Source: a virus. Taken from it: DNA of 64,000 nucleotides. The position numbers were made by a program, and so were the translations under genes. Below are positions 1 through 64,000 of the stretch, one piece after another (position 1 is the stretch's first letter; every line of letters starts with the position of its first letter). The notes below the pieces were generated by a model, which saw nothing but the letters and a program-made list of their open reading frames with translations, ran no database searches and was not told the origin of the DNA. The DNA is taken from positions 25,243 through 89,242 of IMG/VR virus record IMGVR_UViG_3300022592_000003; one strand, 5' to 3'.

Positions 1-2
1 TT

Positions 3-1160
3 AGATCAAAACGATCTAAGCAAGTAAAGAAACTTACTAGTCCGGTTAGGTTTGCTCTTACCGGTACTCCAATTGAAAACGGTAAGCCTGAAGAACTCTA
101 CAGCATCATGCAGTTTGTAGACTCTAAGGTCTTAGGCCGCTTTGATTTGTTTGATCAAACATTTATTGTACGCAATCGCTTTGGCGGGGTAGAGCGTTAC
201 AGGAACATCCCTACGCTAGCTAAAACCCTATCAGATGCCTCTGTGCGTAAGCGCCAGCAGGATCCTGATGTCGCACCCTACCTTCCAGATACAATCTTTG
301 CAGAGCCAATCCTCGTTGAGTTTGATAGGGGTGGGGCAAAGCTATACAAGAGTATCGCCAATGAGATTCTTAAAGATCTAGACGAAGCGGTAGATAGTTT
401 TGGTACCTCGTTTGATTTGTTCTCCCACTACTCCGGTGAACAAAACGATGAAGTTGCCAATGCCTTGAAGGGCAAGATCATGTCAAAGCTTACTGCGTTG
501 CGTATGCTGTGTGACGCACCTGCGCTTCTTAAAACATCTGCTGGCAAATACCGGTTTAATTCTAAGTCCGGATCTAAGTACGTCAATGAATTAGACGAGG
601 CCGGCCGGCTTGATGATCTTAAGAGCTCTCCTAAAATGGATGCCTTATCTAGGTATGTCTCAGAGTTCTTAGATAGTTATGAGCAAAATAAAGTTGTTAT
701 CTTTACTAGCTATGTGCACATGGTGCAGCTTATAGGGCGAGAGCTGGAGAAGTACTCGCCTCAGATGTATACAGGGGAAATGAATGCTAAAGAAAAAGAA
801 GAAGCCAAAGTCACGTTTCAAACTGACCCAAGTTGTCGTATTCTTATTAGTAGTGACGCCGGTGGCTATGGGGTGGATCTGCCTCAGGCTAATCTCCTCA
901 TTAATTACGACCTTCCATGGAATGCCGGACTCGCACTTCAACGTAATGGACGAATCAGAAGAGCATCCAGCACATGGCCCTCAATCGTAATTCAGGACTT
1001 CCTTATGGACGGGTCCATTGAAGAACGCCAGCATGCTATGTTGGTTCAGAAGATGGCCGTAGCCAACGCCATCATTGATGGAGAAGGTATCAATACCGAA
1101 GGCGGGGTAAATCTTACTGCCGGCACGCTTAGGGCTTTCCTATCCCAGATTTCGGTATAA
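3..1160 (+). CDS. SNF2-family helicase, 5'-truncated by the window edge
   Basis: Frame is open from nt 3 (LTGTPIENGKPEELYSIM, motif III); C-terminal motifs SSDAGGYGVDL, NYDLPWN, QRNGRIRR. Confidence 0.92.
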   Translation, partial: RSKRSKQVKKLTSPVRFALTGTPIENGKPEELYSIMQFVDSKVLGRFDLFDQTFIVRNRFGGVERYRNIPTLAKTLSDASVRKRQQDPDVAPYLPDTIFAEPILVEFDRGGAKLYKSIANEILKDLDEAVDSFGTSFDLFSHYSGEQNDEVANALKGKIMSKLTALRMLCDAPALLKTSAGKYRFNSKSGSKYVNELDEAGRLDDLKSSPKMDALSRYVSEFLDSYEQNKVVIFTSYVHMVQLIGRELEKYSPQMYTGEMNAKEKEEAKVTFQTDPSCRILISSDAGGYGVDLPQANLLINYDLPWNAGLALQRNGRIRRASSTWPSIVIQDFLMDGSIEERQHAMLVQKMAVANAIIDGEGINTEGGVNLTAGTLRAFLSQISV

Positions 1161-1169
1161 ACTTATGTT

Positions 1170-1322
1170 ATGCCTAACGCACCTAAGACCCCGACCCGCA
1201 CTATCCGTGTCTCTAACGAGCTCTGGACAGCTGTGAAGGATAAGGCTGCCATCGAAGATCGCACCGTTACAGACGTAATTATCGAGGCCTTGAAGGCCTA
1301 CGTTGGCGATTTGCATTCTTAA
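1170..1322 (+). CDS. Ribbon-helix-helix DNA-binding protein (50 aa, not in ORF track)
   Basis: MPNAPKTPTRTIRVSNELWTAVKDKAAIEDRTVTDVIIEALKAYV fits the RHH/Arc pattern. Confidence 0.8.
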   Translation: MPNAPKTPTRTIRVSNELWTAVKDKAAIEDRTVTDVIIEALKAYVGDLHS

Positions 1323-1339
1323 GGATTACCCTATAGAAT
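1311..1339 (+). promoter_or_regulatory. Sigma-70-type promoter
   Basis: TTGCAT-N17-TAGAAT upstream of AGGAGG RBS and ATG 1356. Confidence 0.6.
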
Positions 1340-1355
1340 AATAACAGGAGGAAAG

Positions 1356-1790
1356 ATGCCAACTGTTATTGAACGCCCAGACCCACAAGACCCCGGCTTC
1401 ATGCCCAAGGTCTCAGAGTTTATATCCCTGCGTAGTCGCATTGACGACATGTCTAAGCAGCGTGACTCTATCAAAGCAGATCTCGCAGAATTAGTTGATA
1501 ACATCGGTGAGCCCGATGAAAAAGGAAACCTGTGGCTCCGTCTGCCCCACGAAGTAGACGGATTCACATCCTTACAGCGTCAGCGTAAAGTATCCCAATC
1601 TCTAGATGAAGAAGCCGCTACAGAGCTTCTTAAAGAGAAGGGTTTGTTTGATCGTTGCTTTACTATGATGCCAGTTCTTAAGGAAGACGAAGTAATGGCT
1701 TGTCTATACGAAGGCTTGATTACTGAAGAAGAAGTTGATAAGATGTTTCCAAAGAGAGTTTCATACGCATTTCTTACTAGCAAGGTTTAA
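1356..1790 (+). CDS. Hypothetical phage protein
   Basis: ORF with strong RBS in the replication block. Confidence 0.7.
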   Translation: MPTVIERPDPQDPGFMPKVSEFISLRSRIDDMSKQRDSIKADLAELVDNIGEPDEKGNLWLRLPHEVDGFTSLQRQRKVSQSLDEEAATELLKEKGLFDRCFTMMPVLKEDEVMACLYEGLITEEEVDKMFPKRVSYAFLTSKV

Positions 1791-1792
1791 TA

Positions 1793-2260
1793 ATGGAAGA
1801 TAAGGTAGATCAATTTTTTGGTGGGCTGGATGACTTCTATCCAGGCTCCAAGAAAAAGCGTCGTCCTGTAGATCCAAATGCTAAACCAAAGCCAGTAAAA
1901 GAAGAAGGTTCCTGGGATGCAAATCCACAGGTTAAAAAACTACCTAATGGAAAAACGGTAGAGCTTTACAGTGTTGGGTCATTGTGCCAAGCACTAGGAA
2001 GACCAGTAGTTACAGTTAGACTATGGGAACGTAAGGGTTATATTCCACGTGCACCTTACCGACTAAAGTCTATGATCGTAGATGGGGTACGTAAGCCAGG
2101 CTGGCGTATGTATTCCAAGGATATGATCGAGTCAACTATCAAGAGCTTCCAAGATCGGGGCCTCATTGGGGCACCGAGAGTTGATTGGAATCGCCATCCA
2201 ACTTTAGCTATTGAGTTAGCAGAGTCTTGGAAAACGATTCACGATCAAGAAACAAACTAA
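1793..2260 (+). CDS. MerR-like HTH DNA-binding protein
   Basis: YSVGSLCQALGRPVVTVRLWERKGYIP...WRMYS. Confidence 0.75.
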   Translation: MEDKVDQFFGGLDDFYPGSKKKRRPVDPNAKPKPVKEEGSWDANPQVKKLPNGKTVELYSVGSLCQALGRPVVTVRLWERKGYIPRAPYRLKSMIVDGVRKPGWRMYSKDMIESTIKSFQDRGLIGAPRVDWNRHPTLAIELAESWKTIHDQETN

Positions 2261-2320
2261 CTACCTATCGTACGGATTCGACAGAATCCCAGATATCAGC
2301 CAACTACCTAAGGAGACGCC

Positions 2321-3022
2321 ATGAGCGTATCACTCAAAGCAACAAAGGCACCAAACGTTGATTCCTACGGGTCAACTACACCAAACCAAGAAGAGTTGGA
2401 AGAACTCTTTACCCCTGAAGATGAGAACGAAGTCCCTGAGCACTCATCTGTAATTCAGTCAGGCTGGGGCGCAGCTAAGAAAGCTGTTGCTAAATCAACA
2501 AAGACCTTCGCTACGGATTTTCGTTTTGACGAAGATGTTCAACTCATTAAATTCATCTCTGATGAACCTATGGTGTTCATGCAGCACTGGATTAACCGTC
2601 CAGGTAAAAAGTCGTTCATCAGTATCGGTGAGGATGATCCACTGATTGCAGTAGGCAGTAAGCCAGACCAGAAGTTTGCGTTTACCATTCTTAATCTTTC
2701 TGATGAAGATCCACAACTCCAACTAATGGTTGTCGGGGTTCGTCTATGCGGTCAACTTGAGAAACTTGCTTCAAATACGAAGACAGGTCCACTCAACCGT
2801 CCTGACCTATACTGGGCAGTAAGCAAGACTGGTCAAGGCACCAAGACTTCTTACTCCGTCGTTCCTGTCAAGGAACGTGACCTCGCTGAGGAATGGGAAA
2901 TTGATCCTATTGCCGCTGCCGAGCTTATCAAAACAATGAAGCCACTTGGACCCGATGCTCTCCACACATCCACTAAGGCTGAACTTGCAGAGATTGCTCG
3001 TGAAATCGCAGCCGGTAACTAG
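2321..3022 (+). CDS. Probable single-stranded DNA-binding protein
   Basis: FMQHW...SKTGQGTKTSYSV pattern of gp32-like SSBs; lies directly before the polymerase. Confidence 0.6.
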   Translation: MSVSLKATKAPNVDSYGSTTPNQEELEELFTPEDENEVPEHSSVIQSGWGAAKKAVAKSTKTFATDFRFDEDVQLIKFISDEPMVFMQHWINRPGKKSFISIGEDDPLIAVGSKPDQKFAFTILNLSDEDPQLQLMVVGVRLCGQLEKLASNTKTGPLNRPDLYWAVSKTGQGTKTSYSVVPVKERDLAEEWEIDPIAAAELIKTMKPLGPDALHTSTKAELAEIAREIAAGN

Positions 3023-3038
3023 TCAAACCCATTAAGTT

Positions 3039-3075
3039 GAGGGGCCCGGTCTACCTCCTTTCTCACGGGCCCCTC
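3039..3075 (+). promoter_or_regulatory. GC-rich hairpin with anti-Shine-Dalgarno loop
   Basis: GAGGGGCCCG/CGGGCCCCTC stem, loop GTCTACCTCCTTTCTCA. Confidence 0.65.
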
Positions 3076-3094
3076 TTCTACCTAGAGGAGAGCA

Positions 3095-5071
3095 ATGAAT
3101 ATAATTACCAAGACAGAGCAACTAGAGGAACTTGTCGCATATTACTTGCAGCAGGAAGCCTTTGTATTTGACGTGGAAACTGTGGGCGACCACAGAGGAG
3201 ATCCACGTCAGAATATTGTCACTTGGATCGCATTGGCCACAGAAGGCCGTGTAGATGTTATTCCTATGGGTCACCCTAATGGAGACTACATACGCACAGA
3301 GTATCCATTGCTCCCCTCTGCACAAGATCGTATCATCAAGGGTTTGCCTATCCGTCCTTCAGACTACAGCAAGGATGAGCGCAAGGCAACAAAGATTTTT
3401 ACTGAGGCTCCTGAGCAGCTAACTCCAGGAGAAGTATTTAAGGCGCTAAAGCCTTTGTTCTTTAGTGATCTAACTAAGATCGGACATAACCTTAAGTTCG
3501 ACCTTCAGAGCGTTACCAAGTATATTGGTCAGCTCCCAGCGCAGCCGTACGCATGTACCCTTAACGCTGCGTTTATTCTTAATACGCAAGACCGTCTTAA
3601 CCTCGGTCTTGCTGACTGCTTGAAGCGTGAGTTTAACTATCACATGGTCAAGGGTGTAGGTAAAGAAGTAGAAGTCTATTCATTTGACGAGGTTGCAACC
3701 TACGCCGGATTAGATGCTGAGTGGACTTGGAACCTATGGAACAAGTACTCGGGCAAACTAGACGCCGATAACCTCCGTGGTCTCTTTAACCTAGAGATGG
3801 ACGTCTTAGATGTCATTTGCAACATGGAACTCCGTGGTGCAGACATTGACGTAGATCAACTAGGAAAGCTCAAGGCAAACCTAGAGATGCAGCTGGAGAC
3901 TACCAAGGCTAACATCTATAAGTTTGCTGGCAAAGCATTTAACATCAACAGCGTACCTGAGAAGCAGAAGCTTCTATTCTCTAAGAAGGCAGATGGTGGC
4001 CGAGGACTTCGTCCAAAGGTTTTCACACCGGCTGGAGAGAAGCGCATTGAGGCTGGCTCACAGCCTACCGTATCAGACTACTCAGTTGCTGAACCGGCGC
4101 TTAAGATGTTCGCCGGTAAGGACGCTTTAGTTGATGAGCTTCTTAGCTACTCTGACTTGAACAAGTTGCTTACCACCTATGTAGTGCCTTACCTTGGTGG
4201 CGACATTACTCGTACTCTTGCAGGCAAGTCTAAGACTGTTGCCAAGAAGAGCCTACTGCTCCGTGGTCGTATCCATACTGACTTCATTCAGTACGGTGCA
4301 GAGACTGGTCGCTTCTCAAGTCGTAACCCTAACTTGCAGAACGTTCCTAACCCACGTACTCCAAACGGTAAGGCTATTCGTAATCTATTCGTAGCTCCTG
4401 AGGGCAGCAAGCTGGTAGTAGCTGACTACTCCCAGATTGAGCCTCGTGTTCTTGCATCCTTTAGTGGTGACCGTATTATGTGTAACTCGTATAACGAGGG
4501 TGTAGATATTTACACAACAATCGGCAACACAGTTGGCGTAGATCGTTCTGCAGCTAAGACCTTAGTTCTTGCGATGATGTATGGTGTTGGTCCGGATAAG
4601 ATTGCCGACTCTATCGGCGTATCTGTTAACGAGGCTAGGAACCTATTGGATGCCTTTATGGCTAAGTTCCCATCGGTAGCAAAGTACAAGAAGCAGGTTA
4701 TCGCAGAGAGCCGCAGGCGTGGTCCTGTTCCCTACGCTTTGACCTATATGAACCGTCGTCGTTATATCCCTGATCTCAGGTCAAACGTCATGTGGCAACG
4801 CTCCAGAGCGGAACGTCAGGCGTTTAACACGGTAATCCAGGGCTCTTCGGCAGATCTCATAAAGCTTGCTATGATTAGGGCACACAAGATGATTCCGGAT
4901 GAGTCAAGTCTTATCCTAACTATTCACGACGAACTGGTAACTGTTACCCCAGATCATTTGGCTGAAGAAACAGCTGCTGCAATTCGTGAGGCTATGGAAG
5001 GTATTAAGGCTCTTAATATCCCAATGATCGCAGATGTAAAGACCGTACAACGGTGGGGAGAAGCCAAGTAA
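3095..5071 (+). CDS. polA: DNA polymerase family A with 3'-5' exonuclease
   Basis: FDVET and GHNLKFD exonuclease motifs; TGRFSSRNPNLQN, ADYSQIEPR, IQGSSAD, TIHDEL. Confidence 0.97.
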   Translation: MNIITKTEQLEELVAYYLQQEAFVFDVETVGDHRGDPRQNIVTWIALATEGRVDVIPMGHPNGDYIRTEYPLLPSAQDRIIKGLPIRPSDYSKDERKATKIFTEAPEQLTPGEVFKALKPLFFSDLTKIGHNLKFDLQSVTKYIGQLPAQPYACTLNAAFILNTQDRLNLGLADCLKREFNYHMVKGVGKEVEVYSFDEVATYAGLDAEWTWNLWNKYSGKLDADNLRGLFNLEMDVLDVICNMELRGADIDVDQLGKLKANLEMQLETTKANIYKFAGKAFNINSVPEKQKLLFSKKADGGRGLRPKVFTPAGEKRIEAGSQPTVSDYSVAEPALKMFAGKDALVDELLSYSDLNKLLTTYVVPYLGGDITRTLAGKSKTVAKKSLLLRGRIHTDFIQYGAETGRFSSRNPNLQNVPNPRTPNGKAIRNLFVAPEGSKLVVADYSQIEPRVLASFSGDRIMCNSYNEGVDIYTTIGNTVGVDRSAAKTLVLAMMYGVGPDKIADSIGVSVNEARNLLDAFMAKFPSVAKYKKQVIAESRRRGPVPYALTYMNRRRYIPDLRSNVMWQRSRAERQAFNTVIQGSSADLIKLAMIRAHKMIPDESSLILTIHDELVTVTPDHLAEETAAAIREAMEGIKALNIPMIADVKTVQRWGEAK

Positions 5072-5514
5072 TGTTTTGGAATAGACGTAAGAAGACGGTA
5101 GTAAAAAGGGTAGAGATCAAGTCTCTACCCCTACCAGTGTTGATTCGCCAGGTTATTTATGACACTATGCTCATGCCTGCAGAAGAGATTGCATACGCCA
5201 TGGGCTTGCCTCCTATATCCGACGATGTAGCTGAGATGGAAGAGCGTGAGAGTCAAAAGCGCTTAGAGAAGTTTTCTTCCTTAATTCCTTTCATAGATTC
5301 TCACTCAGATATTGCAGCCAAGATTGCCGCATCAGCATATCTAATTGAAGATGAGGACGAAGAAGACGGCGAACTAGGTAAGCTAGGTTTAGATGACATA
5401 GAACAGTTAACAAAGCTATTCCGACTGGTCTCTCTATCTTCTTCTATATCTTGTATCTCAACTTTATTTAATCTAGGACTAATCAAATCAATGGCGGTGG
5501 ATGATGAGCAGTAA
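5071..5514 (+). CDS. Hypothetical protein
   Basis: ATG overlaps the polymerase stop (TAATG). Confidence 0.7.
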   Translation: MFWNRRKKTVVKRVEIKSLPLPVLIRQVIYDTMLMPAEEIAYAMGLPPISDDVAEMEERESQKRLEKFSSLIPFIDSHSDIAAKIAASAYLIEDEDEEDGELGKLGLDDIEQLTKLFRLVSLSSSISCISTLFNLGLIKSMAVDDEQ

Positions 5515-5890
5515 CTGGTGGGCTAATAAGCTGGGTGGTACTCCAAACACTACACCAACTCCAGCAACAACTCCTCCTACAGGAAACGTATATAGGGCAA
5601 CTCCCGGTGCACCAAATACTCCGGTGAGCTATGACCCTAATCAAGATCAGTTAGTTACTAAGGCTATGAGTGCTAAGAACAGTGGCTACTGTCCAGCATG
5701 TAACTCAGGGAACTATATGTCTACCCCTGGTGGTGGACGTACCCGGTGTTACGACTGCGGATATCCGATTGTTCAGCAAGGCTCTGGTTTATCAGGTTCA
5801 GGAACCGGTAAGGGTCCTGTTACCGCAGCAAAACAAGTAGGACAAAGTGGCGGGTTTAATCCAAGCGTAATCGTAGATAGGATCGGGTAA
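5501..5890 (+). CDS. Zn-ribbon hypothetical protein
   Basis: CPACNSGNY...RCYDCGYP. Confidence 0.7.
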   Translation: MMSSNWWANKLGGTPNTTPTPATTPPTGNVYRATPGAPNTPVSYDPNQDQLVTKAMSAKNSGYCPACNSGNYMSTPGGGRTRCYDCGYPIVQQGSGLSGSGTGKGPVTAAKQVGQSGGFNPSVIVDRIG

Positions 5891-6951
5891 TGGCAGTAAT
5901 TAATTCGGATGCACTAAAGGTTGTAGCAAATATCAACAAGAAGCTTGGTGCAGGTACAGTTGTAACTGCTAACCAGGTAAACTTGCCGGATCGTATCCCA
6001 TCAGGCTCACTTACCCTAGACGTAGTTCTTGGTGGCGGTTGGCCTATGAACCGTTGGGTAGAGCTTGTAGGCGAAGCATCCCATGGTAAGACTGCAATTG
6101 CCCTACGCACTATCGCTGCTAACCAGGCAAAGAACCCAGAGTTCACCGCTGTGTGGATTGCTGCTGAGGACTTTGACCCTGAGTACGCAGAGCTTTGTGG
6201 CGTAGATACTGAGCGTGTAATTCTAGTTGAGACAAATAGCATGGAGGATGCTTTCGATGCCGTTATCCAGTTTATGGAAAGCAAGGCTGTGGACATGGTT
6301 GTTATTGATTCTTTGCCTGCCCTTGTTCCTTCAGCAGAAGATGAAAAGCATATGGAAGAATTCACGGTTGGCCGTGGAGCGTTAATCACTAACAAGTTCT
6401 TCCGTAAGGTTGCCTCTGCCACCAAGCGTGACTTGATTGAGTCAGAGCGTCCTATCCTTGGCATCATGATTAACCAGTACCGTATGAAGATCGGCGTCAT
6501 GCACGGCGATCCTCGTACAACTCCTGGTGGTCTTGGCAAGGACTATGCCTATAGCGTACGTTGCGAAGTAAAGCGTGACGACTGGCTAGAGGTTGGTACC
6601 GGTCAGGATAAGCGCCGTGTAGGCCAGACTATCCGTGTCCGTACTATTAAGAACAAGACCTACCCACCTCAGCAGACTGCCTACCTAGACTTCTACTTCT
6701 CAGAGGGTGGCCCTATTGACGCAGGTCAGTATGACACAGGTAAAGAGATTGTGGCTCTATCTATCCTTAATGGTATAGTAGACCGTCGTGGTGGTTGGAT
6801 GTACTACGGAGATCGTAAGTGGCAAGGTGCTCAGGCACTCATTGACTCACTCCGTGAAGAGATCGAACTACGTGAAGAAATTAGCAAGGCTGTTATGGAT
6901 ACTCTCAAGGTAGCTCCAGCACTAATGATGGAAGTACCGGATGAAGAGTGA
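5890..6951 (+). CDS. recA: RecA recombinase
   Basis: SGSLTLDVVLGGG, Walker A GEASHGKT, VVIDSL, INQYR, TTPGG. Confidence 0.95.
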   Translation: MAVINSDALKVVANINKKLGAGTVVTANQVNLPDRIPSGSLTLDVVLGGGWPMNRWVELVGEASHGKTAIALRTIAANQAKNPEFTAVWIAAEDFDPEYAELCGVDTERVILVETNSMEDAFDAVIQFMESKAVDMVVIDSLPALVPSAEDEKHMEEFTVGRGALITNKFFRKVASATKRDLIESERPILGIMINQYRMKIGVMHGDPRTTPGGLGKDYAYSVRCEVKRDDWLEVGTGQDKRRVGQTIRVRTIKNKTYPPQQTAYLDFYFSEGGPIDAGQYDTGKEIVALSILNGIVDRRGGWMYYGDRKWQGAQALIDSLREEIELREEISKAVMDTLKVAPALMMEVPDEE

Positions 6952-7267
6952 AGGACAGAAACAATCTCTAAAGCATGAGAAGCGCTTAGAGAAAGTAGCA
7001 GGCGGTAAGCGCAATGCCGCCTCCGGTGCATTTTGGTCTCGTAAGGGGGACGTCAGAAACGATTTATATCTTTTTGAGCATAAGTGGACAGGAAAGAAGT
7101 CTTTTAGTGTACAATCCTCAGTGTTAAAGAAAATAACCACTGAGGCCATCCTAGATAGCCGAGAGCCTGTATTGGCTTTTCATCTAGACGGGGAGGACTA
7201 CGTAATCATACAGGAGACCCACTTTCATGAGCTTACACGAACAGTCAACAGAATCCAAGAAGAGTAA
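6941..7267 (+). CDS. PD-(D/E)XK nuclease, Holliday junction resolvase-like
   Basis: SGA...KGDVR...FEHKWT motif. Confidence 0.65.
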   Translation: MKSEGQKQSLKHEKRLEKVAGGKRNAASGAFWSRKGDVRNDLYLFEHKWTGKKSFSVQSSVLKKITTEAILDSREPVLAFHLDGEDYVIIQETHFHELTRTVNRIQEE

Positions 7268-7727
7268 AGAATGTACTAAATGTAAAGTCGAGTTTCCTGC
7301 TACAAGAGAGTATTTCTCCCCTGCCAGGCGTGGGAAGTATGGCTTAACCCAGAGATGTAAAACTTGTGCAAATGCTCAGACTAAAGATTGGTATGAAAAT
7401 AAAGATGGTAGGTCATGGCATCTTAAAGACCAAAGCCAACGCAGGGCTGACCTTGCTAATTGGGTGGATACTTTTAAAGATGTTCCTTGTACAGACTGCG
7501 GTATTAACTATCCGCCTTATGTAATGGATTTTGATCACCTCCCTCAATTTGAAAAGTATTTTCCAATAGGGGTGTTAGTAAATAAACGAGTATCTAAGGA
7601 GATACTCTTAGAAGAAATAAAAAAGTGTGAAGTAGTCTGTGCTAATTGCCATAGGGAACGCACTAGGGTAAGGGGCCAATGGTCTGGTATACGGTATACT
7701 AATGCTGTGGGGGGCCATAAAGATTAG
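7227..7727 (+). CDS. HNH endonuclease
   Basis: CTDCG...DFDH...CEVVCANCHRERT; AT-richer than neighbours. Confidence 0.85.
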   Translation: MSLHEQSTESKKSKECTKCKVEFPATREYFSPARRGKYGLTQRCKTCANAQTKDWYENKDGRSWHLKDQSQRRADLANWVDTFKDVPCTDCGINYPPYVMDFDHLPQFEKYFPIGVLVNKRVSKEILLEEIKKCEVVCANCHRERTRVRGQWSGIRYTNAVGGHKD

Positions 7728-7736
7728 GATTAAATA

Positions 7737-8069
7737 GTGCGTTACAGCGATGACCCCAGCTGGACTTGGCGATATGAAGCTAAGTGTCAGGGAGAAGATA
7801 CGGAAATATTTTTCCCTCCACGAGATAAAGCTTTATACAAGCCCATAGCTGACAAGGCAAAGGCAATCTGTTGGGGCACAGATGGCCGACCTGAATGCCC
7901 GGTTAGACAAGCATGTCTAAAAGAGGCTATAATTAATAATGAGCTACACGGAATCTTTGGTGGTATGTCACACAGAGAACGCAATGCAGCTCAGCGCAAG
8001 TATGAGAAACAGGGGATCACTCTAGACGAGTGGTTGGAGAAAGAGGGCAGAAAGTATGGCAAAACCTAA
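7737..8069 (+). CDS. whiB: WhiB-family transcription factor
   Basis: AKC...FFP...AKAIC...CPVRQACL...HGIFGGMSHRER. Confidence 0.92.
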   Translation: MRYSDDPSWTWRYEAKCQGEDTEIFFPPRDKALYKPIADKAKAICWGTDGRPECPVRQACLKEAIINNELHGIFGGMSHRERNAAQRKYEKQGITLDEWLEKEGRKYGKT

Positions 8070-8919
8070 GACTATCGCCAGCAAAGACTTGAAGGCGTTC
8101 CTAAACACCAGTAAGCGAGAGACTCGTTTAATGGGTGCTGTGGAGCGCCATGTCTTATCTAAGCCCTTTGATGAGCGTGACATGAGTTACATTCATCCAT
8201 CAGATATTATCAAAGACGACTGGTGCGCTCTTGCCCAGTATCACGCTGTACTCGGTAACTATGTAGAGACTCGTGACAAGACCACAGCCCGCCTAGCATC
8301 TATCTTTGCAGAGGGCCACACTATCCACGCTAAGTGGCAAGACTGGTTTCAAGAGATGGGTGTTCTTTACGGCACCTGGAACTACAACGAAGAACATAAG
8401 ATTTGGGCTGTATCTAAAGACGTACCAGCTGATGCTAAGTACGCTGAAGTCCCACTTCGTAGCGATAAGCATATGATCCGTGGTCATGCTGACGGTTGGA
8501 TCAAAGGCCTAGGAGATGACTGCCTAATTGAAATCAAATCTATCGGCACCGGAACTCTACGCTTTGAAGCCCCTGCCATTCTCCAGCAAGCTAACGGAGA
8601 TATCGAGCAGGCTTGGAAGCAGATCAAAACACCTTTCCGTGTACACCAGCTACAGGGCCAGGTCTACCTACATCTTTGCCACCTAATGGTTGAAGAAGGC
8701 ATTCTAGATACTGCTCCTAAAGAGATCGTATTTATCTATGAGCTTAAAGCAAACCAGGATTATAAAGAGTTCGTAGTTAGCTACAACCCAGAATTTACTA
8801 AAGAGATCTTTGACAAGGCTCTAGATGTAGCGTGGGCTGCAGAGAATAAGCGACCGCCTCAGTGCAGCGTTAGTACTAAAGGCTGTAAGCGTTGTGAACC
8901 ATTTCAGGAGGCAAAATGA
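8056..8919 (+). CDS. Cas4/RecB-like exonuclease
   Basis: HPS...C, GHADG...LIEIKS, QGQVY, C-terminal Cys cluster. Confidence 0.8.
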   Translation: MAKPKTIASKDLKAFLNTSKRETRLMGAVERHVLSKPFDERDMSYIHPSDIIKDDWCALAQYHAVLGNYVETRDKTTARLASIFAEGHTIHAKWQDWFQEMGVLYGTWNYNEEHKIWAVSKDVPADAKYAEVPLRSDKHMIRGHADGWIKGLGDDCLIEIKSIGTGTLRFEAPAILQQANGDIEQAWKQIKTPFRVHQLQGQVYLHLCHLMVEEGILDTAPKEIVFIYELKANQDYKEFVVSYNPEFTKEIFDKALDVAWAAENKRPPQCSVSTKGCKRCEPFQEAK

Positions 8920-9236
8920 AAAGAGTAGTTAGGTCTGATGGCACCGTTACAGTGGATTTAGGCACAGCAACTTATGGAGCTGGTGGTTTCAGCTACCCTA
9001 GTGTTTCCCATCAAACTTATGGCGGTGGAGGTTCTAAGTTTGATGATGTTATGAAAAAGACGTCAAACCTTCTCTCTAGAGAAAAACCTGTGTATAAAGA
9101 AGAGCCTGTATACAGCGTAGAAGATCAGGCAGCAACAATTGAGAATCTTATCGCTGATTTCTTGCCGGATTCAGATAAAGATTTACCTCGTAAAATAGCT
9201 GTTGCGGTAGTAGAAGAACTAAGAAAGGGCATGTAA
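8916..9236 (+). CDS. Hypothetical protein
   Basis: AGGAGG RBS, overlapping start/stop coupling. Confidence 0.6.
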   Translation: MKRVVRSDGTVTVDLGTATYGAGGFSYPSVSHQTYGGGGSKFDDVMKKTSNLLSREKPVYKEEPVYSVEDQAATIENLIADFLPDSDKDLPRKIAVAVVEELRKGM

Positions 9237-9718
9237 TGTCTATATCTAGAGATGTGTTAGCCGCAGTTAACGAGCTCGGGTTCTCACTTACCCCAAAGCC
9301 TGAGGAAGATATTCCGGCACTACCTCGTGACATTACTGAGCTGGATGATGATGGTCTTATGGACTTGTTCGTACAGTTCACACAATGGAACGATCACCTA
9401 GCCGGTGCACAGGCTATCGCCATTATCAATGAGCGTGAAGCCCAGCGTGCACTAGACAACGCTGAGGCCAAGGCTATGCTTAAGCACTGGACCGGAGCTA
9501 AGGGTGATCGTGTTGCCCTAGTTAAGGCACAGATTGCTGATAGTCAGGACATCCAAGACCTACAACACGAGCTAGATGTTAAGTATGCTTTTAGAAAGCT
9601 TATTGAGACTCGTACTTCAAACGTAGAGCGTGACTCCCAGTTAGTGTCACGTGAGCTAACACGTCGTACTTCAGATGGTGGTGGCATGAGGGCAAGGACA
9701 AGGAGGTTCACAGCATGA
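9236..9718 (+). CDS. Helical hypothetical protein (possible recombination mediator)
   Basis: Coupled coiled-coil ORF; function is a guess from context. Confidence 0.6.
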   Translation: MSISRDVLAAVNELGFSLTPKPEEDIPALPRDITELDDDGLMDLFVQFTQWNDHLAGAQAIAIINEREAQRALDNAEAKAMLKHWTGAKGDRVALVKAQIADSQDIQDLQHELDVKYAFRKLIETRTSNVERDSQLVSRELTRRTSDGGGMRARTRRFTA

Positions 9719-9795
9719 AGCAAGTATTAGGCTTTCTTATGATTATTGTAGGAACATCCGTCGGCATGAGCATCTTCTTTGGGGGTAAGAAATGA
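9715..9795 (+). CDS. 26-aa single-TM peptide (not in ORF track)
   Basis: MKQVLGFLMIIVGTSVGMSIFFGGKK; AGGAGG RBS; ATGA overlaps at both ends. Confidence 0.6.
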   Translation: MKQVLGFLMIIVGTSVGMSIFFGGKK

Positions 9796-10343
9796 TTATT
9801 GGCCTTACAGGTTATGCACAGTCCGGTAAAGATACCGTAGCTAAGGTCTTAGTTGAGAACTACGGCTTTACTCGTGTAGCGTTTGCAGATAAGATTCGGG
9901 AGTATCTTTATGAGATGAACCCTATGTTTGATTCTATCGCCGGTGAGCCTGTATTCGTACGAGATCGTGTAGACCGTGATGGTTGGGAGAAGGCTAAGCA
10001 ATCTCCTCAGATCCGTCGTCTCCTACAGAACTCTGGTGTAGCTGCTCGTAAAGTTTTTGGCCCACAATTTTGGGTACATGAGGCGATGAAATCTATGCTA
10101 ACTGATCCTAGAATAGATATGAATTATGTAATAACTGATGTTCGTTTTCTTAATGAGGCGGACATGATTCGGGCCAATAATGGGCAAATTTGGCGTATCA
10201 AACGTATGGGTATTGAGGCAGTCAATGGTCATATCTCAGAGCATGAGCTTGACGATTACAAGGTTGACCAGATCTTTACTAACAACGGAACTCTAGAGGA
10301 TCTAGAGCTCATGATTAAGACAAGGATGATGGCATATGCCTAG
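9792..10343 (+). CDS. Deoxynucleoside monophosphate kinase
   Basis: IIGLTGYAQSGKDT, AFAD, ITDVRFLNE, HISE. Confidence 0.9.
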   Translation: MIIGLTGYAQSGKDTVAKVLVENYGFTRVAFADKIREYLYEMNPMFDSIAGEPVFVRDRVDRDGWEKAKQSPQIRRLLQNSGVAARKVFGPQFWVHEAMKSMLTDPRIDMNYVITDVRFLNEADMIRANNGQIWRIKRMGIEAVNGHISEHELDDYKVDQIFTNNGTLEDLELMIKTRMMAYA

Positions 10344-10692
10344 TCAGAGTAGGAAGCATCGTGGCTACAGATCTCAGAAGGTTGTGGCAAATTACCTGGC
10401 AGCTCATGGATTCCCTTTTGCCGAATCTACCGGAGCTGGTCGTTCTGGAACTGACATTACCGGTACTGTGGGTATTGATTGGGAAGTAAAAGCCCGTAAG
10501 GATTTCAGCCCCAGCGCCGTTATAAAGCAGCTTAAGGATCGGTCTAATGGGAAAGACCTACCCGTAGCTGTTCTCCGCTTAAACGGGCAGGGAGAGGTCA
10601 ATATAGGGGAATGGGTGACCATCCTTAGATTAGAAGATTTTGTTAATCTCATAAGAGATGCCGGTTATGGAGACCCGAGAGATACAGCTTAA
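10336..10692 (+). CDS. Hjc-like Holliday junction resolvase
   Basis: KHRGY...GTDI...WEVKAR. Confidence 0.75.
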   Translation: MPSQSRKHRGYRSQKVVANYLAAHGFPFAESTGAGRSGTDITGTVGIDWEVKARKDFSPSAVIKQLKDRSNGKDLPVAVLRLNGQGEVNIGEWVTILRLEDFVNLIRDAGYGDPRDTA

Positions 10693-10739
10693 GGTATAGT
10701 TTTCCTCGGGTGGGCACATACCCTAAAGGACTACAAACC

Positions 10740-11024
10740 GTGAATGAAGTAACAAAAGAAGAAGAGAAGTTCCTGCGTGTAAGCGCCGGATCTAATGCAC
10801 AATCCGTTGGCTCAGCTATCGCACATGCTCTATATGAATCCCCTCAGATCAAGCTACGTGCAGTAGGAGCCTCAGCAGTAAACCAAGCAGTAAAAGCAAT
10901 AGCCATCGCTAGAGGATACGTAGCCCCTAGGGGACTAGATCTTAGCTGTCGCCCAGGTTTCACAACCGTGGAGTCGAGAGACGGATCTATTTCTGCAATT
11001 GTCTTTACTATCTCGGTCAATTAA
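10740..11024 (+). CDS. spoVS: SpoVS-family protein
   Basis: LRVSAGSNAQSVGSAIA...RAVGASAVNQAVKAIAIARGYVAPRGLDLSCRPGF matches the SpoVS signature; GTG start after AAAGGA. Confidence 0.9.
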   Translation: MNEVTKEEEKFLRVSAGSNAQSVGSAIAHALYESPQIKLRAVGASAVNQAVKAIAIARGYVAPRGLDLSCRPGFTTVESRDGSISAIVFTISVN

Positions 11025-11054
11025 CATAGAGCTCTCTAACAGTTAGGTACCATA

Positions 11055-11405
11055 ATGGCAAAGTCAGATCTAGATTCTGCGGTAGCCGCAGAAAACACAC
11101 AGGGACGTAAGTCAGTAGGCCGTGAAGGAACAAAGTTCACTTCTCCGTCTGCTTCACCAAAGTCCGGCACACTCGTAGGCAAGAAGAATACTGCCGCTGG
11201 AGATCCAGCAGTTACAAACCCAGGTATTCGTGCCAACGCTCCTTACGCAGGAGAAAAGAAGGGTGCTGCATACTCAATCAAGGCAACATACATGAAGCAG
11301 ACTGCACCAGAAGCTGGCCTTACTCAGGCTAACGGTCGTATCGTCTCACCAGCAGTCACTCGTCAGAAGGACTCTTGGTCACAGGGACTTGAAACATCCT
11401 ACTAA
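11055..11405 (+). CDS. Hypothetical protein (small, disordered)
   Basis: Clean ORF with phage-like codon bias. Confidence 0.7.
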   Translation: MAKSDLDSAVAAENTQGRKSVGREGTKFTSPSASPKSGTLVGKKNTAAGDPAVTNPGIRANAPYAGEKKGAAYSIKATYMKQTAPEAGLTQANGRIVSPAVTRQKDSWSQGLETSY

Positions 11406-11466
11406 TTCGTATATAATGAAAATAGGGCCTTTTAAGTAAGGCCCTATTATCACGCTGGAGGGCGCA

Positions 11467-11706
11467 ATGAGTTTAAGCACGCTATATCAAGAAGCTAAAG
11501 AAAAGAATACCTTTATTATAGGTATGTGCGTCGTAGGCCAGTGGGCTGCAACACTAACCGATGCCGATAAAATAGCTTTTGACAATTCACTTAATGATGA
11601 CGACTTCTCTACGAGGAGTCTATTTCCCATTTACAAATCTGCAGGTGCAACATTCGGACTCACATCTCTACGAGAGCATAGAAACGGAAACTGTTCATGT
11701 CGCTAG
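11467..11706 (+). CDS. Hypothetical protein with C...HRxxxCxC metal site
   Basis: TATAAT and GGAGG upstream; overlaps next gene. Confidence 0.65.
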   Translation: MSLSTLYQEAKEKNTFIIGMCVVGQWAATLTDADKIAFDNSLNDDDFSTRSLFPIYKSAGATFGLTSLREHRNGNCSCR

Positions 11707-12866
11707 AAGACGCATACAATAACGCTAAAGCAGATGTTGCAGCCTCATCAGGCTTAAACTCTATAGATAAACTACTAAAGGCTAATGGTCTTACCCCTGA
11801 AGATGTGGGCAAGATTAGCAAGGTCAGCCTATCAAACAACCCTGATGATACAAAGATTGTTATCTCCCCTAAGTGGAGCGAAGGACCTGCATGGCAGCCT
11901 GTACAGGCAGCAGATCCAGTTATCATTAATCCAAAAATTCCCCAGACCCCTGCTTTGATTAGCAGTGGCTGGAAGGTAGCTATTGCGCTACCAGATCCAC
12001 AGATTGGATACCGTCGTTATGAAGACGGAAGCGTAGACCCATTCCACGATGAGGCAGCAATGGATGTTGCTTTACAAATCGTTGGACTTGATCACGGTCA
12101 TGCAGTGGACCAAGTAATCAACTTAGGAGACTTCCTAGATCTTCCTATGTACGGAACCTACGAACAAGAGGCTAACTTTGCACATACTGCTCAACTTGCT
12201 ATTAATCGTGGTCACCGCTTCCTTGCTGAGCAGCGTGTTAATGCCGGAACCGGAGCCAGGATCATTCTTCTTGAAGGCAATCACGACAAGCGCCTTAACC
12301 GTTTTATCAATACTAATGCTGCTGCAGCTTACGGTATTAAAGTAGCTAATACGCCTGAGGCTTGGCCTGTGCTAAGCTTGCAGAACCTATTGCGTTGTGA
12401 TGAACTTGGAGTGGAGTTTATTGATGGTTACCCTGCTGCTGCACATTGGATTAATAAGCGTCTCCGTGCTATGCATGGCGATAGGGCTAACGCATCTGGT
12501 TCGACGGCTGCCCAGTATGCGAATTCGAATCCGAATATTTCGACACTCTTTGGCCATACACATCGCATGGAACAACAGTCTAAGACTGTCTTTGATCGTG
12601 ATCAAGCCATTAAGAGCGTTTCTTTTAGTCCAGGGTGCCTCTGCCGGGTGGACGGAGCTGTCCCTTCCGTCAAGGGTGGTGTGGATGTCAAAGGCCAAGC
12701 GCTTCAGTATTTTGAAAATTGGCAACAAGGAGTAAGCGTTATCTTCTTCAAAGACGGAGATGATGATAGCTTCCACTTCGATCAGGTCCATATCCACAAA
12801 GGCAAGACTATGTACCGTGGACAAGAAATCCACTCTACCGTGGACGTAGTGGGTAACCCACTATAG
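11697..12866 (+). CDS. Calcineurin-like metallophosphoesterase
   Basis: PDPQIG, GDFLD, GNHD, MHG, GHTH motifs. Confidence 0.88.
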   Translation: MSLEDAYNNAKADVAASSGLNSIDKLLKANGLTPEDVGKISKVSLSNNPDDTKIVISPKWSEGPAWQPVQAADPVIINPKIPQTPALISSGWKVAIALPDPQIGYRRYEDGSVDPFHDEAAMDVALQIVGLDHGHAVDQVINLGDFLDLPMYGTYEQEANFAHTAQLAINRGHRFLAEQRVNAGTGARIILLEGNHDKRLNRFINTNAAAAYGIKVANTPEAWPVLSLQNLLRCDELGVEFIDGYPAAAHWINKRLRAMHGDRANASGSTAAQYANSNPNISTLFGHTHRMEQQSKTVFDRDQAIKSVSFSPGCLCRVDGAVPSVKGGVDVKGQALQYFENWQQGVSVIFFKDGDDDSFHFDQVHIHKGKTMYRGQEIHSTVDVVGNPL

Positions 12867-12867
12867 T

Positions 12868-12896
12868 AAAAAAGCCCCCAGTAATGGGGGCTTTTC
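12868..12896. terminator. Bidirectional intrinsic terminator
   Basis: AAAAAA GCCCCCA GTAA TGGGGGC TTTT between convergent genes. Confidence 0.85.
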
Positions 12897-12907
12897 TATT
12901 TATTAAC

Positions 12908-13714
12908 TTAGTCGAGATGCTTCATGATCTCGCCCCATGTACCTGGGCCGACGATTCCATTTGAATCTAGATCTGGGCTGTCATCTTGAATAGCGATGAT
13001 AGCTTTCTTTGTAGCTGGGCCGTAATCTCCATCAGCATCGAGATCAAGCGCTTGCTGAATAAGCTTTACAGCGTCGCCCTTATCGCCAGGCTTAATCTGT
13101 CCTGGGAATGGTGGGATTACCTTTGCTACTGGTGTAGAAGGTGCTGCTACAGTTCCGTCCTTATAAGCTGGACGACCAAAGCCAACAACAGAGGCCCAGA
13201 GATGGCGCTTGTTATCTACCTTGTATCCACGGACATTCATAGCGCACTCGCCACCGTTGTTAGGTGAGCCCTTAGGCTTTGAGTCTGGGGTGGTGTTTCC
13301 TTCTACGGTTGTGATAGTTCCATCGCCGTTATCCTTGACCACAATACCAACGTGTTGGATTGGGCTATCTGGCTTGGCTTGTGGAATAAAGGAGAAGTAA
13401 ACAAGATCGCCTGGCTGTGGGTGAGCATTTGCTGCATCAGCCCATGTACCAGCCTTCTTAAACGCTGCTGCACCGGTTGGGGTGTATACAGTGTTAGGGA
13501 TCTTTACTCCCGCTTTATCAGCGCACCACATCATGAGGCTTCCACACCATGCCTGGAAGTTAGCCTTAGTGAAAGCGCCATAGATTGTTTCGTTATCCTT
13601 AGGGCCTTCAATAACGCCAACCTGTGACTTAGCTACTTCAAGCATACGAGCTGCTGTGCCGGGTTGTGCTGTGGTTACCGGAGGAACCGGATTTCCTACG
13701 TTTCCTAGTGCCAT
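12908..13714 (-). CDS. Endolysin, CHAP domain plus peptidoglycan-binding domain
   Basis: AWCGS, PGDLVYF, HVGIV, TVEGNT; C-terminal DGDYGPATKKA and GIVGPGTW. Confidence 0.9.
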   Translation of the reverse strand: MALGNVGNPVPPVTTAQPGTAARMLEVAKSQVGVIEGPKDNETIYGAFTKANFQAWCGSLMMWCADKAGVKIPNTVYTPTGAAAFKKAGTWADAANAHPQPGDLVYFSFIPQAKPDSPIQHVGIVVKDNGDGTITTVEGNTTPDSKPKGSPNNGGECAMNVRGYKVDNKRHLWASVVGFGRPAYKDGTVAAPSTPVAKVIPPFPGQIKPGDKGDAVKLIQQALDLDADGDYGPATKKAIIAIQDDSPDLDSNGIVGPGTWGEIMKHLD

Positions 13715-13724
13715 GTTTTACTCC

Positions 13725-14111
13725 TTAGTTATAGTGTGGGTCGTCTTCTGGTGCTGCTGGTGCCTCTGGTGCTGCAATTACTGGTGCAGCTGTCTTAGCG
13801 TCTGGTGCAATTGTGATTGCTGTACCTGACTGGTTAGCTTCAACCTGAAGATCAGCAGCTGTCTTAGAGTTTACATCAACTGCGGCAAATGCAGAGTTAA
13901 TTTCATCCATAGATAGCTTACCATCATTCATAAATCCACGGGCAAGCTTCTCTACAACTGCGGCAACTGCTGTTAGACCAGCAACTGTTACAGCCTTGAG
14001 TACTGAAATACCTGCCACTGAACCAGCACCAATTACTGATAGGCCTGATGCGGCAAATACTGCGACAATACGCAGAAGAATATTGCCGGTTAGTTTAAGT
14101 CCGTCTTTCAT
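13725..14111 (-). CDS. Holin-like membrane protein
   Basis: Two hydrophobic segments; directly upstream of the endolysin. Confidence 0.6.
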   Translation of the reverse strand: MKDGLKLTGNILLRIVAVFAASGLSVIGAGSVAGISVLKAVTVAGLTAVAAVVEKLARGFMNDGKLSMDEINSAFAAVDVNSKTAADLQVEANQSGTAITIAPDAKTAAPVIAAPEAPAAPEDDPHYN

Positions 14112-14293
14112 TATTCATCCTTAGGGTTACGAAGGCGTAGGGTAAGAATCCACACTACAAAAGATGCTAGGGTTACCTTACCAATTACGGTTTTAGCTGA
14201 GCCTGTGAGCACAAGCCAAGCTGAGAATAGCCCTACAAATGTCCAGATTTCACCAAAGAAATCTGACGAGATGTCTTTAAAGAATTGCTTCAT
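14111..14293 (-). CDS. Small two-TM membrane protein
   Basis: 60 aa, hydrophobic, coupled on both sides. Confidence 0.7.
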   Translation of the reverse strand: MKQFFKDISSDFFGEIWTFVGLFSAWLVLTGSAKTVIGKVTLASFVVWILTLRLRNPKDE

Positions 14294-16485
14294 TAGTTAC
14301 CGAATCTCCTTCTTACGGCGGCAATGACGGTTGTCAATACCAATATTTTTTTAGCTTTTTTACGTGTAATAGGTGACATATCGTTACCGATGTTAGCCAT
14401 GGCTACGAATGCGTGATTGAGAGCTTGTACACCTGGTACTGCCGCTAAAGCTCCGGTTACAGGAGTTTCGATTACGGGGACGGCAACGTCAGGTGCATTG
14501 AATGTTGTGCCGCCTGGTTGTCCGATAAATGTATCGCTCAAGGTTATCGCATCTGGAGGGATAGGGAGGCCTGAACCAGGTGGAGGTGGTGGAGGGGTTA
14601 GCTTTCCATCTTCTCCAACTACTTGTGGTTGTGTTTTAGTACCAAAGAATTCAATACCACCGTTTTCAACGCCAGCTTTATCTTCTTGAACGTGTGGCAC
14701 TAAATTTGACTCATCAGGTAGTTTGGGTATAGAATCAGGTAAGGAATCAGGATTATTAGGAATTAGGCCGGGGGTAGCAGATGAGTCTGTGGTGGGATCT
14801 GTGGAAGGTGCGGGAGCTGGCTGAGGATCTGCAGCAACGGGTGGGTTATCTGCGGCAGGCTGCGGTGCAGGAGCTGGGTCAGGTGCCGGATTGGGTGTTC
14901 CCTCTGGAGCGGGAGCTGGAGCGGGCTCTGGAGCAGGTGCCGGAGCATCGGTTCCAGCTGGATCCGCAGTCGCTGGAGCGTCTGCAGCCGCACTTGGATC
15001 AGCTGCAGCAGGATCCGGTGCATCAGCAGGTGCTGGCACGTCTGGCTGTGTCTGAGGCGCAGGATCGGGTGCAGCAACTGGAGCAGGAGCTGGTGCAGGC
15101 AAAGGATCTGGTTGTTGAGCGGAAACAGGTTGCGAATCAGATGGAAGAGGAGAAGTAGATGGTTGAACAGGTTCTGAAGGGGATTGCGCTGTTTGCGTGT
15201 CTTCTTGAGATGGCGATGGTTGTTGTGGTTCTACTGCTGGGTCTGGTGAAGGCGCTGGTGTAGGCGATGGATCCGATGAATTGGTTGGTGTTTGGTCCTG
15301 TGCTGTTGTTGTCGTTCCTGTTTCTGGTGTGGTCACTGAAAAAGTATCCTGAGGAGCAGAAACCGAAGACGTCTCTTGAACCGTGGATGTTGGAGTCTCG
15401 GATGGCAATGGAGCGGGACTTGGCACGACTACGGGAGCAGGCTCAGGAAGAAAAATAGTCACTGGGTTTGAGTACGATGAGTACATCTGTGCCGTATCTT
15501 GGTCTGACCTAATAGTGAATGTATAAGACTTATTCCATCCAGCGGTAGAGGCCACTACGGAAGCGTCTATTGTTAGGCTGGTGGTTGTAGATGCCACGCC
15601 CCAACCTCCAACACCGTCAGTCCACATAACGGCATATCGCTCAGGCAACAAGCCTTCTGAAGGCGCATCCCACGAAAGAGTTACTGTTGCCCCATCAACT
15701 GTACCTAATAAATTAGCAGGTGGGTTTATGACCTTAGATGGGATTGCTGCTAGTGCATCTTTAACAGATTGCAAAGCTGCAGCTGCTTGGTCTATAGCTG
15801 GCAATAAAGCTGGGTCTTTAGTGTAAGTTGTTGTAGATCCCTGACCAAACCATGAGGCCGGCATTACCTGCGAGTTGCCTGAAGGTGGGACTACATATAG
15901 GGTGGAGCATGCGCCACCACCATTTTCATAGTACCAGGCATCCATATTGTATGCGGTACCGGCTGTAAGCTGAATAGGTTGGCTCCAAGAGCCGCCGCAA
16001 CCCTTATCTCTCCAGTCATTGTTAATTAGCTGACCGTTTAAGGTCATATACCAACCATCATCAGCAATGTTCATAAACTTGTATGCGCCAGTATCTGGGA
16101 CGGTAATAGTTCCATAATAGTGGATAACTACATGGTCGTTATTACATCCCGCAACTGATCCAGCACCCCAGTTAACGGCTATCTGTGTAAAGACGGTTGA
16201 ACGACAAAATGTGTTTGCATTTGGTGTCCTAGTAGCAGAGCTGTTGTAGACGTCTACTTTAATTCCGGATCCGGTAGGGGTAACGACAGGTATGCTACTG
16301 TTGTCATAGGCTGCCTGTGCAGCGTCTAATGCGGTTTGGGTAGCGGTAACGGCACTATTAGCATTATCTACTAAAGTGTTGTACTCAGTTAAAGAGTAGG
16401 TTCCTGCTGCAGAGGCTGGTGATTCAAATAGTGTGGTATAAAAAGCTGCGAATAGTAGTACAAATATTGCTGCAAATAAGCGCAA
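14293..16485 (-). CDS. Exported PA14 + FN3 protein with Pro/Ala-rich stalk
   Basis: Signal peptide; ADDGW...YYENGGGA (PA14); PPANL...TLSWDAP...YTFTIRS...YSNPV (FN3); long PAP linker. Confidence 0.8.
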   Translation of the reverse strand: MRLFAAIFVLLFAAFYTTLFESPASAAGTYSLTEYNTLVDNANSAVTATQTALDAAQAAYDNSSIPVVTPTGSGIKVDVYNSSATRTPNANTFCRSTVFTQIAVNWGAGSVAGCNNDHVVIHYYGTITVPDTGAYKFMNIADDGWYMTLNGQLINNDWRDKGCGGSWSQPIQLTAGTAYNMDAWYYENGGGACSTLYVVPPSGNSQVMPASWFGQGSTTTYTKDPALLPAIDQAAAALQSVKDALAAIPSKVINPPANLLGTVDGATVTLSWDAPSEGLLPERYAVMWTDGVGGWGVASTTTSLTIDASVVASTAGWNKSYTFTIRSDQDTAQMYSSYSNPVTIFLPEPAPVVVPSPAPLPSETPTSTVQETSSVSAPQDTFSVTTPETGTTTTAQDQTPTNSSDPSPTPAPSPDPAVEPQQPSPSQEDTQTAQSPSEPVQPSTSPLPSDSQPVSAQQPDPLPAPAPAPVAAPDPAPQTQPDVPAPADAPDPAAADPSAAADAPATADPAGTDAPAPAPEPAPAPAPEGTPNPAPDPAPAPQPAADNPPVAADPQPAPAPSTDPTTDSSATPGLIPNNPDSLPDSIPKLPDESNLVPHVQEDKAGVENGGIEFFGTKTQPQVVGEDGKLTPPPPPPGSGLPIPPDAITLSDTFIGQPGGTTFNAPDVAVPVIETPVTGALAAVPGVQALNHAFVAMANIGNDMSPITRKKAKKILVLTTVIAAVRRRFGN

Positions 16486-16592
16486 TTGTTTTATAACTAT
16501 CTCCTTCTATGGTCATAGATAGTTTAACATTACAAGGTGTATTTTTGTCGGCATACTACGTTCATTGTAACTACGAACCGTGTGGAGCTTTT

Positions 16593-16910
16593 ATGAGCGT
16601 AGGTAATGCTGCAAACTGGACTCAGATTATTTGGGGGATTGCAACTCTATTTATTTTTATAGTTACAACAGTGTGGGCATTTAGTAAGGTGTACTTCAAG
16701 CTCATGGGTGAGCTTAAAGAAATTAAGAATTACACATATAAGCGTAATAGCGGTGGGTCATTGATGGATAGCCTTCATCGAATTGAGGCTCGGAATGAGC
16801 GCCTAGATACGGCTATGGAAGAGAACACCCGTCTTACCCTAGAGACAGTCAAGTCCTTGTCTAAGCTAGAGGGACGCTTTAACAACCACCTCGAAGAGGG
16901 CAAGAATTAG
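16593..16910 (+). CDS. Membrane protein (N-terminal TM + coiled coil)
   Basis: GGAG RBS before ATG 16593; single TM; NSGGSL motif. Confidence 0.65.
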   Translation: MSVGNAANWTQIIWGIATLFIFIVTTVWAFSKVYFKLMGELKEIKNYTYKRNSGGSLMDSLHRIEARNERLDTAMEENTRLTLETVKSLSKLEGRFNNHLEEGKN

Positions 16911-16979
16911 ACAACTTCTGAGTTATCCTATAGAATAGATATAGGCCCCCAAACGGGTTGGTATCTAACAAGGAGAATC

Positions 16980-17249
16980 ATGAAGTTCAATCAAGCAATT
17001 ATCACATCGTATGCCCGTAACTTGCTCGGTCAGGTTATCGCAGCTGCGACAATTGTTTCAAGCACCAGCGGAATCTCAAACCCACTCAACTTCCATGCCC
17101 ATCAATGGGGTTTGGTAGCTAACTCACTTTGGGCCTCTTTAGTCCCTGTAATCTTGCGTTTCGTCAATAAAAACGATCCAGCCTTTGGCGTGATCGCTAA
17201 GGACGTTACCGACCAGGCTACAGCCAAGATCAACGCAGCAACTAAGTAG
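16980..17249 (+). CDS. Holin-like protein
   Basis: SYARNLL...LVPVILRFVNKNDPAFG; AAGGAG RBS; followed by a terminator. Confidence 0.7.
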   Translation: MKFNQAIITSYARNLLGQVIAAATIVSSTSGISNPLNFHAHQWGLVANSLWASLVPVILRFVNKNDPAFGVIAKDVTDQATAKINAATK

Positions 17250-17261
17250 CTGCTAGCAATC

Positions 17262-17289
17262 AGCCGGAGGTACACCCTCCGGCTTTTTG
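17262..17289 (+). terminator. Intrinsic terminator
   Basis: AGCCGGAG/CTCCGGCT stem followed by a T run. Confidence 0.75.
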
Positions 17290-17311
17290 CATTTAGGAGT
17301 ACCATAGACCC

Positions 17312-17719
17312 ATGAAGGATACTCAAATGAAGACCTGTAAATCATGCATGGTTACGCTGCCAGAGACTAAGTTTAAACTTAGGTCCTCAACAGGGCGACA
17401 ATCTGGACAAAGACATTCTATGTGTAACAGGTGCCTATACGTTCGGTACACCCGGCCAGAGGCAGAACGAAAAGTAAAAGAAGTGCATGAATACCAGTTG
17501 GAAAAAGGATGTGTTGATTGCGGATATAACAAGCATCCAGCGGCACTAGAGTTTGATCATCTTTCAGGAACTAAAAAACTATTCAATATAGGTGAAAAAA
17601 TGGGGTCTTACAGCCGTACAATACTATGGGAAGAAATAGCAAAGTGTGAAGTAGTGTGTGCTAATTGTCACGCTATTCGTACAGCTACTCGTAGAACAAA
17701 GGTGGAGATAAATGCCTAA
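17312..17719 (+). CDS. HNH endonuclease
   Basis: CVDCG...EFDH...CEVVCANCHAIRT. Confidence 0.85.
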   Translation: MKDTQMKTCKSCMVTLPETKFKLRSSTGRQSGQRHSMCNRCLYVRYTRPEAERKVKEVHEYQLEKGCVDCGYNKHPAALEFDHLSGTKKLFNIGEKMGSYSRTILWEEIAKCEVVCANCHAIRTATRRTKVEINA

Positions 17720-18258
17720 CTCGCATAACAACTGGCAGTATTTAGGTGCCAGCGGGTATGTAGGTGCATACACTACCACCGGTGGTGGTGGAACCCCAGC
17801 AGTACCACGAAGTGGAATGGATTTCCTTCGCATGGGTGTGGGACGTGCACCTCAAGCGGAGTATCCCTGACGGCTACTTAGGAACAATTCGTTCACGTCG
17901 TGACGATAAGGGCAAGCCCTACGCTATCTCAGACACAGTTCTTGATTCGCTAAAGAATCGCCAGAACCAACGTGCCTACCAGCGTGGTGTTCACAAAGGT
18001 GAGCGTATTGATCCAGCTTCGTACATGTGGCCAGAGAATTTAGAACCAGATCGTCGCTTGAAGCCAAGTCTCTACAAAGAAGTAGAAGTAGACGGCTCTC
18101 TTGTTATGATGGGAAAAAGAAATACCCCTAAGATGGCATTGGCACCAGCACCACACCTCGTTAACGACGGTAAAGCTGATGTCTCTGCTAATGTACCGGC
18201 AGAGTTTAATCCACGTACCGGAGCACTCTTTGCCCATTTGAAACCAAGGTGGCAGTAA
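17712..18258 (+). CDS. Hypothetical protein split by a +1 frameshift at CCC-TGA (17865-17870)
   Basis: GGAG + ATG 17712 reads MPNSHNNWQYLG...APQAEYP-stop; +1 frame continues PDGYLGTIRSRRDD... to 18258. Confidence 0.7.
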
Positions 18259-18479
18259 TGGCAAAATTTTATGACCAAGAGAATGATGAAGGCGGAAGCT
18301 ACGAACCACAGCACACAGCTGCTGAAAAGGGCGGTCACGCTTTAAATCTTAATCACGGTCCTACATGCGATCGCTGCAACGATTCGGTTATTAACGATAT
18401 TAAGGGTAAGTTAGGCCGTATTACTAACTTTAAGCTAGGTCATCTTGAAAGCAAGATGGATAAAGGAAAGTGGCGCTAA
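18258..18479 (+). CDS. Hypothetical protein
   Basis: TAATG coupling; H-x3-CxxC. Confidence 0.6.
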   Translation: MAKFYDQENDEGGSYEPQHTAAEKGGHALNLNHGPTCDRCNDSVINDIKGKLGRITNFKLGHLESKMDKGKWR

Positions 18480-19177
18480 TGTCTCCAGTAGGTCCAGCAT
18501 CACACAGAGGTTCATGGTCTGAAGTATCAGGTCGTTCACAGGGACGCAGTAATCCTGCGGTACCTGAGGCTATTGAAACACCTGCAAGCCGAGCTACCCC
18601 ACGCCCTTTAGATAAAGAAGGCGTCCCATTCCTTACTACCGGGGATGTCGCAAGTGACTTGGGAATCACTCATGGCGCTAATGCTAAGCATGCCGCCTAT
18701 GGCGAAGTCCCTCACTATATTGATACAAAGAGCGGTGATCTAAAAGATACTAGCAACAACCGTGTTTGGTTCTCTATGAAGGATATCGTAAATCATTTTG
18801 CTATTAAGTCTGGTGCCCATTTACCACCAGAGAAAAAGAGCCCATCTCAACTTGCCCACACCTCACGCTACAACCATTGGAAGACGCAGTATGAGGGAGC
18901 TCTAAACCATGTGTCTGAAATGAAGAAGTCCGGCATGAATCCAGGCGATCTTTTTAATCAGCCACACCCAAACAACAAAGATATTCATCGTAGACTTGTC
19001 TATGGAACACGTACTCAAAGTGAAGATGATCCAGGCATGGGTGATCTTTATGGTCGTGTTACTGGCTTAGGATCAAAGATCTCTAATCCAGTACAGTTCG
19101 GTCACATGAAGCCAGTATCAGGTGACTCTTCAGAAAAGATTGATTACTCGGATCCCAATAGACCACGGAGACGCTAA
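18479..19177 (+). CDS. Hypothetical protein
   Basis: Long coupled ORF. Confidence 0.65.
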   Translation: MSPVGPASHRGSWSEVSGRSQGRSNPAVPEAIETPASRATPRPLDKEGVPFLTTGDVASDLGITHGANAKHAAYGEVPHYIDTKSGDLKDTSNNRVWFSMKDIVNHFAIKSGAHLPPEKKSPSQLAHTSRYNHWKTQYEGALNHVSEMKKSGMNPGDLFNQPHPNNKDIHRRLVYGTRTQSEDDPGMGDLYGRVTGLGSKISNPVQFGHMKPVSGDSSEKIDYSDPNRPRRR

Positions 19178-19536
19178 TGATGAACCAAGATGGTGTCTAT
19201 GACCATAGTAAGGGTCGTGGTGTTGTAGGAGAAGATCCAGAGCCATCACTACTCCGCTATGATTACATGGGCCCTTTTGAGAATGTTCAAGAGGCTTTCA
19301 TGGCACGTGCTCTTAAAGCTGTAACTATGCCGGCCCAATTAATTCCGGATATCGTTAGGCCACCACTTCCACAGATCCAGATGTTCCCACCACGTTTTGG
19401 TTACCGTACTCGTGAGATTGGTATCATGGACGTTATGGACGTGAATAATGAATTCCAGCCAACTCGTGTAGACTTTACTCGTGAGCCTGGCGGCATGCAG
19501 GGCACAGCCCGTAACGTTTCTGAAAGCGTATGGTAA
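19177..19536 (+). CDS. Hypothetical protein
   Basis: TAATG coupling. Confidence 0.7.
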   Translation: MMNQDGVYDHSKGRGVVGEDPEPSLLRYDYMGPFENVQEAFMARALKAVTMPAQLIPDIVRPPLPQIQMFPPRFGYRTREIGIMDVMDVNNEFQPTRVDFTREPGGMQGTARNVSESVW

Positions 19537-19697
19537 TGGAAGATATTAACATTGAGACTGTCTATGAAGGTAGTGTCATGTGCCCCAAGTGTGGGCATCT
19601 AATGACTCCGCTGGAGAAGATGTATGCCGGTGGCAATGTCTGCCCAGACTGCAGAAATGCACGCTATGAAAAGCACGCTAAAGGATTTATGTCATGA
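19536..19697 (+). CDS. Zn-ribbon peptide (not in ORF track)
   Basis: MEDINIETVYEGSVMCPKCGHLM...CPDCRN; coupled at both ends. Confidence 0.65.
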   Translation: MEDINIETVYEGSVMCPKCGHLMTPLEKMYAGGNVCPDCRNARYEKHAKGFMS

Positions 19698-19891
19698 AAG
19701 GCCGTCAGTTCACTTCAGTAGATAGCTGGGATAGGGCCTCCACAGGAGGTTGGACTGGGGGAGTATCCTCTAGCCTAAACCCTGGAAGTGAATCGGCATC
19801 TACAAAAAGGCGTCAAAAGACTAGCCATGCTAGAGGTAAAAAAGTAAGCCGTCCAAGGGTTCGGAAGCACCATAACCCTGACAAAAAGTAG
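19694..19891 (+). CDS. Small basic hypothetical protein
   Basis: ATGA coupling. Confidence 0.5.
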   Translation: MKGRQFTSVDSWDRASTGGWTGGVSSSLNPGSESASTKRRQKTSHARGKKVSRPRVRKHHNPDKK

Positions 19892-19912
19892 AATTAGGGA
19901 GATAATCCAACT

Positions 19913-20074
19913 ATGGCTAAAAAGATTCTTACACCAGAGGGTTCACCAATGGACTATAAGGTACAGAAGCTAAAGGCTAAGACTTCAGAAGATAAGATCC
20001 GAGAAGAACTTAAAGCCAAAGCCGCAACAACAGACAAGAAGTCGCCAGCTAAAAAGAAAGCAGGAAAGAAATAA
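19913..20074 (+). CDS. Lys-rich 53-aa protein (not in ORF track)
   Basis: MAKKILTPEGSP...KKSPAKKKAGKK; GGGAG RBS. Confidence 0.6.
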   Translation: MAKKILTPEGSPMDYKVQKLKAKTSEDKIREELKAKAATTDKKSPAKKKAGKK

Positions 20075-20280
20075 TGGGTATTCGTAGCTTTATACGAGAT
20101 CGTAAACCTGTAAACGCTTTTCGTGGATCAGAAAACGGAAACGCAGGAAGAGAATCTGCCTCAAGCTATGTTAATAGAACAAGCAATGATTCTACTTCTG
20201 ATTGGTCCGGCAGTGTTTGGGATGAGGGCGGTTCTTGGCACCCTAAAAAAAGCGGCTTACTAGGAAACGCAGAGGACTAA
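20074..20280 (+). CDS. Small paralog 1 (shared basic N-terminus)
   Basis: SFIRDRKPVNAFRGSENGNAGRESA. Confidence 0.7.
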   Translation: MGIRSFIRDRKPVNAFRGSENGNAGRESASSYVNRTSNDSTSDWSGSVWDEGGSWHPKKSGLLGNAED

Positions 20281-20282
20281 AC

Positions 20283-20693
20283 ATGGGACTTCGTAATTTT
20301 GTACGCAACCGTAAGCAGGTAACTGCATCTCGTGCTACCGAAGATGGTGGCGCCGGTCGTGAGGCAGCACAACGTCATGCTGGTATGGTTCCACCACCAC
20401 CTGGCATGGATAAGGTTTCTCAATGGCAGCAGTCTCAACGTATGCAGGGTTTGCTTGCTCAAAAAGATCGTCCTGTACACAATGACACTCGTCCTGATTG
20501 GGAACGTCAAGGCTTTAAGTCTGAAAACCATATGAATGAGAATAAAGAATTTACTGCTAAGGTTCAGGCAGATTACGCAGCTAGAGAACACGCTAAGTCA
20601 TGGCCTGCAAGGGAAAAAGAACTTCGTGAATCTAGCCCATCACCACAGGGTGGTCTTGTAAACCGTGCAATTCGGGAAGCAAAGGGCTACTAA
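20283..20693 (+). CDS. Small paralog 2
   Basis: NFVRNRKQVTASRATEDGGAGREAA. Confidence 0.75.
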   Translation: MGLRNFVRNRKQVTASRATEDGGAGREAAQRHAGMVPPPPGMDKVSQWQQSQRMQGLLAQKDRPVHNDTRPDWERQGFKSENHMNENKEFTAKVQADYAAREHAKSWPAREKELRESSPSPQGGLVNRAIREAKGY

Positions 20694-20695
20694 GT

Positions 20696-20839
20696 ATGAA
20701 GATGGTAGATAGCTACGTTCGTAAGCGTAAGCAAGTAAAGGCTGACCGAGCCACTGAACAAGGTGTTGCTGGACATAAGGCTGCAATGGAAGCATTGCGA
20801 CCTAACAAAATCGAAAAGGATGAAAACAATGGCCGTTAA
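20696..20839 (+). CDS. Small paralog 3 (47 aa, not in ORF track)
   Basis: SYVRKRKQVKADRATEQGVAGHKAA. Confidence 0.7.
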   Translation: MKMVDSYVRKRKQVKADRATEQGVAGHKAAMEALRPNKIEKDENNGR

Positions 20840-21110
20840 TGAGACACGTTCACTTAATGGTGGACTAACAGAAGGCGTAACAGACGGTAAGTACCGTAAG
20901 GTTCGCCCAAACACTGAAGTTGCCGCAGGCACAGGTGACGATCTCACCCTCGCTAATCGCCGTGGACTTCACCCATACTGGAACTATGACTTTATTGACC
21001 AGGCTGCACCCTCAATGGTAGAGCCAGGATCACTATCTGCTGCTTCAAAGCCACGCTCTCCAATGCCAGTAGCGCATATCTACAACGATCAAATGGGCGC
21101 TAACTACTAA
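20829..21110 (+). CDS. Hypothetical protein
   Basis: ATG 20829 after AAAGGA (MAVNETRSL...). Confidence 0.7.
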   Translation: MAVNETRSLNGGLTEGVTDGKYRKVRPNTEVAAGTGDDLTLANRRGLHPYWNYDFIDQAAPSMVEPGSLSAASKPRSPMPVAHIYNDQMGANY

Positions 21111-21111
21111 T

Positions 21112-21447
21112 ATGGACAAAGAGGGATACGACAAGAGTCCTAATCATCCGGTTCGGTCTAAAGAGGCCGCACCGGATAATGTCGTATCTATGCCAAACAT
21201 GCGTATGCGAAAGATGCGTGTTGGCTACCATAAGTTTATGGACAAGCATATAGGGGTAGAGCAGGTTATCCAACCTCCTGAGAATCTAGAGCCTAAAGAG
21301 CCTGAGACACGTTCAGAACACTTCGGCGTAGGGCAACAAGAAGGTACGCTTCATTCTCTCCATGAGCAGCGTATAAAACGTAATATGCGTGCCGGAGATG
21401 AATCGGTAGGTCGCATGATTAATATGGACGACCCAACAAAGGATTAA
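21112..21447 (+). CDS. Hypothetical protein
   Basis: Contiguous ORF in operon. Confidence 0.6.
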   Translation: MDKEGYDKSPNHPVRSKEAAPDNVVSMPNMRMRKMRVGYHKFMDKHIGVEQVIQPPENLEPKEPETRSEHFGVGQQEGTLHSLHEQRIKRNMRAGDESVGRMINMDDPTKD

Positions 21448-21448
21448 G

Positions 21449-22192
21449 ATGGCTAGCGTAGAAGATATCAATTATGGGAGTAGTTCTCCCGCAGGAAAGC
21501 AACAGGTACGTGAAACTACTGACGTTGTTGCCGGTGAAGTACGCCTGCCTGAGTCTGGCTTTGAACGCCAACGTACACATAAAGTAACTAATTTTGATAA
21601 ACCAGCTAAGTGCAGCAAGAGCGGTTGTCGTTTAGACGCCTCAAGGCGTGCAGAGATGACTGGCGCTGGAACTAAGAACTTCTGCTCACAGCACTGGGCT
21701 AAGATTGCACCCAATACCGATAGTTATGATCCAGCATCCGTAATGCTCGTTCGCCCAGAATATGGCGAAGAGATTCGTGGAGAAGACAGGGTTCAACGAC
21801 AGGTTAGCCGTGCTGAAGCAACTGCTGAAATCTTTAAGCATACCGGCATTCATCTACCTGTTCGTGGTCCAGGTAATCCACGTCAAGCTGTAGACCCTAA
21901 TTCTCCAGCACCAGATCATGTAACTCCCGTCATAGATAATGCCGTAGTTCGTGGTGGTCGTAACCTACCTGCTCTTAGCGAGGTTGATGCAAAGGCTCTT
22001 ATGCATAAGCGTAAGGTTGGCGGAGCAACTAAGAGTCAGGATGAAAAACTTGCTGACATCAAAGAAGAACTTCGCACTAACCCAAGTACAGCAACACCCA
22101 ATGATTTTGATGAATATGAAGACTTAATGAGTAGTTCTACCCCATCTAGGCGTGAATCAGGTCTTCGTAGCGGAGAACATCCACAGGATTAG
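21449..22192 (+). CDS. Hypothetical protein with C-x4-C...CxxH motif
   Basis: CSKSGC...FCSQHW. Confidence 0.65.
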   Translation: MASVEDINYGSSSPAGKQQVRETTDVVAGEVRLPESGFERQRTHKVTNFDKPAKCSKSGCRLDASRRAEMTGAGTKNFCSQHWAKIAPNTDSYDPASVMLVRPEYGEEIRGEDRVQRQVSRAEATAEIFKHTGIHLPVRGPGNPRQAVDPNSPAPDHVTPVIDNAVVRGGRNLPALSEVDAKALMHKRKVGGATKSQDEKLADIKEELRTNPSTATPNDFDEYEDLMSSSTPSRRESGLRSGEHPQD

Positions 22193-22248
22193 CGTTCTCC
22201 AGGTTTATCCTATATAATAAATATAGAAGACTTACTAAGGAGAGCAAG

Positions 22249-22830
22249 ATGGCTATTCCAATTTTAGGCCAAGGCGGCGGCGCTGCCGATGAAGGCACAT
22301 ATACAGAGATCAAGGACGATGGTCCTAAGATTCGTCTGCTCTATTGCTATAACTGCCGCACAATCGAGGAACTCCCTGACTTTGAGGGTAACCCCGATGA
22401 TGACGTCTTGCTGCAGGTACTCGTTGATAAGCATGAGTCTGCCGGCATTCCACACACTGGCTTCTTATCTAAGATCGGTGTAAAACTATACTCACGTCCT
22501 GAGGTACGCAAGCAAGTAATCGAAAACCTACGCAACAAGGTAGGTGGCGGCCTTGCTGATATTGACCCAGACTATTACACAACCAAGGCCACATTCGGTG
22601 ATGATGCTATGAAGTGCTTTAACCTTCATATGCGTCCTTCACAGGGTTGTATGGATTGGAAGCGTGAAAACAAGCGTCTTATTCCTAAGGGTACAGACGA
22701 TATCCGTAAAGAATTAGGTCTGGAGAGTGCAGCAAAGTCTGCTAGTACAAAGGTTTACCTTTGCGACTTCTGCCCTGCTAAGACCTATGTAGTTGAACAA
22801 AACCGTAAAAAAATGGGACTATACGAATAG
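22249..22830 (+). CDS. Cys-rich hypothetical protein
   Basis: CYNC, C..H...C, CDFCP; TATAAT and AAGGAG upstream. Confidence 0.75.
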   Translation: MAIPILGQGGGAADEGTYTEIKDDGPKIRLLYCYNCRTIEELPDFEGNPDDDVLLQVLVDKHESAGIPHTGFLSKIGVKLYSRPEVRKQVIENLRNKVGGGLADIDPDYYTTKATFGDDAMKCFNLHMRPSQGCMDWKRENKRLIPKGTDDIRKELGLESAAKSASTKVYLCDFCPAKTYVVEQNRKKMGLYE

Positions 22831-22837
22831 AGGAAAT

Positions 22838-23110
22838 ATGTCAGAAGATACAACAACACCTACAACACCTGAAACCCCTGAAATCGCATTTGGCTTCGCA
22901 GTCTTGGTAGATGCTGAGGGAAACGTATTCGTAGAGCGTAACAAGGAAGCTTTTGCTCTCCCTGTAGACCGTGATGCGACTCTCCTAGAAGTTCGCCGTT
23001 ACGCATCTGAAGTCCTCATGGATTTGCAGGCTCAGTCAGCCGCTGAATATGTGGCTCTTCGTTTAGCTGTAGATAAGGCTAAGGCAGCAGAGGCAGCCCC
23101 GACAGCATAA
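22838..23110 (+). CDS. Hypothetical protein
   Basis: GAGGA RBS before ATG 22838. Confidence 0.65.
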   Translation: MSEDTTTPTTPETPEIAFGFAVLVDAEGNVFVERNKEAFALPVDRDATLLEVRRYASEVLMDLQAQSAAEYVALRLAVDKAKAAEAAPTA

Positions 23111-23161
23111 CTCTTTCGCTCATGCCGAGACGTAACGACTAAGACGAGAGAGAATAGGCGC

Positions 23162-24076
23162 ATGGACTTTGAGAATTATGGAGACGTACCCAGCATTACA
23201 CCTGGGTCTACTTCCTATTTCAGTGCGCCTTCTTCCGAGCTTGATCCAAAGCTCTTTCAGGGAGATCATCTCAACGCTTGGGTACGTTCCGGCATCCTAA
23301 ATATGCTCTTTGAGTATTTGGTGAAGTATTACGCTGATCCACATGCTTGGGTGCATGCTTGGCTTGCAGGCTCTGGAGTCTCCTATCAATGGGAGGCTTC
23401 CAGAGAACCTGGCGATCTAGATTGCTTGGTTGGAATTGACTATGTCAAGTTCCGTCAGAGTAATCCTGAGTTTACCGGCTACTCCGATGTTGAGATCTCA
23501 AAGACTTTCAACGAAGGTTTCAATGGGGACCTAATGCCTAAGACCCGTAACTGGGAAGGCTATGAGCTTACATACTATGTAAACCCACAGTCAGACATTA
23601 GGGATATTAATCCTTATGCAGCTTATGATCTCACTGCAGATTCTTGGACTGTATATCCGGAGCATAACCCACAGCCGCCATACAGCCGTGCATGGGAACA
23701 GAAAACCCAGCGGGATGAAGACATGGCCCAGGATATGTTAAAGAAGTATGCGGATGCCTTGAACGAGGTACGCAATACTGCTAATCCGGCTTATCGTGTA
23801 AACGCAGAGCGAAAGCTACGTCTTGCTATGGAGCAGGCTTCAGCTTTCTATGATGATATTCACCAGAACCGTAAAGTTGCTTTCAGCAAGACCGGATCTG
23901 GATACGCAGACTTCAACAATTACCGTTGGCAGGCTGGTAAGCGTTCTGGAGTAATCCAGGCGTTACGCTCTATTAAAGAACATAAGACCGCACTAGATAC
24001 AGAGACACAGAAGCAAACCTACGGAATAGAGCTGCCAGATGCTGCAACCCTAGTCCGGAGAACTTTGCGTGGCTAA
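23162..24076 (+). CDS. Pol-beta superfamily nucleotidyltransferase-like protein
   Basis: LAGSGVSYQW...GDLDCLV (GS...DxD) and ELTYYV. Confidence 0.7.
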   Translation: MDFENYGDVPSITPGSTSYFSAPSSELDPKLFQGDHLNAWVRSGILNMLFEYLVKYYADPHAWVHAWLAGSGVSYQWEASREPGDLDCLVGIDYVKFRQSNPEFTGYSDVEISKTFNEGFNGDLMPKTRNWEGYELTYYVNPQSDIRDINPYAAYDLTADSWTVYPEHNPQPPYSRAWEQKTQRDEDMAQDMLKKYADALNEVRNTANPAYRVNAERKLRLAMEQASAFYDDIHQNRKVAFSKTGSGYADFNNYRWQAGKRSGVIQALRSIKEHKTALDTETQKQTYGIELPDAATLVRRTLRG

Positions 24077-24167
24077 GTGTAAAAACTGTAAGCACCCCAT
24101 GGAATACGGGGTATGTGAGGTCGAAAACTGTAATTGTATTTGTGAACGCAATTTATCGGAGGACTAA
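24069..24167 (+). CDS. 32-aa Cys-rich peptide (not in ORF track)
   Basis: MAKCKNCKHPMEYGVCEVENCNCICERNLSED fills the intergenic gap. Confidence 0.5.
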   Translation: MAKCKNCKHPMEYGVCEVENCNCICERNLSED

Positions 24168-24632
24168 ATGGCTACGGCACTCATCTCAGTAGAGGGAGTA
24201 ATGAAGACCGAAGGTGGGGACCCGATTCAAGAGGGTATCCGACTCTATCGCATCCTGGCTGAACACTATCGGGTGGTAATCTGCTCCGACCTATCTGAAG
24301 ACCTAACAGAGCATTGGCTACGAGCCAATATGATTGTCGGCTATGCCGATATCTATGACACTCGCCATTTCTTTGAGGGTCAGGATTTGCGGGCCCGACA
24401 CCTAGACCTAGCTTTACAGCGGGGTCGAGTAGCTCTATTTGTAGATCCCGATGCGGATCGGTGCGCCTATGCACTCTCTAAGAACGTAACTACTCTCATG
24501 TTTGCTGAACCTAAGTTTGTCCGTACAACCCGTATGGTCAAGCCTTGGGACGAGCTGAAGGTTGAGATTGAACGTCAGCGGGATGCCCTTCTTGATGCTC
24601 ACCTCGGAAGTCAGATTAAGCGGTACGAATGA
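24168..24632 (+). CDS. HAD-fold-like protein, degenerate motif I
   Basis: LISVEGVM in place of DxDG; PIQEGI, EHWL, LFVDPD pattern. Confidence 0.55.
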   Translation: MATALISVEGVMKTEGGDPIQEGIRLYRILAEHYRVVICSDLSEDLTEHWLRANMIVGYADIYDTRHFFEGQDLRARHLDLALQRGRVALFVDPDADRCAYALSKNVTTLMFAEPKFVRTTRMVKPWDELKVEIERQRDALLDAHLGSQIKRYE

Positions 24633-26107
24633 ACATTGTCTTCATGGGCGGTGAAGTACCCTCACACAGGATCCTCCTGGCTAATGCCGGAGTTAAGCAC
24701 ATCAGCGTCAACTACTTCAGGTTGGTAAAGCGTGGTCTCCCAAAGACCAAAGACTACCTACTTAAAGAGCGGTTCCCTGATGACGTCCTCATCTATGTAG
24801 ATGGCGGCGGCCACCAGATCAATGATCTCAACATGACACAGCGGGAGCTCGAAGAGTATGCCGCTGACTACCAGGACTTCATTACTATTAATGAGGATAG
24901 AATCCACCTCGCAACCGAGTTGGATGCCAAAGCTTTGGGCCCTAACTGGATCAACCACCAGCGTCGTACCTTTTGGGAGGATTTTGGCCTAGAGCGTGCC
25001 TCTATGGTGTGGCACTCAGAAACAGGCCATACTGGTCTCTACAACCTCGCAGAGCAATATCTCAACGTTTCTATCTTGGGTGAGTCTATCGAGGACGATA
25101 CGAGCCTCTCAGCCCGTTCTAGGGCCCTTTTGAGCCAGTTTCCTGACCTGCAGTTCCATGGTGTAGCATGTGCTAAGCCAGATAATTTGAGGCAGGTACC
25201 GGTAACCACAGCTGCTACCCTTTCTTGGCTAAGTCCTATGATGAGAGGTGAGACAATTGTCTGGGATGGCACTAGACTAGTCCGCTACCAGAAGAAACAG
25301 AAAGACCAGGCTCGACCCCGCTACAAGGCGATCATCGAGAAGGCTGGGCTGGACTTTGACAAGATTATTAATGACGATAGTAACGAGGTTACCCGCCTCG
25401 CCATCTGGAGTTATCTGCAGCTAGAGAATTCATTAGACAAGCAAAGGAAGCCCATGTTATCTGATCAGAGTGATCCACTAGATAGTGCAGGTTCTGCGGA
25501 AACTAGGGGTATCAGTCCTGATAACAGAGGGTCTGAGGTGCGGAAAGATTTGACCGCCCGCAAGCCTGAAGACATGCAAACCCTGCCAGTTTTCGGGGTT
25601 ACGAATAAGACTATTTTCGAGAAAGACGTTGATGGCAGGGATGTTATCAGGGAGGCTCCGGTATTAGAGAGCACCCATACTTCCTTCCGTCAGTGCAACA
25701 CCTGCTTCGTTGCAAGCAATTGTCCGGCCTTCAAACCGAACAATTCTTGTGCCTTCAGCCTCCCGGTAGAGATTAAGACCAAGGAGCAGTTGAAGGGATT
25801 ACTCAACGCAATTATCGAAATGCAGGGCGCTAGAGTCGCTTTTGCACGTTTTGCGGAGGAATTAAACGGCGGATACCCGGATCCAAACACCGGGCAGGAG
25901 ATTGACCGACTCTTTAAGATCGTAAATGAGGTCAAGAAGTTAGAGGAGAACAAGGAGGTTCTCCGCATGACGGTGGAGCGTCAAAGCTCAGGAGGAGTCA
26001 TGTCAGCACTATTCGGAGACCGGGCCAACACCCTAAAGGAGTTGTCTGGAAATGGGTTAAGTGAAGGGGACGCCAGCAAAATAATCAAAGACCAATTAGA
26101 AGGATAG
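24629..26107 (+). CDS. TGT/DpdA-like barrel protein (degenerate) fused to a 4-Cys domain
   Basis: YVDGGG, ELD, MVWH, FHGVA, TAATLSW run parallel to DSG/LD/PVWH/HGFG/DSTSW; CNTC-x5-C-x8-C in the C-terminal part. Confidence 0.55.
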   Translation: MNIVFMGGEVPSHRILLANAGVKHISVNYFRLVKRGLPKTKDYLLKERFPDDVLIYVDGGGHQINDLNMTQRELEEYAADYQDFITINEDRIHLATELDAKALGPNWINHQRRTFWEDFGLERASMVWHSETGHTGLYNLAEQYLNVSILGESIEDDTSLSARSRALLSQFPDLQFHGVACAKPDNLRQVPVTTAATLSWLSPMMRGETIVWDGTRLVRYQKKQKDQARPRYKAIIEKAGLDFDKIINDDSNEVTRLAIWSYLQLENSLDKQRKPMLSDQSDPLDSAGSAETRGISPDNRGSEVRKDLTARKPEDMQTLPVFGVTNKTIFEKDVDGRDVIREAPVLESTHTSFRQCNTCFVASNCPAFKPNNSCAFSLPVEIKTKEQLKGLLNAIIEMQGARVAFARFAEELNGGYPDPNTGQEIDRLFKIVNEVKKLEENKEVLRMTVERQSSGGVMSALFGDRANTLKELSGNGLSEGDASKIIKDQLEG

Positions 26108-26147
26108 ACCTGATCACAGTGAGAATATATAAGAAAGAGGATATGTA

Positions 26148-28178
26148 GTGTTTTCGTTTAAACTAGCAGAAGATTTTGTCAGTTCCTATCGTTCGAAGAA
26201 GGTCCCCTGGGGTTACCAGGATGCTGCGGGTAACTCCGTAGGCGAGATTACTTTCTTGCGTACCTACTCCCGTCTTAAAGAGGACGGAACCAAGGAAACT
26301 TGGACAGATGTATGTGAGCGTGTCATTGACGGCATGTATTCACTTCAGAAAGACCACGCCAAGCAGAACCGTCTGCCTTGGTCTGACGTTAAGGCCGCTT
26401 CCTCAGCGAAGGAAGCCTTTGACCGCCTCTGGAACCTAAAGTGGACTCCACCCGGCCGTGGCCTATGGATGATGGGTACACCCCTCGTCAATGTTCAGAA
26501 GAACTCTGCAGCGTTGCAGAACTGCTCCTTTGTATCTACAAATGCTATGACCAAGATTGACCCAGCCAAGCCTTTCGCCTTCCTTATGGAGGCATCTATG
26601 CTGGGAGTCGGTGTTGGCTTTGATGATAAGGGGGCAGATAAAGACTTTACTATCTACCCTTGCGAAGCAGGAGAAACATATGTCATCCCCGACACCCGAG
26701 AAGGCTGGGTTGAATCCACAGCCGCCCTCATCAATTCTTACCTTAAGCCAGATACGAAGTGCCCTGTATTTGACTACTCACAAATCCGACCAGCCGGTAC
26801 TCCGATTAAAACCTTTGGAGGCACCGCAGCCGGAGCAGAACCGCTAATCAAACTCCACAACCATATCTCTAGGATCTTTGGAAGTCGTGCCGGTGACAAG
26901 CTCACCCGTCGTGACATTGCAGATCTTGGAAACCTTATTGGCGTTTGCGTAGTATCCGGTAACGTCCGCCGCTCAGCAGAGCTTCTCATTGGTCGTATTG
27001 ACGATGAGGAATTTCTGAACTTAAAGAATGCTGAAGCATTCCCAGAGCGTAACTCCTACGATCCAGAGAATCCTGGTTGGGGTTGGATGTCTAACAACTC
27101 TGTCGAGGTATCTGTCGGTCAGGACCTAACCCCCATCATTGAGGGTATTGCCCGCAACGGTGAGCCTGGCGTAATCTGGATGGATGTAACCCGTAAGTAC
27201 GGTCGTCTTGCAGATCCTGAGAACAACAAGGACTGGCGTGCAGCTGGGTACAACCCATGTGCAGAGCAGTCATTGGAATCAATGGAGTGCTGTACTTTGG
27301 TTGAGACATATATCAATCGTCACGACAGCCTAGAGGATTTCAAGCGCACCTTGAAATTCGCATACCTCTACGCTAAAACAGTTACTTTGATCCCTACGCA
27401 CTGGGAGGAGACCAACGCTATCATGCAGCGTAACCGCCGCATCGGTACGTCAATCTCCGGTATCGCCAACTTTGCCGATACAAAGGGTCTCCCACTCCTT
27501 CGTACATGGATGGATGAGGGTTACAAGGTAGTAACTAGCTATGACAAGAGTTACTCTGAATGGCTCGGCATCCGTGAATCAATCAAGATGACAACTGTAA
27601 AGCCATCCGGCACAGTCTCAATCTTGGCTGGAGAATCTCCAGGAGTTCACTGGACCCCAGGCGGCGAGTACTTCCTTCGTACCATCCGCTTTGCTAACAA
27701 TGACCCTATGTTGCCTCTATTTAAGATGGCTAACTACCGCATTGAGCCTTCGAGTACCGACCCAGATAATACCTCAGTCGTATACTTCCCGATCAAGTCT
27801 CAGGCCCAGCGTTCTGAGAAGGATGTCTCTATTTACGAGAAGATGGCACTGGCAGCTACTGCCCAGCGTTACTGGTCAGATAACTCTGTATCTGTAACCG
27901 TGTCGTTTAATCCTAAGACTGAGGCCGAAGCTATTGGCACCGTACTGCACATGTACGATGGTCAATTAAAGACCGTATCATTCCTTGCTATGGATGATAC
28001 TCTTTATCCCCAAATGCCGTACACCCAGAGTACTGCTGAGGAATATGAAGCAGCAACTGCAAGTCTTTTTCCAATTGACCTAGCTGGTGTCTACGCAGGT
28101 ATGGCCTTCGATGCTATCGGAGAAGCGTACTGCACAACAGATGCTTGCGAAATTAAGTTGGTAAAGGACAATCAGTAA
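26148..28178 (+). CDS. nrdJ: Class II (adenosylcobalamin) ribonucleotide reductase
   Basis: TPPGRGLW, LQNC, GNVRRSA, NPCAEQ, TTVKPSGT, C-terminal CTTDAC. Confidence 0.95.
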   Translation: MFSFKLAEDFVSSYRSKKVPWGYQDAAGNSVGEITFLRTYSRLKEDGTKETWTDVCERVIDGMYSLQKDHAKQNRLPWSDVKAASSAKEAFDRLWNLKWTPPGRGLWMMGTPLVNVQKNSAALQNCSFVSTNAMTKIDPAKPFAFLMEASMLGVGVGFDDKGADKDFTIYPCEAGETYVIPDTREGWVESTAALINSYLKPDTKCPVFDYSQIRPAGTPIKTFGGTAAGAEPLIKLHNHISRIFGSRAGDKLTRRDIADLGNLIGVCVVSGNVRRSAELLIGRIDDEEFLNLKNAEAFPERNSYDPENPGWGWMSNNSVEVSVGQDLTPIIEGIARNGEPGVIWMDVTRKYGRLADPENNKDWRAAGYNPCAEQSLESMECCTLVETYINRHDSLEDFKRTLKFAYLYAKTVTLIPTHWEETNAIMQRNRRIGTSISGIANFADTKGLPLLRTWMDEGYKVVTSYDKSYSEWLGIRESIKMTTVKPSGTVSILAGESPGVHWTPGGEYFLRTIRFANNDPMLPLFKMANYRIEPSSTDPDNTSVVYFPIKSQAQRSEKDVSIYEKMALAATAQRYWSDNSVSVTVSFNPKTEAEAIGTVLHMYDGQLKTVSFLAMDDTLYPQMPYTQSTAEEYEAATASLFPIDLAGVYAGMAFDAIGEAYCTTDACEIKLVKDNQ

Positions 28179-28405
28179 TGGTAACCGTATACAGCAATCC
28201 AAATTGCTCACAATGCGAGGCTACTAAGCGCTTTCTTACTTTGAAGGAGATTCCTTTCGAAGCTAAGATGCTGGAGGATTCTCCAGAGATTATGCCACTG
28301 ATCAAGGAGAAGGGGTACAAGGTAGCTCCTGTAGTAGTTACCGATACCGATTCGTGGTCAGGCTTTAAACTAGACAAGCTAAACGAACTAGCAGAAACCG
28401 CCTAA
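28178..28405 (+). CDS. nrdH: NrdH-like glutaredoxin
   Basis: VYSNPNCSQC...APVV...WSGF. Confidence 0.92.
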   Translation: MVTVYSNPNCSQCEATKRFLTLKEIPFEAKMLEDSPEIMPLIKEKGYKVAPVVVTDTDSWSGFKLDKLNELAETA

Positions 28406-28413
28406 GGAGAACC

Positions 28414-28557
28414 ATGTCAGACGATCTAAACCCAGACCTATTCGATGAAGACTTCGAAGATGACTTCGAAGACGGCCTTGATGAACTAGACCTCGATGAT
28501 GAGGACCTAGATGACCTCGAAGCAGACCTCGCAGATGACGAGGATGTAGAGGCCTAA
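28414..28557 (+). CDS. Extremely acidic 47-aa protein (not in ORF track)
   Basis: AAGGAG RBS; MSDDLNPDLFDEDFEDDFEDGLDELDLDDEDLDDLEADLADDEDVEA. Confidence 0.75.
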   Translation: MSDDLNPDLFDEDFEDDFEDGLDELDLDDEDLDDLEADLADDEDVEA

Positions 28558-28578
28558 AAAACGGCCAACACAAACATT

Positions 28579-28610
28579 TGGCCCCCGACTCAATGAAGAG
28601 CCGGGGGCCA
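28579..28610. terminator. Hairpin at the convergence of the two arms
   Basis: TGGCCCCC...GGGGGCCA stem. Confidence 0.65.
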
Positions 28611-28624
28611 TTTGCTTGTCCTAA

Positions 28625-28834
28625 TTAACTAGCTAAGACACGACCTGAGTTATCCGTTAACTCAAAGTACTGAGTGTCCGAGTCATCTATATCTTCATAG
28701 CTCTCTAGCTCATCAGGATATGTGTCGCCTGCAAGAAGCTGCTCGTATATATCCTTAGCATGCTCGGCGTCATCTGCGTCAAATATTAGTGTGCCATTCT
28801 TCTGCATACTAAACATTACTCTGAACTTAGCCAT
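28625..28834 (-). CDS. Small acidic hypothetical protein
   Basis: AAGGAGG RBS; MAKFRVMF... Confidence 0.65.
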   Translation of the reverse strand: MAKFRVMFSMQKNGTLIFDADDAEHAKDIYEQLLAGDTYPDELESYEDIDDSDTQYFELTDNSGRVLAS

Positions 28835-28957
28835 TGGTTTCCTCCTTGTATTGGCATTCACATTCTTTTACATCAAAGTCGTCATTAGATTCCCAATAGA
28901 CGACCCCCGTACCATGACACATATTACAGGTACGGGGTAGTACGGTTTCCATGTCCA

Positions 28958-29224
28958 TCATGCATCAGCCTTCCAGGTCAACTCACCTGCTAGGTGTGTA
29001 GGCTTACCAGCTTCATTTGTAGCACCGATAACCATCTTGATTGACTTGCGCGGTGTGTTCTCAAGTACGTAAGCCTTGAGATATCGCTTAGCTGCAGATG
29101 GGTTAGCCCAAGCAGAGTGCATAGAACCATTGCTGTCTGTAACAGTCAATAACCATGCCCCACCCTTCTCTACAGTTGTGTTCTTAGTTAGTGTTGCTTC
29201 TAGTTTCTTAGTTACTTTAGCCAT
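28958..29224 (-). CDS. Basic hypothetical protein
   Basis: GGAGG RBS. Confidence 0.7.
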   Translation of the reverse strand: MAKVTKKLEATLTKNTTVEKGGAWLLTVTDSNGSMHSAWANPSAAKRYLKAYVLENTPRKSIKMVIGATNEAGKPTHLAGELTWKADA

Positions 29225-29234
29225 CTGTGCCCTC

Positions 29235-29471
29235 CTAGAGCTTTATATCTTCGTTGAAGCCGACTTTCTTTAGATCTCGCAAGATGTTCTTGCCAGCTCT
29301 ACGATCACCCAGAGATTGTGGTCCGAAGAACACAACCTTTCGTGTATCTGGGTTGACCACCTTAACGTGGTGTTTACCTGGCGTGATGCTGACTTCCAGG
29401 CCAGCTATCTCTAGGGCATCCACCAGCTTGCGTATTTCCTTTGTCTTTATTGGCAATGATGCAAATAGCAT
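29235..29471 (-). CDS. HicA-like protein
   Basis: IRKLVDALEIAGLEV...GKHHVKVVNP...DRRAGKNILRDLKKVG. Confidence 0.6.
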   Translation of the reverse strand: MLFASLPIKTKEIRKLVDALEIAGLEVSITPGKHHVKVVNPDTRKVVFFGPQSLGDRRAGKNILRDLKKVGFNEDIKL

Positions 29472-29539
29472 TCCATCATTCCCCCTTTCTTGGTGTAGAC
29501 TTGGGGCGTAAGCTCTTAAAGAACAGAGTTCACGCCCTC

Positions 29540-29568
29540 AAGGCCCCGGGATTGCGCCCCGGGGCTTT
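29540..29568. terminator. GC hairpin
   Basis: GGCCCCGGG/CCCGGGGCT stem. Confidence 0.5.
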
Positions 29569-29764
29569 ATATTTCTTCGATTGTTTCTATGTATGCTTCC
29601 TCATTGGGTCTGTTCAGATCCTTAACATTAACCCAGTTGGCTACATTCCTGTCGTATACGCATAGACTCCACTCTCTGTTACTGTCTATAGACTGGTCAT
29701 CTACTCTCCACTTTTTGATCTTGACTCTGAACGTAACACGTAGGTCATATAGATCGTTATCCAT
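29567..29764 (-). CDS. Hypothetical protein
   Basis: AGGGG RBS. Confidence 0.55.
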   Translation of the reverse strand: MDNDLYDLRVTFRVKIKKWRVDDQSIDSNREWSLCVYDRNVANWVNVKDLNRPNEEAYIETIEEI

Positions 29765-29811
29765 TTATCCCCTATCTCCTAATCCATTCTAGCGGGATTG
29801 TTTGTGTTGGG

Positions 29812-30006
29812 TCAAATTTCAAAGCCGGAGTCATCATAGATCTCCCCGATCTCTGTCCAACCAGCCATTTCATCCTTAGACCATAGATGCGTCTCATCAT
29901 TTGAGATGCTGTTCTCAGCCATGGCCACCGCATCTTCACGGTTATTGGCTTCAAGCGTATAGTCATAGATCACATGCTCATGGATAGTTACTCTGTATCG
30001 TTTCAT
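29812..30006 (-). CDS. Small acidic hypothetical protein
   Basis: MKRYRVTIHEHVIYDYTLEANNREDA..; resembles 28625-28834 in pattern. Confidence 0.65.
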   Translation of the reverse strand: MKRYRVTIHEHVIYDYTLEANNREDAVAMAENSISNDETHLWSKDEMAGWTEIGEIYDDSGFEI

Positions 30007-30146
30007 CCCTTTACCTCCCAATCGTCACATACGGATTGAACTGCATCATCTAGATCTGCACAGAGGAGTTCGATCTCATCCTCTGACCAGTCAGCTACCA
30101 TCAAGCGTGTTACTTTTGCTTGCCAGACTACTTCGTTCTCAGGCAT
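30003..30146 (-). CDS. 47-aa hypothetical protein (not in ORF track)
   Basis: AGGAG RBS; MPENEVVWQAKV...; ATGA coupling. Confidence 0.55.
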   Translation of the reverse strand: MPENEVVWQAKVTRLMVADWSEDEIELLCADLDDAVQSVCDDWEVKG

Positions 30147-30612
30147 TTAGTGCTCCTGTCTCGTAGGTGAGTATTGCTGCTTCATCGCTGAAACATTCTT
30201 CAACGATCTTTGGGTGAACTTCTTCCCGCATTACACGGAAAGAATCTCTAGGCCAGCCTTGATCCATAACCCTAGTAAGTAAATTAGCTAAGGCATAGTC
30301 TGGGTAGGTGGTGTTTGCGTACTTCAGAAGTTGTGCTGCCGCTTCATCCTGCCCTAACTCGTAGCGGAACACTGCTTGGATTGTAATGAATGGGGCTAGA
30401 TCTTCAGACGGTGCCTTGCGACACATATACTCGATAAACTCAAGACTGTCTTCAATACCCCACTTCACTGGAGCACCCATCAACCAGTCCCTAACCTGTA
30501 GGTCAGAGTTAACGCCTAAGATAACCGCCTCTAACTTTTCACCGTCTAAATCAATTCCGGTGTTTAGTGTCTCGGTGATTAACTCACATACTAGCTTTCT
30601 TGTTACTATCAT
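30139..30612 (-). CDS. DUF4192-like helical protein
   Basis: DLQVRDWL...YELG...A...PDYALANLL. Confidence 0.55.
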   Translation of the reverse strand: MIVTRKLVCELITETLNTGIDLDGEKLEAVILGVNSDLQVRDWLMGAPVKWGIEDSLEFIEYMCRKAPSEDLAPFITIQAVFRYELGQDEAAAQLLKYANTTYPDYALANLLTRVMDQGWPRDSFRVMREEVHPKIVEECFSDEAAILTYETGALNA

Positions 30613-31066
30613 TCTTGCTCTCCTTTTTTACGATGGTACGGAATGTCCTACCGGGTGTAGGCCATTTGTATGGCAGGTCAGGACGTACACGAAACCGGTA
30701 CCAAACCGGATCTTTACGTTTGAGGTTAGAACGATGTGACTTGTGGAACTCATCGTTACCCCACCACCATGGTGGATCCCAACCTTGTATATCGTGTGTT
30801 GCATATAGCTCTTGCAGCTGTGCCTGTACGTTATCTTGATAGCCACGTTGTCTCCACTCCATGCACATAGCGTTCGTGTACATGTAGAGATAGCCTTCGT
30901 GACCACGCCACATTACTGCTGCAGGGTGATTAACCCACCCCTTAGTTAGACCTAAGTTAGCCCTCAGAATTTGCAACGCTTCTACACGTTGCTTACCAAG
31001 TCTCTTATTGTCTAAGGATTTTGCTGTTCTTGTTTGGTCTGGCCAAGGCAGGAATGTATTAACCAT
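30584..31066 (-). CDS. Pyrimidine-dimer DNA glycosylase (DenV/MSMEG_6728-like)
   Basis: TFLP...LDNKRLGKQRVEALQIL...GWVNHPAAVMWRG...PWW...FHKSHRSNL. Confidence 0.88.
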   Translation of the reverse strand: MVNTFLPWPDQTRTAKSLDNKRLGKQRVEALQILRANLGLTKGWVNHPAAVMWRGHEGYLYMYTNAMCMEWRQRGYQDNVQAQLQELYATHDIQGWDPPWWWGNDEFHKSHRSNLKRKDPVWYRFRVRPDLPYKWPTPGRTFRTIVKKESKNDSNKKASM

Positions 31067-31142
31067 TAGTCCTCCTTAGGCTCTATACACTTGTGGTATT
31101 CCCACAAGCCTTGTTTCATGTGATCTCCACACCAATTGCACA

Positions 31143-31301
31143 TTATTCCTCCAATAGCATTGGGATTAGATCTTCTGCATCATGTTTGATGAGTAGGTTG
31201 CGTACGGTCTCTTTGTTCTTAGCGTAGAGATCGTCCTCTCGTTGTTTAAGCATCTCACTCAGCCATGTGGCTGGGTCATCCTGTCTTAAACGGTTGTTCA
31301 T
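31143..31301 (-). CDS. 52-aa hypothetical protein (not in ORF track)
   Basis: MNNRLRQDDP...; ATGA coupling. Confidence 0.5.
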   Translation of the reverse strand: MNNRLRQDDPATWLSEMLKQREDDLYAKNKETVRNLLIKHDAEDLIPMLLEE

Positions 31302-31489
31302 GCTTGACCTACAAGCACGATGTGGTTATCTTGGGCCCACTCTTCAGGTTCAGATACAGATTCGATGGTGAGGTTTTCCCCACCATCGGCTAGTTCATCT
31401 GACGCATACAAGAGCCACATCTGGGCGCTCTCGTAATCGTTGAATGGTCCTATCAACGTCTCAGTGAGACTGTCGTATATGACATGCAT
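31298..31489 (-). CDS. Hypothetical protein
   Basis: GGAG RBS. Confidence 0.6.
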   Translation of the reverse strand: MHVIYDSLTETLIGPFNDYESAQMWLLYASDELADGGENLTIESVSEPEEWAQDNHIVLVGQA

Positions 31490-31512
31490 TTTGACTCCAT
31501 TGTTTGTGTTGG

Positions 31513-33348
31513 TTAACGATTGCGCTTTTTGATAGCGCCTGTGACTACTGACTTGGCAAACGGTAGAAGATCACGAGCCGACTTGATTCGACCATAGATC
31601 TCAGCACCGTGACGCCATTCATTCTCATTAGATCCTCGACCTGCATACCATTCAGCCGTACTGTCATCCATGATCAATGTCATGGCTGTTAGCACGCCTC
31701 GCTTGGCAATACGTTCGATGATCTCATCGTTCTTGTTGGCGTCAAACGCACCGTCGGTGATGATGAACAGCATCTTGTTCTTCTTACGAGAGGACATAAG
31801 TAACTGTTCGGCAGCAAGCAATGTGGAATACGGATTGGTTCCACCATTGCCATAGATGAACTTATACCTGCTCTTATCAGCAAGCTCAGTACGGCCATAC
31901 GCCAGCTCAGCCTGGTCATCGAATGCATAGACTGTGACTGGAGCACCGATCTGTTCTAGAGCACGCTTGATTGTCCAGCATGCGATAGAAGCATCACGGT
32001 CGTTACCACCACCGGACATAGAGCCTGATCTATCCACCATGATTACGGCTTCAACATCAGCACCATCATTGCCTTCGTCCCAACGATCGAATGCTTCATC
32101 AACTTCACAGCCTCTGATAGCACGCTGAACATTGAGCTTACCGCTGGCTTCCTCACGATGCCACATAGGTTCACACTCGTCACGCAAACGTTGTAGTTCA
32201 CGAGCAAACTTGCGATACAAGACCATGGATTCATCAGGGACGATAGTCTTATCGAACTTACCCTTCTTGATCGCATCATCATGTTTACCGTCTCCGCCAA
32301 CGATTACCTTCTGCTTAGTCTTGATATCCTGCTGAACGTCTTTACGTTCTAGCACTGTCTGGATAGTGTCCTCAAGCATGTCTTTGACTGATTGTGGAAT
32401 ACCACCAAGACTATCTACATGGCCTTGGCCAGGAGTCATAGATGGTGGTAGGTTGCTCTGCTGATTTTGCTCTCTAATGTCTAGAGCTTCTTGAGCAGAT
32501 TGTGGTTGCGTGGTTGTTTGTGTTGGATTGGATTTAGGAGCGACTGATGTTGACTCAGCCTTACCCATACCACCAGCACGCTTGGCATCCTTCTCCTGAG
32601 CCTTGCCAGGTTCGGGACGACCTTTGGTTACTGGGTCACGATTAGTACAGCCGTTAGGACCTTGCGGCATGTTCGGCATGTCTAGATTACCTAGCACCTC
32701 ATCATTGAAGCGCTTGATAAGTTCCTGACCCTTAGCATAGTCACGTGGGAATGCCAACAGACGATACTGATCTACGATGTCTGCGATTACTGGCACGAGT
32801 TCAGGCTTAGCAAACATATCTCTGAATGCTTGCCTGATTTCAATTGGTAGATATCTACGACCACGGACTAGCAAATAGTTTCCTGCTGCTTCCTCCGGTG
32901 TTGTTGATAGCCACCTAGATATTGTTGCTGTTAGATACGGCGCAATAGATGGATAACGAGCGACTAGCAAGGTTTCAATACGCTGATCCTCCAGCATATT
33001 GGCTGCTTGCATTAAGTCGTTCTCGACTACCCACTTCATGAACGTAGTACCACGACGTGGTGTATACAAGTGATGAGCAAGCTCATGATAATTAAGGCCG
33101 TTGACTTGAGTTAGTGTCTCAAGATCTATCTCCTTGATCTCATCGGCATTGAACGTAATAGATTGTCCGTCTGACCATGCTGGCGCTGGACCACCTTGAA
33201 CTACGTTAATCGTAACCGGATCTCCAGAGAGAACACGGTCAGCCTGCTCATACACACGGCAGAGAGCGTTGAGTCGTACAGATCGTTCCTGTGCTTCCTC
33301 GTCACGTTCCTGCCGATACCACGCATCATTCAGGTCTTCCTCAAACAT
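31513..33348 (-). CDS. VWA-domain protein with N-terminal HExxH region (CobT-like)
   Basis: HELAH, LEDQRIE; MIDAS DRSGSM, GGT, ITDG. Confidence 0.88.
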   Translation of the reverse strand: MFEEDLNDAWYRQERDEEAQERSVRLNALCRVYEQADRVLSGDPVTINVVQGGPAPAWSDGQSITFNADEIKEIDLETLTQVNGLNYHELAHHLYTPRRGTTFMKWVVENDLMQAANMLEDQRIETLLVARYPSIAPYLTATISRWLSTTPEEAAGNYLLVRGRRYLPIEIRQAFRDMFAKPELVPVIADIVDQYRLLAFPRDYAKGQELIKRFNDEVLGNLDMPNMPQGPNGCTNRDPVTKGRPEPGKAQEKDAKRAGGMGKAESTSVAPKSNPTQTTTQPQSAQEALDIREQNQQSNLPPSMTPGQGHVDSLGGIPQSVKDMLEDTIQTVLERKDVQQDIKTKQKVIVGGDGKHDDAIKKGKFDKTIVPDESMVLYRKFARELQRLRDECEPMWHREEASGKLNVQRAIRGCEVDEAFDRWDEGNDGADVEAVIMVDRSGSMSGGGNDRDASIACWTIKRALEQIGAPVTVYAFDDQAELAYGRTELADKSRYKFIYGNGGTNPYSTLLAAEQLLMSSRKKNKMLFIITDGAFDANKNDEIIERIAKRGVLTAMTLIMDDSTAEWYAGRGSNENEWRHGAEIYGRIKSARDLLPFAKSVVTGAIKKRNR

Positions 33349-33357
33349 TTACCCTCC

Positions 33358-34767
33358 TTATACTATGGCGGTGTGTTGGGTTACCCATTGTGCTAACTGC
33401 TCATCAATAGGTAGGTCTACTTGCTGCTCAACTTCGATCTGGATTTCCATACCGAAGTCAGTCTTGATGTTGTGCTCGTGTGTCTGGAATACCAGACGTA
33501 CGGATGCTTGCTCGTCTGCTGAGAAGTGAGCAATGAAGTTCTCAACTGCAAAGTCATAGCCGAGATCCTCATCCTTGATGAACTCCTCGATCTCCATGAG
33601 CATGTTAGTTGAGATTGGGGTCTCATACTGACCCTTGGCTGCCTCGCCACGCAATTGCTTAACGAGTGATAGCAAGGACTTGGATGAGACTAGCTTTGCC
33701 TCGACATTGTCGTCGTAATCCCATGACAGTTGAATGTCAAAGCGGTTACGCATAGCAAAGTTGAGCGGTGTGGTACCGATATAGTCTGGGTTCATGGTCG
33801 CAAAGATTGTTAGATCCTTGTGGGCCACGATTGTTTCACCCATATGATCGAGCAGCGTAATGCTACGACGACCATCGGTGAGTGGATATAGGGTGGTATA
33901 GATCTTAGGACTGATGAAGTTCATCTCGTCCAGTAGTAGTACACCACCGTTGCGAACAACGTCAGTTACTGGCCCGTCAATCCAGCCATAGCTGCCGTTG
34001 CCATCAGGAATAAAGCCACCGAATAGCTGGCGAGACTCCATAGATGCGTTACCAGATACTGTTGCCATACGCAAGCCACGTGCTGCGGCCCACGCTTCAA
34101 CAGCTGTAGTCTTACCGGGGCCGGTTGGGCCGTAGATAAGAACGTTGATGTGCTTATCACGTGCTTTGTCGAAGATGTTGAAGTCTTCAACGTTGTACAG
34201 CTTACGATGTACATATCGTTCTGCCAAATGCTGTGGCGGAACTGTAGCTAGTGATACAGCAAATGTTGGAGACGCTGTCTGCTGTACAGGAGCGGCATCC
34301 TCGTTTGTTTGTGTTGGGACAGGAACTACTAGAGGAACTGTAGTGCTTGTCGCAGCACGATTATCTGTTACGTATGCTTCCAATGAATCATCTCCGATGC
34401 TGATTTGTTCGTAGAAGTTACACACAACATCTACCAGAGGTGTTGTGTCTGTTGTTGGTTCAGCCTTGGAATGCTTGTCGCATGCCTTGGTGCCCAACAC
34501 TGGGGAATATCCCTTGGAAGTCATGGCACGCTCATCCGCTGGCGTAACGTATACGCCAACAGGAGTCCGTGTCAATATCTCACTATCCAAAATGCTACTA
34601 GTTAGACTGTCAAGAGTAGTTTCCTCCCACTTATTGTGAGGACCCTTAGTTCCATCGGTCAACCTAGAGTACACACGCACATTACCATCATGCGGTGTGA
34701 TAAGAACTTGACGACGCTTGCCGTTCAAGCCCTCATCGTATGACTCAGTGAACATTGCTATGTCCAT
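33358..34767 (-). CDS. MoxR/CbbQ/CobS-like AAA+ ATPase
   Basis: GPTGPGKT, LLLDEMN, TMNPDY, AMRNRF. Confidence 0.92.
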   Translation of the reverse strand: MDIAMFTESYDEGLNGKRRQVLITPHDGNVRVYSRLTDGTKGPHNKWEETTLDSLTSSILDSEILTRTPVGVYVTPADERAMTSKGYSPVLGTKACDKHSKAEPTTDTTPLVDVVCNFYEQISIGDDSLEAYVTDNRAATSTTVPLVVPVPTQTNEDAAPVQQTASPTFAVSLATVPPQHLAERYVHRKLYNVEDFNIFDKARDKHINVLIYGPTGPGKTTAVEAWAAARGLRMATVSGNASMESRQLFGGFIPDGNGSYGWIDGPVTDVVRNGGVLLLDEMNFISPKIYTTLYPLTDGRRSITLLDHMGETIVAHKDLTIFATMNPDYIGTTPLNFAMRNRFDIQLSWDYDDNVEAKLVSSKSLLSLVKQLRGEAAKGQYETPISTNMLMEIEEFIKDEDLGYDFAVENFIAHFSADEQASVRLVFQTHEHNIKTDFGMEIQIEVEQQVDLPIDEQLAQWVTQHTAIV

Positions 34768-34793
34768 TTGTTACCCTTTCTCTCGGTTATTGC

Positions 34794-35033
34794 TTAGTTG
34801 TCAGGACCGAACAGTCGTTCGGCCATCACAGTTATGAAGGTGAAGCTTGCTTGCCTAGATTGTGGCCACTCAGTAATCAATTCAAATAGAATATCTTTCT
34901 CAGAGGCACTATCTATTACTTTGCTGAATTGTCCTTGAGCAAACTCAATGAACTCTTCACGTTCTTCTTCAGGAATCATGTCAAGAGTAAACTCTTGTGG
35001 TTCGATTCCCTCATCGTCACATTCGTGACACAT
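34794..35033 (-). CDS. Acidic hypothetical protein
   Basis: AGAAAGGA RBS. Confidence 0.65.
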   Translation of the reverse strand: MCHECDDEGIEPQEFTLDMIPEEEREEFIEFAQGQFSKVIDSASEKDILFELITEWPQSRQASFTFITVMAERLFGPDN

Positions 35034-35051
35034 ATGCTTTCCTTTCTCTAG

Positions 35052-35215
35052 ATGTTTGGTTGGCTTACCTCTGGCGCCTTCAGGGACTTTTGGGTCTAGC
35101 TCAACGTCACCTCAACTGCCGCTACACACGATGGTATCTGTGTGCACTAGTCATTTTGGATCGGTCTCTTGCATCACCGCCGGTATGTCGGAAGTAGGCT
35201 TAGCCAACCAAACAT
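35052..35215. ncRNA. Candidate structured element bounded by a 14-bp inverted repeat
   Basis: ATGTTTGGTTGGCT/AGCCAACCAAACAT plus nested inner stems in an intergenic gap. Confidence 0.45.
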
Positions 35216-35225
35216 AGCTGACAAC

Positions 35226-35522
35226 CTAGAGCTGCCAGCCGATCGAGACACTTACTGAACCATCTACATCATAGTGATCTAGATTGATTCCACGTTGCCA
35301 GCGGTCAAGCATTACCTTTTTACCGCTTTCACGTGTGGATTCGTAGCAACCAAGATATGACTCGTGGTAATGCTCGAAGCCTTTATGTCGGGTGTTATAT
35401 ATTTCCAAGTACTGTTGATGTGCTTGGATACGACGTCCGCAATTGCCGCAAGAGTTGATTGCTGTTACCAGTTCATTCTCAGAGGCTGTCTGCGACGCCC
35501 TTAACTTAGCCTTTTCAGACAT
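35226..35522 (-). CDS. Hypothetical protein (CxxC)
   Basis: GAAAGGG RBS; CGNCG. Confidence 0.6.
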   Translation of the reverse strand: MSEKAKLRASQTASENELVTAINSCGNCGRRIQAHQQYLEIYNTRHKGFEHYHESYLGCYESTRESGKKVMLDRWQRGINLDHYDVDGSVSVSIGWQL

Positions 35523-35553
35523 AGTCACCCTTTCTCGGGTTTGTTTGTGTTGG

Positions 35554-36054
35554 TTAGTATTTACCCTGGGCTTTTTCCATGACTACAACGTCAACAGAGT
35601 TTTGTGTACTGTTAACGAGGATGTCATGGAAAGCACCATGGTCCATCTGCTTACTTAAAGCACCGGCTACAGTACCTAAGTAATTTCCTGCACTGCCTGG
35701 CTTATTACGGAGAATAGCCCGTGTAGCCACTACAGTTTCACCCCATGCATATGCAAGAGGCGCTAGATATTCACTGTATGCCTTCACAGTGTTATCCATT
35801 CCATCAGGTGTGCCAGCGATAGCAGCAGAAAGAATCTCGAGGGTGCGAGATCTTTCTTCAGTATCTGCGTTTGACAACAGGAAGCTCATTACAGCATCCC
35901 TGAAGTTTGTAGATATCTCGCTCATCTGTACTAGATTGCGAGGAACTAAGCCACCTCTAAGGTACTGCGATGCAAGAGCAGGATCCGTTGTTTCACCTGA
36001 CATGTATGCAGCGATAGAGATGTTAGGATCATAATTAACTTTGAGATCCAACAT
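35554..36054 (-). CDS. Helical hypothetical protein, weakly like 30139-30612
   Basis: FRDAVM...YAWGE pattern. Confidence 0.6.
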   Translation of the reverse strand: MLDLKVNYDPNISIAAYMSGETTDPALASQYLRGGLVPRNLVQMSEISTNFRDAVMSFLLSNADTEERSRTLEILSAAIAGTPDGMDNTVKAYSEYLAPLAYAWGETVVATRAILRNKPGSAGNYLGTVAGALSKQMDHGAFHDILVNSTQNSVDVVVMEKAQGKY

Positions 36055-36772
36055 ATGCGGCTACCATCCTTTCTAGTTCGTTCATTGGTTGTTTTACTAT
36101 GTTGCCATTCTGTACTCTGATAGGCGAACCATCCCAAAGTACAGAAACCTTTTTATTCCCATAGTCACGCTTGCCAAGACCGTTACATGACCAACACATT
36201 TCTGTTAGTTTTGTTAGGTGACTGTCTGTTTGATTATGACTACATTCGAGTTGGTGATACTTTCTCCAATTATTTGAAGGCTGTGCGCCTGGATGATCAG
36301 GGCAAATAAATGTCCCATCCTCAGCAGTACTACCTACAAAACAAGTTGGTGGATTACACCAGCCATCTATTTTGCCGATCTGCCTACACATACGGCAGCC
36401 TTGGGTCTTTGATGGGGTAAACGCAGCATCACGTTCGGTGATATAGAATTTGAAATTACGGCGGTTAACTTGAATACCGGCATACTTCCAGATGGTATAT
36501 CGCATGCTCTGACTATCTAAGCAATTGAATGATCCACCCCAATGGGTAGATACCTGACCACCTTGTAAGGTCATAGTATCGTCAGGGTGAATTGTGATTA
36601 GTGGGTGCCTGTTAGTCCATTGATTGACTATCTGTATGTCGCTAGTCTTATTGAACTTGTTGGCATACTGAATGCGATTGCGTTGACCGTCATAGAGCGT
36701 ACGCTCCCATTTCTTACGGCCATTAGCAAGATACGATTGCCATTCAGCATACGTATGAACTCGCCAACTCAT
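36035..36772 (-). CDS. Cys-rich hypothetical protein
   Basis: CRMCRQIG and CWSCNGLG (DnaJ-like CxxCxGxG). Confidence 0.65.
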   Translation of the reverse strand: MSWRVHTYAEWQSYLANGRKKWERTLYDGQRNRIQYANKFNKTSDIQIVNQWTNRHPLITIHPDDTMTLQGGQVSTHWGGSFNCLDSQSMRYTIWKYAGIQVNRRNFKFYITERDAAFTPSKTQGCRMCRQIGKIDGWCNPPTCFVGSTAEDGTFICPDHPGAQPSNNWRKYHQLECSHNQTDSHLTKLTEMCWSCNGLGKRDYGNKKVSVLWDGSPIRVQNGNIVKQPMNELERMVAAYVGSQS

Positions 36773-37080
36773 TGCGCCTCCGCTGTCTCAAATAAACCTG
36801 CATAGCAGGCTACAGGAGCTGGATCCTCCATGTCAACATACTGGAGTTCGATAACACGCTCACGGTCACGCTCGAGTGTTTGTGTTGGCTCATTATCGAA
36901 CCACACAGATGTGAGTGATATCACAGATGAATCAGGTTTGAGTAACTTGAGGGCAAACCCCAAGCCATCCATCAAGCCACTGTGGTATGCACGACTATGC
37001 TGATGGTCATCCCAATGCAGGTCATCGTGCTCCTCAACTATCTGTTGCTCTATAGCCTTTACTATCTTCTTGCGCTTCAT
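36769..37080 (-). CDS. Hypothetical protein
   Basis: ATGA coupling. Confidence 0.6.
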   Translation of the reverse strand: MKRKKIVKAIEQQIVEEHDDLHWDDHQHSRAYHSGLMDGLGFALKLLKPDSSVISLTSVWFDNEPTQTLERDRERVIELQYVDMEDPAPVACYAGLFETAEAQ

Positions 37081-37349
37081 ACTAGTGACTTACCTAGTAG
37101 GGAAACAGACTGAGGGTTGTAAACCTTGCCTGTCTTCCAATGAGGTATTGATTTGTGATCAGCACGACCACCGGCAGCCTTCCAAGCCTCACGCTTTTCG
37201 TGGCTCTTGAGAGTACGACCGTTGACATGTGTGAAGTTAGACTTCTCCATCTGTGCTGGTCCTGGGTTTTGCTTGCGAGCCTTACCGTTCTTACGGTCAC
37301 CCGCTGTGTTTGCTTTCGGAGTTGATACTCCGCCTTTACCTTTTGCCAT
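37077..37349 (-). CDS. Basic hypothetical protein
   Basis: GAAAGGGG RBS. Confidence 0.6.
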   Translation of the reverse strand: MAKGKGGVSTPKANTAGDRKNGKARKQNPGPAQMEKSNFTHVNGRTLKSHEKREAWKAAGGRADHKSIPHWKTGKVYNPQSVSLLGKSLV

Positions 37350-37369
37350 TGTCTGGCCCCTTTCGGAGG

Positions 37370-37624
37370 TTAGTAGATTGTCTCTACACTGCTGTGTAGA
37401 GTTGTGATGCCATCCTCATCCCATAGGAATGAGGCTTCCTTGTAGGTCAGTCCCTTATAGGCAACCGCATCTACAATGAATTCTAGTCGTGCGATAGAGC
37501 GTTCAAAGACTCCTTGAACAGTCTCATCAATCAGTAATATGCGTCCTTGCTTGAAGGCTTGTTCTTGTACCTCAGCAATAGTTAGCTTAGGTGAGAGGCG
37601 CATCTCAAGATATATATCGTCCAT
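37370..37624 (-). CDS. Hypothetical protein
   Basis: TAATG coupling. Confidence 0.6.
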   Translation of the reverse strand: MDDIYLEMRLSPKLTIAEVQEQAFKQGRILLIDETVQGVFERSIARLEFIVDAVAYKGLTYKEASFLWDEDGITTLHSSVETIY

Positions 37625-37890
37625 TATTTATGCCAATCTACTAGATAGGTTGTGCCCCACTTATCATAGGGAATGTTGATGATGGTCCAAATCTTCCACC
37701 ACCTATATCCTGCTCGTGATAGTTCAGTGCCGTTGTAATGGGCAAAGTCTTCATGATCTAATGCTCGCTCTATCGCAAAACTTGATAGATGATTGCAAGC
37801 ATTGGCAAACCACCTGAGTGGCAAGATGTTGGTCTTGTGCTCTGGTGTGGTTGAATACTCAAACCTACCGTGCAAGTCTTCCGGTTCCAT
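37624..37890 (-). CDS. Hypothetical protein
   Basis: AAAGGAG RBS. Confidence 0.65.
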   Translation of the reverse strand: MEPEDLHGRFEYSTTPEHKTNILPLRWFANACNHLSSFAIERALDHEDFAHYNGTELSRAGYRWWKIWTIINIPYDKWGTTYLVDWHK

Positions 37891-37912
37891 AGTTACTCCT
37901 TTCTATTAGTAA

Positions 37913-37940
37913 TGAGCAGTTTATAGAGATGCTCAGCTCT
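37913..37940 (-). ncRNA. Compact H-type pseudoknot, copy 1
   Basis: AGAG CUGAGCAU CUCU AUAAAC UGCUCA. Confidence 0.65.
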
Positions 37941-37987
37941 TGGCGAGGGAGGTTTTCTGACTACAAGTCATCCCGCACTCCGTGCCG

Positions 37988-38060
37988 TGCCCTCAGCCAG
38001 AATCGAACTGGCAACACTCACCTTAGGACGATGATGTTCTATCCATTGAACTATGAGGGC
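37988..38060 (-). tRNA. tRNA-Arg(CCT), CCA not encoded
   Basis: GCCCTCA/TGAGGGC acceptor, TAGTTCAATGGATAGAAC D arm, TCATC-GTCCTAA-GGTGA anticodon arm, GCCAG-TTCGATT-CTGGC T arm. Confidence 0.9.
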
Positions 38061-38061
38061 G

Positions 38062-38092
38062 TAAGCAGTTTAGCCTTGTCATGCTTAGGACA
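38062..38092 (-). ncRNA. Compact H-type pseudoknot, copy 2
   Basis: UGUC CUAAGCAU GACA AGGCUAAAC UGCUUA. Confidence 0.65.
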
Positions 38093-38181
38093 GGAGTTCT
38101 TTTACCTCAGGAAGAACTATAGAAACCAACCACATGTGGACTCTCGTCTCTTAGACCACTTAATGTGTGTTATTAAATTGT

Positions 38182-38625
38182 TTAGCGGATGAACTGAGCC
38201 CAAGTAGATGTTGTTGTGATCTTGAACTCAGTATCTGTTGAGCCTTGGATGATTGCGATAGCATTTTCTACCTGATCGTAATCACTCAATGGCTTGCTGT
38301 AGTTTCGAGTTTTATACTCAGGACTACGAGAACACTGTGGGTATTTACCCAAGGCTGCCTCTAGTTCTGTAGTATCAAAGTAGATACTGGCACGATAGCT
38401 ATTCGCATAGCCTCCTATACCGATATCAAACTTTGTTGCCTTAGCGATGTTCTTCTTGACCCATGCTTCGGCCTTCTTTTCCCAAGCGGCACGACGCTTT
38501 TCAATGGTGGCAGAGTCTTTTTCCCACTCTGTTATCTCATCGTCCATACGCTTGATTGTTGCTTTTAACTTGGCGACTAGATCTTTCTTAGCCCAAGTTG
38601 TTGCGATTACCTTGGTTGAGGTCAT
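38182..38625 (-). CDS. Hypothetical protein
   Basis: AAGGAGG RBS before ATG 38625. Confidence 0.7.
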   Translation of the reverse strand: MTSTKVIATTWAKKDLVAKLKATIKRMDDEITEWEKDSATIEKRRAAWEKKAEAWVKKNIAKATKFDIGIGGYANSYRASIYFDTTELEAALGKYPQCSRSPEYKTRNYSKPLSDYDQVENAIAIIQGSTDTEFKITTTSTWAQFIR

Positions 38626-38972
38626 GGTAATAGCCCTCCTTTGTTGTACGTGGTCCCCACCACGGCTGTGGCGGGGCGTGTTTGTGTTGGTGCATGTTTT
38701 ATAGACCACATGCTCTGCGTCTTCATGTGCATACCATCTCTATACAGTCAGAACTAAGCCTTTGCCGTGTACATCCCACGAAGTATGTACGAGAGCAAAG
38801 GGTCCGGCCCATGCCTCTAGACTTATTAGCGTAGGCCTCTCAGCCATTGCGTTCGGATCCTTATGAACATGCCATTCCTAACCTGATCGTCGTGCGAGTC
38901 TGTATGTCTTGGATTACCTATGTAATCCAGTATGAGCAGGCACGTGCATCCTGCTCATACTGCATCGCATAG

Positions 38973-39020
38973 AAAAAAACGGGCGGGGGAGAGTACCCTC
39001 AGACTCTCAACCCCACCCCC
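38973..39020 (-). terminator. Intrinsic terminator
   Basis: G-rich/C-rich stem with GAGAGT/ACTCTC, then T7. Confidence 0.6.
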
Positions 39021-39030
39021 TCACATAAGA

Positions 39031-39291
39031 CTAGAACTCACGCTCCTCATAGGCACTGAGGGCATACTCCAACTTGTTAAAATACTCACCCACATGGCAT
39101 GTGCCACGAGCATGGTTATATGTCCATACGACATAGGGATCGTATGGGCTACGCTCTGAAGCGTCACATAGAATGATGTCGGTGTATTCATCAGCCTGCT
39201 TGTGCTTGATGATTACTGCACCAGTGCTGGCACCGCCGTCACCCTGAAGAATTGTGCCTTCAGTAATAGTTACAAGTGTGGACTCAACCAT
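39031..39291 (-). CDS. Hypothetical protein
   Basis: GGAGG RBS; PYVVW...GEYF motif. Confidence 0.65.
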   Translation of the reverse strand: MVESTLVTITEGTILQGDGGASTGAVIIKHKQADEYTDIILCDASERSPYDPYVVWTYNHARGTCHVGEYFNKLEYALSAYEEREF

Positions 39292-39415
39292 TATTTAGCC
39301 TCCAATATATTGTTAATCAGTTTGAGCATATGTATCTCAGCCTGAAGTTGATACATCTTGATCTGTATATCAGCGAGTTGCTGTGAGATTTCTAGCAATC
39401 GCTCTGAGTCATCGT

Positions 39416-39766
39416 CTAGCATGCGTACTTCTCCTTTAACTTAAGGCTCTTGAGGATTTGTTCTAGCGGTAGGTTTTTCTGGCCGGTAACCAACACGCCT
39501 CTATCCTTAGGTGTAGTACCACCCTGAATAGAGTGTCGGTCATCACGATCAACAGCATCTTTCAAGCACTCTAACTTGACAGGGCAATTAGCACAGACAC
39601 GCAAGGCTGCTTCAGCCTTAGCCTTGTAGTGCATGCCTCGCTCACCATCAGCAAAGTAAAACGCCTCAACATCACAGCCACGACAATTAGCCTTGTCCTG
39701 CCATGATAGGTCAGTACTCAACAGGGTGAGGATATGATGCCCTGGTCTAGCCATAGTTTCATTCAT
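39416..39766 (-). CDS. whiB: WhiB-family transcription factor (second copy)
   Basis: WQDKANC...FY...ALRVCANCPVKLECL...IQGGTTPKDR. Confidence 0.9.
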   Translation of the reverse strand: MNETMARPGHHILTLLSTDLSWQDKANCRGCDVEAFYFADGERGMHYKAKAEAALRVCANCPVKLECLKDAVDRDDRHSIQGGTTPKDRGVLVTGQKNLPLEQILKSLKLKEKYAC

Positions 39767-39897
39767 AGTTTTCCCACTCTCTAATCTCTTTATCTATCTC
39801 AAACTGGCGTTCAATAAGCCATGCCACAGATAGCAAGGCTACGAATCCAACTAGTATCACTAACATATCTATCTGCTTTCTACTCTCATCATAGAGA

Positions 39898-39960
39898 GTG
39901 GTAAGTAGACAGGGATATCCGCATATCTAGGGGAGTCTCCCCAGCCTGTCCACTTACCAC
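39898..39960 (-). ncRNA. Candidate three-way-junction RNA
   Basis: 16-bp closing stem enclosing two short hairpins. Confidence 0.45.
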
Positions 39961-39983
39961 CACCTACAAAAAATTGCGGGGGA

Positions 39984-40175
39984 TTACATAGAGATAGATA
40001 GATACCAAAGACCTAGATAAAGAGAGACAGACACATGCTTACTGATCTTGAAACCAATAAAAAATGGTATCTGGCTGTTCCAACCGTAGAACAAGGAGTC
40101 ATTCCATAGCCAGCCAGCACCAAATGAGATGCTCTCACGCTTAAATACAAGCGGTAATTCCTTTGAGTAATACAT
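39984..40175 (-). CDS. Aromatic-rich hypothetical protein
   Basis: GAAAGGA RBS. Confidence 0.55.
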   Translation of the reverse strand: MYYSKELPLVFKRESISFGAGWLWNDSLFYGWNSQIPFFIGFKISKHVSVSLYLGLWYLSISM

Positions 40176-40209
40176 TTACTTTCCTTTCTCGAAAAAAATG
40201 GCGGGGAAT

Positions 40210-40413
40210 CTACCTACCAGATGATCTCCCATTAAGAAGATCAGGAGAGTCAACAGATACATAGGTAAAGCCTTGCTTAGGCATCAAGATAAGACGAAAC
40301 CCAGCCTGACGCTCTCTAATGCCCTTAGATACACAATCCTTAGACATACAGTACTCATACCCTGTTTCCCAGCGTGCCTCAGGCACAATCTGGTCACAAT
40401 ATGGACATTTCAT
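40210..40413 (-). CDS. DksA/TraR-like Zn-finger peptide
   Basis: CPYCDQIVPEARW...YCMSKDC. Confidence 0.55.
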   Translation of the reverse strand: MKCPYCDQIVPEARWETGYEYCMSKDCVSKGIRERQAGFRLILMPKQGFTYVSVDSPDLLNGRSSGR

Positions 40414-40690
40414 AATTACTCCTAACTACTCTCCAGATAGAGAGTGAGAGATACACCTGTGATGTATCTATCGCCAACTACCTGATAATAGACAAGCCAC
40501 TAGCCCCACAACCTGGTCTTACCGGCAGGTAAGCAATTCGGCTATGAGGCCAGTGGCCTATCTTGGACATAGTGGTACTCAGACTCCGACTCATACATGG
40601 CATGCCACAATGCCGTATCGCTGTACGGGTGTCGTGGCAATAGCAGCCCCCATCTATATCCACAGCGTTGAACTATGGACATAGATAGAG

Positions 40691-40715
40691 GCAGGGGGCA
40701 ATAAATACCCCCTGC
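40691..40715. terminator. GC hairpin after the first leftward gene
   Basis: GCAGGGGG/CCCCCTGC. Confidence 0.55.
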
Positions 40716-40732
40716 GACTATTGGACTATCAA

Positions 40733-41281
40733 CTAGGCGTTGATAGACTCCTTCTCCTGTACCTGATTTAACTGGTATTGAGAGAGCAACTTCTCAAACT
40801 TGACCTTCAGAGCCATTACTAATGCGTCAGACGCAGGAGTAGGCACGATGATGGTCTTGGCTACCTTGTCGAACTGGTCGCTAAGTGCTTCCAATTGGGC
40901 GACAATGGCTGTACCCGCTAATGCGTCAGCCATAGCCAATGACTTTGCTTCGTCAATGGCAAGGCTAGACACACGAGCGAGTTCAGCACGCATCTCCTCA
41001 GGTGTATTCTTGACCTGAATAGATGAGTAGTTATTAGCAATGAAGGTGATGTTCATAGACTTGGCGTCTACGCCAGACTTATGGACATACCAAGCAGCAT
41101 AGGCTGTACCGATGTTCTGCTTACCCTTCAAGCCCACGAGAATATGCTCGGGGGTAACAGCAGGGTCAGCAACATACTCCGCTACTATCTCGGAGATGTG
41201 CCAGCCCTTCTTGTCGTTGAAGCGTGAACAGAGGGCATTGAGACGTGCCTGTGTTGCGTCATTAAGCGTCGCTAGTGACAT
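40733..41281 (-). CDS. Hypothetical protein, first gene of the leftward arm
   Basis: GAGAAAG RBS before ATG 41281. Confidence 0.7.
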   Translation of the reverse strand: MSLATLNDATQARLNALCSRFNDKKGWHISEIVAEYVADPAVTPEHILVGLKGKQNIGTAYAAWYVHKSGVDAKSMNITFIANNYSSIQVKNTPEEMRAELARVSSLAIDEAKSLAMADALAGTAIVAQLEALSDQFDKVAKTIIVPTPASDALVMALKVKFEKLLSQYQLNQVQEKESINA

Positions 41282-41703
41282 TTGGCTTGCTTTCTCGGGT
41301 GTAGGTCGTTCGCCTAGACCCGCCCCCACCCACCAGCAACGCTGATGAGTGAGAGCGGGTGTAGGAGTCGGAGTCCTTTCCCTTTCTTGCCCCTTATGGG
41401 TTACAAACTTGTATCAAACCCCCCCACCTTTAACGAACTCGCCACACGCCGATTGACGAGGCGAGACGAACTAGCAGCTCCTGGGTGGGGTAGGCAGTGG
41501 CCTAATCTCGATATGTGAGATAGCTCACTGCGGGGGAAGTTGGGAGGCGGAAAGCAACTAACTATGATCATAGTTTTCATGGAGGAAAATTTTTGGGGTA
41601 GCTGTACAATCTAGGCAGTGGACAAATATGATAAGTTGTTTATCTGTGCCTTCTGTGGCAAAACATGGGTAGTCCCATCTCTAGCGAGGGAATGTGAAGT
41701 AAA

Positions 41704-42219
41704 GTGCCTAGAAAAGATTTCATAGGTCATAACGTAGATCCGGATGAGGCTAATAAGAAGCTCAATCTCGGTGCAGCTATGTTTGGCTTTGCTAATCCTG
41801 CTTTTAATGATGAGCCGGGGGATGAGAATACTCCTGGTCCAGAAGGCGGGGAAGATCCATCAGCTGGATATACATCAGAGATATTTGGGGATGGGTGGGA
41901 ACAACATCCTGCTCCATCAACTGGAAAGCGTCGTAGAGCTCTGTGGATCGGTTATCACAGGGGTATGAGCATGATGGTGATCATCTTTACAACCAAGACT
42001 CATAAGAAGTCCGGGGGACAGAGAAAGTTCTACGGGGATTCACAGCCATGGATCCGGTATCTAGATGTAAGTTTAGAGATGTGGGAAGAGTTAGTCGGGT
42101 ATCACTCAACTGGGGAATGGCTAAAGTTCTCAGGTGTAGAGAATAACTACTACTATCCTACAAGAGCTGCTGAGATTGATCATTTGACTCAAGAGTACAA
42201 AGAAGGACTATCTTCATAA
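41704..42219 (+). CDS. KTSC-like domain protein
   Basis: IGY...MVIIF...RYLDVSLEMWEEL...STGEWL. Confidence 0.55.
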   Translation: MPRKDFIGHNVDPDEANKKLNLGAAMFGFANPAFNDEPGDENTPGPEGGEDPSAGYTSEIFGDGWEQHPAPSTGKRRRALWIGYHRGMSMMVIIFTTKTHKKSGGQRKFYGDSQPWIRYLDVSLEMWEELVGYHSTGEWLKFSGVENNYYYPTRAAEIDHLTQEYKEGLSS

Positions 42220-42290
42220 AATAGGCTATAATTAATATAGAAGCGCCGAACGGGCTTCTTTTAACTTATATCGTCTAAGGAGATATAACT

Positions 42291-42797
42291 ATGGCACACC
42301 CATATCAAAACCCAGGTAAAGACCAATATAACGATCGCTATCCAGATTGGTCAAAACATACCAAGACAGTGGTGGTACAACCACCAGTAACGATCCAATC
42401 CCTCTTTCCCCAGTTCAATCGCTGGGCTATTGGATTCGATCCCCTCTTAGAGACCCTAAGCAACATCAGCGCCTCTGCAAAGACAAGTAGCTACCCGCCC
42501 TATAACATCTACAAGGATGAGGACAAATACGTCCTAGAACTGGCTGTAGCAGGCTTTGGCAAGGAAGATATCACTATCTCGGTAAAAGAGCTCCAGTTGA
42601 CCGTAGAAGGCCAATTAGAGGCATCTGAGGACGAACCTATCCATAAGGGAATCGCTACCAGAGACTTCAAGCAGAACTTCGCTCTAGCGGAGTATGTAGT
42701 AGTCAAGGGAGCAGAGATGAAGGATGGCATGCTCCGTATTACCTTGAAGCAGGAATTACCTGAAGAGCTACAACCCAAGATTATCAAAATCAAGTAA
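42291..42797 (+). CDS. Hsp20 small heat-shock protein
   Basis: SYPPYNI, ELAVAGF, HKGIATRDF, DGMLRITL. Confidence 0.95.
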   Translation: MAHPYQNPGKDQYNDRYPDWSKHTKTVVVQPPVTIQSLFPQFNRWAIGFDPLLETLSNISASAKTSSYPPYNIYKDEDKYVLELAVAGFGKEDITISVKELQLTVEGQLEASEDEPIHKGIATRDFKQNFALAEYVVVKGAEMKDGMLRITLKQELPEELQPKIIKIK

Positions 42798-42802
42798 TTA
42801 TC

Positions 42803-42811
42803 TGCTAGAAT
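42803..42811 (+). promoter_or_regulatory. Extended -10 promoter for the RNA cluster
   Basis: TGCTAGAAT just upstream of the first stem. Confidence 0.6.
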
Positions 42812-42819
42812 AATAATAG

Positions 42820-42901
42820 AGCTCCAGTAGGTACCGCAGTCAGGGGCCCTCTTCCTAACGAGGGCTTCGATAACCCTGTAGGCATTGGGCCTACTGGAAC
42901 T
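42820..42901 (+). ncRNA. Candidate rod-like structured RNA
   Basis: Nested stems TCCAGTAGG/CCTACTGGA, CAGGG/CCCTG, GCCCTC/GAGGGC. Confidence 0.55.
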
Positions 42902-42907
42902 ACAACT

Positions 42908-43059
42908 ATTGACCACGACTCTGAACAAGTCATCGTCAGTTCGTTACTACTGAACCTAACCTGTGAGAAGCATCATACGAAGGTGTTCAGACCGAAAGAG
43001 ATTGCTCTGCTAACTCACTAGGTAGTAACAGGCAGCAGGCTTTAACCGTGGCTGTCAAT
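42908..43059 (+). ncRNA. Candidate multi-stem RNA with complementary loops
   Basis: ATTGAC/GTCAAT, CACG/CGTG, GTTACTAC/GTAGTAAC, GTGAG/CTCAC; loops CTGAAC and GTTCAG. Confidence 0.65.
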
Positions 43060-43061
43060 CT

Positions 43062-43134
43062 TGACCTTTAGCTCAGCTGGCAGAGCACTCGACTGTTAAT
43101 CGAGTTGTCCCTGGTTCGAACCCAGGAAGGTCAG
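43062..43134 (+). tRNA. tRNA-Asn(GTT), CCA not encoded
   Basis: TGACCTT/AAGGTCA acceptor, CTCGA-CTGTTAA-TCGAG anticodon arm, CCTGG-TTCGAAC-CCAGG T arm, G discriminator. Confidence 0.95.
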
Positions 43135-43175
43135 GGGAGTAAATGGCCATCCCAGTTCGACTCTGGGTACTCCCA
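43135..43175 (+). ncRNA. tRNA-like minihelix (acceptor stem + T arm only)
   Basis: GGGAGTA-AATGGCCAT-CCCAG-TTCGACT-CTGGG-TACTCCC-A. Confidence 0.65.
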
Positions 43176-43273
43176 CGGGGGCGTAAGTGTGATTCCGTAT
43201 GAAAGATTACGATCTTTACGCCCCGCCTTATTTGTAAGTACATAGTTCCCCGCCGAAAGTTTGGAGAAGGTAA

Positions 43274-43468
43274 ATGGTAGGTGCAATATTTGGCCTTGTT
43301 GTCGGAGTGTTCGTTACTTGGGTCTGGTTGACTGAAGGGTCACCTAAGGCTCGTAAGGATAATCATCAAACAGGTGTAGTCCAGGTTCGTTGCTCACATT
43401 GTGGACAGATGAACTGGGTTAGCTATAACAATGTCCGTGTTGATACTAAATGCCCTAAGTGTGCATAA
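43274..43468 (+). CDS. TM + Zn-ribbon protein
   Basis: N-terminal TM; CSHC...CPKC. Confidence 0.65.
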   Translation: MVGAIFGLVVGVFVTWVWLTEGSPKARKDNHQTGVVQVRCSHCGQMNWVSYNNVRVDTKCPKCA

Positions 43469-43635
43469 TGCCTAAATACGACTATAAGTGTGAGACCTGT
43501 AATTCAACTATTGAAGTTACCCGCTCTTTTGATGAAGAGGGTTCTCCGCTGTGCACCACCTGTAATTCCACTATGATTAGGCAATGGAACGCCACACCGG
43601 CGATTTTCCGTGGTGGAGGCTGGGGAGGTAAGTAA
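43468..43635 (+). CDS. FmdB-like Zn-ribbon protein (not in ORF track)
   Basis: MPKYDYKCETC...CTTC...IFRGGGW. Confidence 0.85.
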   Translation: MPKYDYKCETCNSTIEVTRSFDEEGSPLCTTCNSTMIRQWNATPAIFRGGGWGGK

Positions 43636-44060
43636 TGTCAGATAGATATCGGGCTAAGAGGTTTATGCCTACAGTTGACCCCGATAACTATGCTGCTATT
43701 GCTGCTGCCCTAAAGCATGATCGTGAGACTAGCCGCCTATGTGGACCGGGCTATGACGAGATCTATGCCCCTCAATCTAACCCTCTAAGGCCTAGAGCCC
43801 AGAAGTGCTGCTATAACCCGGCTACTGAGACGCTAGTCATTGTAATGACAGACCCCGGCGTCGGTGGTAGGCCTAGATATAGTTGGATCCAGTATGATAT
43901 GGTTAACCCTGAGATGTGGACAGAGTTGAAGTCTGGCTCTTCTACAAATGAGTTTGTAACCCAAGCTCTTAGTGGTTGGCCTTGGCTAAACACATCTTTT
44001 GGAAAACTGCCACGTACACGCTCTGAAACCTTCGAACTAGGTTTTCAAGAATATCTGTGA
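43635..44060 (+). CDS. KTSC-like domain protein
   Basis: YNPATETLVIVM...QYDMVNPEMWTELK..SST. Confidence 0.55.
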   Translation: MSDRYRAKRFMPTVDPDNYAAIAAALKHDRETSRLCGPGYDEIYAPQSNPLRPRAQKCCYNPATETLVIVMTDPGVGGRPRYSWIQYDMVNPEMWTELKSGSSTNEFVTQALSGWPWLNTSFGKLPRTRSETFELGFQEYL

Positions 44061-44087
44061 TAAGCTAAATCTCTACGAGAGGGTAAT

Positions 44088-44654
44088 ATGACAACGATCG
44101 CTGCAATCCAAGGTGACGGCTGGGTAGTAATGGGTGGAGACACTCAATCTACTGTGGCTGAGTATAAGCGCCTAGTTATGTCTAACGACAAGGTAATTAA
44201 CAACAATGGCATTCTCATTGCCGGTTGTGGTATGGGTCGTGGCATGGATCTATTGCAGAAGGCTTGGAAGGCTCCAAAGCCCCGCCCAAATCAGAGCATC
44301 GCTCAACTAGATGCGTGGATGGCGAAAACTTTTATTCCCGGAATGCGTAAGCTCTTTATTGAAGGTGGCTACGACATGAAGGATGACGGCGACTACGCCC
44401 AGCACGAAGGTGCATTTATCGTAGCTGTCCAGGGAGTTGTCTTCTATATTGACGACGACTATTCATTTGACCGTGAGGCTCGTGGAATTACTGCCTCAGG
44501 TAGCGGCGGCGACTTTGCCACAGGTTCTTTATATGGCAAGGATCTCTCAACCATTGATGCAGCCTGTGACGCTATGAGGACCGCTATTGATGCCGCTAGG
44601 GCATATGACGTATATTCTGGTGGAGAGACTCGGATTTACGTACAAGAAGCGTAA
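44088..44654 (+). CDS. Ntn-hydrolase, proteasome-beta/HslV-like peptidase
   Basis: N-terminal MTTI, GDTQ, K, SGSGGDFA, DVYSGG. Confidence 0.85.
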   Translation: MTTIAAIQGDGWVVMGGDTQSTVAEYKRLVMSNDKVINNNGILIAGCGMGRGMDLLQKAWKAPKPRPNQSIAQLDAWMAKTFIPGMRKLFIEGGYDMKDDGDYAQHEGAFIVAVQGVVFYIDDDYSFDREARGITASGSGGDFATGSLYGKDLSTIDAACDAMRTAIDAARAYDVYSGGETRIYVQEA

Positions 44655-44687
44655 GACATATGCCATACTGAGCGCCTAAGGAAAGGC

Positions 44688-45338
44688 GTGTCCATGGCAA
44701 CAGATTCATCCGGCAACCAGCAAGTTGCTTTTGAGTGGGGCAATCTCCCCATGCAACCAAATAATACCCGTACCGATACCTATGTTAGTCGTCCAGGCGA
44801 GTTAAATAGCTATTCTTATCAATATGTTGGTCCAGCTCTTGGAACTGGCGACAGCCATATTATTAATGGGCTTGAGTGGGATGGTTTCCCAGATAGTCAG
44901 CCTAACGCCGGTGTCACACACGTAGATAGCGGAAATCTTTTTTACTGGCCTTCATCAGGTGTTTGCTACAACAATCCTAAAGCTCCTGGCAATCGTTGGC
45001 AGGATATGATTGAGTATCTTCGCTCTGCAGGAGTTGACCCAGCAATTCTTAAGGAAGCTACCTTCACCGGTGGTTCTGACAAGTATGACTGGCAAAATGG
45101 AAGTTACGATATTGAAAATGCAGGAATTATCTTTTGGTCATACATTCCTGAAGATTCAATTCAATGGATTGACTGGCAAAACGGTGCTGTTTACACCGGA
45201 AAAGATTTTGATGGTTTTGTAATTAATTCCGCTCATTCTTGGGGACAAGAAGTTGGCGTAAATGACGTTCCTTGGAGCTTCTGGTTCACAGCCTTTACAA
45301 ATGATCCTGCCAAAAACAACACAGCGAGTTGGTTATAA
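44688..45338 (+). CDS. Paralog A of the WG-x-P-x-QP family (probable virion protein)
   Basis: DSSGNQQVAFEWGNLPMQPN. Confidence 0.7.
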   Translation: MSMATDSSGNQQVAFEWGNLPMQPNNTRTDTYVSRPGELNSYSYQYVGPALGTGDSHIINGLEWDGFPDSQPNAGVTHVDSGNLFYWPSSGVCYNNPKAPGNRWQDMIEYLRSAGVDPAILKEATFTGGSDKYDWQNGSYDIENAGIIFWSYIPEDSIQWIDWQNGAVYTGKDFDGFVINSAHSWGQEVGVNDVPWSFWFTAFTNDPAKNNTASWL

Positions 45339-45340
45339 AT

Positions 45341-45496
45341 ATGAAACTAGAAATCAAATGCGTTAAGTGCAATGACACAGAGCAATCAACAGACGTTCTA
45401 AAAGGCTTAAAGGCTTTTTACAACCCGTGTGAAGACTGTGGTTCTAAGCAAGAAGTTAAGTGGGTTGAGTTCACACAGAAAACAGGTAACAAGTAA
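45341..45496 (+). CDS. Zn-ribbon peptide (not in ORF track)
   Basis: CVKC...CEDC; TAATG coupling. Confidence 0.55.
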   Translation: MKLEIKCVKCNDTEQSTDVLKGLKAFYNPCEDCGSKQEVKWVEFTQKTGNK

Positions 45497-46326
45497 TGAC
45501 TTATCCAGTAGATGATGCAGGAAATCCACAAGTTGACTTTGTATGGGGCCATATGCCTCTTCAGCCAAACGATCAGCGTGGTGCTTATGACAACGAAGGT
45601 AACCTTTCAACCAATAAGCCACAGAACAAGTACTGGACTGTTTCTAAGCCAGTAGGAAGTGCAAACCTTTCTACCGGTTGGACTGAAATTCCTTTTAATA
45701 CCGGTGATGGTGGAAACACTCGTTATCAGACAATTACATGGGATAGCCATGAAATCGCTACCGGCACATGGGAAAACTACCCAGGCTTTGCTACAGGTGG
45801 TGTTAATGACGACCTTATCCCTAACGCAACAGTACCTAACGTTGTTGGCCTAGGACTTTCATTTGCCTCTTCTGCACTTAATGCAGTAGGTCTTGGCCTT
45901 GGTAATGTTACTAACCACGTTGAGAGTGATAACCCTGCTCTTGATGGGGTTGTTTACTCACAATCAGTTCCTGCGGGAACTATCGTAAACCAAGGAGATA
46001 CTGTAGACCTAGTTCAAAACCAGTATGTAGTTCCAGTTAACCACATTGCCGGGTTCAGCACTACAAACCTTCCATCCGGATGGACACTTGGCGATAACGA
46101 AATTGTTATGTACATCACCGGTCGTACAATCGTACCGAGTGGTTCAGCAATTACTGTAACTGGAAATACAAATGCAACGTTGAACCAAAACTTCAATGTT
46201 ATTCAAGTTGCAAATGATGACCACTACAACACTGGTGGAACCGCTGTAAAACTACACGGTGCAGATGTACCATTCATTAACCCAAATACCAACACTGTTA
46301 CAGACGCTGTTTGGGTAAACCTTTAA
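45496..46326 (+). CDS. Paralog B with PASTA domain
   Basis: VPNVVGL...GVVYSQSVPAGTIV..GDTVDL. Confidence 0.8.
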   Translation: MTYPVDDAGNPQVDFVWGHMPLQPNDQRGAYDNEGNLSTNKPQNKYWTVSKPVGSANLSTGWTEIPFNTGDGGNTRYQTITWDSHEIATGTWENYPGFATGGVNDDLIPNATVPNVVGLGLSFASSALNAVGLGLGNVTNHVESDNPALDGVVYSQSVPAGTIVNQGDTVDLVQNQYVVPVNHIAGFSTTNLPSGWTLGDNEIVMYITGRTIVPSGSAITVTGNTNATLNQNFNVIQVANDDHYNTGGTAVKLHGADVPFINPNTNTVTDAVWVNL

Positions 46327-46375
46327 TATTCCCTTAGACGTAAGGGTCTTAACCAATCTATAGATAGGAAATACA

Positions 46376-46912
46376 ATGTCAAACCCAGTAGATGACGCAG
46401 GTAACGTTGTTATTGACTTCGTTTGGGGTAATCTACCATTACAACCAGATGATGTTCGAGTAACTTCTCCAAGCCAAACTGTAACAGTTGGCGGAGCACA
46501 AAACCATAGCTGGACCAATTATGGTACTAAAGCTAGCGCTAAGATAAATCCTGCACAAGATACACACGTTATCGCAGAAGAGGCTTGGGCAAACTTCCCA
46601 GCATTTGCTGCTAACGAAGGTGTTCCAGCTTCTTCAACAACAATCACTATCCCAGATGTAACTGGATATGGACTTATTAGTGCTGTTGAGGCTCTTGTTC
46701 TTGCAGGTGCTAACGTAGGAACTGTTTCTTACCGCACAACAGGAGCAACCTATGCTAACACAGGTACGGTTTATTCAGTCTCCACATCAGGATCTAATAC
46801 TGAAGGAACAACCGTTAACCTAGTAGTCTACAAGTACCAAGATGCTTCACATCCAGGAATTAACCATAGCTCAGCTATTGGTCCTTGGACTGAAGGAACA
46901 GTCGCTGGTTAA
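46376..46912 (+). CDS. Paralog C with PASTA-like domain
   Basis: IPDVTGY...GTVYSVS...GTTVNLVVY. Confidence 0.75.
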   Translation: MSNPVDDAGNVVIDFVWGNLPLQPDDVRVTSPSQTVTVGGAQNHSWTNYGTKASAKINPAQDTHVIAEEAWANFPAFAANEGVPASSTTITIPDVTGYGLISAVEALVLAGANVGTVSYRTTGATYANTGTVYSVSTSGSNTEGTTVNLVVYKYQDASHPGINHSSAIGPWTEGTVAG

Positions 46913-46928
46913 TAAGACTTATGTAAAT

Positions 46929-46957
46929 AGCCGGGAGTTAACGCTCCCGGCTTTTTG
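46929..46957 (+). terminator. Intrinsic terminator
   Basis: AGCCGGGAG/CTCCCGGCT stem plus T run. Confidence 0.8.
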
Positions 46958-46978
46958 CTTTAGTGGGATACTTATCCC

Positions 46979-47242
46979 ATGACGTTCTTAAAGAAACACC
47001 AACACCGCCAACCTGCTAAGGACGTGGCCACTGTTGGACGTCTTGGCGGAGGATACCCAGTCCCAGCCTCAGATTGGTATCAAGACCTTTATGGTGTAGG
47101 ATTTACCGGTATAGGAAACTACTCCGGTTCAGATATGGACTCAACATCAAGTCAGGGGACAGATAGCGATGACACAGGTAGCGGAGCCGGAGCAACTGGA
47201 GACGCCTCTGGCGGAGCAGCTGCAGGGTCGAATTCAGTGTGA
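46979..47242 (+). CDS. Gly/Ser-rich hypothetical protein
   Basis: ORF overlaps the next by 74 nt. Confidence 0.45.
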   Translation: MTFLKKHQHRQPAKDVATVGRLGGGYPVPASDWYQDLYGVGFTGIGNYSGSDMDSTSSQGTDSDDTGSGAGATGDASGGAAAGSNSV

Positions 47243-47384
47243 TTCTTGCTCAGCTAGAGCAATGGTCGTCTGTATCCTGCCTTATGGTGAATTAACCTTC
47301 TGTATGCACCACTATAATCAACATGCCCAAGCACTTACAGACCAGGGCGGAATTGCTAAACTTTTGTCTGTAACTGAGGATTAG
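47169..47384 (+). CDS. Small Cys/His protein
   Basis: CDSCSARA...GELTFCMHH. Confidence 0.65.
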   Translation: MTQVAEPEQLETPLAEQLQGRIQCDSCSARAMVVCILPYGELTFCMHHYNQHAQALTDQGGIAKLLSVTED

Positions 47385-47396
47385 ATCGGAAACTAT

Positions 47397-48086
47397 ATGC
47401 TATTTGGCAAAGGCGGACAAAACATTGTCCAAGCAGGAACAGGTAACGGCGGTGCAGTTCAGGCACTTGGCGGAATTGCTAACCAGTTCCTAAGCAACAA
47501 GACACGACATGAGCAACGTAAAGATCTAATTACTCATCAGACCAATGAGAAGATTCGTGGCAACATGATTGAAGCTGCGGCATCACCCCTCATTATGGGT
47601 CACTACTTTGATTACGCAAACCAGACTCATGGCGCAGATCACCCAAATGTTGTCAACGGTCTTATTAACCCAGAGACAAAAAACCCCTACCAAGCATCTG
47701 ACCCTCTTCGTCCAGCATTTGCACACTTTGTAAATAACTTTGGTATTCAAAGCGGTAAGTATGGCATTATGCCAGGCGCACCATCTAAGGGCGCTGAACA
47801 AGAAAAGGCACGTCAAGCACGCCTTGAAAAGTTCCCACAGTCCTCTGTAGGCTCTCGTACAAAGCACATGGCTGAAGGTGCGGGAGAAGGAAGAGACGCA
47901 AACTTTAAGGATACACAAGCTGCTCATAAGGCCGGATATATTACTGCTGAGCAAGCTTCAGATTTAAACCCTAAATTTAAGCAACAATATAGTGACTATA
48001 AGGCAAAGAATCCTGGATACAAGGGTTCTTCAGAAGCAAAGATTAATTCAGTAAATTCTACAGTAAACAGCATGGAGACAAAGTAA
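47397..48086 (+). CDS. Hypothetical protein
   Basis: Long ORF in operon. Confidence 0.7.
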   Translation: MLFGKGGQNIVQAGTGNGGAVQALGGIANQFLSNKTRHEQRKDLITHQTNEKIRGNMIEAAASPLIMGHYFDYANQTHGADHPNVVNGLINPETKNPYQASDPLRPAFAHFVNNFGIQSGKYGIMPGAPSKGAEQEKARQARLEKFPQSSVGSRTKHMAEGAGEGRDANFKDTQAAHKAGYITAEQASDLNPKFKQQYSDYKAKNPGYKGSSEAKINSVNSTVNSMETK

Positions 48087-50036
48087 ATGAGTCGTCAATT
48101 TGCAAAGGTTCTAGGAACAGGTTCAAAGCCAGATGTTTACAAGGGTGCCCCAGGTAATCCTGACATCGTTGTGCACAATGAAGTTGTCCCAAGGGAAAAA
48201 GAAGACCTTACAAATAAGTCTCTTGTTGCTAATGCCCCTAAGCAGGCCGAGTCTGAGCAAGAGCGTAGTGCTGCTCGAGGCGTTCAGTTTAACCGTAGGC
48301 AGTATGGCAAGAACTCACGTAAGCGTGAATTAAAAAATCTTAGTACTACAACTATGCGTCTTAATGAAAAAACTGGCGAAGCTTACGATACTGAAGAGGT
48401 TAAGCCAGCCCCATCCGGACGTGTCATGCCAACCCGTAAGGCAAACCCTAAGTACGTATTAAACCCTGACAATAAAAACAATGCCGAGGCTTTGCGTGCT
48501 AACGAAGATCTTGCAGCCCGCACATCTACGCCTGCAAATACCGATGAAATTTCTGATATGTCAACTGGCGAAGCAGAATTTAATAAAAAGCAAGCAGAGC
48601 TTGACAAGTCTTTGGGAGGAAATAAGGCACGACGTCGTGCAGCAGAACTTGGTTTAGGTGGAAATCTTCGTTCTCTAAACGGAGTTACCTATGACATTAA
48701 CGAAAAAAATGCTGAAGTTTTTAAGCCTACAAAAAACAATAAGTATACTGCTACCGGTACATTTTCTGATTGGAATAGGCGTGAAGAAAACTGGAAAAAT
48801 GATGTAAACGCTGAAAGAAATATCCCTGAGCGTCCAAAGGCTGCAGAAGCTGTAGAGACCTCTAGCGCCCCAGTAAATGTTAAAGATTCAGGGTATCGCC
48901 CAAGCAAGTCTGCTGGAGATATTGCAGCTGAAAAGGCTGATCAAGATCTAGTAACTGCAGGACGTCTTGCAGAAAAGGGAAAGCTAGATAGCGGTTCTCG
49001 AAACAAGAGAACTCCTACCCCTAAGCCACGAACAGGTACTGTAATCCCACAAGTTGCTATTGATACCTTTGGTAGCCAAAAAGTAGATCGTGAGCAAGCA
49101 GAACTAGAAAACAAAAATCTTCGTGAGAACCGTACTGAAGCAACACAGACTACTGTTGTTGACCAAAACAAGACGCCTTCTCGCCCAGCTCGTGGAAAAA
49201 CTCTTGAGCGTCAAGCAGTTCTTGGGGGAATCCGTGAAGAGCGTGCTGCAGATCTTGCTGCTCAAGGAAAGACTATGACAACTGTTGCACCAGAGGTCAT
49301 GGATACCGCAAAGCGTCTTGGTCGCACATCTCACTATAATCTTACTGAAGATTACATGAATAGCACTGGGTTCTTAGCCCATGAAGCTGTTCAGAAGGCC
49401 ACTGTTGCACACGCCCTTGGTGTACATCACCTACTCGGTGTAGAAGGAAAAGATACGCTACATCAGTACCTTGGTGGACGTCCACTTGAAGCTAAATCAC
49501 GTTTAGCTGCAGCATATAAGATCGTAGATCGCAATCGTCGTGGAAATCCTGAAAAGGTCCCAGGAGAGTTTGCACTTCTTCATGGTATGGTACATGCTGG
49601 TTCTGGTCCAACTCAGACTCTTCGTGCTGTTCGTTCAGGTGGAAAGACCGATGTAGTAGTAAACGGTCAAACACCTGTACTTGCAGAAGGTTCTAGCGAG
49701 AATCGCACAGTTACACATGATAAGGCTAGCAAAATTACCGCAGAAGTTACAAAGGCACCTAAGGTGGCTCGTGGATCTGTCGCTGCTAGCCCGGTTGCTC
49801 CTTTGGCAGGAACTAACCGTGTTGCAGTCCGCACCATTGGTCAGAAGCCTGAAGAAGCTGAAGTTCGTGAATTCAGCCCACAAGAGCTTCGTAACAAGGA
49901 AAATGTCCCAACAGTAGATGATTCTAAGTCTAAATTAGGCCCTGTAGAAAAAGAAGTAGAGGGTGAAAGCTCTGATATTGTTGAGCGTCTAAAAAAGGGT
50001 CCTAAGCGCATGGAAGATATTGCGGACGTAAAGTAA
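48087..50036 (+). CDS. Large hydrophilic hypothetical protein
   Basis: 649 aa, charged, likely largely disordered. Confidence 0.75.
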   Translation: MSRQFAKVLGTGSKPDVYKGAPGNPDIVVHNEVVPREKEDLTNKSLVANAPKQAESEQERSAARGVQFNRRQYGKNSRKRELKNLSTTTMRLNEKTGEAYDTEEVKPAPSGRVMPTRKANPKYVLNPDNKNNAEALRANEDLAARTSTPANTDEISDMSTGEAEFNKKQAELDKSLGGNKARRRAAELGLGGNLRSLNGVTYDINEKNAEVFKPTKNNKYTATGTFSDWNRREENWKNDVNAERNIPERPKAAEAVETSSAPVNVKDSGYRPSKSAGDIAAEKADQDLVTAGRLAEKGKLDSGSRNKRTPTPKPRTGTVIPQVAIDTFGSQKVDREQAELENKNLRENRTEATQTTVVDQNKTPSRPARGKTLERQAVLGGIREERAADLAAQGKTMTTVAPEVMDTAKRLGRTSHYNLTEDYMNSTGFLAHEAVQKATVAHALGVHHLLGVEGKDTLHQYLGGRPLEAKSRLAAAYKIVDRNRRGNPEKVPGEFALLHGMVHAGSGPTQTLRAVRSGGKTDVVVNGQTPVLAEGSSENRTVTHDKASKITAEVTKAPKVARGSVAASPVAPLAGTNRVAVRTIGQKPEEAEVREFSPQELRNKENVPTVDDSKSKLGPVEKEVEGESSDIVERLKKGPKRMEDIADVK

Positions 50037-50218
50037 TGTCTCGTTCTGAAGTATTTACCGCTCAGCCTCGTGAAACCAAGATCTTCAAAGATCTTCGACA
50101 CAATGCTCGTGAGGCTGCGGAGTACTTAACCGGTCTTAAGCCTACTCAGGCTGATGACTCACACGTTATTACTCGCCAACGCTACGGACGTGGTGCTAGT
50201 GGGGAGTCAAGCAACTAA
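50036..50218 (+). CDS. Hypothetical protein
   Basis: TAATG coupling. Confidence 0.6.
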   Translation: MSRSEVFTAQPRETKIFKDLRHNAREAAEYLTGLKPTQADDSHVITRQRYGRGASGESSN

Positions 50219-50517
50219 TGGCACCTAGAAAATCTACGCCTAGAAAGCCAGCTACCCAGTTACAGAAGCTTGCTTCTGAATCTCCGTTTGTCTGGAACTC
50301 CTACCGTTATGGACATGACTGGGACTGCCCTAAGTGTGGAGAACGTGTTTTCCACTCTAACAACTCTGGTCGTTTAAAGTTGTCTCAGTTTGCGGCACAG
50401 AATAACACTCAAGGCATAAGTAACAAAGCTCAGCTACACTTAGCTCGTGGTTGCCAGACAACCGAAAACAAATTACCACATCGTAAAGACTTGGATGGCC
50501 CAGAAGATGACAACTAA
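50218..50517 (+). CDS. Hypothetical protein (CPKC...H-x4-C)
   Basis: TAATG coupling. Confidence 0.6.
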   Translation: MAPRKSTPRKPATQLQKLASESPFVWNSYRYGHDWDCPKCGERVFHSNNSGRLKLSQFAAQNNTQGISNKAQLHLARGCQTTENKLPHRKDLDGPEDDN

Positions 50518-50815
50518 GAAAAAGGTAGTCGCTGGCGGCAAAGAGTACAAAGGCTCAGCTGCTAATGGCGGACGTAAGATTGTTGTAGAGCACTATAAGG
50601 GCAAAGATCCAAAGACTGGCAAGATGGTCTGGAAGACGACGTCTACTAATGCTGCCCGTGCTAAGTATGAGAAGACTCACGGCAAGCTATCTAAGGGTAC
50701 AGACGTGGATCATAAAGACAATAACCACGATAACGACTCTTCAAGCAACCTGCGCCCGCTCTCCCACGGCAAGAATACTGCCAAGGAGAACAAGCACAGG
50801 GCTCGTAAAAAATAA
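50507..50815 (+). CDS. HNH-motif protein
   Basis: DVDHKDNNHDNDSSSNLRPL...N. Confidence 0.75.
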   Translation: MTTKKKVVAGGKEYKGSAANGGRKIVVEHYKGKDPKTGKMVWKTTSTNAARAKYEKTHGKLSKGTDVDHKDNNHDNDSSSNLRPLSHGKNTAKENKHRARKK

Positions 50816-50927
50816 TGGACGAAGACTGCTCACCTAATAAGGTCTGCAGGAACTTGCAGGGCATCACTATCGAAATCTCTGCAAGTTCCTGGAAAGACCT
50901 GTTAAAGCAAGAGGGTAAGTGGCAGGA

Positions 50928-51443
50928 CTAAACCATCTGAGGGCGTATCTTCAACCATTGCTGAACTAGCTTGTGATCACGCTCACCTGGATCAGCGTGC
51001 CAAGGGGACCAGTTAGTACCCCCAGAACTCATCTTGTAGGCGATCTGAGCGTTTTTTACCGGATTAGTAAGGTCTTGTGCCGACTTGAGTCCAAAGTCCT
51101 TTATACGGGCCTTTAAAGCCCCGTAAAGGTTAATCTGGAAGACCCCATAAGAGTCGTCTTGAGTCCTACGGCTGAAATTGTGTGCGATTGGGTTTCCATG
51201 AGTTTCTTTCATTGCCACAGCCCAAGCTACGTTGAGGGAGTGTCCTTTAAAGCCTACGCCTTGAAGAACTAAGTAAAGCTGTTGTGGGGTCAGCTTCTTT
51301 GCGTTCATATACTCAGCGATAGGGGTAAGGCAACCCTTTACAGGAGCCAAAGCCGCTTTTGCTGAATTTGTTAGAAGGTTACTAAAAATAAGAACCACTA
51401 CTACAAATAGCGTTATATGATTTTTCTTAACATTAAACTTCAC
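50928..51443 (-). CDS. Exported lytic transglycosylase (SLT/lysozyme-like)
   Basis: Signal peptide; AVAMKETHG, SYGVFQIN, NPVKNAQIA, WSPW. Confidence 0.88.
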   Translation of the reverse strand: MKFNVKKNHITLFVVVVLIFSNLLTNSAKAALAPVKGCLTPIAEYMNAKKLTPQQLYLVLQGVGFKGHSLNVAWAVAMKETHGNPIAHNFSRRTQDDSYGVFQINLYGALKARIKDFGLKSAQDLTNPVKNAQIAYKMSSGGTNWSPWHADPGERDHKLVQQWLKIRPQMV

Positions 51444-51593
51444 ACTATCTCCTAGGCTAGAGAGCCAACCCGAATCTTTTACCTACTGTCACTAGATAAA
51501 AAATAGCCCAGCGTCTGTCTGCCAGGCTAGTTGCAACTCTTTTGTTTCGTTGTTAGTGTTAGGGAGGTTTATTTCCCTATTACTATCCTAGCA
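51444..51593 (-). promoter_or_regulatory. Promoter plus long leader with internal terminator
   Basis: TGCTAGGAT extended -10; TAGCCTGGC/GCTGGGCTA stem + T6 upstream of the RBS. Confidence 0.55.
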
Positions 51594-51671
51594 GTAAATA
51601 CAGGGTTGGTGCAACCGTCAAACCGAAATATGGTGTAAGATATCTCACAAGATACTTAAAAAGGGGCAAAA

Positions 51672-51953
51672 ATGAGAATAGTACAAAGAATTGTTACAAA
51701 ACAAGGCCATCCAGTGCCTAGCAGTTCTCATGCACCTAGAGGACCATTTCCACCAGAATTATTTGTAGATCCAGAAATCATTACGGACTACACACCTTTT
51801 GATGATGAGCATCCTAGAGGTGCAACTGCACAGAACGACTTTAAGTCACCTAAGCTCTTTAGGTGTAAAGACTGTGCTGTGATAGTATTAGAGCATGAAG
51901 TACCAGACCACTGGTGTACGGAGGCGGCAGAAGAAGATGGCGAAGACGCATGA
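51672..51953 (+). CDS. Hypothetical protein (CxxC...HxC)
   Basis: AAGGGG RBS. Confidence 0.7.
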   Translation: MRIVQRIVTKQGHPVPSSSHAPRGPFPPELFVDPEIITDYTPFDDEHPRGATAQNDFKSPKLFRCKDCAVIVLEHEVPDHWCTEAAEEDGEDA

Positions 51954-52230
51954 TGTTGGGAAGTTTTACTGGCATTTAATGACATACCCAGTAAAACCTC
52001 CAGTAGTTTTAGAACGAGCAGAGACTCAAGAGATTGACGGCAAATATCGTTTCGGTAAGGGTTGGTGCTTTAGGCTCCCACTTACACGCCGATCTATCGT
52101 CATTGGGAAATGGGTAAAGGCCTACTCTGAGAGTGAAGCGCTTACCGTAGCGATTAACGGTCGTGGCATGAAGCAAACAGAAGTTGATTGGGATCTAATT
52201 AGATTTGGCGGGGAATATGAAGATCTTTAA
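51937..52230 (+). CDS. Hypothetical protein
   Basis: MAKTHDVG...; upstream of terminase. Confidence 0.65.
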   Translation: MAKTHDVGKFYWHLMTYPVKPPVVLERAETQEIDGKYRFGKGWCFRLPLTRRSIVIGKWVKAYSESEALTVAINGRGMKQTEVDWDLIRFGGEYEDL

Positions 52231-52456
52231 GCGTAAGAGTAAAACAACAAAAGAGCTTACTAAGATTCAGCGCAGAGTTGGATCACTTCCTACCCAAGAG
52301 TTACTTACCTGGACTGACCAGATTATGTACTCAGTGGGTCGTAACCTTTCTGCTTGGCAGAAGACGCAGTACAAAGATAATTTAGCAGAGGCACGCTTAG
52401 GCGCAGAGTCACTAAGCGCTATCCTAGAAACACTTAGCGAAAGACATGGTCTGTGA
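52217..52456 (+). CDS. Hypothetical protein
   Basis: Coupled to terminase (GTGA). Confidence 0.65.
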   Translation: MKIFKRKSKTTKELTKIQRRVGSLPTQELLTWTDQIMYSVGRNLSAWQKTQYKDNLAEARLGAESLSAILETLSERHGL

Positions 52457-54030
52457 GCGAAAACGAGTTTGATGAGCTAGAGCCGGAGGATTTTGACGAA
52501 GACGGTAATGTCATCGTTGAAGAGGCAGAAGATGACGGCTTAGACGAGCTTTCTAAAGAGTTTGTTAAAGTATTGGTAAATAAGATCATGGACTTCATGA
52601 AAGTCTTGGTAGGCCACGATCTGCACCCATATCAGACTCCCCTAGCCCGTAGGCTTATTGAGTCAGTGATTATCAATGACGGTGAAGAAATCACCGCACT
52701 TGCTTCTCGTCAGTCAGGTAAGTCAGAAACTATTGCTAACACAGTGGCTACCCTTATGGTTATCCTCCCACGCCTAGCCAAGATGTACCCAGAGCTATTG
52801 GGTAAGTTTGGTGATGGAATTATGGTGGGAATGTTCGCACCGGTCCAGTCACAGGTAGAAACCCTATACGGACGTACAGTATCCCGCCTTACTAGCGAAT
52901 CTGCTATGGAAGTTTTGGGCGACCCTGAAATTGACGATATGGTTGCTAAGACCCCTGGAGTTGTAAGGAACATCAGACTTAAGAACTCAGGCAGTAGCCT
53001 TATGATGATGACAGCTAACCCACGAGCTAAGATTGAATCTAAGTCCTTCCACCTTATCATCATTGATGAGTGTCAAGAAGCGGACGACTTTGTAGTGGCC
53101 AAGTCAATTGCACCGATGGGTGCGTACTATAACGCCACCATGGTTAAGACCGGAACCCCTACCACACACAAGAACAACTTCTACAAGGCTATTCAGTTCA
53201 ACCGTCGTAGGCAGACCGGTAGGAATGCTCGACAGAACCACTACCAGTGGGACTGGAAAGATGTGGCTAAGGTAAACCCTAACTACGAAAAGTTTATTAA
53301 GAAGGAGATGCTTCGCATTGGTGAAGACTCCGATGAGTTCCAGCTCTCCTACAACTGTAAGTGGTTGCTAGAGCGAGGTATGTTCGTAACCTCTAGCATC
53401 ATGGAAGATCTCGGGGATACCTCTCAGGAGCTAGTAAAGTCTTGGCACCGTTCACCAGTCGTAGTTGGTATTGACCCAGCACGTAAGATGGACTCAACTG
53501 TTGTGACAGTAGTCTGGGTTGACTGGGATCGCCCCGATGAATACGGCTACTATGATCATAGAGTGTTAAACTGGCTTGAGCTTCAGGGTGATGACTGGGA
53601 AGAGCAGTACTTCCAGATCCAGCAGTTCCTATCAGCTTACGATGTGCTTGCTATCGGAATTGACGCCAACGGTGTTGGTGATGCAGTGGCCGGACGTTTA
53701 AAGGTCTTGATGCCTCGTGCAGAGGTAATTCCGGTAACTTCTAGCCCAACTGAGCAGTCTAAGCGTTGGAAGCACCTACAGGCCCTAATCCAGCGTCAGA
53801 TGGTCTCATGGCCAGCTCATGCTAAGACTCGTCGCCTTCGTATCTGGAAGAAGTTCTACCAGCAGATGACAGATGCTGAAGTTCAGTACAAGGGCCCAAA
53901 CTTTATGGTTGCAGCCCCAGACGAGGCCCACGCCCACGACGACTTCGTGGATTCACTAGCTTTGGCATGTTCCCTCACACAAGAACTTGTAATGCCAACA
54001 ATTGAGGTATCGGCAAGTCCTTTCTTTTAA
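52453..54030 (+). CDS. Terminase large subunit
   Basis: SRQSGKS, IIIDECQ, TGTP, GIDPA, IDANGVG, HDDFVDS. Confidence 0.95.
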   Translation: MSENEFDELEPEDFDEDGNVIVEEAEDDGLDELSKEFVKVLVNKIMDFMKVLVGHDLHPYQTPLARRLIESVIINDGEEITALASRQSGKSETIANTVATLMVILPRLAKMYPELLGKFGDGIMVGMFAPVQSQVETLYGRTVSRLTSESAMEVLGDPEIDDMVAKTPGVVRNIRLKNSGSSLMMMTANPRAKIESKSFHLIIIDECQEADDFVVAKSIAPMGAYYNATMVKTGTPTTHKNNFYKAIQFNRRRQTGRNARQNHYQWDWKDVAKVNPNYEKFIKKEMLRIGEDSDEFQLSYNCKWLLERGMFVTSSIMEDLGDTSQELVKSWHRSPVVVGIDPARKMDSTVVTVVWVDWDRPDEYGYYDHRVLNWLELQGDDWEEQYFQIQQFLSAYDVLAIGIDANGVGDAVAGRLKVLMPRAEVIPVTSSPTEQSKRWKHLQALIQRQMVSWPAHAKTRRLRIWKKFYQQMTDAEVQYKGPNFMVAAPDEAHAHDDFVDSLALACSLTQELVMPTIEVSASPFF

Positions 54031-54117
54031 AAGATACACCTTTAGGCTGACTAATGGTTAAATAAAAGCGAGAATTATGCCCGAGGACCTCAATCCCAAT
54101 CCTATAGGAGAATAAAA

Positions 54118-54525
54118 ATGGCAGTAGAAAACATCGCCCCAACGCCTCAGTTCCCTGAGCGCCCAGGCAACTCTTACGAGCGTAAGATGTCTCCTGCAAC
54201 ACCTGGCCTCCGTGGCCCACTTCGTTTTGAAGAAGGTATTGCAACAGACACAGACGTTCCAAATGACTTCCAACTTGGTTTGGATCAAGGTTATGACACC
54301 CCAGAAGGTCGTCCTAACCACAATGTGAACGTATTTGAAAAGTATGCAGAAGAGACAATGCGTGAGCGTGCTCACGTCGGTTCAGCTGCATGGGTAGAAG
54401 CACCAACATACCTTGGCGAGTTCGCACAGGGTAACTTCGGAGATCACTCAACAGTGGTTATCGAAGAAGTCATTCGCAACGGCTCACGCCAGGAGCGCAT
54501 GAACCCAGCTTCAGTCCTAGACTAA
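54118..54525 (+). CDS. Hypothetical protein in the head module
   Basis: AGGAG RBS; between terminase and portal. Confidence 0.75.
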   Translation: MAVENIAPTPQFPERPGNSYERKMSPATPGLRGPLRFEEGIATDTDVPNDFQLGLDQGYDTPEGRPNHNVNVFEKYAEETMRERAHVGSAAWVEAPTYLGEFAQGNFGDHSTVVIEEVIRNGSRQERMNPASVLD

Positions 54526-54545
54526 AAAATACGATAGACTATACC

Positions 54546-54585
54546 GGTCTCCAGCTCTGTACCCCTTTCTCCGGAGCTGGAGGCC
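54546..54585 (+). promoter_or_regulatory. 14-bp hairpin with anti-Shine-Dalgarno-like loop
   Basis: Loop TACCCCTTTCTC. Confidence 0.6.
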
Positions 54586-54601
54586 TTTATAGGAGGAGAC
54601 C

Positions 54602-54868
54602 ATGGCACAACCTAATAACCCAAAGCTGTATAATATGTTATTAGCGCAAGCTAAGGCAAAGTTTCCTTCGCACAAACCAAATGGTTTAAGTTTTCCAGCA
54701 GCTAAATGGTTTGGACAAGAATATGCAAGAGAAGGCGGTGGATTCGTAGATTCCATTAAGCAAGTAGATCCAAATCTACGTGACTTTAAGCAAGAAGAGA
54801 TTGACAAAGAAAAGCGTAAAGAAGCAGCAGATAAAAAGAAAGCAAAACAATCAGGTTTTGTGGTTTAA
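54602..54868 (+). CDS. Hypothetical protein
   Basis: AGGAGG RBS; NPKLY...AKAKF...AAKW..QEYAREGG. Confidence 0.7.
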   Translation: MAQPNNPKLYNMLLAQAKAKFPSHKPNGLSFPAAKWFGQEYAREGGGFVDSIKQVDPNLRDFKQEEIDKEKRKEAADKKKAKQSGFVV

Positions 54869-54901
54869 GTTGGGGGCAACTATGAAGTCAGGATGTAATC
54901 A

Positions 54902-56617
54902 ATGAGCGGTGGTATGGATTTTTCACCTCCCAGTTATAGGGCGGCGTCATCTGATTTAACCATCTCCATTTCTCCACTAGGTCTAGTGGAACTTGCCGAT
55001 GAAGAGTTTGAAGTACACGGCCCACGTCTAAACCGTTACTCACTAAACTGGGCGATGTACCTTGGACACCACTGGTCTTACCGCCGTGAAATTGGCGAAT
55101 CGCAAATGGTATATAACTACTATCGTGCGTTTACAGACTTCATCATTAACTTTACTTTTAGCCGTGGCGTATCATTCCGTAGCCCACAGCAAACCGAAGC
55201 TATCGTTCCAGACATCCTAAAGCGTGTATGGGAAATTGATAACGATAAGCACGGTATCCTTTGGGAGATGGGCCAGCAAGGCGGCGTCTCAGGAGACTGC
55301 TTCGTCAAGGTAGCTTACGAAGAGGCTTTCCAGGATTCAACAGGTCGTCCACACCCAGGTCGTGTACGTATCCTTCCTCTTAACGCTTCTTTCTGTTTCC
55401 CAGAATTCCACCCACACGATCGCTCACGTTTGATTCGCTTCAAGCTCAAGTATCGCTTCTGGGGTACATCTGTAGAAGGCACACGCCAGGTCTACACATA
55501 TACAGAAATTTTGACTGATGACCGCATCGAAGAATACATTAATGACGAGCTCATTGATAGCCGTCCTAATCCAATCGGCGTTGTCCCAGTCATTCACATT
55601 CCTAACGTCCGTGTATCTGGTTCTCCATGGGGACTATCTGATTGCCACGACGTTATCACCCTCAACCGTAACTATAACGAGGTAGCTACCGATATCGCAG
55701 ATATCATCAACTACCACGCAGCTCCAGTTACAGTTATTACCGGTGCTAAGGCTTCAGCCCTTGAAAAGGGTCCTAAGAAGGTTTGGGCAGGTCTTCCTAA
55801 GGAAGCTCAGGTCTTCAACCTTGAAGGTGGCGGCCAAGGTCTCCAAGGCGCTATGGAATACCTTAAGATCATTAAGACTTCTATGCACGAAATGGTTGGT
55901 GTCCCAGAGACAGCTCTTGGACAGGTTCAGCCTATCTCTAACACCTCGGGTGTTGCTTTGGCTATTCAGTACCAGCCATTGATGAACCGTTACCACCAGA
56001 AGCTTGTGCAGTATCAAGAAGGCCTACGCCGTATCAACGAGTTGGTGCTTTTGACCCTTGCTTTTAAGGAGCCAGAGTCATTTATCTACAACCCAGATAT
56101 TAACGGCCCAATCAAGCCAGGCCAGCTTACAGCCCTAGATTTGGCTAGCCCATTGACCTATGAGTCAATCGTGCATATGCCACCTCCACTTCCACTAGAT
56201 AAGTTGATCGTACTCAACGAAATCCAGCAGAAAATGAACATGAACCTCGAAAGCCGTGAAGGCGCTCTTCGTCAGCTTGGCGAGGAATTCCCAGATGAGA
56301 AGCTTGCCGAAATTCGTGCAGAGCTTATTGCTGATGCTAAGGCTGACGGAGCTATCGCTCTTGTCAAGCAGCAGATAAATTCAGCAATCACCTCACTTAC
56401 TGGTATGATGCCTGATGGAACTCTTCCACCGGGAGCAGAACCTGGCGATGGCACTGGCCCTGGACCTACAGGACAACCTGGCGTTATCAGTCCAATGGAA
56501 GAAGCAACAATTACAGAACTTCAGCAAGAGATGGTCGTGGAAGCATACGGATCCCGTATCCCAGCGCAGACTGCAAACACGCAGACTGACACACCTAACT
56601 CTGAAGAAAACCAATGA
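54902..56617 (+). CDS. Portal protein
   Basis: Position and size; GVVPVIHIPN..PWGLSD and SGVALAI, SPP1-like portal motifs. Confidence 0.9.
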   Translation: MSGGMDFSPPSYRAASSDLTISISPLGLVELADEEFEVHGPRLNRYSLNWAMYLGHHWSYRREIGESQMVYNYYRAFTDFIINFTFSRGVSFRSPQQTEAIVPDILKRVWEIDNDKHGILWEMGQQGGVSGDCFVKVAYEEAFQDSTGRPHPGRVRILPLNASFCFPEFHPHDRSRLIRFKLKYRFWGTSVEGTRQVYTYTEILTDDRIEEYINDELIDSRPNPIGVVPVIHIPNVRVSGSPWGLSDCHDVITLNRNYNEVATDIADIINYHAAPVTVITGAKASALEKGPKKVWAGLPKEAQVFNLEGGGQGLQGAMEYLKIIKTSMHEMVGVPETALGQVQPISNTSGVALAIQYQPLMNRYHQKLVQYQEGLRRINELVLLTLAFKEPESFIYNPDINGPIKPGQLTALDLASPLTYESIVHMPPPLPLDKLIVLNEIQQKMNMNLESREGALRQLGEEFPDEKLAEIRAELIADAKADGAIALVKQQINSAITSLTGMMPDGTLPPGAEPGDGTGPGPTGQPGVISPMEEATITELQQEMVVEAYGSRIPAQTANTQTDTPNSEENQ

Positions 56618-56725
56618 TTTAACCTGACAAACTAGCGATAGTTTGTCAGGCTATATACCAAACTAACCCGCAGGTCATCGTGGCATTAAATCGGACAACG
56701 ACCTCTTAAACCTAAAGGAACAAGC

Positions 56726-57499
56726 ATGTCAGAAACAACACCAGTTGTTGTTGATAGTGCAGTGGCCCAGGAAGCTTTTGCTTCTGAAGTTAATGGCACC
56801 GCATCAGCAGCACAGCAAGAAGTAGTCCCACCTGTTGCAGATGCAAAGGCAGGATACACAGAAGTAGATCTTCAACGAGTTCGGGAACAAGAGAAGTCAA
56901 AGCTGTATCCACAGATTGACTCGCTTAAAGAAGAAATCAATCTACTTAAGAAAGATCGTGAAGCGCAGGTAGCGGAAGCACAGCGCATTGCGAAAGAGAA
57001 AGAAGAAGAAGCCCGTAAGAAGGCAGAATCTGAGATGGATGTCCGTTCACTTCTTGAAAAGAAGGAACAAGAATGGGCAGCCCAGCTAGAAGGTATCCGT
57101 CAGGAAAGCGCCCGCAAGGACGCACTTCTAGAGCGTGAGCGTCAGTATGCTGAACTTACCGCTTATCGTAATCGTCGTATTGCTGAAGAGCAAGAGAACA
57201 TTATGCCTGAGCTTGTAGATCTAATCTCAGGAAATACTGCAGACGAGATTGAACAGAGTATTACAGGACTTAGGGATCGTTCCACTAAGATTCTGGAATC
57301 GGCGCAGCAGGCTATGCAGTCAGCTCGTCGTGATATGAAGGGCACAAGTACTACTTTGCCCCCAACCATGGAAAATAATTCGGGTCAACAACAGTTCACA
57401 GCGGATCAGATTGCCGCAATGTCGGTTACCGAGTACGCAAAATACAGAGATCGTTTGTTCCCAGGAGCAAACAATCAAAATAAGGGAATCTTCGGGTAA
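56726..57499 (+). CDS. Capsid scaffolding protein
   Basis: Coiled coil directly before the capsid gene; C-terminal IAAMSVTEYAKYR. Confidence 0.8.
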   Translation: MSETTPVVVDSAVAQEAFASEVNGTASAAQQEVVPPVADAKAGYTEVDLQRVREQEKSKLYPQIDSLKEEINLLKKDREAQVAEAQRIAKEKEEEARKKAESEMDVRSLLEKKEQEWAAQLEGIRQESARKDALLERERQYAELTAYRNRRIAEEQENIMPELVDLISGNTADEIEQSITGLRDRSTKILESAQQAMQSARRDMKGTSTTLPPTMENNSGQQQFTADQIAAMSVTEYAKYRDRLFPGANNQNKGIFG

Positions 57500-57552
57500 G
57501 CAATTACCTTCCAAACCAACCTCAACATATATGAACAAGGAGTAATACCGAC

Positions 57553-58629
57553 ATGGCATCAGCCGTAACAGGTACCGGCAATCTCGCCGCAGCACCTACA
57601 GCGTATTCTGGCGCAAACAGCCAGCTTACACAAGCAATTCAGACCATCTGGTCTAAGGAAATTCTTTTCCAGTCAATGCCAATTCTTCGCTTCGAACAGT
57701 TCGCAGTAAAGAAGACTGAACTTGGTGTCGCACCAGGTCTCCAGATCAACTTCATGCGTTACAACAACCTCGGCTTTGCAGCCCCATTGGTTGAAGGCGT
57801 TCGTATGTCAACAAACGCATTGACAGCACAGCAATTCTCAATCACAGTTGCAGAGCATGGCTATGCAATTGCAGTATCTGAGCTCCTCCTTAACGCATCA
57901 TTCGATGACGTTATGGCATCAGCTTCACGTCTTCTTGGACGTAACATGGCTCTCTACCTTGATGGCCAGGCTCGTGACACACTCATGGCAGCATCCTCAG
58001 TTATCTACGGCGAAGATCGCACAGGTCTTGACGCTGTAAACAACTGGTACGGATACGGCACAGAAGCTACATCACGTGCTTCACTCACCGGTTCTTCATT
58101 CCTCTCAACACGTACCGTTAAGGACGCTGTCGAGACATTGGCAACCAAGAACATCCCAAGGTTGGGCGAGACATACGTCGCTTTCGTTCACCCACACCAG
58201 TCTCGTCGTCTTCGTGACCTCCCAGAGTTCATCGAAGTAACAAAGTACGCAGCTCCAGGTAACTTCATGCTCGGTGAAATCGGTCGTCTCTACGACACAG
58301 TCTTCATTGAGACAACACAAATCCAGAAGGTAACAAACGGCGCAGGTTCTGGCTACACAGCTGACTCAACCGTTGCTCCTGGAGATATCGTTTACCCAAC
58401 TGGCGGAGGTTACACCACCCCAGTAACAAAGACCGGTAACGGTAACAAGGATCGCTACTCAGCGATCTTCATTGGTGACAATGCATTCGGACACGCAATC
58501 TCACTTCCAGTTGAGCTTCGTGACGGCGGTATCCTCGACTTCGGTCGTGAGCACGCTCTTGCATGGTACGCAATCTACGGCCTCGGTCTTATCACCGATC
58601 AAAGCGTAGTAATTGCGGAGACAAATTAG
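57553..58629 (+). CDS. Major capsid protein (N4-gp56-like)
   Basis: YVAFVHPHQ, GEIG, DFGREH..AWY; strong codon bias. Confidence 0.92.
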   Translation: MASAVTGTGNLAAAPTAYSGANSQLTQAIQTIWSKEILFQSMPILRFEQFAVKKTELGVAPGLQINFMRYNNLGFAAPLVEGVRMSTNALTAQQFSITVAEHGYAIAVSELLLNASFDDVMASASRLLGRNMALYLDGQARDTLMAASSVIYGEDRTGLDAVNNWYGYGTEATSRASLTGSSFLSTRTVKDAVETLATKNIPRLGETYVAFVHPHQSRRLRDLPEFIEVTKYAAPGNFMLGEIGRLYDTVFIETTQIQKVTNGAGSGYTADSTVAPGDIVYPTGGGYTTPVTKTGNGNKDRYSAIFIGDNAFGHAISLPVELRDGGILDFGREHALAWYAIYGLGLITDQSVVIAETN

Positions 58630-58688
58630 CCTAAACAGTGGTAAGATTCTCCTAGTAGGTAAACTGCCTACTAGGAGGTCTTACACAT

Positions 58689-59246
58689 ATGGCAGTAAAG
58701 CACGTAAAAACAAAATGTCCGCAAGGGCATAGCTATACAAAAGATAATTCGTACATAGATAAAAACGGTTATCGCCACTGTAGGACTTGTCGTAAAGATA
58801 CGATGAGAATCCGCAGAGAAGATGACGTAAGAGTTGGACGTGGCGTTAATAACGCTTCTAAAACCGAGTGTCCTAAAGGGCACCCGTACGATGAAGAAAA
58901 TACAATTACATATGTAAAGCCTAATGGTAAATCAAAAAGAGCTTGCCGAGAGTGCGCCAGAGCTAATATGGCTACCCAAAACGTTAAGCGTTATGGAATA
59001 ACCAAAGCGGACTTTGAAGCCCTAATAGAAGCACAAGACTCTAAATGTGCTATATGCAAAGGTAAGTTCTGGGATGAGGTCTCCTCTCCCCACATTGATC
59101 ATGACCACACTTGCTGTAATGGGCAAATGCGTTCTTGCGGTAAATGTATAAGAGGACTTCTTTGCAGAAACTGTAACCAGGTTCTTGGCTGTGCCAAGGA
59201 CAATATTGAGGTCTTAAAAGCCGCAATAAAATACCTTAACAACTAA
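58689..59246 (+). CDS. Endonuclease VII-type homing endonuclease
   Basis: Two CPxGH.Y...N...CRxC repeats; CAIC...IDHDH...RGLLCRNCNQVLG. Confidence 0.88.
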   Translation: MAVKHVKTKCPQGHSYTKDNSYIDKNGYRHCRTCRKDTMRIRREDDVRVGRGVNNASKTECPKGHPYDEENTITYVKPNGKSKRACRECARANMATQNVKRYGITKADFEALIEAQDSKCAICKGKFWDEVSSPHIDHDHTCCNGQMRSCGKCIRGLLCRNCNQVLGCAKDNIEVLKAAIKYLNN

Positions 59247-59266
59247 CTAACAGGAGAATACACATC

Positions 59267-59632
59267 GTGGCAAAAGCAAAAGTTACCGACGTCACAGGAC
59301 GTCAGCGTGAAGAACAAATCAAGGCAAACGCAGAGGCTCTAGCAGCCAAAGCTACCGAAATGTCTATGGCAACAGCGACAAAAGAATACCGTGATGCTAC
59401 AGAGGTAGTGGATATGACCACACCGGCTGTACCAACCGTAATTGATGAGGTCGAAGATCTCGGCGTAAGCCTCGCAGACGACTCAGTTGTCGTGCGTGTT
59501 GCAGAAGACATCGAAATGATGACAATTGGAGCTGGCAACCACTACTCTTTCCAGGCCGGTAAGAAGTACAAGGTTACACAAGCTGTAGCTAACCATCTAA
59601 AAGAAAAAGGTTACTTGTACGATCGCCTCTAA
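59267..59632 (+). CDS. Head-associated hypothetical protein
   Basis: AGGAG RBS, GTG start, follows capsid. Confidence 0.7.
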   Translation: MAKAKVTDVTGRQREEQIKANAEALAAKATEMSMATATKEYRDATEVVDMTTPAVPTVIDEVEDLGVSLADDSVVVRVAEDIEMMTIGAGNHYSFQAGKKYKVTQAVANHLKEKGYLYDRL

Positions 59633-59651
59633 GCCGTACAAGGCATAGAAG

Positions 59652-59695
59652 TCCCACTCCTACAACCGCCCTCCTGTAGGAGTGGGGCCTTTTTT
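59652..59695 (+). terminator. Intrinsic terminator with C-rich loop
   Basis: CCCACTCCTACA/TGTAGGAGTGGG stem, loop ACCGCCCTCC, T6. Confidence 0.75.
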
Positions 59696-59753
59696 ATATA
59701 GATTTATTTGCATTTTTACAGGATGATTATCCTATTAGTTATATGGAGGATTA

Positions 59754-60839
59754 GTGGCCACAGTAGCACAACTCTCTGACAGGCTCAGAGCAGAAATTGG
59801 CGATATCGCCAGGTCCTTTACGGATACCTTTACCGGTGATGGTATTACCTCCCGCTACCAACTTTCTCAAGCCCCTATTCAGGGCTATACCCTTGTAGTA
59901 AAAATTGATGGCTCTGACGTCTCATCCCACGTTACTGTGGAAGAAGGCGTGGGAGTCTTAACTTTTGAGCATGACTATGTACCGAACAACAATGCTGTCA
60001 TCAGCGTTTACGGTCAGGCCTACCGCTACTTCACAGACTCTGAGATTTCTTATTACATCAACACAGCATTCCTAGAGCATGCTCAGCACTCTACAGATAC
60101 TGCCGGAAGCCGCATTACCCAGATCGGTTTGCTTCCCCCAATTGAAGAATATCCGCTAGTTCTCTTGGCCTCAACTATGGCCTTATACACCTTGGCAAAT
60201 GATGCAGCCTTTGATATTGACATCATCTCTCCAGATGGCGTAAGCATTCCACGTTCAGAGCGTTACCGTCAACTCTCTGAGATGGTTCAGACCCGCAAGG
60301 AACAATACAAAGAACTTTGTTCGATGTTGGATATCGGCGTGTATCGTATTGAGGTTAAGACCCTACGCCGCATCAGCCGTGCCACTAACCGTTACGTACC
60401 TATTTATCGTCCTCAAGAGATTGATGACGGATCTATTCCACAGCGTGTCTACCTCAACATGCCGGACTACGGAGATATCACCCCTCCAAGCACAGCAATG
60501 TCACGTGACCTTTCAATGTACTCAGGCGATGACTTCAAGATTGACTTCCAGTTTGCCTTTGACGTCTCTAGCTACACGCCTAAATCTCAGATCAGAATCT
60601 TTGCCTCTGGCGACTATGCCCAGGTTGGCCCACTGATTTTGGGAACATTTACCATTACAAAGAAGCAGTCAGTTGTAGGTGGCCCTACAGATACCCTAGA
60701 ATTGACCCTACCAGGCTCTGTAACGTCCGATCTACCCAAGACCGCATACTACGACCTCCAGATGACTTCGGGGGCTGACGGAACCGTTAGAACCTATGTA
60801 ACTGGCAAGGTATTTACTAGAGCTCAGGTGACCACATGA
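59754..60839 (+). CDS. Probable head-tail adaptor / structural protein
   Basis: LRAEIGD...FTDSEI motif; position after capsid. Confidence 0.65.
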   Translation: MATVAQLSDRLRAEIGDIARSFTDTFTGDGITSRYQLSQAPIQGYTLVVKIDGSDVSSHVTVEEGVGVLTFEHDYVPNNNAVISVYGQAYRYFTDSEISYYINTAFLEHAQHSTDTAGSRITQIGLLPPIEEYPLVLLASTMALYTLANDAAFDIDIISPDGVSIPRSERYRQLSEMVQTRKEQYKELCSMLDIGVYRIEVKTLRRISRATNRYVPIYRPQEIDDGSIPQRVYLNMPDYGDITPPSTAMSRDLSMYSGDDFKIDFQFAFDVSSYTPKSQIRIFASGDYAQVGPLILGTFTITKKQSVVGGPTDTLELTLPGSVTSDLPKTAYYDLQMTSGADGTVRTYVTGKVFTRAQVTT

Positions 60840-61153
60840 GTAACCCACAGATCTGGCAGCCTAACCCAGAGTATGGCCTAGAAATCCCGGATATTACCAA
60901 CGTAATCTACCCGGCCCCTCTAAGCATCAACGTACTAACTGAGGGGTCAATCCTACCCCCACTGGCATACCATCACCCACAGCCGGTACCCTCTGATGTA
61001 TGGGTTATTAACCACCATTTGAACTTTAATCCAAACGTAACAGTAGTAGACTCAGCAGGTACAAACGTTGAAGGAGAGCTGCAGTATAACGACTTAAACA
61101 CTGTAACCCTCAGGTTTAACGCCGCATTTGCTGGAGATGCTTACCTTTCATAA
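60836..61153 (+). CDS. Small structural protein
   Basis: WVINHHL...VTVVDSAG...GDAYLS. Confidence 0.65.
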   Translation: MSNPQIWQPNPEYGLEIPDITNVIYPAPLSINVLTEGSILPPLAYHHPQPVPSDVWVINHHLNFNPNVTVVDSAGTNVEGELQYNDLNTVTLRFNAAFAGDAYLS

Positions 61154-61164
61154 GGAGATAATGA

Positions 61165-62904
61165 ATGTCACGTAAATTTTTAACACCGATTGACCTAAGC
61201 AAGAATGAGCTTCAAAATGCTCGTATACAAAACCTTGCTAGTGCGCCATCGTCTCCAGTAGTTGGTCAGATCTACTACGATACATCCCTCAACGGCCTCT
61301 ACATCTACAACGGTACCGCATGGGCCCTTGCTGGTGGAATCTCAGCAGGCACGTTATCCGCACGACCTCTTGCTTCGGCAGTGGCTGCAGGATCCTTCTA
61401 TTACACAACCGATACCCACGTTATCTACTACTCTGATGCCTCCACATGGCAGCAAGTAGGTATCGGTACTAATACCACAGATACCCTTTATAACAAGACA
61501 CTTTCTTCACCTACCATCCTTGGACCTATGTATGTCCAGAGTGGCGGCGGTGCTGGCGGTACCAACAACACTATTACTGCCAATAACTCAACTGGCGTTC
61601 TTACTATTAACTCAGGTTATGGCGTAGAAATTGATGCCACAGGTAACATTAACTTTGGTCCGTCTGGAACAGCTACAGTAAATAGCGATGTTATTACAAC
61701 TAACACCGCTTCACAGACCCTCACCAATAAGACATTGGGATCCGGTACATCTCTTACCGCTAACCTAAATGCTAACTCTAACAAGATTACAAACCTTGCT
61801 ACACCAACCGCATCTACAGATGCCGCAAACAAGTCATACGTTGATAGCGTAGCTCAAGGACTTAGCATCCTTAGCTCTGCTGAATACTTCAGCGCAGGAA
61901 CTATTGCAGGTACTTATGCAGCTGGTTCTGCCGGTGTTGATGGTGGTACAGGTGTTGGCGCAACAATTACCTATTCTGCCACTGGTGCAACAACTATTGA
62001 CTCAGGTCCAGACAACCTTAACGTTGGCGACCGTATCGTTGTAGCCGGCGGTACCGCAGCACTCTCTGGTGCTAACTCAATTGCTAACGGTCTTTATACA
62101 GTAACAACTGCCGGTACATCTGGAGTTGCTACAGTTCTTACACGTTCTACAGATTACGACAATCACCTTAACGGCCAGGTAGTATCTGGTACATTTGTTT
62201 ACATTGCTTTGGGAGCAACCTACGGCGGAACCGGTTGGGTTCAAAAGCTTCAAGGAACTGCTACAAACGTAGGCGATGGTATCAAGGTTGGTACAGACCC
62301 TATTCAGTGGGCACAGTTCTCTGGCGTAGGAACCTACACAGCTTCTAATGGTGTAACCCTTTCTGGTAACAACTTTACCTTCACTCCACTATCAACTGGT
62401 GGTTTGACAACTGGTGCTTCAGGCGCATCTGTTCTTCTCCCTACAAACTCTGGTTTGGGAACAACCTCATCAGGTTTGGCAGTAGGCGCAGGTACAGGCA
62501 TTACTGTTTCAGGCGGAACAGTATCTCTTACCAACACCTCACTAACTGTAAACGGCAGCACAGTGGCCCTTGGCGGATCCACAACGATTACCGCTAACAC
62601 CACTAACGCCCTTACCTTGGGTACAGGCCTTACTGGAACATCCTTTAACGGTTCGGCTGCAGTAACAGCTGCGATTGATACCTCTGTAGTAGTACGTAAG
62701 TACTCAACTACTTTGGCTACATCAGCTACTTCCTACACAGTTACCCACAACCTAGGAACCCTAGATGTGCAGGTTACTTTGTATGATGCATCTACTGGTG
62801 TTGAATACTTTGCAGATGTAACCCACGCCACTACAAATACAATTACAGTGGCTTTCTCAACCGCTCCTTCAGCGAACCAAATCCGAGTCGTAGTATTCGG
62901 ATAA
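61165..62904 (+). CDS. Tail fibre-like structural protein
   Basis: G/T/S-rich; QTLTNKT, ITNLATPT..TDAANKSYVD, VTHNLGT. Confidence 0.8.
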   Translation: MSRKFLTPIDLSKNELQNARIQNLASAPSSPVVGQIYYDTSLNGLYIYNGTAWALAGGISAGTLSARPLASAVAAGSFYYTTDTHVIYYSDASTWQQVGIGTNTTDTLYNKTLSSPTILGPMYVQSGGGAGGTNNTITANNSTGVLTINSGYGVEIDATGNINFGPSGTATVNSDVITTNTASQTLTNKTLGSGTSLTANLNANSNKITNLATPTASTDAANKSYVDSVAQGLSILSSAEYFSAGTIAGTYAAGSAGVDGGTGVGATITYSATGATTIDSGPDNLNVGDRIVVAGGTAALSGANSIANGLYTVTTAGTSGVATVLTRSTDYDNHLNGQVVSGTFVYIALGATYGGTGWVQKLQGTATNVGDGIKVGTDPIQWAQFSGVGTYTASNGVTLSGNNFTFTPLSTGGLTTGASGASVLLPTNSGLGTTSSGLAVGAGTGITVSGGTVSLTNTSLTVNGSTVALGGSTTITANTTNALTLGTGLTGTSFNGSAAVTAAIDTSVVVRKYSTTLATSATSYTVTHNLGTLDVQVTLYDASTGVEYFADVTHATTNTITVAFSTAPSANQIRVVVFG

Positions 62905-62913
62905 GGAGTCTAG

Positions 62914-63315
62914 GTGTCACGCAAATTTCTATCACCTATAAATTTAGTAGGTAGTGCTGCTGACCCTGTTTCTGGAACCGCTGGAGATCTTTACTTTAAT
63001 ACCGGAACCAACGTGGTTAAGGTATACAACGGAACTACTTGGACCGTAATAGGTTCTGGTGGGGGCTCATCAGTCACAACGTCTGATACGGCACCTTCCA
63101 GCCCTACATCTGGAGCACTTTGGTTTGACTCAGCAACGGGTCAATTGTTTATCTACTACTCAGGTTACTGGCTAGAAGTTGGAGCTGGTGGAGGTTCTGG
63201 ACAGAACTCCATCACTGCAGTTGACGGCGGAGTATTTGACGGTGTAGCTCCGTATGACGGAGGAACCCCAAGTACGGTATCATGGGCTAACATAGTTATT
63301 GGAGGAACGCCATAA
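62914..63315 (+). CDS. Fibre-associated protein
   Basis: GDLYFNT...YNGTTW; APSSPTSGALWFDS. Confidence 0.7.
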   Translation: MSRKFLSPINLVGSAADPVSGTAGDLYFNTGTNVVKVYNGTTWTVIGSGGGSSVTTSDTAPSSPTSGALWFDSATGQLFIYYSGYWLEVGAGGGSGQNSITAVDGGVFDGVAPYDGGTPSTVSWANIVIGGTP

Positions 63316-63918
63316 ATGGGAGTTCAAACACAGATTCAGCTGCGCCGTGGAACGGCCGCACAATGGACTTCAGCTAACCCTACGCTTGCCGCAGGTGAAA
63401 TGGCTGTAGAAACTGACACCAAGCTATTTAAGATTGGTGATGGCGCAACAGCGTGGACATCCCTAGGCTATGCCAGCATTCCACAGGGAACCGGATTTAG
63501 CGTATCCTCACAGTACAACGTACCTACCTTAAAGTCTCCTAAAGAAATCACAACCGTATCTGCCACTGCAGCTACCGGTACAGTTAACTTTGACTATCTA
63601 ACTCAGGGTGTTCTTTACTACACCACCAACTCTTCAGCTAACTTCACACTCAATATTCGTGGAAACTCTACAACGGCTCTTAACTCTGTTATGAACACAG
63701 GTGACGCAGTAACTGTGGCATTTTTAAATACCAACGGATCTACAGCCTATTATGCAAATGCTTTTACTATTGACGGTACATCAGTAAGCCCTAAATGGCA
63801 GGGCGGAACAGCCCCTTCTGCGGGTAACGCTTCTGCAATTGACTCTTATACACTAACTATTATTAAGACAGGTTCAGCAGCATATACAGTGCTTGCAGCC
63901 TTGACTAAGTTTGCGTAG
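63316..63918 (+). CDS. Fibre protein with Mtd/hyaluronidase-type N-terminus
   Basis: IQLRRGTAAQWTSANPTLAAGE...ETDT..FKIGDG..AW..L.Y. Confidence 0.8.
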   Translation: MGVQTQIQLRRGTAAQWTSANPTLAAGEMAVETDTKLFKIGDGATAWTSLGYASIPQGTGFSVSSQYNVPTLKSPKEITTVSATAATGTVNFDYLTQGVLYYTTNSSANFTLNIRGNSTTALNSVMNTGDAVTVAFLNTNGSTAYYANAFTIDGTSVSPKWQGGTAPSAGNASAIDSYTLTIIKTGSAAYTVLAALTKFA

Positions 63919-63924
63919 GCCTAA

Positions 63925-64000
63925 ATGTCACCACTTATTGAAAGCTTAGGTGGAGCTCACGGATTTGGTTTATTTGCCGCATCTGGTGGTACGCCTATTG
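63925..64000 (+). CDS. Structural protein, 3'-truncated
   Basis: MSPLIESLGGAHGFG... runs off the window. Confidence 0.5.
   Translation, partial: MSPLIESLGGAHGFGLFAASGGTPI

Follow-up and report, generated by a model that had tools for sequence, protein, structure and literature searches.

An oriented, evenly spaced 12-nucleotide word along one operon of an uncultured freshwater phage

Introduction

Cluster A mycobacteriophages carry 20-30 monomer-bound sites of 13-14 bp that are oriented with transcription, a minority of them in promoters and most elsewhere, and their subclusters differ in consensus word in step with the repressor, according to the available parts of two reports (PMC6550527, PMC9283540). 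The readers named there, L5 gp71 and the TipsytheTRex repressor, combine an N-terminal HTH with a stoperator domain (PMC9283540, PMC6550527). In the lytic Microbacterium phages of clusters EC and EI, the accessible text describes 5-12 copies of one asymmetric word, in a single orientation and within small intergenic gaps (PMC7302621). The nick sites of phage tf, as far as the excerpted account goes, are all on one strand across both convergent units (PMC3517423). Here we analyse a repeated 12-mer in an uncultured freshwater phage of ~100 kb, using a window of 64,000 nucleotides (IMGVR_UViG_3300022592_000003:25243-89242). Our literature search found no paper that describes this word.

Results

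The word and its copies

An exact scan of the window located eight copies of the 12-mer CCAACACAAACA, one on the + strand (start 28565) and seven on the - strand (29799, 31501, 32515, 34306, 35542, 36877 and 38679), separated by gaps of 1234, 1702, 1014, 1791, 1236, 1335 and 1802 nt, exactly as listed in a preliminary description of this DNA. The chance expectation reported there, about 0.01 copies, was obtained again, and none of 100 shuffles reached a count of at least eight. The description had seen no copies elsewhere in the window; this holds for the entire virus record of 89,242 nt, where all eight are confined to 10.1 kb. Allowing up to two mismatches added just two matches, both with two mismatches and at chance level (5.9 expected), and exact and mismatch scans of window, record and relatives gave no scattered or antisense copies. 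The word is asymmetric, non-palindromic and without a dyad, and can be divided into two tandem hexamers (YCAACA.YAAACA, core YCAACACAAACA). Its edges are sharp at 12 nt, the flanks are unconserved and the 45 nt on either side hold no further conserved block.

The sites and their neighbouring elements, in window coordinates, are:

28565..28576, + strand: terminal inverted copy, sense for the convergent + operon, 7 nt past the last ORF's stop
28579..28610, unstranded: bidirectional terminator hairpin at the meeting point of the two operons, 13 pairs, 10 of them GC
29786..29815, - strand: predicted internal promoter of sigma-70/sigma-A type, TTGACC-N18-TAGAAT, 10/12 consensus matches
31501..31512, - strand: copy directly after the VWA gene's TAA (0 nt), next ATG 11 nt on
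32515..32526, - strand: copy within the VWA gene linker, reading PTQT in the window
34306..34317, - strand: copy within the AAA_5 ATPase gene, in the linker ahead of the AAA domain, reading PTQT
35052..35215, - strand: structured intergenic element with a 14-bp closing stem (z = -2.6)
35542..35553, - strand: copy directly after the TAA of a 166-aa ORF (0 nt), preceding the next ribosome-binding site
36877..36888, - strand: copy within a 103-aa ORF, reading PTQT
38679..38690, - strand: first copy, located in the 5' leader of the unit that bears the array, an ATG following after ~53 nt
38973..39020, - strand: strong intrinsic terminator, read directly as GGGGGTGGGG...CCCCCGCCC plus a T-run, closing the upstream WhiB-containing unit

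The array operon is one leftward unit of ~10 kb with about 22 ORFs, and the convergent + operon, of 12 kb, has a single copy just before its own terminator. This + copy at 28565 ends 2 nt ahead of the hairpin 28579-28610, at which every copy's arrow aims. The preliminary description had placed the single + copy after the last + gene, four copies 0-7 nt past a stop and three within coding sequences that read PTQT. All of this stands: the + copy adjoins the bidirectional hairpin as well, the distances are 7, 1, 0 and 0 nt for 28565, 29799, 31501 and 35542, and ORF reading gives PTQT at 32515, 34306 and 36877. The label "early arm" that it gave to the region is an assumption.

The eighth copy, at 38679, had been left unclassified and occupies a 5' leader position. 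It is flanked upstream by a covarying hairpin (38692-38713, loop UAUAAA) and downstream by a GC hairpin (38655-38676), and it lies within ~280 nt downstream of the terminator 38973..39020. As this terminator closes the upstream unit, the array unit must start no more than ~280 nt from its first copy; no identifiable main promoter of this unit was found to carry a copy. At the other end, the copy 29799-29810 fills the spacer of the predicted internal promoter, whose -35 element overlaps the TGA stop upstream, 1 nt before the copy. In the structured element, a near-complement of the word (35204-35214) pairs with a one-base-deleted copy (35053-35063) that directly precedes a ribosome-binding site; both stem arms are kept in five close relatives (L009, L011, L012, L013 and L024), and L010 keeps one.

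Conservation, polarity and spacing

All 17 related IMG/VR loci retain the exact word, each with 3-10 copies in sense within a single ~10-kb operon. The complete relatives G001 and G002, of ~100 kb, have eight copies, every one inside a stretch of 10-11 kb. The sources that reach the operon end are 17 (the window and 16 loci), and in every one of them a single inverted copy adjoins the bidirectional terminator, between the stop codon and a GC hairpin (dG -19 to -26) that starts 1-4 nt after it. The 11-nt core CAACACAAACA has 129 sense copies versus 16 inverted ones in 314 kb from 17 sources; each inverted one is the single end copy of its source and is itself sense for the convergent operon. 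Distinct one-substitution variants number 21 sense and 1 inverted, with ~2.2 expected per strand. Two stray copies elsewhere in the relatives' genomes are both sense, and with them the proposal that orientation tracks transcription is borne out. The pattern TTGAY-N17/18-TAnnnT encloses the last sense copy in 16/17 sources.

The copies within genes permit the word to be separated from its translation. The AAA_5 copy encodes PTQT with identical codons in all 16 sources having the site, whereas the VWA copy is read in frame 0 (PTQT) in the window and in frame +1 (xNTN) in the 13 other loci that have it. Synonymous-site conservation had been suggested as a check in relatives, where the exact nucleotides are kept while the VWA reading frame shifts. 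Because the word persists across this frame difference between the window and its orthologues, selection at the nucleotide level is strongly supported by the comparison. This frame shift, like the lack of scattered or antisense copies, is the opposite of the outcomes that the preliminary description had named as refuting its proposal. The 12-mer is a real, selected control signal.

The copies are spaced much more evenly than expected by chance (CV 0.20, p~1e-4), with about one copy per 1.3-1.5 kb, a median gap of 1300 nt and intervals of at most about 1.8 kb. Copies are intergenic in 79 of 127 cases and mid-ORF in the other 48. Of the intergenic copies, 64/79 follow the upstream stop by no more than 13 nt, 42 of them by 0-1 nt, and the distance to the next start is variable (10-58 nt). 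Directly downstream, A occupies +1 in 80/107 distinct flanks with weak conservation to +7, and a T-poor tract follows (59 T in 856 positions at +3 to +10; background 0.21). The predicted probability of the word being unpaired is 0.148, versus 0.219 with shuffled flanks, and observed values exceed shuffled ones at 27/113 sites; the word is not under selection to stay unpaired in RNA. Cumulative GC skew reaches a peak near 26-28 kb and a dip near 40 kb, a profile confounded with gene orientation.

A sister lineage with another word

G007 (IMGVR_UViG_3300032236_000552), a genome-wide relative that is also a ~100-kb phage, has an unrelated 13-mer, TCCGACCTGCGAA, in seven exact copies and one variant on the sense strand over 10.9 kb. 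The G007 array passes through AAA and VWA homologues, one copy falling in the VWA linker and another following the VWA stop. Both arrays lie in an AAA/VWA operon convergent on an RNR operon, and each has eight copies, sense to the local genes, over ~11 kb. In contrast to the latter, G007 has A-runs before its 13-mer, lacks an inverted end copy, and belongs to a lineage with a Tyr integrase and, inside the array, a two-HTH regulator. Since the same layout is kept with an unrelated word, the reader of the word is probably lineage-specific and phage-encoded.

Searches for a reader

Sequence comparison over the whole record gave no homologue of L5 gp71 (best tblastn E = 0.12), and the proteins of the array operon had no HTH signal even at E <= 1. 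A single HTH, weak and of MerR type, was seen in the record, and it belongs to the replication module. No Tyr integrase was detected in G000, G001, G002 or G003, nor a Ser recombinase or ParB in G000, and no repressor was found; the profile searches and the gp71 comparison agree with the earlier statement that no integrase or repressor is visible. Among the candidate readers then put forward, WhiB and the weak MerR-type HTH were confirmed by Pfam, and RHH, KTSC-like and SpoVS proteins were undetected in the searches run.

Discussion

The observations cover the word and its polarity, selection on its nucleotides, the even spacing, the overlap with a promoter and the replacement of the word in a sister lineage. 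The preliminary description had proposed an oriented, regularly spaced site system acting by roadblock, antitermination or RNA-protein loading; the system stands, as one selected at the nucleotide level, and the three mechanisms are inseparable on present data. We rank a roadblock first, an RNA-level target second and antitermination-type loading lower, the last because the convergent 12-kb operon has one copy, just before its terminator.

We tentatively favour a stoperator-like set of polar operator and roadblock sites, to which we would give somewhat less than an even chance. In this model a single sequence-specific factor, particular to the lineage and most likely encoded by the phage, would recognise the 12-mer as its asymmetric site; the factor, a protein, would read the site as duplex DNA and bind each copy in one polarity. 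Once bound, it would occlude the internal sigma-A-type promoter whose spacer contains a copy and block RNA polymerase moving in the sense direction; the whole operon, together with read-through from the convergent one, would be silenced together at a set time in an apparently lytic cycle. In favour, one class of copies occupies a true operator position, inside the promoter spacer, in 16/17 sources. The exactness and polarity of the copies, the selection on nucleotides, the asymmetric dyad-free site at a density like that of Cluster A, the turnover of the word under a kept layout and the lack of selection for an unpaired word in RNA also speak for it. Against this, no reader was found for the word, and with neither a Tyr or Ser integrase nor ParB the lineage has no lysogeny to maintain. 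The array is limited to about 10% of the genome, unlike genome-wide stoperators, and the 48/127 in-ORF copies together with the regular spacing imply a length scale that a simple roadblock does not need. A roadblock at the end copy, before the convergent operon's own terminator, seems redundant. No identifiable main promoter was found to hold a copy, the model leaves the T-poor downstream tract unexplained, and the two-HTH regulator of the sister lineage is absent in the present one.

It is possible, if rather doubtful, that these arrays are not stoperators and form a distinct, undescribed class of "milestone" signals of ~100-kb actinophages. A polar word would then be needed every 2 kb or so at most along one operon, even where this means writing it through proteins, and its identity would be swapped wholesale between sister lineages. 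In a transcript version it would serve programmed shut-off, also clipping the terminator off the convergent operon's mRNA; in a DNA version it would be read by a distance-limited DNA-tracking machine. If true, such a system would work in lytic phages without a repressor.

The main rival, though one we consider unlikely, is a target at the mRNA level: a phage-encoded, sequence-specific RNA-binding protein or endoribonuclease would recognise the word in the transcript and would shut off or partition the operon mRNA. All copies are on the sense strand of transcribed DNA, the intergenic ones hug the upstream stop while their distance to the next start varies, and the even spacing would set a natural fragment length. 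The one-base-deleted copy sequestered by its own complement in structured intergenic RNA and the covarying hairpin beside the first copy also fit an RNA target. At the end copy, between stop and terminator hairpin in 17/17 sources, one cut in the 3' UTR of the convergent operon would remove the protective hairpin. RNAs started at the internal promoter would be free of the word, and they code for a weak HicA-like protein (phrog_2089, 3e-9), but its HicA membership is sub-threshold (Pfam E = 0.0017, below the cut-off). Predicted RNA folds do not keep the word accessible, cleavage within the AAA and VWA ORFs would destroy the corresponding mRNAs, and a metatranscriptome contig of one relative spans a copy (loose end at 32542). 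We know of no bacterial or phage RNase with 12-nt specificity.

An improbable alternative is a co-transcriptional loading or pause site, ops/RfaH- or nut/boxA-like, read on the non-template strand or the nascent RNA by an elongation factor that would be re-loaded every 1-2 kb and keep the long operon processive. A transcription bubble and ops both measure about 12 nt, a size like that of the word. The strictly sense orientation, a first copy in the 5' leader just past a terminator and regular spacing suit re-loading, and the T-poor tract could tune the RNA-DNA hybrid. However, the equally long convergent operon has its one copy where antitermination would be harmful, the NusG-like domain PF02357 had no match in G000 (control positive in 11/14 genomes), and the word's turnover from one sister lineage to the other speaks against a conserved host factor.

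Less probable still is a single-element promoter or activator site that would mark a middle-gene class, the host polymerase being redirected by an unrecognised phage factor. The sharp upstream edge, the A at +1 with weak conservation to +7, the T-poor initial region and the many copies between a stop and a ribosome-binding site are promoter-like, and the word differs between lineages at the same places, as it does among T7-group promoters. Even so, 48/127 copies are mid-ORF, transcription from the end copy would run directly into a terminator and one copy overlaps a host-type promoter. Oriented intergenic repeats occur in lytic Microbacterium phages that encode sigma factors, as the accessible text has it (PMC7302621), but G000, G001, G002 and G007 gave no sigma-70 region 2, 4 or 4_2 (Sigma70_r2, r4, r4_2). 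A scan for T7-type RNA polymerase (PF00940) had no match and is uninformative, since its control was silent as well.

We regard site-specific single-strand nick sites, as in tf/LUZ24, phiKMV and T5, as very unlikely. The exact short word, its same-strand one-off variants and its synteny in relatives are as in tf, so far as the excerpts of that report show (PMC3517423). The sequencing evidence consists of contigs of 14 runs, in which 5/16 contig ends lie within 20 nt of a copy, a weak hint from the 8 low-depth contigs listed of 66 run-X7 DNA contigs; higher-depth contigs cross all copies. Here, unlike in tf, the strand flips with transcription (seven -, one +, the stray copies likewise), the sites occupy only 10% of the genome, and no HNH was found in G000, G001 or G002. 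Least credible of all are polar DNA signals that converge where the operons meet, Ter-like fork barriers or KOPS-like translocase guides: all arrows, the two stray copies included, aim at the 28.6-kb convergence point, the opposed orientations resemble a fork trap and the GC skew profile (with the same confounding) is in keeping with one, but the 7-10:1 asymmetry fits poorly, an opposed copy is missing from G007, gene orientation accounts for the same polarity, and the searches made for other domains brought up no Tus/RTP/FtsK-like candidate.

Comparison with known systems

The array resembles the nick sites of tf/LUZ24-like, phiKMV-like and T5 phages in that positions are conserved while the word differs between related phages, in the available part of the source (PMC3517423). 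Those sites keep one physical strand across convergent units in that account, whereas the strand of the present word follows transcription.

With the EC and EI repeats it shares lytic actinophages and an asymmetric, one-orientation word in small gaps upstream of ribosome-binding sites. The accessible text on these phages gives words of 18-30 bp with several consensus departures, always intergenic and 21-30 bp before the start (PMC7302621). It also reports an encoded sigma factor, and none was found in the present lineage. In-ORF copies, even spacing and an inverted end copy are not described for EC/EI in that portion of the report.

The comparison with Cluster A, drawn from the partial texts cited above, has differences on both layout and lifestyle. 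Cluster A sites are genome-wide and in both arms, whereas here they lie in one ~10-kb operon, with 48/127 copies in ORFs, regular spacing and an inverted copy at the convergent operon's terminator; Cluster A phages are temperate (integrase or parABS) with a repressor, and here no repressor homologue, integrase or parABS is detectable. The likeness is one of site sequence and layout, with binding here putative: an asymmetric, dyad-free word of 12-14 bp in many near-exact copies oriented with transcription, about one site per 1.5-2 kb, some copies inside a promoter and the majority outside, many in very short intergenic spaces beside stop codons, and different words in related lineages, as in G007, where the word is replaced and the layout kept.

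Distribution of the repeated word

Scanning for the 12-mer CCAACACAAACA recovered all eight exact copies reported in the preliminary description of the window, one on the plus strand and seven on the minus strand, where 0.01 copies are expected by chance. Its observation of no copies elsewhere in the window also held, and the 12-mer is absent from the rest of the whole record (89,242 nt, of which the window is bases 25243-89242; 89% complete according to the CheckV estimate). Allowing up to two mismatches added two further matches in the window, which is the chance level. The 12-mer is the sole strongly repeated exact k-mer of the window, and in an alignment of the eight copies that included 40-60 nt of flank its edges are sharp and the flanks unconserved.

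The seven minus-strand copies form an array along one operon, in which few proteins could be named; besides those listed below, Pfam identifies a pyrimidine-dimer glycosylase and a DUF4192 protein.

Features of the array-bearing region
Leftward block of small ORFs, minus strand: holds the seven minus-strand copies
39416-39766, minus strand: WhiB (Pfam)
38973-39020, minus strand: strong terminator
33358-34767, minus strand: AAA_5 ATPase (AAA; Pfam)
31513-33348, minus strand: VWA protein (Pfam)
29235-29471, minus strand: HicA-like protein, weak (sub-threshold) match, 78 aa, pI 10
28579-28610, unstranded: bidirectional terminator, end of the array-bearing unit
28565, plus strand: inverted copy of the 12-mer (end copy), 7 nt past the last plus-strand ORF and 2 nt ahead of the hairpin at 28579-28610

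The WhiB-containing unit ends at the terminator 38973-39020, so the array unit (about 22 ORFs) begins no more than about 280 nt from the first copy (38679, minus). The convergent plus-strand operon encodes RNR, an NrdH-like protein and an acidic 47-aa product, and the gene content of the phage includes PolA, RecA, an SF2 helicase, a T4-type large terminase and lysis genes. Within 28958-29471 (minus) a conserved basic protein of 88 aa comes after the HicA-like one. Of the 17 loci searched, 16 have both, the miss (L024) being a locus that stops short of the region. These two genes, which may constitute a toxin-antitoxin-like pair, sit in an internal-promoter unit whose transcript would be without the 12-mer.

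Conservation in related phages

A search with the AAA protein retrieved 16 related IMG/VR loci, 71-91% identical, and a seventeenth came from an alignment query. The exact word is present in every related locus, with 3-10 copies each, located on the same strand as the AAA gene. Among whole records, the complete relatives G001 and G002 (~100 kb) carry eight copies each, seven sense and one inverted, within 10-11 kb; the whole records of three further relatives hold seven (G003) and nine (G004 and G005), the latter two each including one stray copy distant from the array. Both strays follow the sense of the local gene, one within an ORF and the other 9 nt past a stop codon, before a ribosome-binding site.

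Across 17 sources (314 kb) the 11-nt core CAACACAAACA has 129 sense and 16 inverted copies, and the base preceding the sense copies is exclusively C (111) or T (18). Distinct one-substitution variants number 21 in sense and one inverted, which is the L023 end copy; about 2.2 would be expected per strand. Several of the variants occupy gaps that lack an exact copy. Variation is limited to positions 1 (C>T, 13), 7 (C>T, 4), 12 (A>C, 3; A>T, 1) and 3 (A>G, 1). Given that the variable positions 1 and 7 lie six apart, the word can be divided into two tandem hexamers, YCAACA.YAAACA.

The copies within ORFs are located in low-complexity linkers. In the AAA gene the copy encodes PTQT with identical codons in 16 of 16 sources while adjacent codons diverge, and the VWA copy, which reads P-T-Q-T in the window, is shifted by one frame to x-N-T-N in all 13 other loci with an exact VWA copy. 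The preliminary description had raised the case of relatives that keep PTQT but change its codons freely; the relatives display the opposite, with the nucleotides kept across a frame change. Judged from these alignments, selection is acting on the nucleotides of the word.

The cultured distant relatives Brevibacterium phage Cantare and Gordonia phage ChisanaKitsune (AAA about 46% identical) are without the word and carry other repeats instead: a near-palindrome built on ATACATAGA in the intergenic gaps of the AAA/VWA operon of Cantare, and in ChisanaKitsune AAAGGAACGCGC, located 13 nt ahead of five start codons in the manner of a start-associated sequence. Scanning for host contigs with RNR yielded one contig of a Cyclobacteriaceae MAG and one archaeal contig, with RNR alone in common, and gave no lead to a host. 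The former (contig 28, 73770-76853; 106 kb, AT-rich) encodes an RNR 75-78% identical to that of the phage, interrupted by approximately 1 kb between residues 370 and 371, possibly an intein or intron.

A different word in a sister lineage

The sister phage G007 (IMGVR_UViG_3300032236_000552; complete, 99,864 nt), examined through an IMG/VR search with its own unrelated 13-mer, shares structural, replication and lysis genes with the window phage genome-wide at 25-92% identity. The ORFs at 7737-8069 (plus) and 39416-39766 (minus) of the window both match a single G007 locus, 49420-49728, at 51% and 32% identity, respectively, so that the window phage probably carries two WhiB-like genes.

Seven exact copies and one variant of the 13-mer lie on one strand within 10.9 kb (66053-76936; loci L157 and L158). 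They run in sense through the AAA and VWA homologues (32% identical) and converge on the RNR (79% identical), and copies in the VWA linker and directly past the VWA stop match the layout of the window. No inverted end copy was found within two substitutions in 58001-90000, the 32 kb that comprise the array and the convergent junction. The last copy falls within a Tyr integrase gene (Pfam, 9e-21), and another precedes a protein of 202 aa that shows two weak HTH regions and bears the JGI label 'predicted transcriptional regulator'; its family of 56 homologues is found on several phage contigs of ~100 kb. This two-HTH family is absent from the records of the window phage, G001, G002 and G003 and from the relatives' loci, and none of these four records contains an integrase like that of G007. 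Since the layout is kept while the word is replaced, the factor recognising it (its reader) would be lineage-specific and is probably phage-encoded, which argues against a conserved host factor.

Search for the reader

Pfam and PHROGs searches of about 60 window ORFs identified no DNA- or RNA-binding family in the array operon. The preliminary description had noted no visible integrase, in agreement with six-frame scans of the whole record, which revealed neither Tyr nor Ser types, nor ParB, sigma-70 region 4, NusG or HNH; a T7-type polymerase was likewise unmatched in the record, but the control of that scan was itself silent. Sigma-70 regions 2 and 4_2 were not found in G001, G002 or G007, and the HNH domain occurs in G007 only, being absent from the window phage, G001 and G002. 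When compared with solved structures, the profile of the two-HTH family weakly resembles sigma region 4 (E at least 0.009) and does not match the stoperator repressor, and the MerR-type protein of the window (1793-2260) gave no informative match. Candidate readers are this protein, the conserved small basic proteins at 37077-37349, 36035-36772, 29235-29471 and 28958-29224, and further proteins that G007 also has (5501-5890, 11055-11405, 17312-17719, 17764-18258 and 20763-21110).

Spacing, placement and local structure

The gaps of the window have a coefficient of variation of 0.20, a value equally low in a fraction of 0.0001 of trials with randomly placed interior points, and even spacing (p < 0.05) was obtained for 14 of 16 sources; being related, these do not count as independent samples. 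Among the 107 gaps the shortest is 636 nt and the longest 2845 nt (median 1300 nt); with variants included, all are at most about 1.8 kb except one of 2678 nt in L025.

Of the 127 exact copies, 48 lie in ORFs, and 64 follow the stop codon of an ORF of at least 40 aa by no more than 13 nt, 42 of these by 0-1 nt; the other 15 are farther off. The next start preceded by a ribosome-binding site follows at 10-58 nt. With stop distances tight and start distances variable, the intergenic copies are anchored to the upstream stop and not to the downstream start. Downstream preference is weak (A at +1 in 80 of 107, C at +3, G or C at +4 in 97 of 107), and T is depleted at +3 to +10 (59 of 856 positions, against a background of 0.21).

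Two copies have fixed contexts. In 16 of 17 sources the last sense copy (29799, minus, in the window) occupies a promoter spacer, TTGAY-N17/18-TAnnnT, and the spacer keeps its length even where the -35 element has moved one base with respect to the word. Just beyond the inverted end copy, within 1-4 nt, 17 of 17 sources have a GC hairpin (-19 to -26 kcal/mol).

Predicted RNA elements of the array
38692-38713, minus strand: hairpin 1-27 nt upstream of the first copy, with an invariant UAUAAA in the loop
35216-35240, minus strand: terminator-like hairpin preceding the element at 35052-35215
35052-35215, minus strand: structured intergenic element of 164 nt, MFE -60.4 kcal/mol, z = -2.6

The stem at 38692-38713 shows compensatory changes among relatives (CATGT/ACATG, CGTGT/ACACG, ACGG/CCGT). 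The TATAAA upstream of the first copy was considered as a -10 box and rejected, as its final T is missing; because it is located in the loop of this covarying stem, we read 38692-38713 as an RNA hairpin. In the element at 35052-35215, the two arms of the 14-bp closing stem are a copy of the word lacking one base and its complement, and both are kept in the five closest relatives (L009, L011, L012, L013 and L024).

Possible mechanisms

Since the array shows site-level features of the Cluster A mycobacteriophage system, we tentatively rank first the reading of the copies as polar operator or roadblock sites in duplex DNA. The array enforces a maximum gap, which a roadblock does not need, and the end copy seems to be placed where a roadblock would be redundant. 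Both the end copy and the even spacing, together with stop-codon anchoring and the sequestered variant, would be accounted for by a target at the mRNA level. We hold this to be unlikely: the word is less often unpaired (0.148) than with shuffled flanks (0.219), the observed value exceeding the shuffled one at 27 of 113 sites, so this folding comparison gave no sign of selection for an accessible single-stranded site, and we know of no precedent for RNA recognition with 12-nt specificity.

A re-loading site for an elongation factor would suit the size of the word, its sense orientation and its leader position, but is rather improbable given that the equally long convergent operon is nearly free of copies. 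More doubtful still is the word as a promoter, for which mid-ORF copies and the end copy are ill placed, although the sharp upstream edge and the A at +1 fit; a bipartite promoter was rejected, flank comparison revealing no second conserved block within ±45 nt. The copies share exactness and strand-locked variants with known nick sites, but those of phage tf keep to one strand across convergent units, which leaves this reading very doubtful. Gene orientation and pointing to the junction coincide, making a Ter-like or KOPS-like polar DNA signal inseparable here, and we give it hardly any credence. Ops, Tus-Ter, KOPS, RegB and the T7 promoter served as comparison systems.

A role as recombination linker or mosaic boundary was rejected: in a blastn comparison of the window with 16 relatives, 7 of 220 block ends fell within 25 nt of copies, with 9.9 expected. 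In run X7, among the 8 low-depth DNA contigs listed of 66, 5 of 16 ends in 27500-41800 lie within 20 nt of a 12-mer copy, which may reflect microdiversity or chance. Among 14 runs of assembled contigs, one metatranscriptome includes small contigs that overlap the operon in places; they do not show transcription, and one of them, ending at 28565, was treated as uninformative.

Comparison with known systems

Literature searches returned the word in 16 unrelated eukaryotic or methods papers and in no phage paper, and no description of the array was found in work on stoperators, nick sites, conserved actinophage repeats or freshwater actinophages. Oriented intergenic repeats whose function is unknown have been described in lytic Microbacterium phages (PMC7302621), so that the phenomenon in general is already on record. 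Few regulatory features can be read directly from the genomes of uncultured phages, and oriented word arrays are one of them. The signs of function are clean here (nucleotides kept across a frame change, a maximum gap, a terminator-fixed copy and a word replaced in a sister lineage), which makes the question of the reader directly testable, and matching words against proteins across lineages offers a comparative handle on it.

The nearest documented system is that of the operators and stoperators of Cluster A mycobacteriophages. These sites are asymmetric, 13-14 bp long, monomer-bound and oriented with transcription, at 20-30 per genome; some lie in promoters and most outside, reversal inactivates them, and each subcluster has a word of its own that tracks the repressor (PMC9283540; PMC6550527). 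The window array resembles them in its asymmetric word, its orientation with transcription and the copy within a promoter. Unlike in Cluster A phages, no gp71-like protein was found by sequence comparison and no lysogeny genes were found in the window phage, its array is confined to one operon and many of its copies lie in ORFs. If the array does work without a lysogenic repressor, it would either extend stoperator-type control to lytic phages or represent a new mechanism.

Follow-up and report, generated by a model that had tools for sequence, protein, structure and literature searches.

The DNA analyzed here, referred to as the window, is a stretch of 64,000 nucleotides from the 89-kb IMG/VR virus record IMGVR_UViG_3300022592_000003 (positions 25,243 to 89,242 of that record). 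It encodes a family A DNA polymerase, a ribonucleotide reductase, a Tgt/DpdA-like protein (24629-26107, plus strand), a terminase and a portal protein. Furthermore, genes for a WhiB protein (39419-39766, minus strand; E 1.7e-15), a proteasome-subunit-like protein (44088-44654, plus strand) and a PASTA-domain protein (45496-46326, plus strand) were identified, which, together with the Tgt/DpdA-like protein, may be taken as markers of actinobacterial phages, 7-deazaguanine modification of the DNA being a possibility. Between the terminase and its counterpart in Streptomyces phage BRock, the identity amounts to 52.8%. The WhiB protein, the PASTA-domain protein and the BRock-like terminase therefore suggest that the host is probably a freshwater actinobacterium.

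Between an hsp20 gene upstream (42291-42797; Pfam HSP20, E 1.8e-15) and a tRNA-Asn(GTT) gene downstream, the plus strand at 42908-43060 contains an RNA that, as judged by sequence comparison, belongs to a conserved, structured family from uncultured freshwater phages. The copy is about 150 nt long and is the only one within the window. A short 3' tail (43057-43061, plus strand) leads to the tRNA gene, which was placed at 43062-43134 by the Rfam tRNA model (66.1 bits) and at 43061-43135 by ARAGORN, also on the plus strand; the match to the covariance model of the family, R1, ends at 43060. Maturation of the 5' end of tRNA-Asn would thus free the 3' end of the RNA. The RNA itself does not belong to the tRNAs, with neither an ARAGORN nor an Rfam RF00005 call within 42908-43060, and no tRNA or tmRNA was called inside the element in 17 relatives and the window.

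On the 5' side, the window copy has no upstream tRNA and no recognizable promoter. A scan of 42000-43500 called no terminator, and its two promoter-like sites do not exceed chance expectation. The position occupied by a tRNA in most relatives is taken here by a strong 76-nt hairpin (42823-42898, plus strand; minimum free energy z = -2.97, none of 200 shuffled sequences being as good), which was rejected as a tRNA on account of lacking an ARAGORN call. In related contigs, a C-to-T change at 42847 gives a G-U pair, so that the pairing of the hairpin is kept, and the hairpin may be part of the RNA's own precursor.

Two further features follow the tRNA on the plus strand. Directly after the discriminator of tRNA-Asn, a tRNA-like minihelix of 41 nt was observed (43135-43175), in which an acceptor-type stem of 7 bp and a linker of 9 nt precede a T-arm (loop TTCGACT), with A as the next base. 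It is succeeded by a long hairpin (43178-43234) with a G+C-rich base of 9 bp (43178-86/43216-24) and a T-rich tail. This hairpin looks like the end of an hsp20-RNA-tRNA unit, and was missed by the simple terminator scan because its loop is too long.

Relatives of the RNA in viral and metagenomic contigs

Comparison with Rfam 15 (4227 models) at gathering scores returned only two tRNAs for the whole window. Searching 42700-43350 at E <= 10 added to the tRNA nothing except a chance miRNA match on the opposite strand within hsp20, and for two divergent members of the family (L120 and L200) the same threshold yielded only snoRNA-type noise (E 1.7-8.8). The family had likewise not been recognized in the first-pass annotation, and it has no Rfam 15 match even under these permissive settings. 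When 42700-43400 was compared with 50,697 phage records by blastn, nothing but the tRNA was matched, and R1 found no copy in the closest cultured phages by terminase, namely the Streptomyces phages BRock and LuckySocke and the Bacillus phage BCD7.

Among 80 loci fetched via Hsp20, blastn detected a stretch of 85% identity in two only (L017 and L018), in which the RNA lies between tRNA-Asn and tRNA-Met; both already exhibit compensatory changes in the first hairpin and in the long arm. R1 gave no match in the remaining 78 loci. Since only these two loci possess the RNA near hsp20, its linkage to this gene is considered incidental.

Relatives were collected by exact-pattern scans. The pattern of scan 1 comprised only the two loops described below and matched 27 stretches in viral contigs, 17 of which were clear homologs by reading, while the other ten, which proved to be unrelated and for the most part coding, were excluded. 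Scan 2 was confined to two core motifs and left both loops unconstrained; it recovered 47 viral stretches, 41 metagenome stretches and a single one in the genomes of 185,579 species. In scan 3, the junction strand and the P5 stem were unconstrained, and 20 new loci were obtained: eight represent a more divergent subgroup of low GC content, and the remaining 12, again unrelated and mostly coding, were discarded. Model R1 was built from 36 MAFFT-aligned sequences trimmed at the tRNA borders.

In total, R1 identified 99 copies among the viral and metagenome contigs, never more than a single one per locus (99 loci), with scores between 97 and 188 bits; some of the metagenome loci duplicate contigs of IMG/VR, and the 99 matches correspond to 78 distinct contexts and 71 distinct sequences. 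Three copies are truncated (L126, L147 and L151), the first of them being omitted from alignment A2. The length of the RNA ranges from 149 to 173 nt. Within cellular genomes (one per species, 185,579 species, scanned with the exact core), the sole match (L144) lies on a 10.7-kb contig of a metagenome-assembled genome labeled uncultured Methylococcus, which is probably a phage fragment that was mis-binned. WhiB is encountered repeatedly in the regions that flank the RNA in the family loci. Clustering of the proteins flanking the 99 loci and the window RNA gave no consistently co-occurring or RNA-related protein, the best cluster covering 30 loci.

The covarying fold and its loop-loop helix

Folded alone (152 nt), the window copy reached a minimum free energy of -40 kcal/mol (z = -1.16), and 22 of 200 shuffled sequences folded as well. 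The fold of the single sequence is therefore no evidence in itself, and the evidence is supplied by the relatives. RNAalifold, run independently on the MAFFT alignment of 36 sequences, predicted 35 pairs, 22 of them with double changes. The final alignment, which was fitted to the structure of the model and includes the loop-loop helix, contains 71 distinct sequences and 41 pairs, of which 26 show changes on both sides, and 99.4% of its 2839 cells are paired, compared to 32.9-42.7% in slid controls. Covariation among collected homologs, which the first-pass annotation had proposed as a check, was strong: the score amounted to 0.422 versus 0.146 for shuffled alignments, and none of 500 shuffles reached 0.422. 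G-U pairs are frequent (for example GU in 70 sequences at columns 96/107 and UG in 36 at columns 47/124) and would be C-A mismatches on the opposite strand; the RNA strand is therefore the plus strand.

The predicted structure is organized into three domains, namely a 5' hairpin, a long central arm ending in a three-way junction, and a 3' hairpin of variable length. The 5' arm (42908-42940, plus strand) consists of a basal stem, an internal loop and an apical stem, P2 (42917-20/42928-31), which is capped by L2, a loop of 7 nt with the sequence CTGAACA (42921-27). The hairpin GACT-CTGAACA-AGTC (42917-42931), which had been noticed from the window alone, is thus present, and it is kept with compensatory changes in the 71 distinct sequences: seven of the eight model pairs of P2 are compensatory, and 98.3% of the cells are paired. 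The basal stem ATTGAC/GTCAGT (42908-13/42935-40) is restricted to the subtype of the window, and its partner strands covary in the closest members of the family, L086 and L096 having ACTAAC/GTTAGT and L184 having AAATTCT/AGAATTT. A general basal stem of the majority subtype (P1, CTC/GAG) was considered and dropped, being absent in a subgroup with AAAGAT at this place.

The central domain (42943-43029, plus strand) begins with P3, GTTACTAC/GTAGTAAC (42943-50/43022-29), followed by an asymmetric internal loop (42951-61 versus 43019-21), P4, GTGAG/CTCAC (42963-67/43014-18), and P4b, GC/GC (42970-71/43009-10), which is located next to the three-way junction. Both the long arm and its inner stem GTGAG/CTCAC had been read from the single sequence, and both are retained with compensatory changes across the family, four of the six model pairs of P3 and all four of P4 being doubly changed. 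In the helices of this domain, between 97.8% and 100% of the cells are paired. The hairpin GGT-GTTCAG-ACC (P5; stem GGT/ACC, 42982-42993, plus strand) with its 6-nt loop L5, GTTCAG (42985-90), was also described previously; it is present and conserved but does not simply cap the arm, as had been assumed, representing instead one branch of the three-way junction beside GAG-ATTG-CTC (42998-43007). Its third pair varies (UA 26, CG 21, GC 19 and UG 5), and its second pair is GC in 65 and UA in 6 sequences.

The other branch, P6, is a small hairpin, (A)GAG-ATTG-CTC(T) (42997-43008, plus strand), which was predicted by RNAalifold and is stacked on P4b. P6 is invariant and hence shows no covariation; it was unconstrained only in scan 1, where it is kept in all 17 true matches, and was set by the pattern in scans 2 and 3. 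The 10-nt junction strand J4/5, ATCATACGAA (42972-42981, plus strand), is invariant in the family as well, the invariance of several motifs being in part imposed by the search patterns: J4/5 was set by the pattern in scan 2, and is identical in 17 of 17 true matches of scan 1 and 8 of 8 new matches of scan 3, in both of which it was unconstrained.

The 3' hairpin P7 (43031-43056, plus strand) is formed by GGCAGC/GCTGTC, the pair A43037-T43049 and GG/CC (43038-39/43046-47), with single-base bulges at 43048 and 43050 and a loop at 43040-45. Double changes occur at five of the six basal and both inner pairs, and relatives contain a distal insertion of about 20 nt. An all-against-all scan of the alignment columns revealed one extra pair, also in P7 (columns 140/179; AT 36, GC 23, GT 10; 100% paired), and no further tertiary pairs.

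Three other helices of the first-pass annotation did not withstand the comparison. In alignment A5, the proposed closing stems ATTGAC/GTCAAT and CACG/CGTG are paired in only 11.3% and 65.1% of the cells, respectively, and the suggested pairing of CTGCT with AGCAG in 80.6%, with covariation no greater than in shuffles. Taken together, the three gave 48.7% paired cells versus a shuffled mean of 49.6%, with 497 of 500 shuffles reaching this value (A5). The strand ATTGAC pairs locally with GTCAGT (42935-40), as it also does in the minimum-energy fold of the window copy, where the 3' part likewise folds into its own hairpin, and GCTGTC (43051-56) is the 3' half of the separate covarying hairpin that it forms with GGCAGC (43031-36).

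The complementarity between the loops CTGAAC and GTTCAG, by contrast, was upheld. It is exact, and L2 and L5 form a helix of 6 bp, in which five pairs are invariant and the end pair covaries between C-G (65 distinct sequences), U-A (4) and U-G (1) without being broken in any sequence. L2 reads CTGAACA in 65 and CTGAATA in five of 70 distinct sequences, neither scan 2 nor the scan of metagenomes having constrained either loop. The U-A pair occurs in at least three independent lineages, each with a C-G nearest neighbor: L135 next to L131 (99.4% identity), L164 next to L175 (84%), and the clade of L188 and L196 next to L203 (88%). Furthermore, the sequence with U-G (L134) is 99.4% identical to one with C-G (L149). 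Three independent double substitutions and a wobble intermediate are therefore good evidence that the bases of L2 and L5 pair.

This covariation fits pairing within a molecule and between molecules equally. In the subtype of the window, the 5' arm is longer (about 13 bp with the internal loop) and its linker to P3 measures 2-4 nt, whereas in the majority subtype the arm is shorter and the linker extends over 8-9 nt. Because the two lengths vary reciprocally, as for a contact that spans a fixed distance, an intramolecular kiss is favored, in which the L2-L5 helix would tie together the tips of two roughly parallel arms. Alternatively, the loops could pair between molecules and give rise to dimers, closed rings or cages. 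We regard this as unlikely, albeit as the most serious of the competing explanations. The loops are complementary to each other and not to themselves, and mutually complementary loops lead to head-to-tail chains or rings in the packaging RNA (pRNA) of phage phi29. ROOL and GOLLD, which are phage RNAs found near tRNA islands, are described as forming homo-oligomeric cages in PMC12286853, and the covariation of the end pair is as compatible with such an assembly as with a contact in cis. On the other hand, the opposite changes in arm and linker length between the subtypes are what a contact in cis would produce, and arms of similar length joined by a short linker would place the loops within reach of each other in one molecule.

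The letters of the two loops allow for another explanation, namely that the loop-loop helix mimics a codon-anticodon helix and that the RNA binds or imitates anticodon arms, serving, for example, as a decoy for an anticodon nuclease of the host or as a tRNA sensor or sponge. L2 is shaped like an anticodon loop (C-U-GAA-C-A): it comprises 7 nt, its second base is U, and the stem beneath it is closed by U-A. It contains the Asn codon AAC/AAU, which is retained in its sole variant, CTGAATA, while GUU and the Phe codon UUC are included in L5. In addition, the RNA would be co-expressed with tRNAs, and phage tRNA arrays serve to evade defenses that target tRNAs. However, the equivalent of position 37 is occupied by a pyrimidine, as is seldom the case in tRNAs, the stem comprises 7-8 bp and not 5, and no nuclease partner is known. 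Moreover, the likeness depends on six letters and may be due to chance. We give this explanation little credence. The tRNA content of the arrays, with tRNA-Asn in 47 and tRNA-Phe in two of 90 loci, argues neither for nor against it. The idea that the RNA replaces tRNA-Phe was rejected as well; it gave no signal, and many other tRNAs are rare as well.

A module in tRNA arrays

The position of the RNA relative to tRNA genes is conserved. Of 74 assessable contexts on either side (78 distinct contexts in total), 68 have a tRNA ending 0-1 nt before the RNA match, and 65 have one that begins at a distance of -1 to 2 nt behind the match; in 58 of 70 assessable contexts tRNAs adjoin on both sides, the RNA filling the whole gap between them. 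The first-pass annotation had placed the end of the RNA immediately upstream of tRNA-Asn; the distance is 1-2 nt, and the tRNA-adjoining position was confirmed in the family. The neighbors vary, with 10 different tRNA species upstream and 11 downstream. Being flanked by tRNAs of such varied identity, the RNA is therefore a module in a tRNA slot, and, since it fills the gap between tRNA genes, it is probably cut out by the enzymes that process tRNA ends. The RNA would be transcribed on the plus strand together with the tRNAs, its 3' end would be generated when RNase P cuts at the 5' end of the downstream tRNA, and its 5' end when the upstream tRNA is matured at the 3' side by RNase Z or an equivalent trimming activity. 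In this way, the tRNA-maturing enzymes would free a discrete RNA and no dedicated nuclease would be required.

It is also conceivable that the RNA takes part in the cutting of the tRNA precursor as a small self-cleaving ribozyme. In a general way, it resembles small nucleolytic ribozymes in size, in its tertiary loop-loop contact, in having invariant unpaired strands at a three-way junction and in being located where processing takes place, yet no ribozyme family of Rfam 15 was matched at E <= 10, the junction strands presumably do not fit the hammerhead core, and the neighboring tRNAs already provide sites for RNase P and RNase Z. We therefore consider a ribozyme highly improbable.

The upstream tRNA call is absent in six of the 74 contexts, including the window. 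In two of the loci (L086 and L096), a terminator-like hairpin is followed by an extended -10-like motif (TGC-TACAGT or TGC-TAGAGT), which lies 6 nt upstream of where the RNA begins, and in a few phages the RNA would thus be provided with its own promoter instead of an upstream tRNA. A second conserved block, itself followed by a terminator-like hairpin, was observed about 60-170 nt upstream of the RNA in the same two loci and may represent a further small RNA that is driven by a promoter of its own. In two other loci (L117 and L122), the T-arm-like sequences GGGTTCAAATCCC and CGGGTTCGATTCCCG end right before the RNA, and ARAGORN called no tRNA in the approximately 80 nt upstream. These stretches may belong to unusual or intron-bearing tRNAs.

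Evidence for transcription was provided by a freshwater metatranscriptome, in which one contig of 306 nt covers 42815-43121 with eight differences and one gap (depth 4.1). It is a weak sign, because the contig bridges the RNA-tRNA junction and shows no ends, so that it represents at best a precursor and may also stem from carried-over DNA. DNA contigs identical to the window were detected in pond metagenomes of two further studies (X5 and X6), and a freshwater metagenome (X11) yielded a variant whose contigs each differ from the window at 7-8 positions and by one gap. In the pond metagenomes (X5 and X6), the summed contig depth at 42910-43140 was 4-9 times that of the flanks. The short contigs of these samples carry other variants of the family, indicating that several RNA-bearing phages coexist in one sample.

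The complete filling of the inter-tRNA gap in 58 of 70 contexts, together with the fact that the sole contig from an RNA library spans both the RNA and a tRNA, would also be expected if the RNA were a structured spacer acting in cis within the tRNA precursor, which prevents misfolding of the tRNAs or guides and times their processing and is degraded afterwards. Nevertheless, other gaps between tRNAs in these arrays mostly measure 0-15 nt, so that no spacer is needed, and only a single copy is present per array. The sequence is kept beside all 10 upstream and 11 downstream tRNA species, and the invariant junction strands and the tertiary loop-loop helix exceed what a spacer needs. Finally, the candidate promoter in L086 and L096 and the six contexts lacking an upstream tRNA do not agree with a function tied to the spacing of tRNAs. 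Consequently, a mere spacer appears improbable.

On balance, the evidence favors a gene in its own right, encoding a compact structured RNA of about 150 nt without coding function, which would be co-transcribed with tRNAs, held together by a loop-loop contact in cis and released by tRNA-processing enzymes. The released RNA would then act in trans during infection, its most likely target being the tRNA and translation machinery with which it is co-expressed.

Relation to known phage RNAs

The closest analogs of the RNA are rnaC and rnaD of phage T4, also referred to as species 1 and species 2 stable RNAs. With 139 and 119 nt, they share the size class of the family, and they likewise reside in a tRNA cluster, where rnaD follows tRNA-Arg by 1 nt and rnaC follows rnaD by 6 nt. 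For the T4 RNAs as for the present family, release by tRNA-processing enzymes is presumed. We know of no loop-loop helix in rnaC or rnaD. Moreover, T4 infects enterobacteria, whereas the hosts of the family are probably actinobacteria, and R1, applied to the tRNA region of T4 with filters off, found nothing at rnaC or rnaD, its best match lying elsewhere (8.4 bits, E 0.24). Both genes are annotated as 'small, stable RNA' in the T4 record (NC_000866).

The pRNA of phi29 (RF00044) resembles the family in its phage origin and similar size, and in combining a three-way junction with a pair of mutually complementary loops. Its loops pair between molecules, and pRNA is part of the packaging motor and encoded at the genome end, unlike the family RNA, which sits in tRNA arrays; the pRNA model of Rfam 15 did not match the window RNA. 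The self-association of pRNA is the subject of PMC4201828. GOLLD and ROOL had been named as a precedent in the first-pass annotation. This precedent holds for the context, these being structured RNAs of phages and prophages that often lie beside tRNA islands, whose function is unexplained and which form large homo-oligomeric cages (PMC12286853). It does not extend to size or homology: according to the same source, GOLLD and ROOL are about 4-6 times larger than the family RNA (149-173 nt), and their Rfam models matched neither the window RNA nor L120 and L200.

In the literature searched, no paper describing the RNA family was found, the supplementary lists of PMC10690425 lying outside this search. 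That publication presents a catalog of 8,495 candidate structured RNAs from IMG/VR, which may contain the family. The words 'phage', 'kissing' and 'tRNA array' do not occur in the preprint 10.64898/2026.10.21.760802. The family is accordingly regarded as new and uncatalogued, and its covarying fold and loop-loop helix as well supported.

A more far-reaching possibility, to which we assign a rather low probability, is that the kiss is intermolecular and builds a small RNA-only ring or cage, i.e., a miniature ROOL or GOLLD, or that it is a codon-anticodon mimic that opens to capture the anticodon arm of a tRNA. In either case, tRNA arrays would carry a new tRNA-linked RNA device and not an inert spacer, and a ring or cage would be built from a 150-nt unit that is released ready-made from tRNA precursors.

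Since T4, the tRNA clusters of phages have been known to hold small stable RNAs that are unexplained, and the family adds a case from a quite different phage group, with a strength given by about 100 copies, a covarying fold and a loop-loop helix featuring three independent compensatory switches. It indicates that such RNAs act as modules in tRNA slots, moving between neighbors. Owing to its small size, the RNA lends itself to direct structural and biochemical studies, which makes it tractable to ask what the RNAs of tRNA arrays do and whether small RNAs of phages assemble with themselves in the manner of ROOL and GOLLD, and the covariance model enables the annotation of a recurrent "empty" gap in the genomes of freshwater phages.
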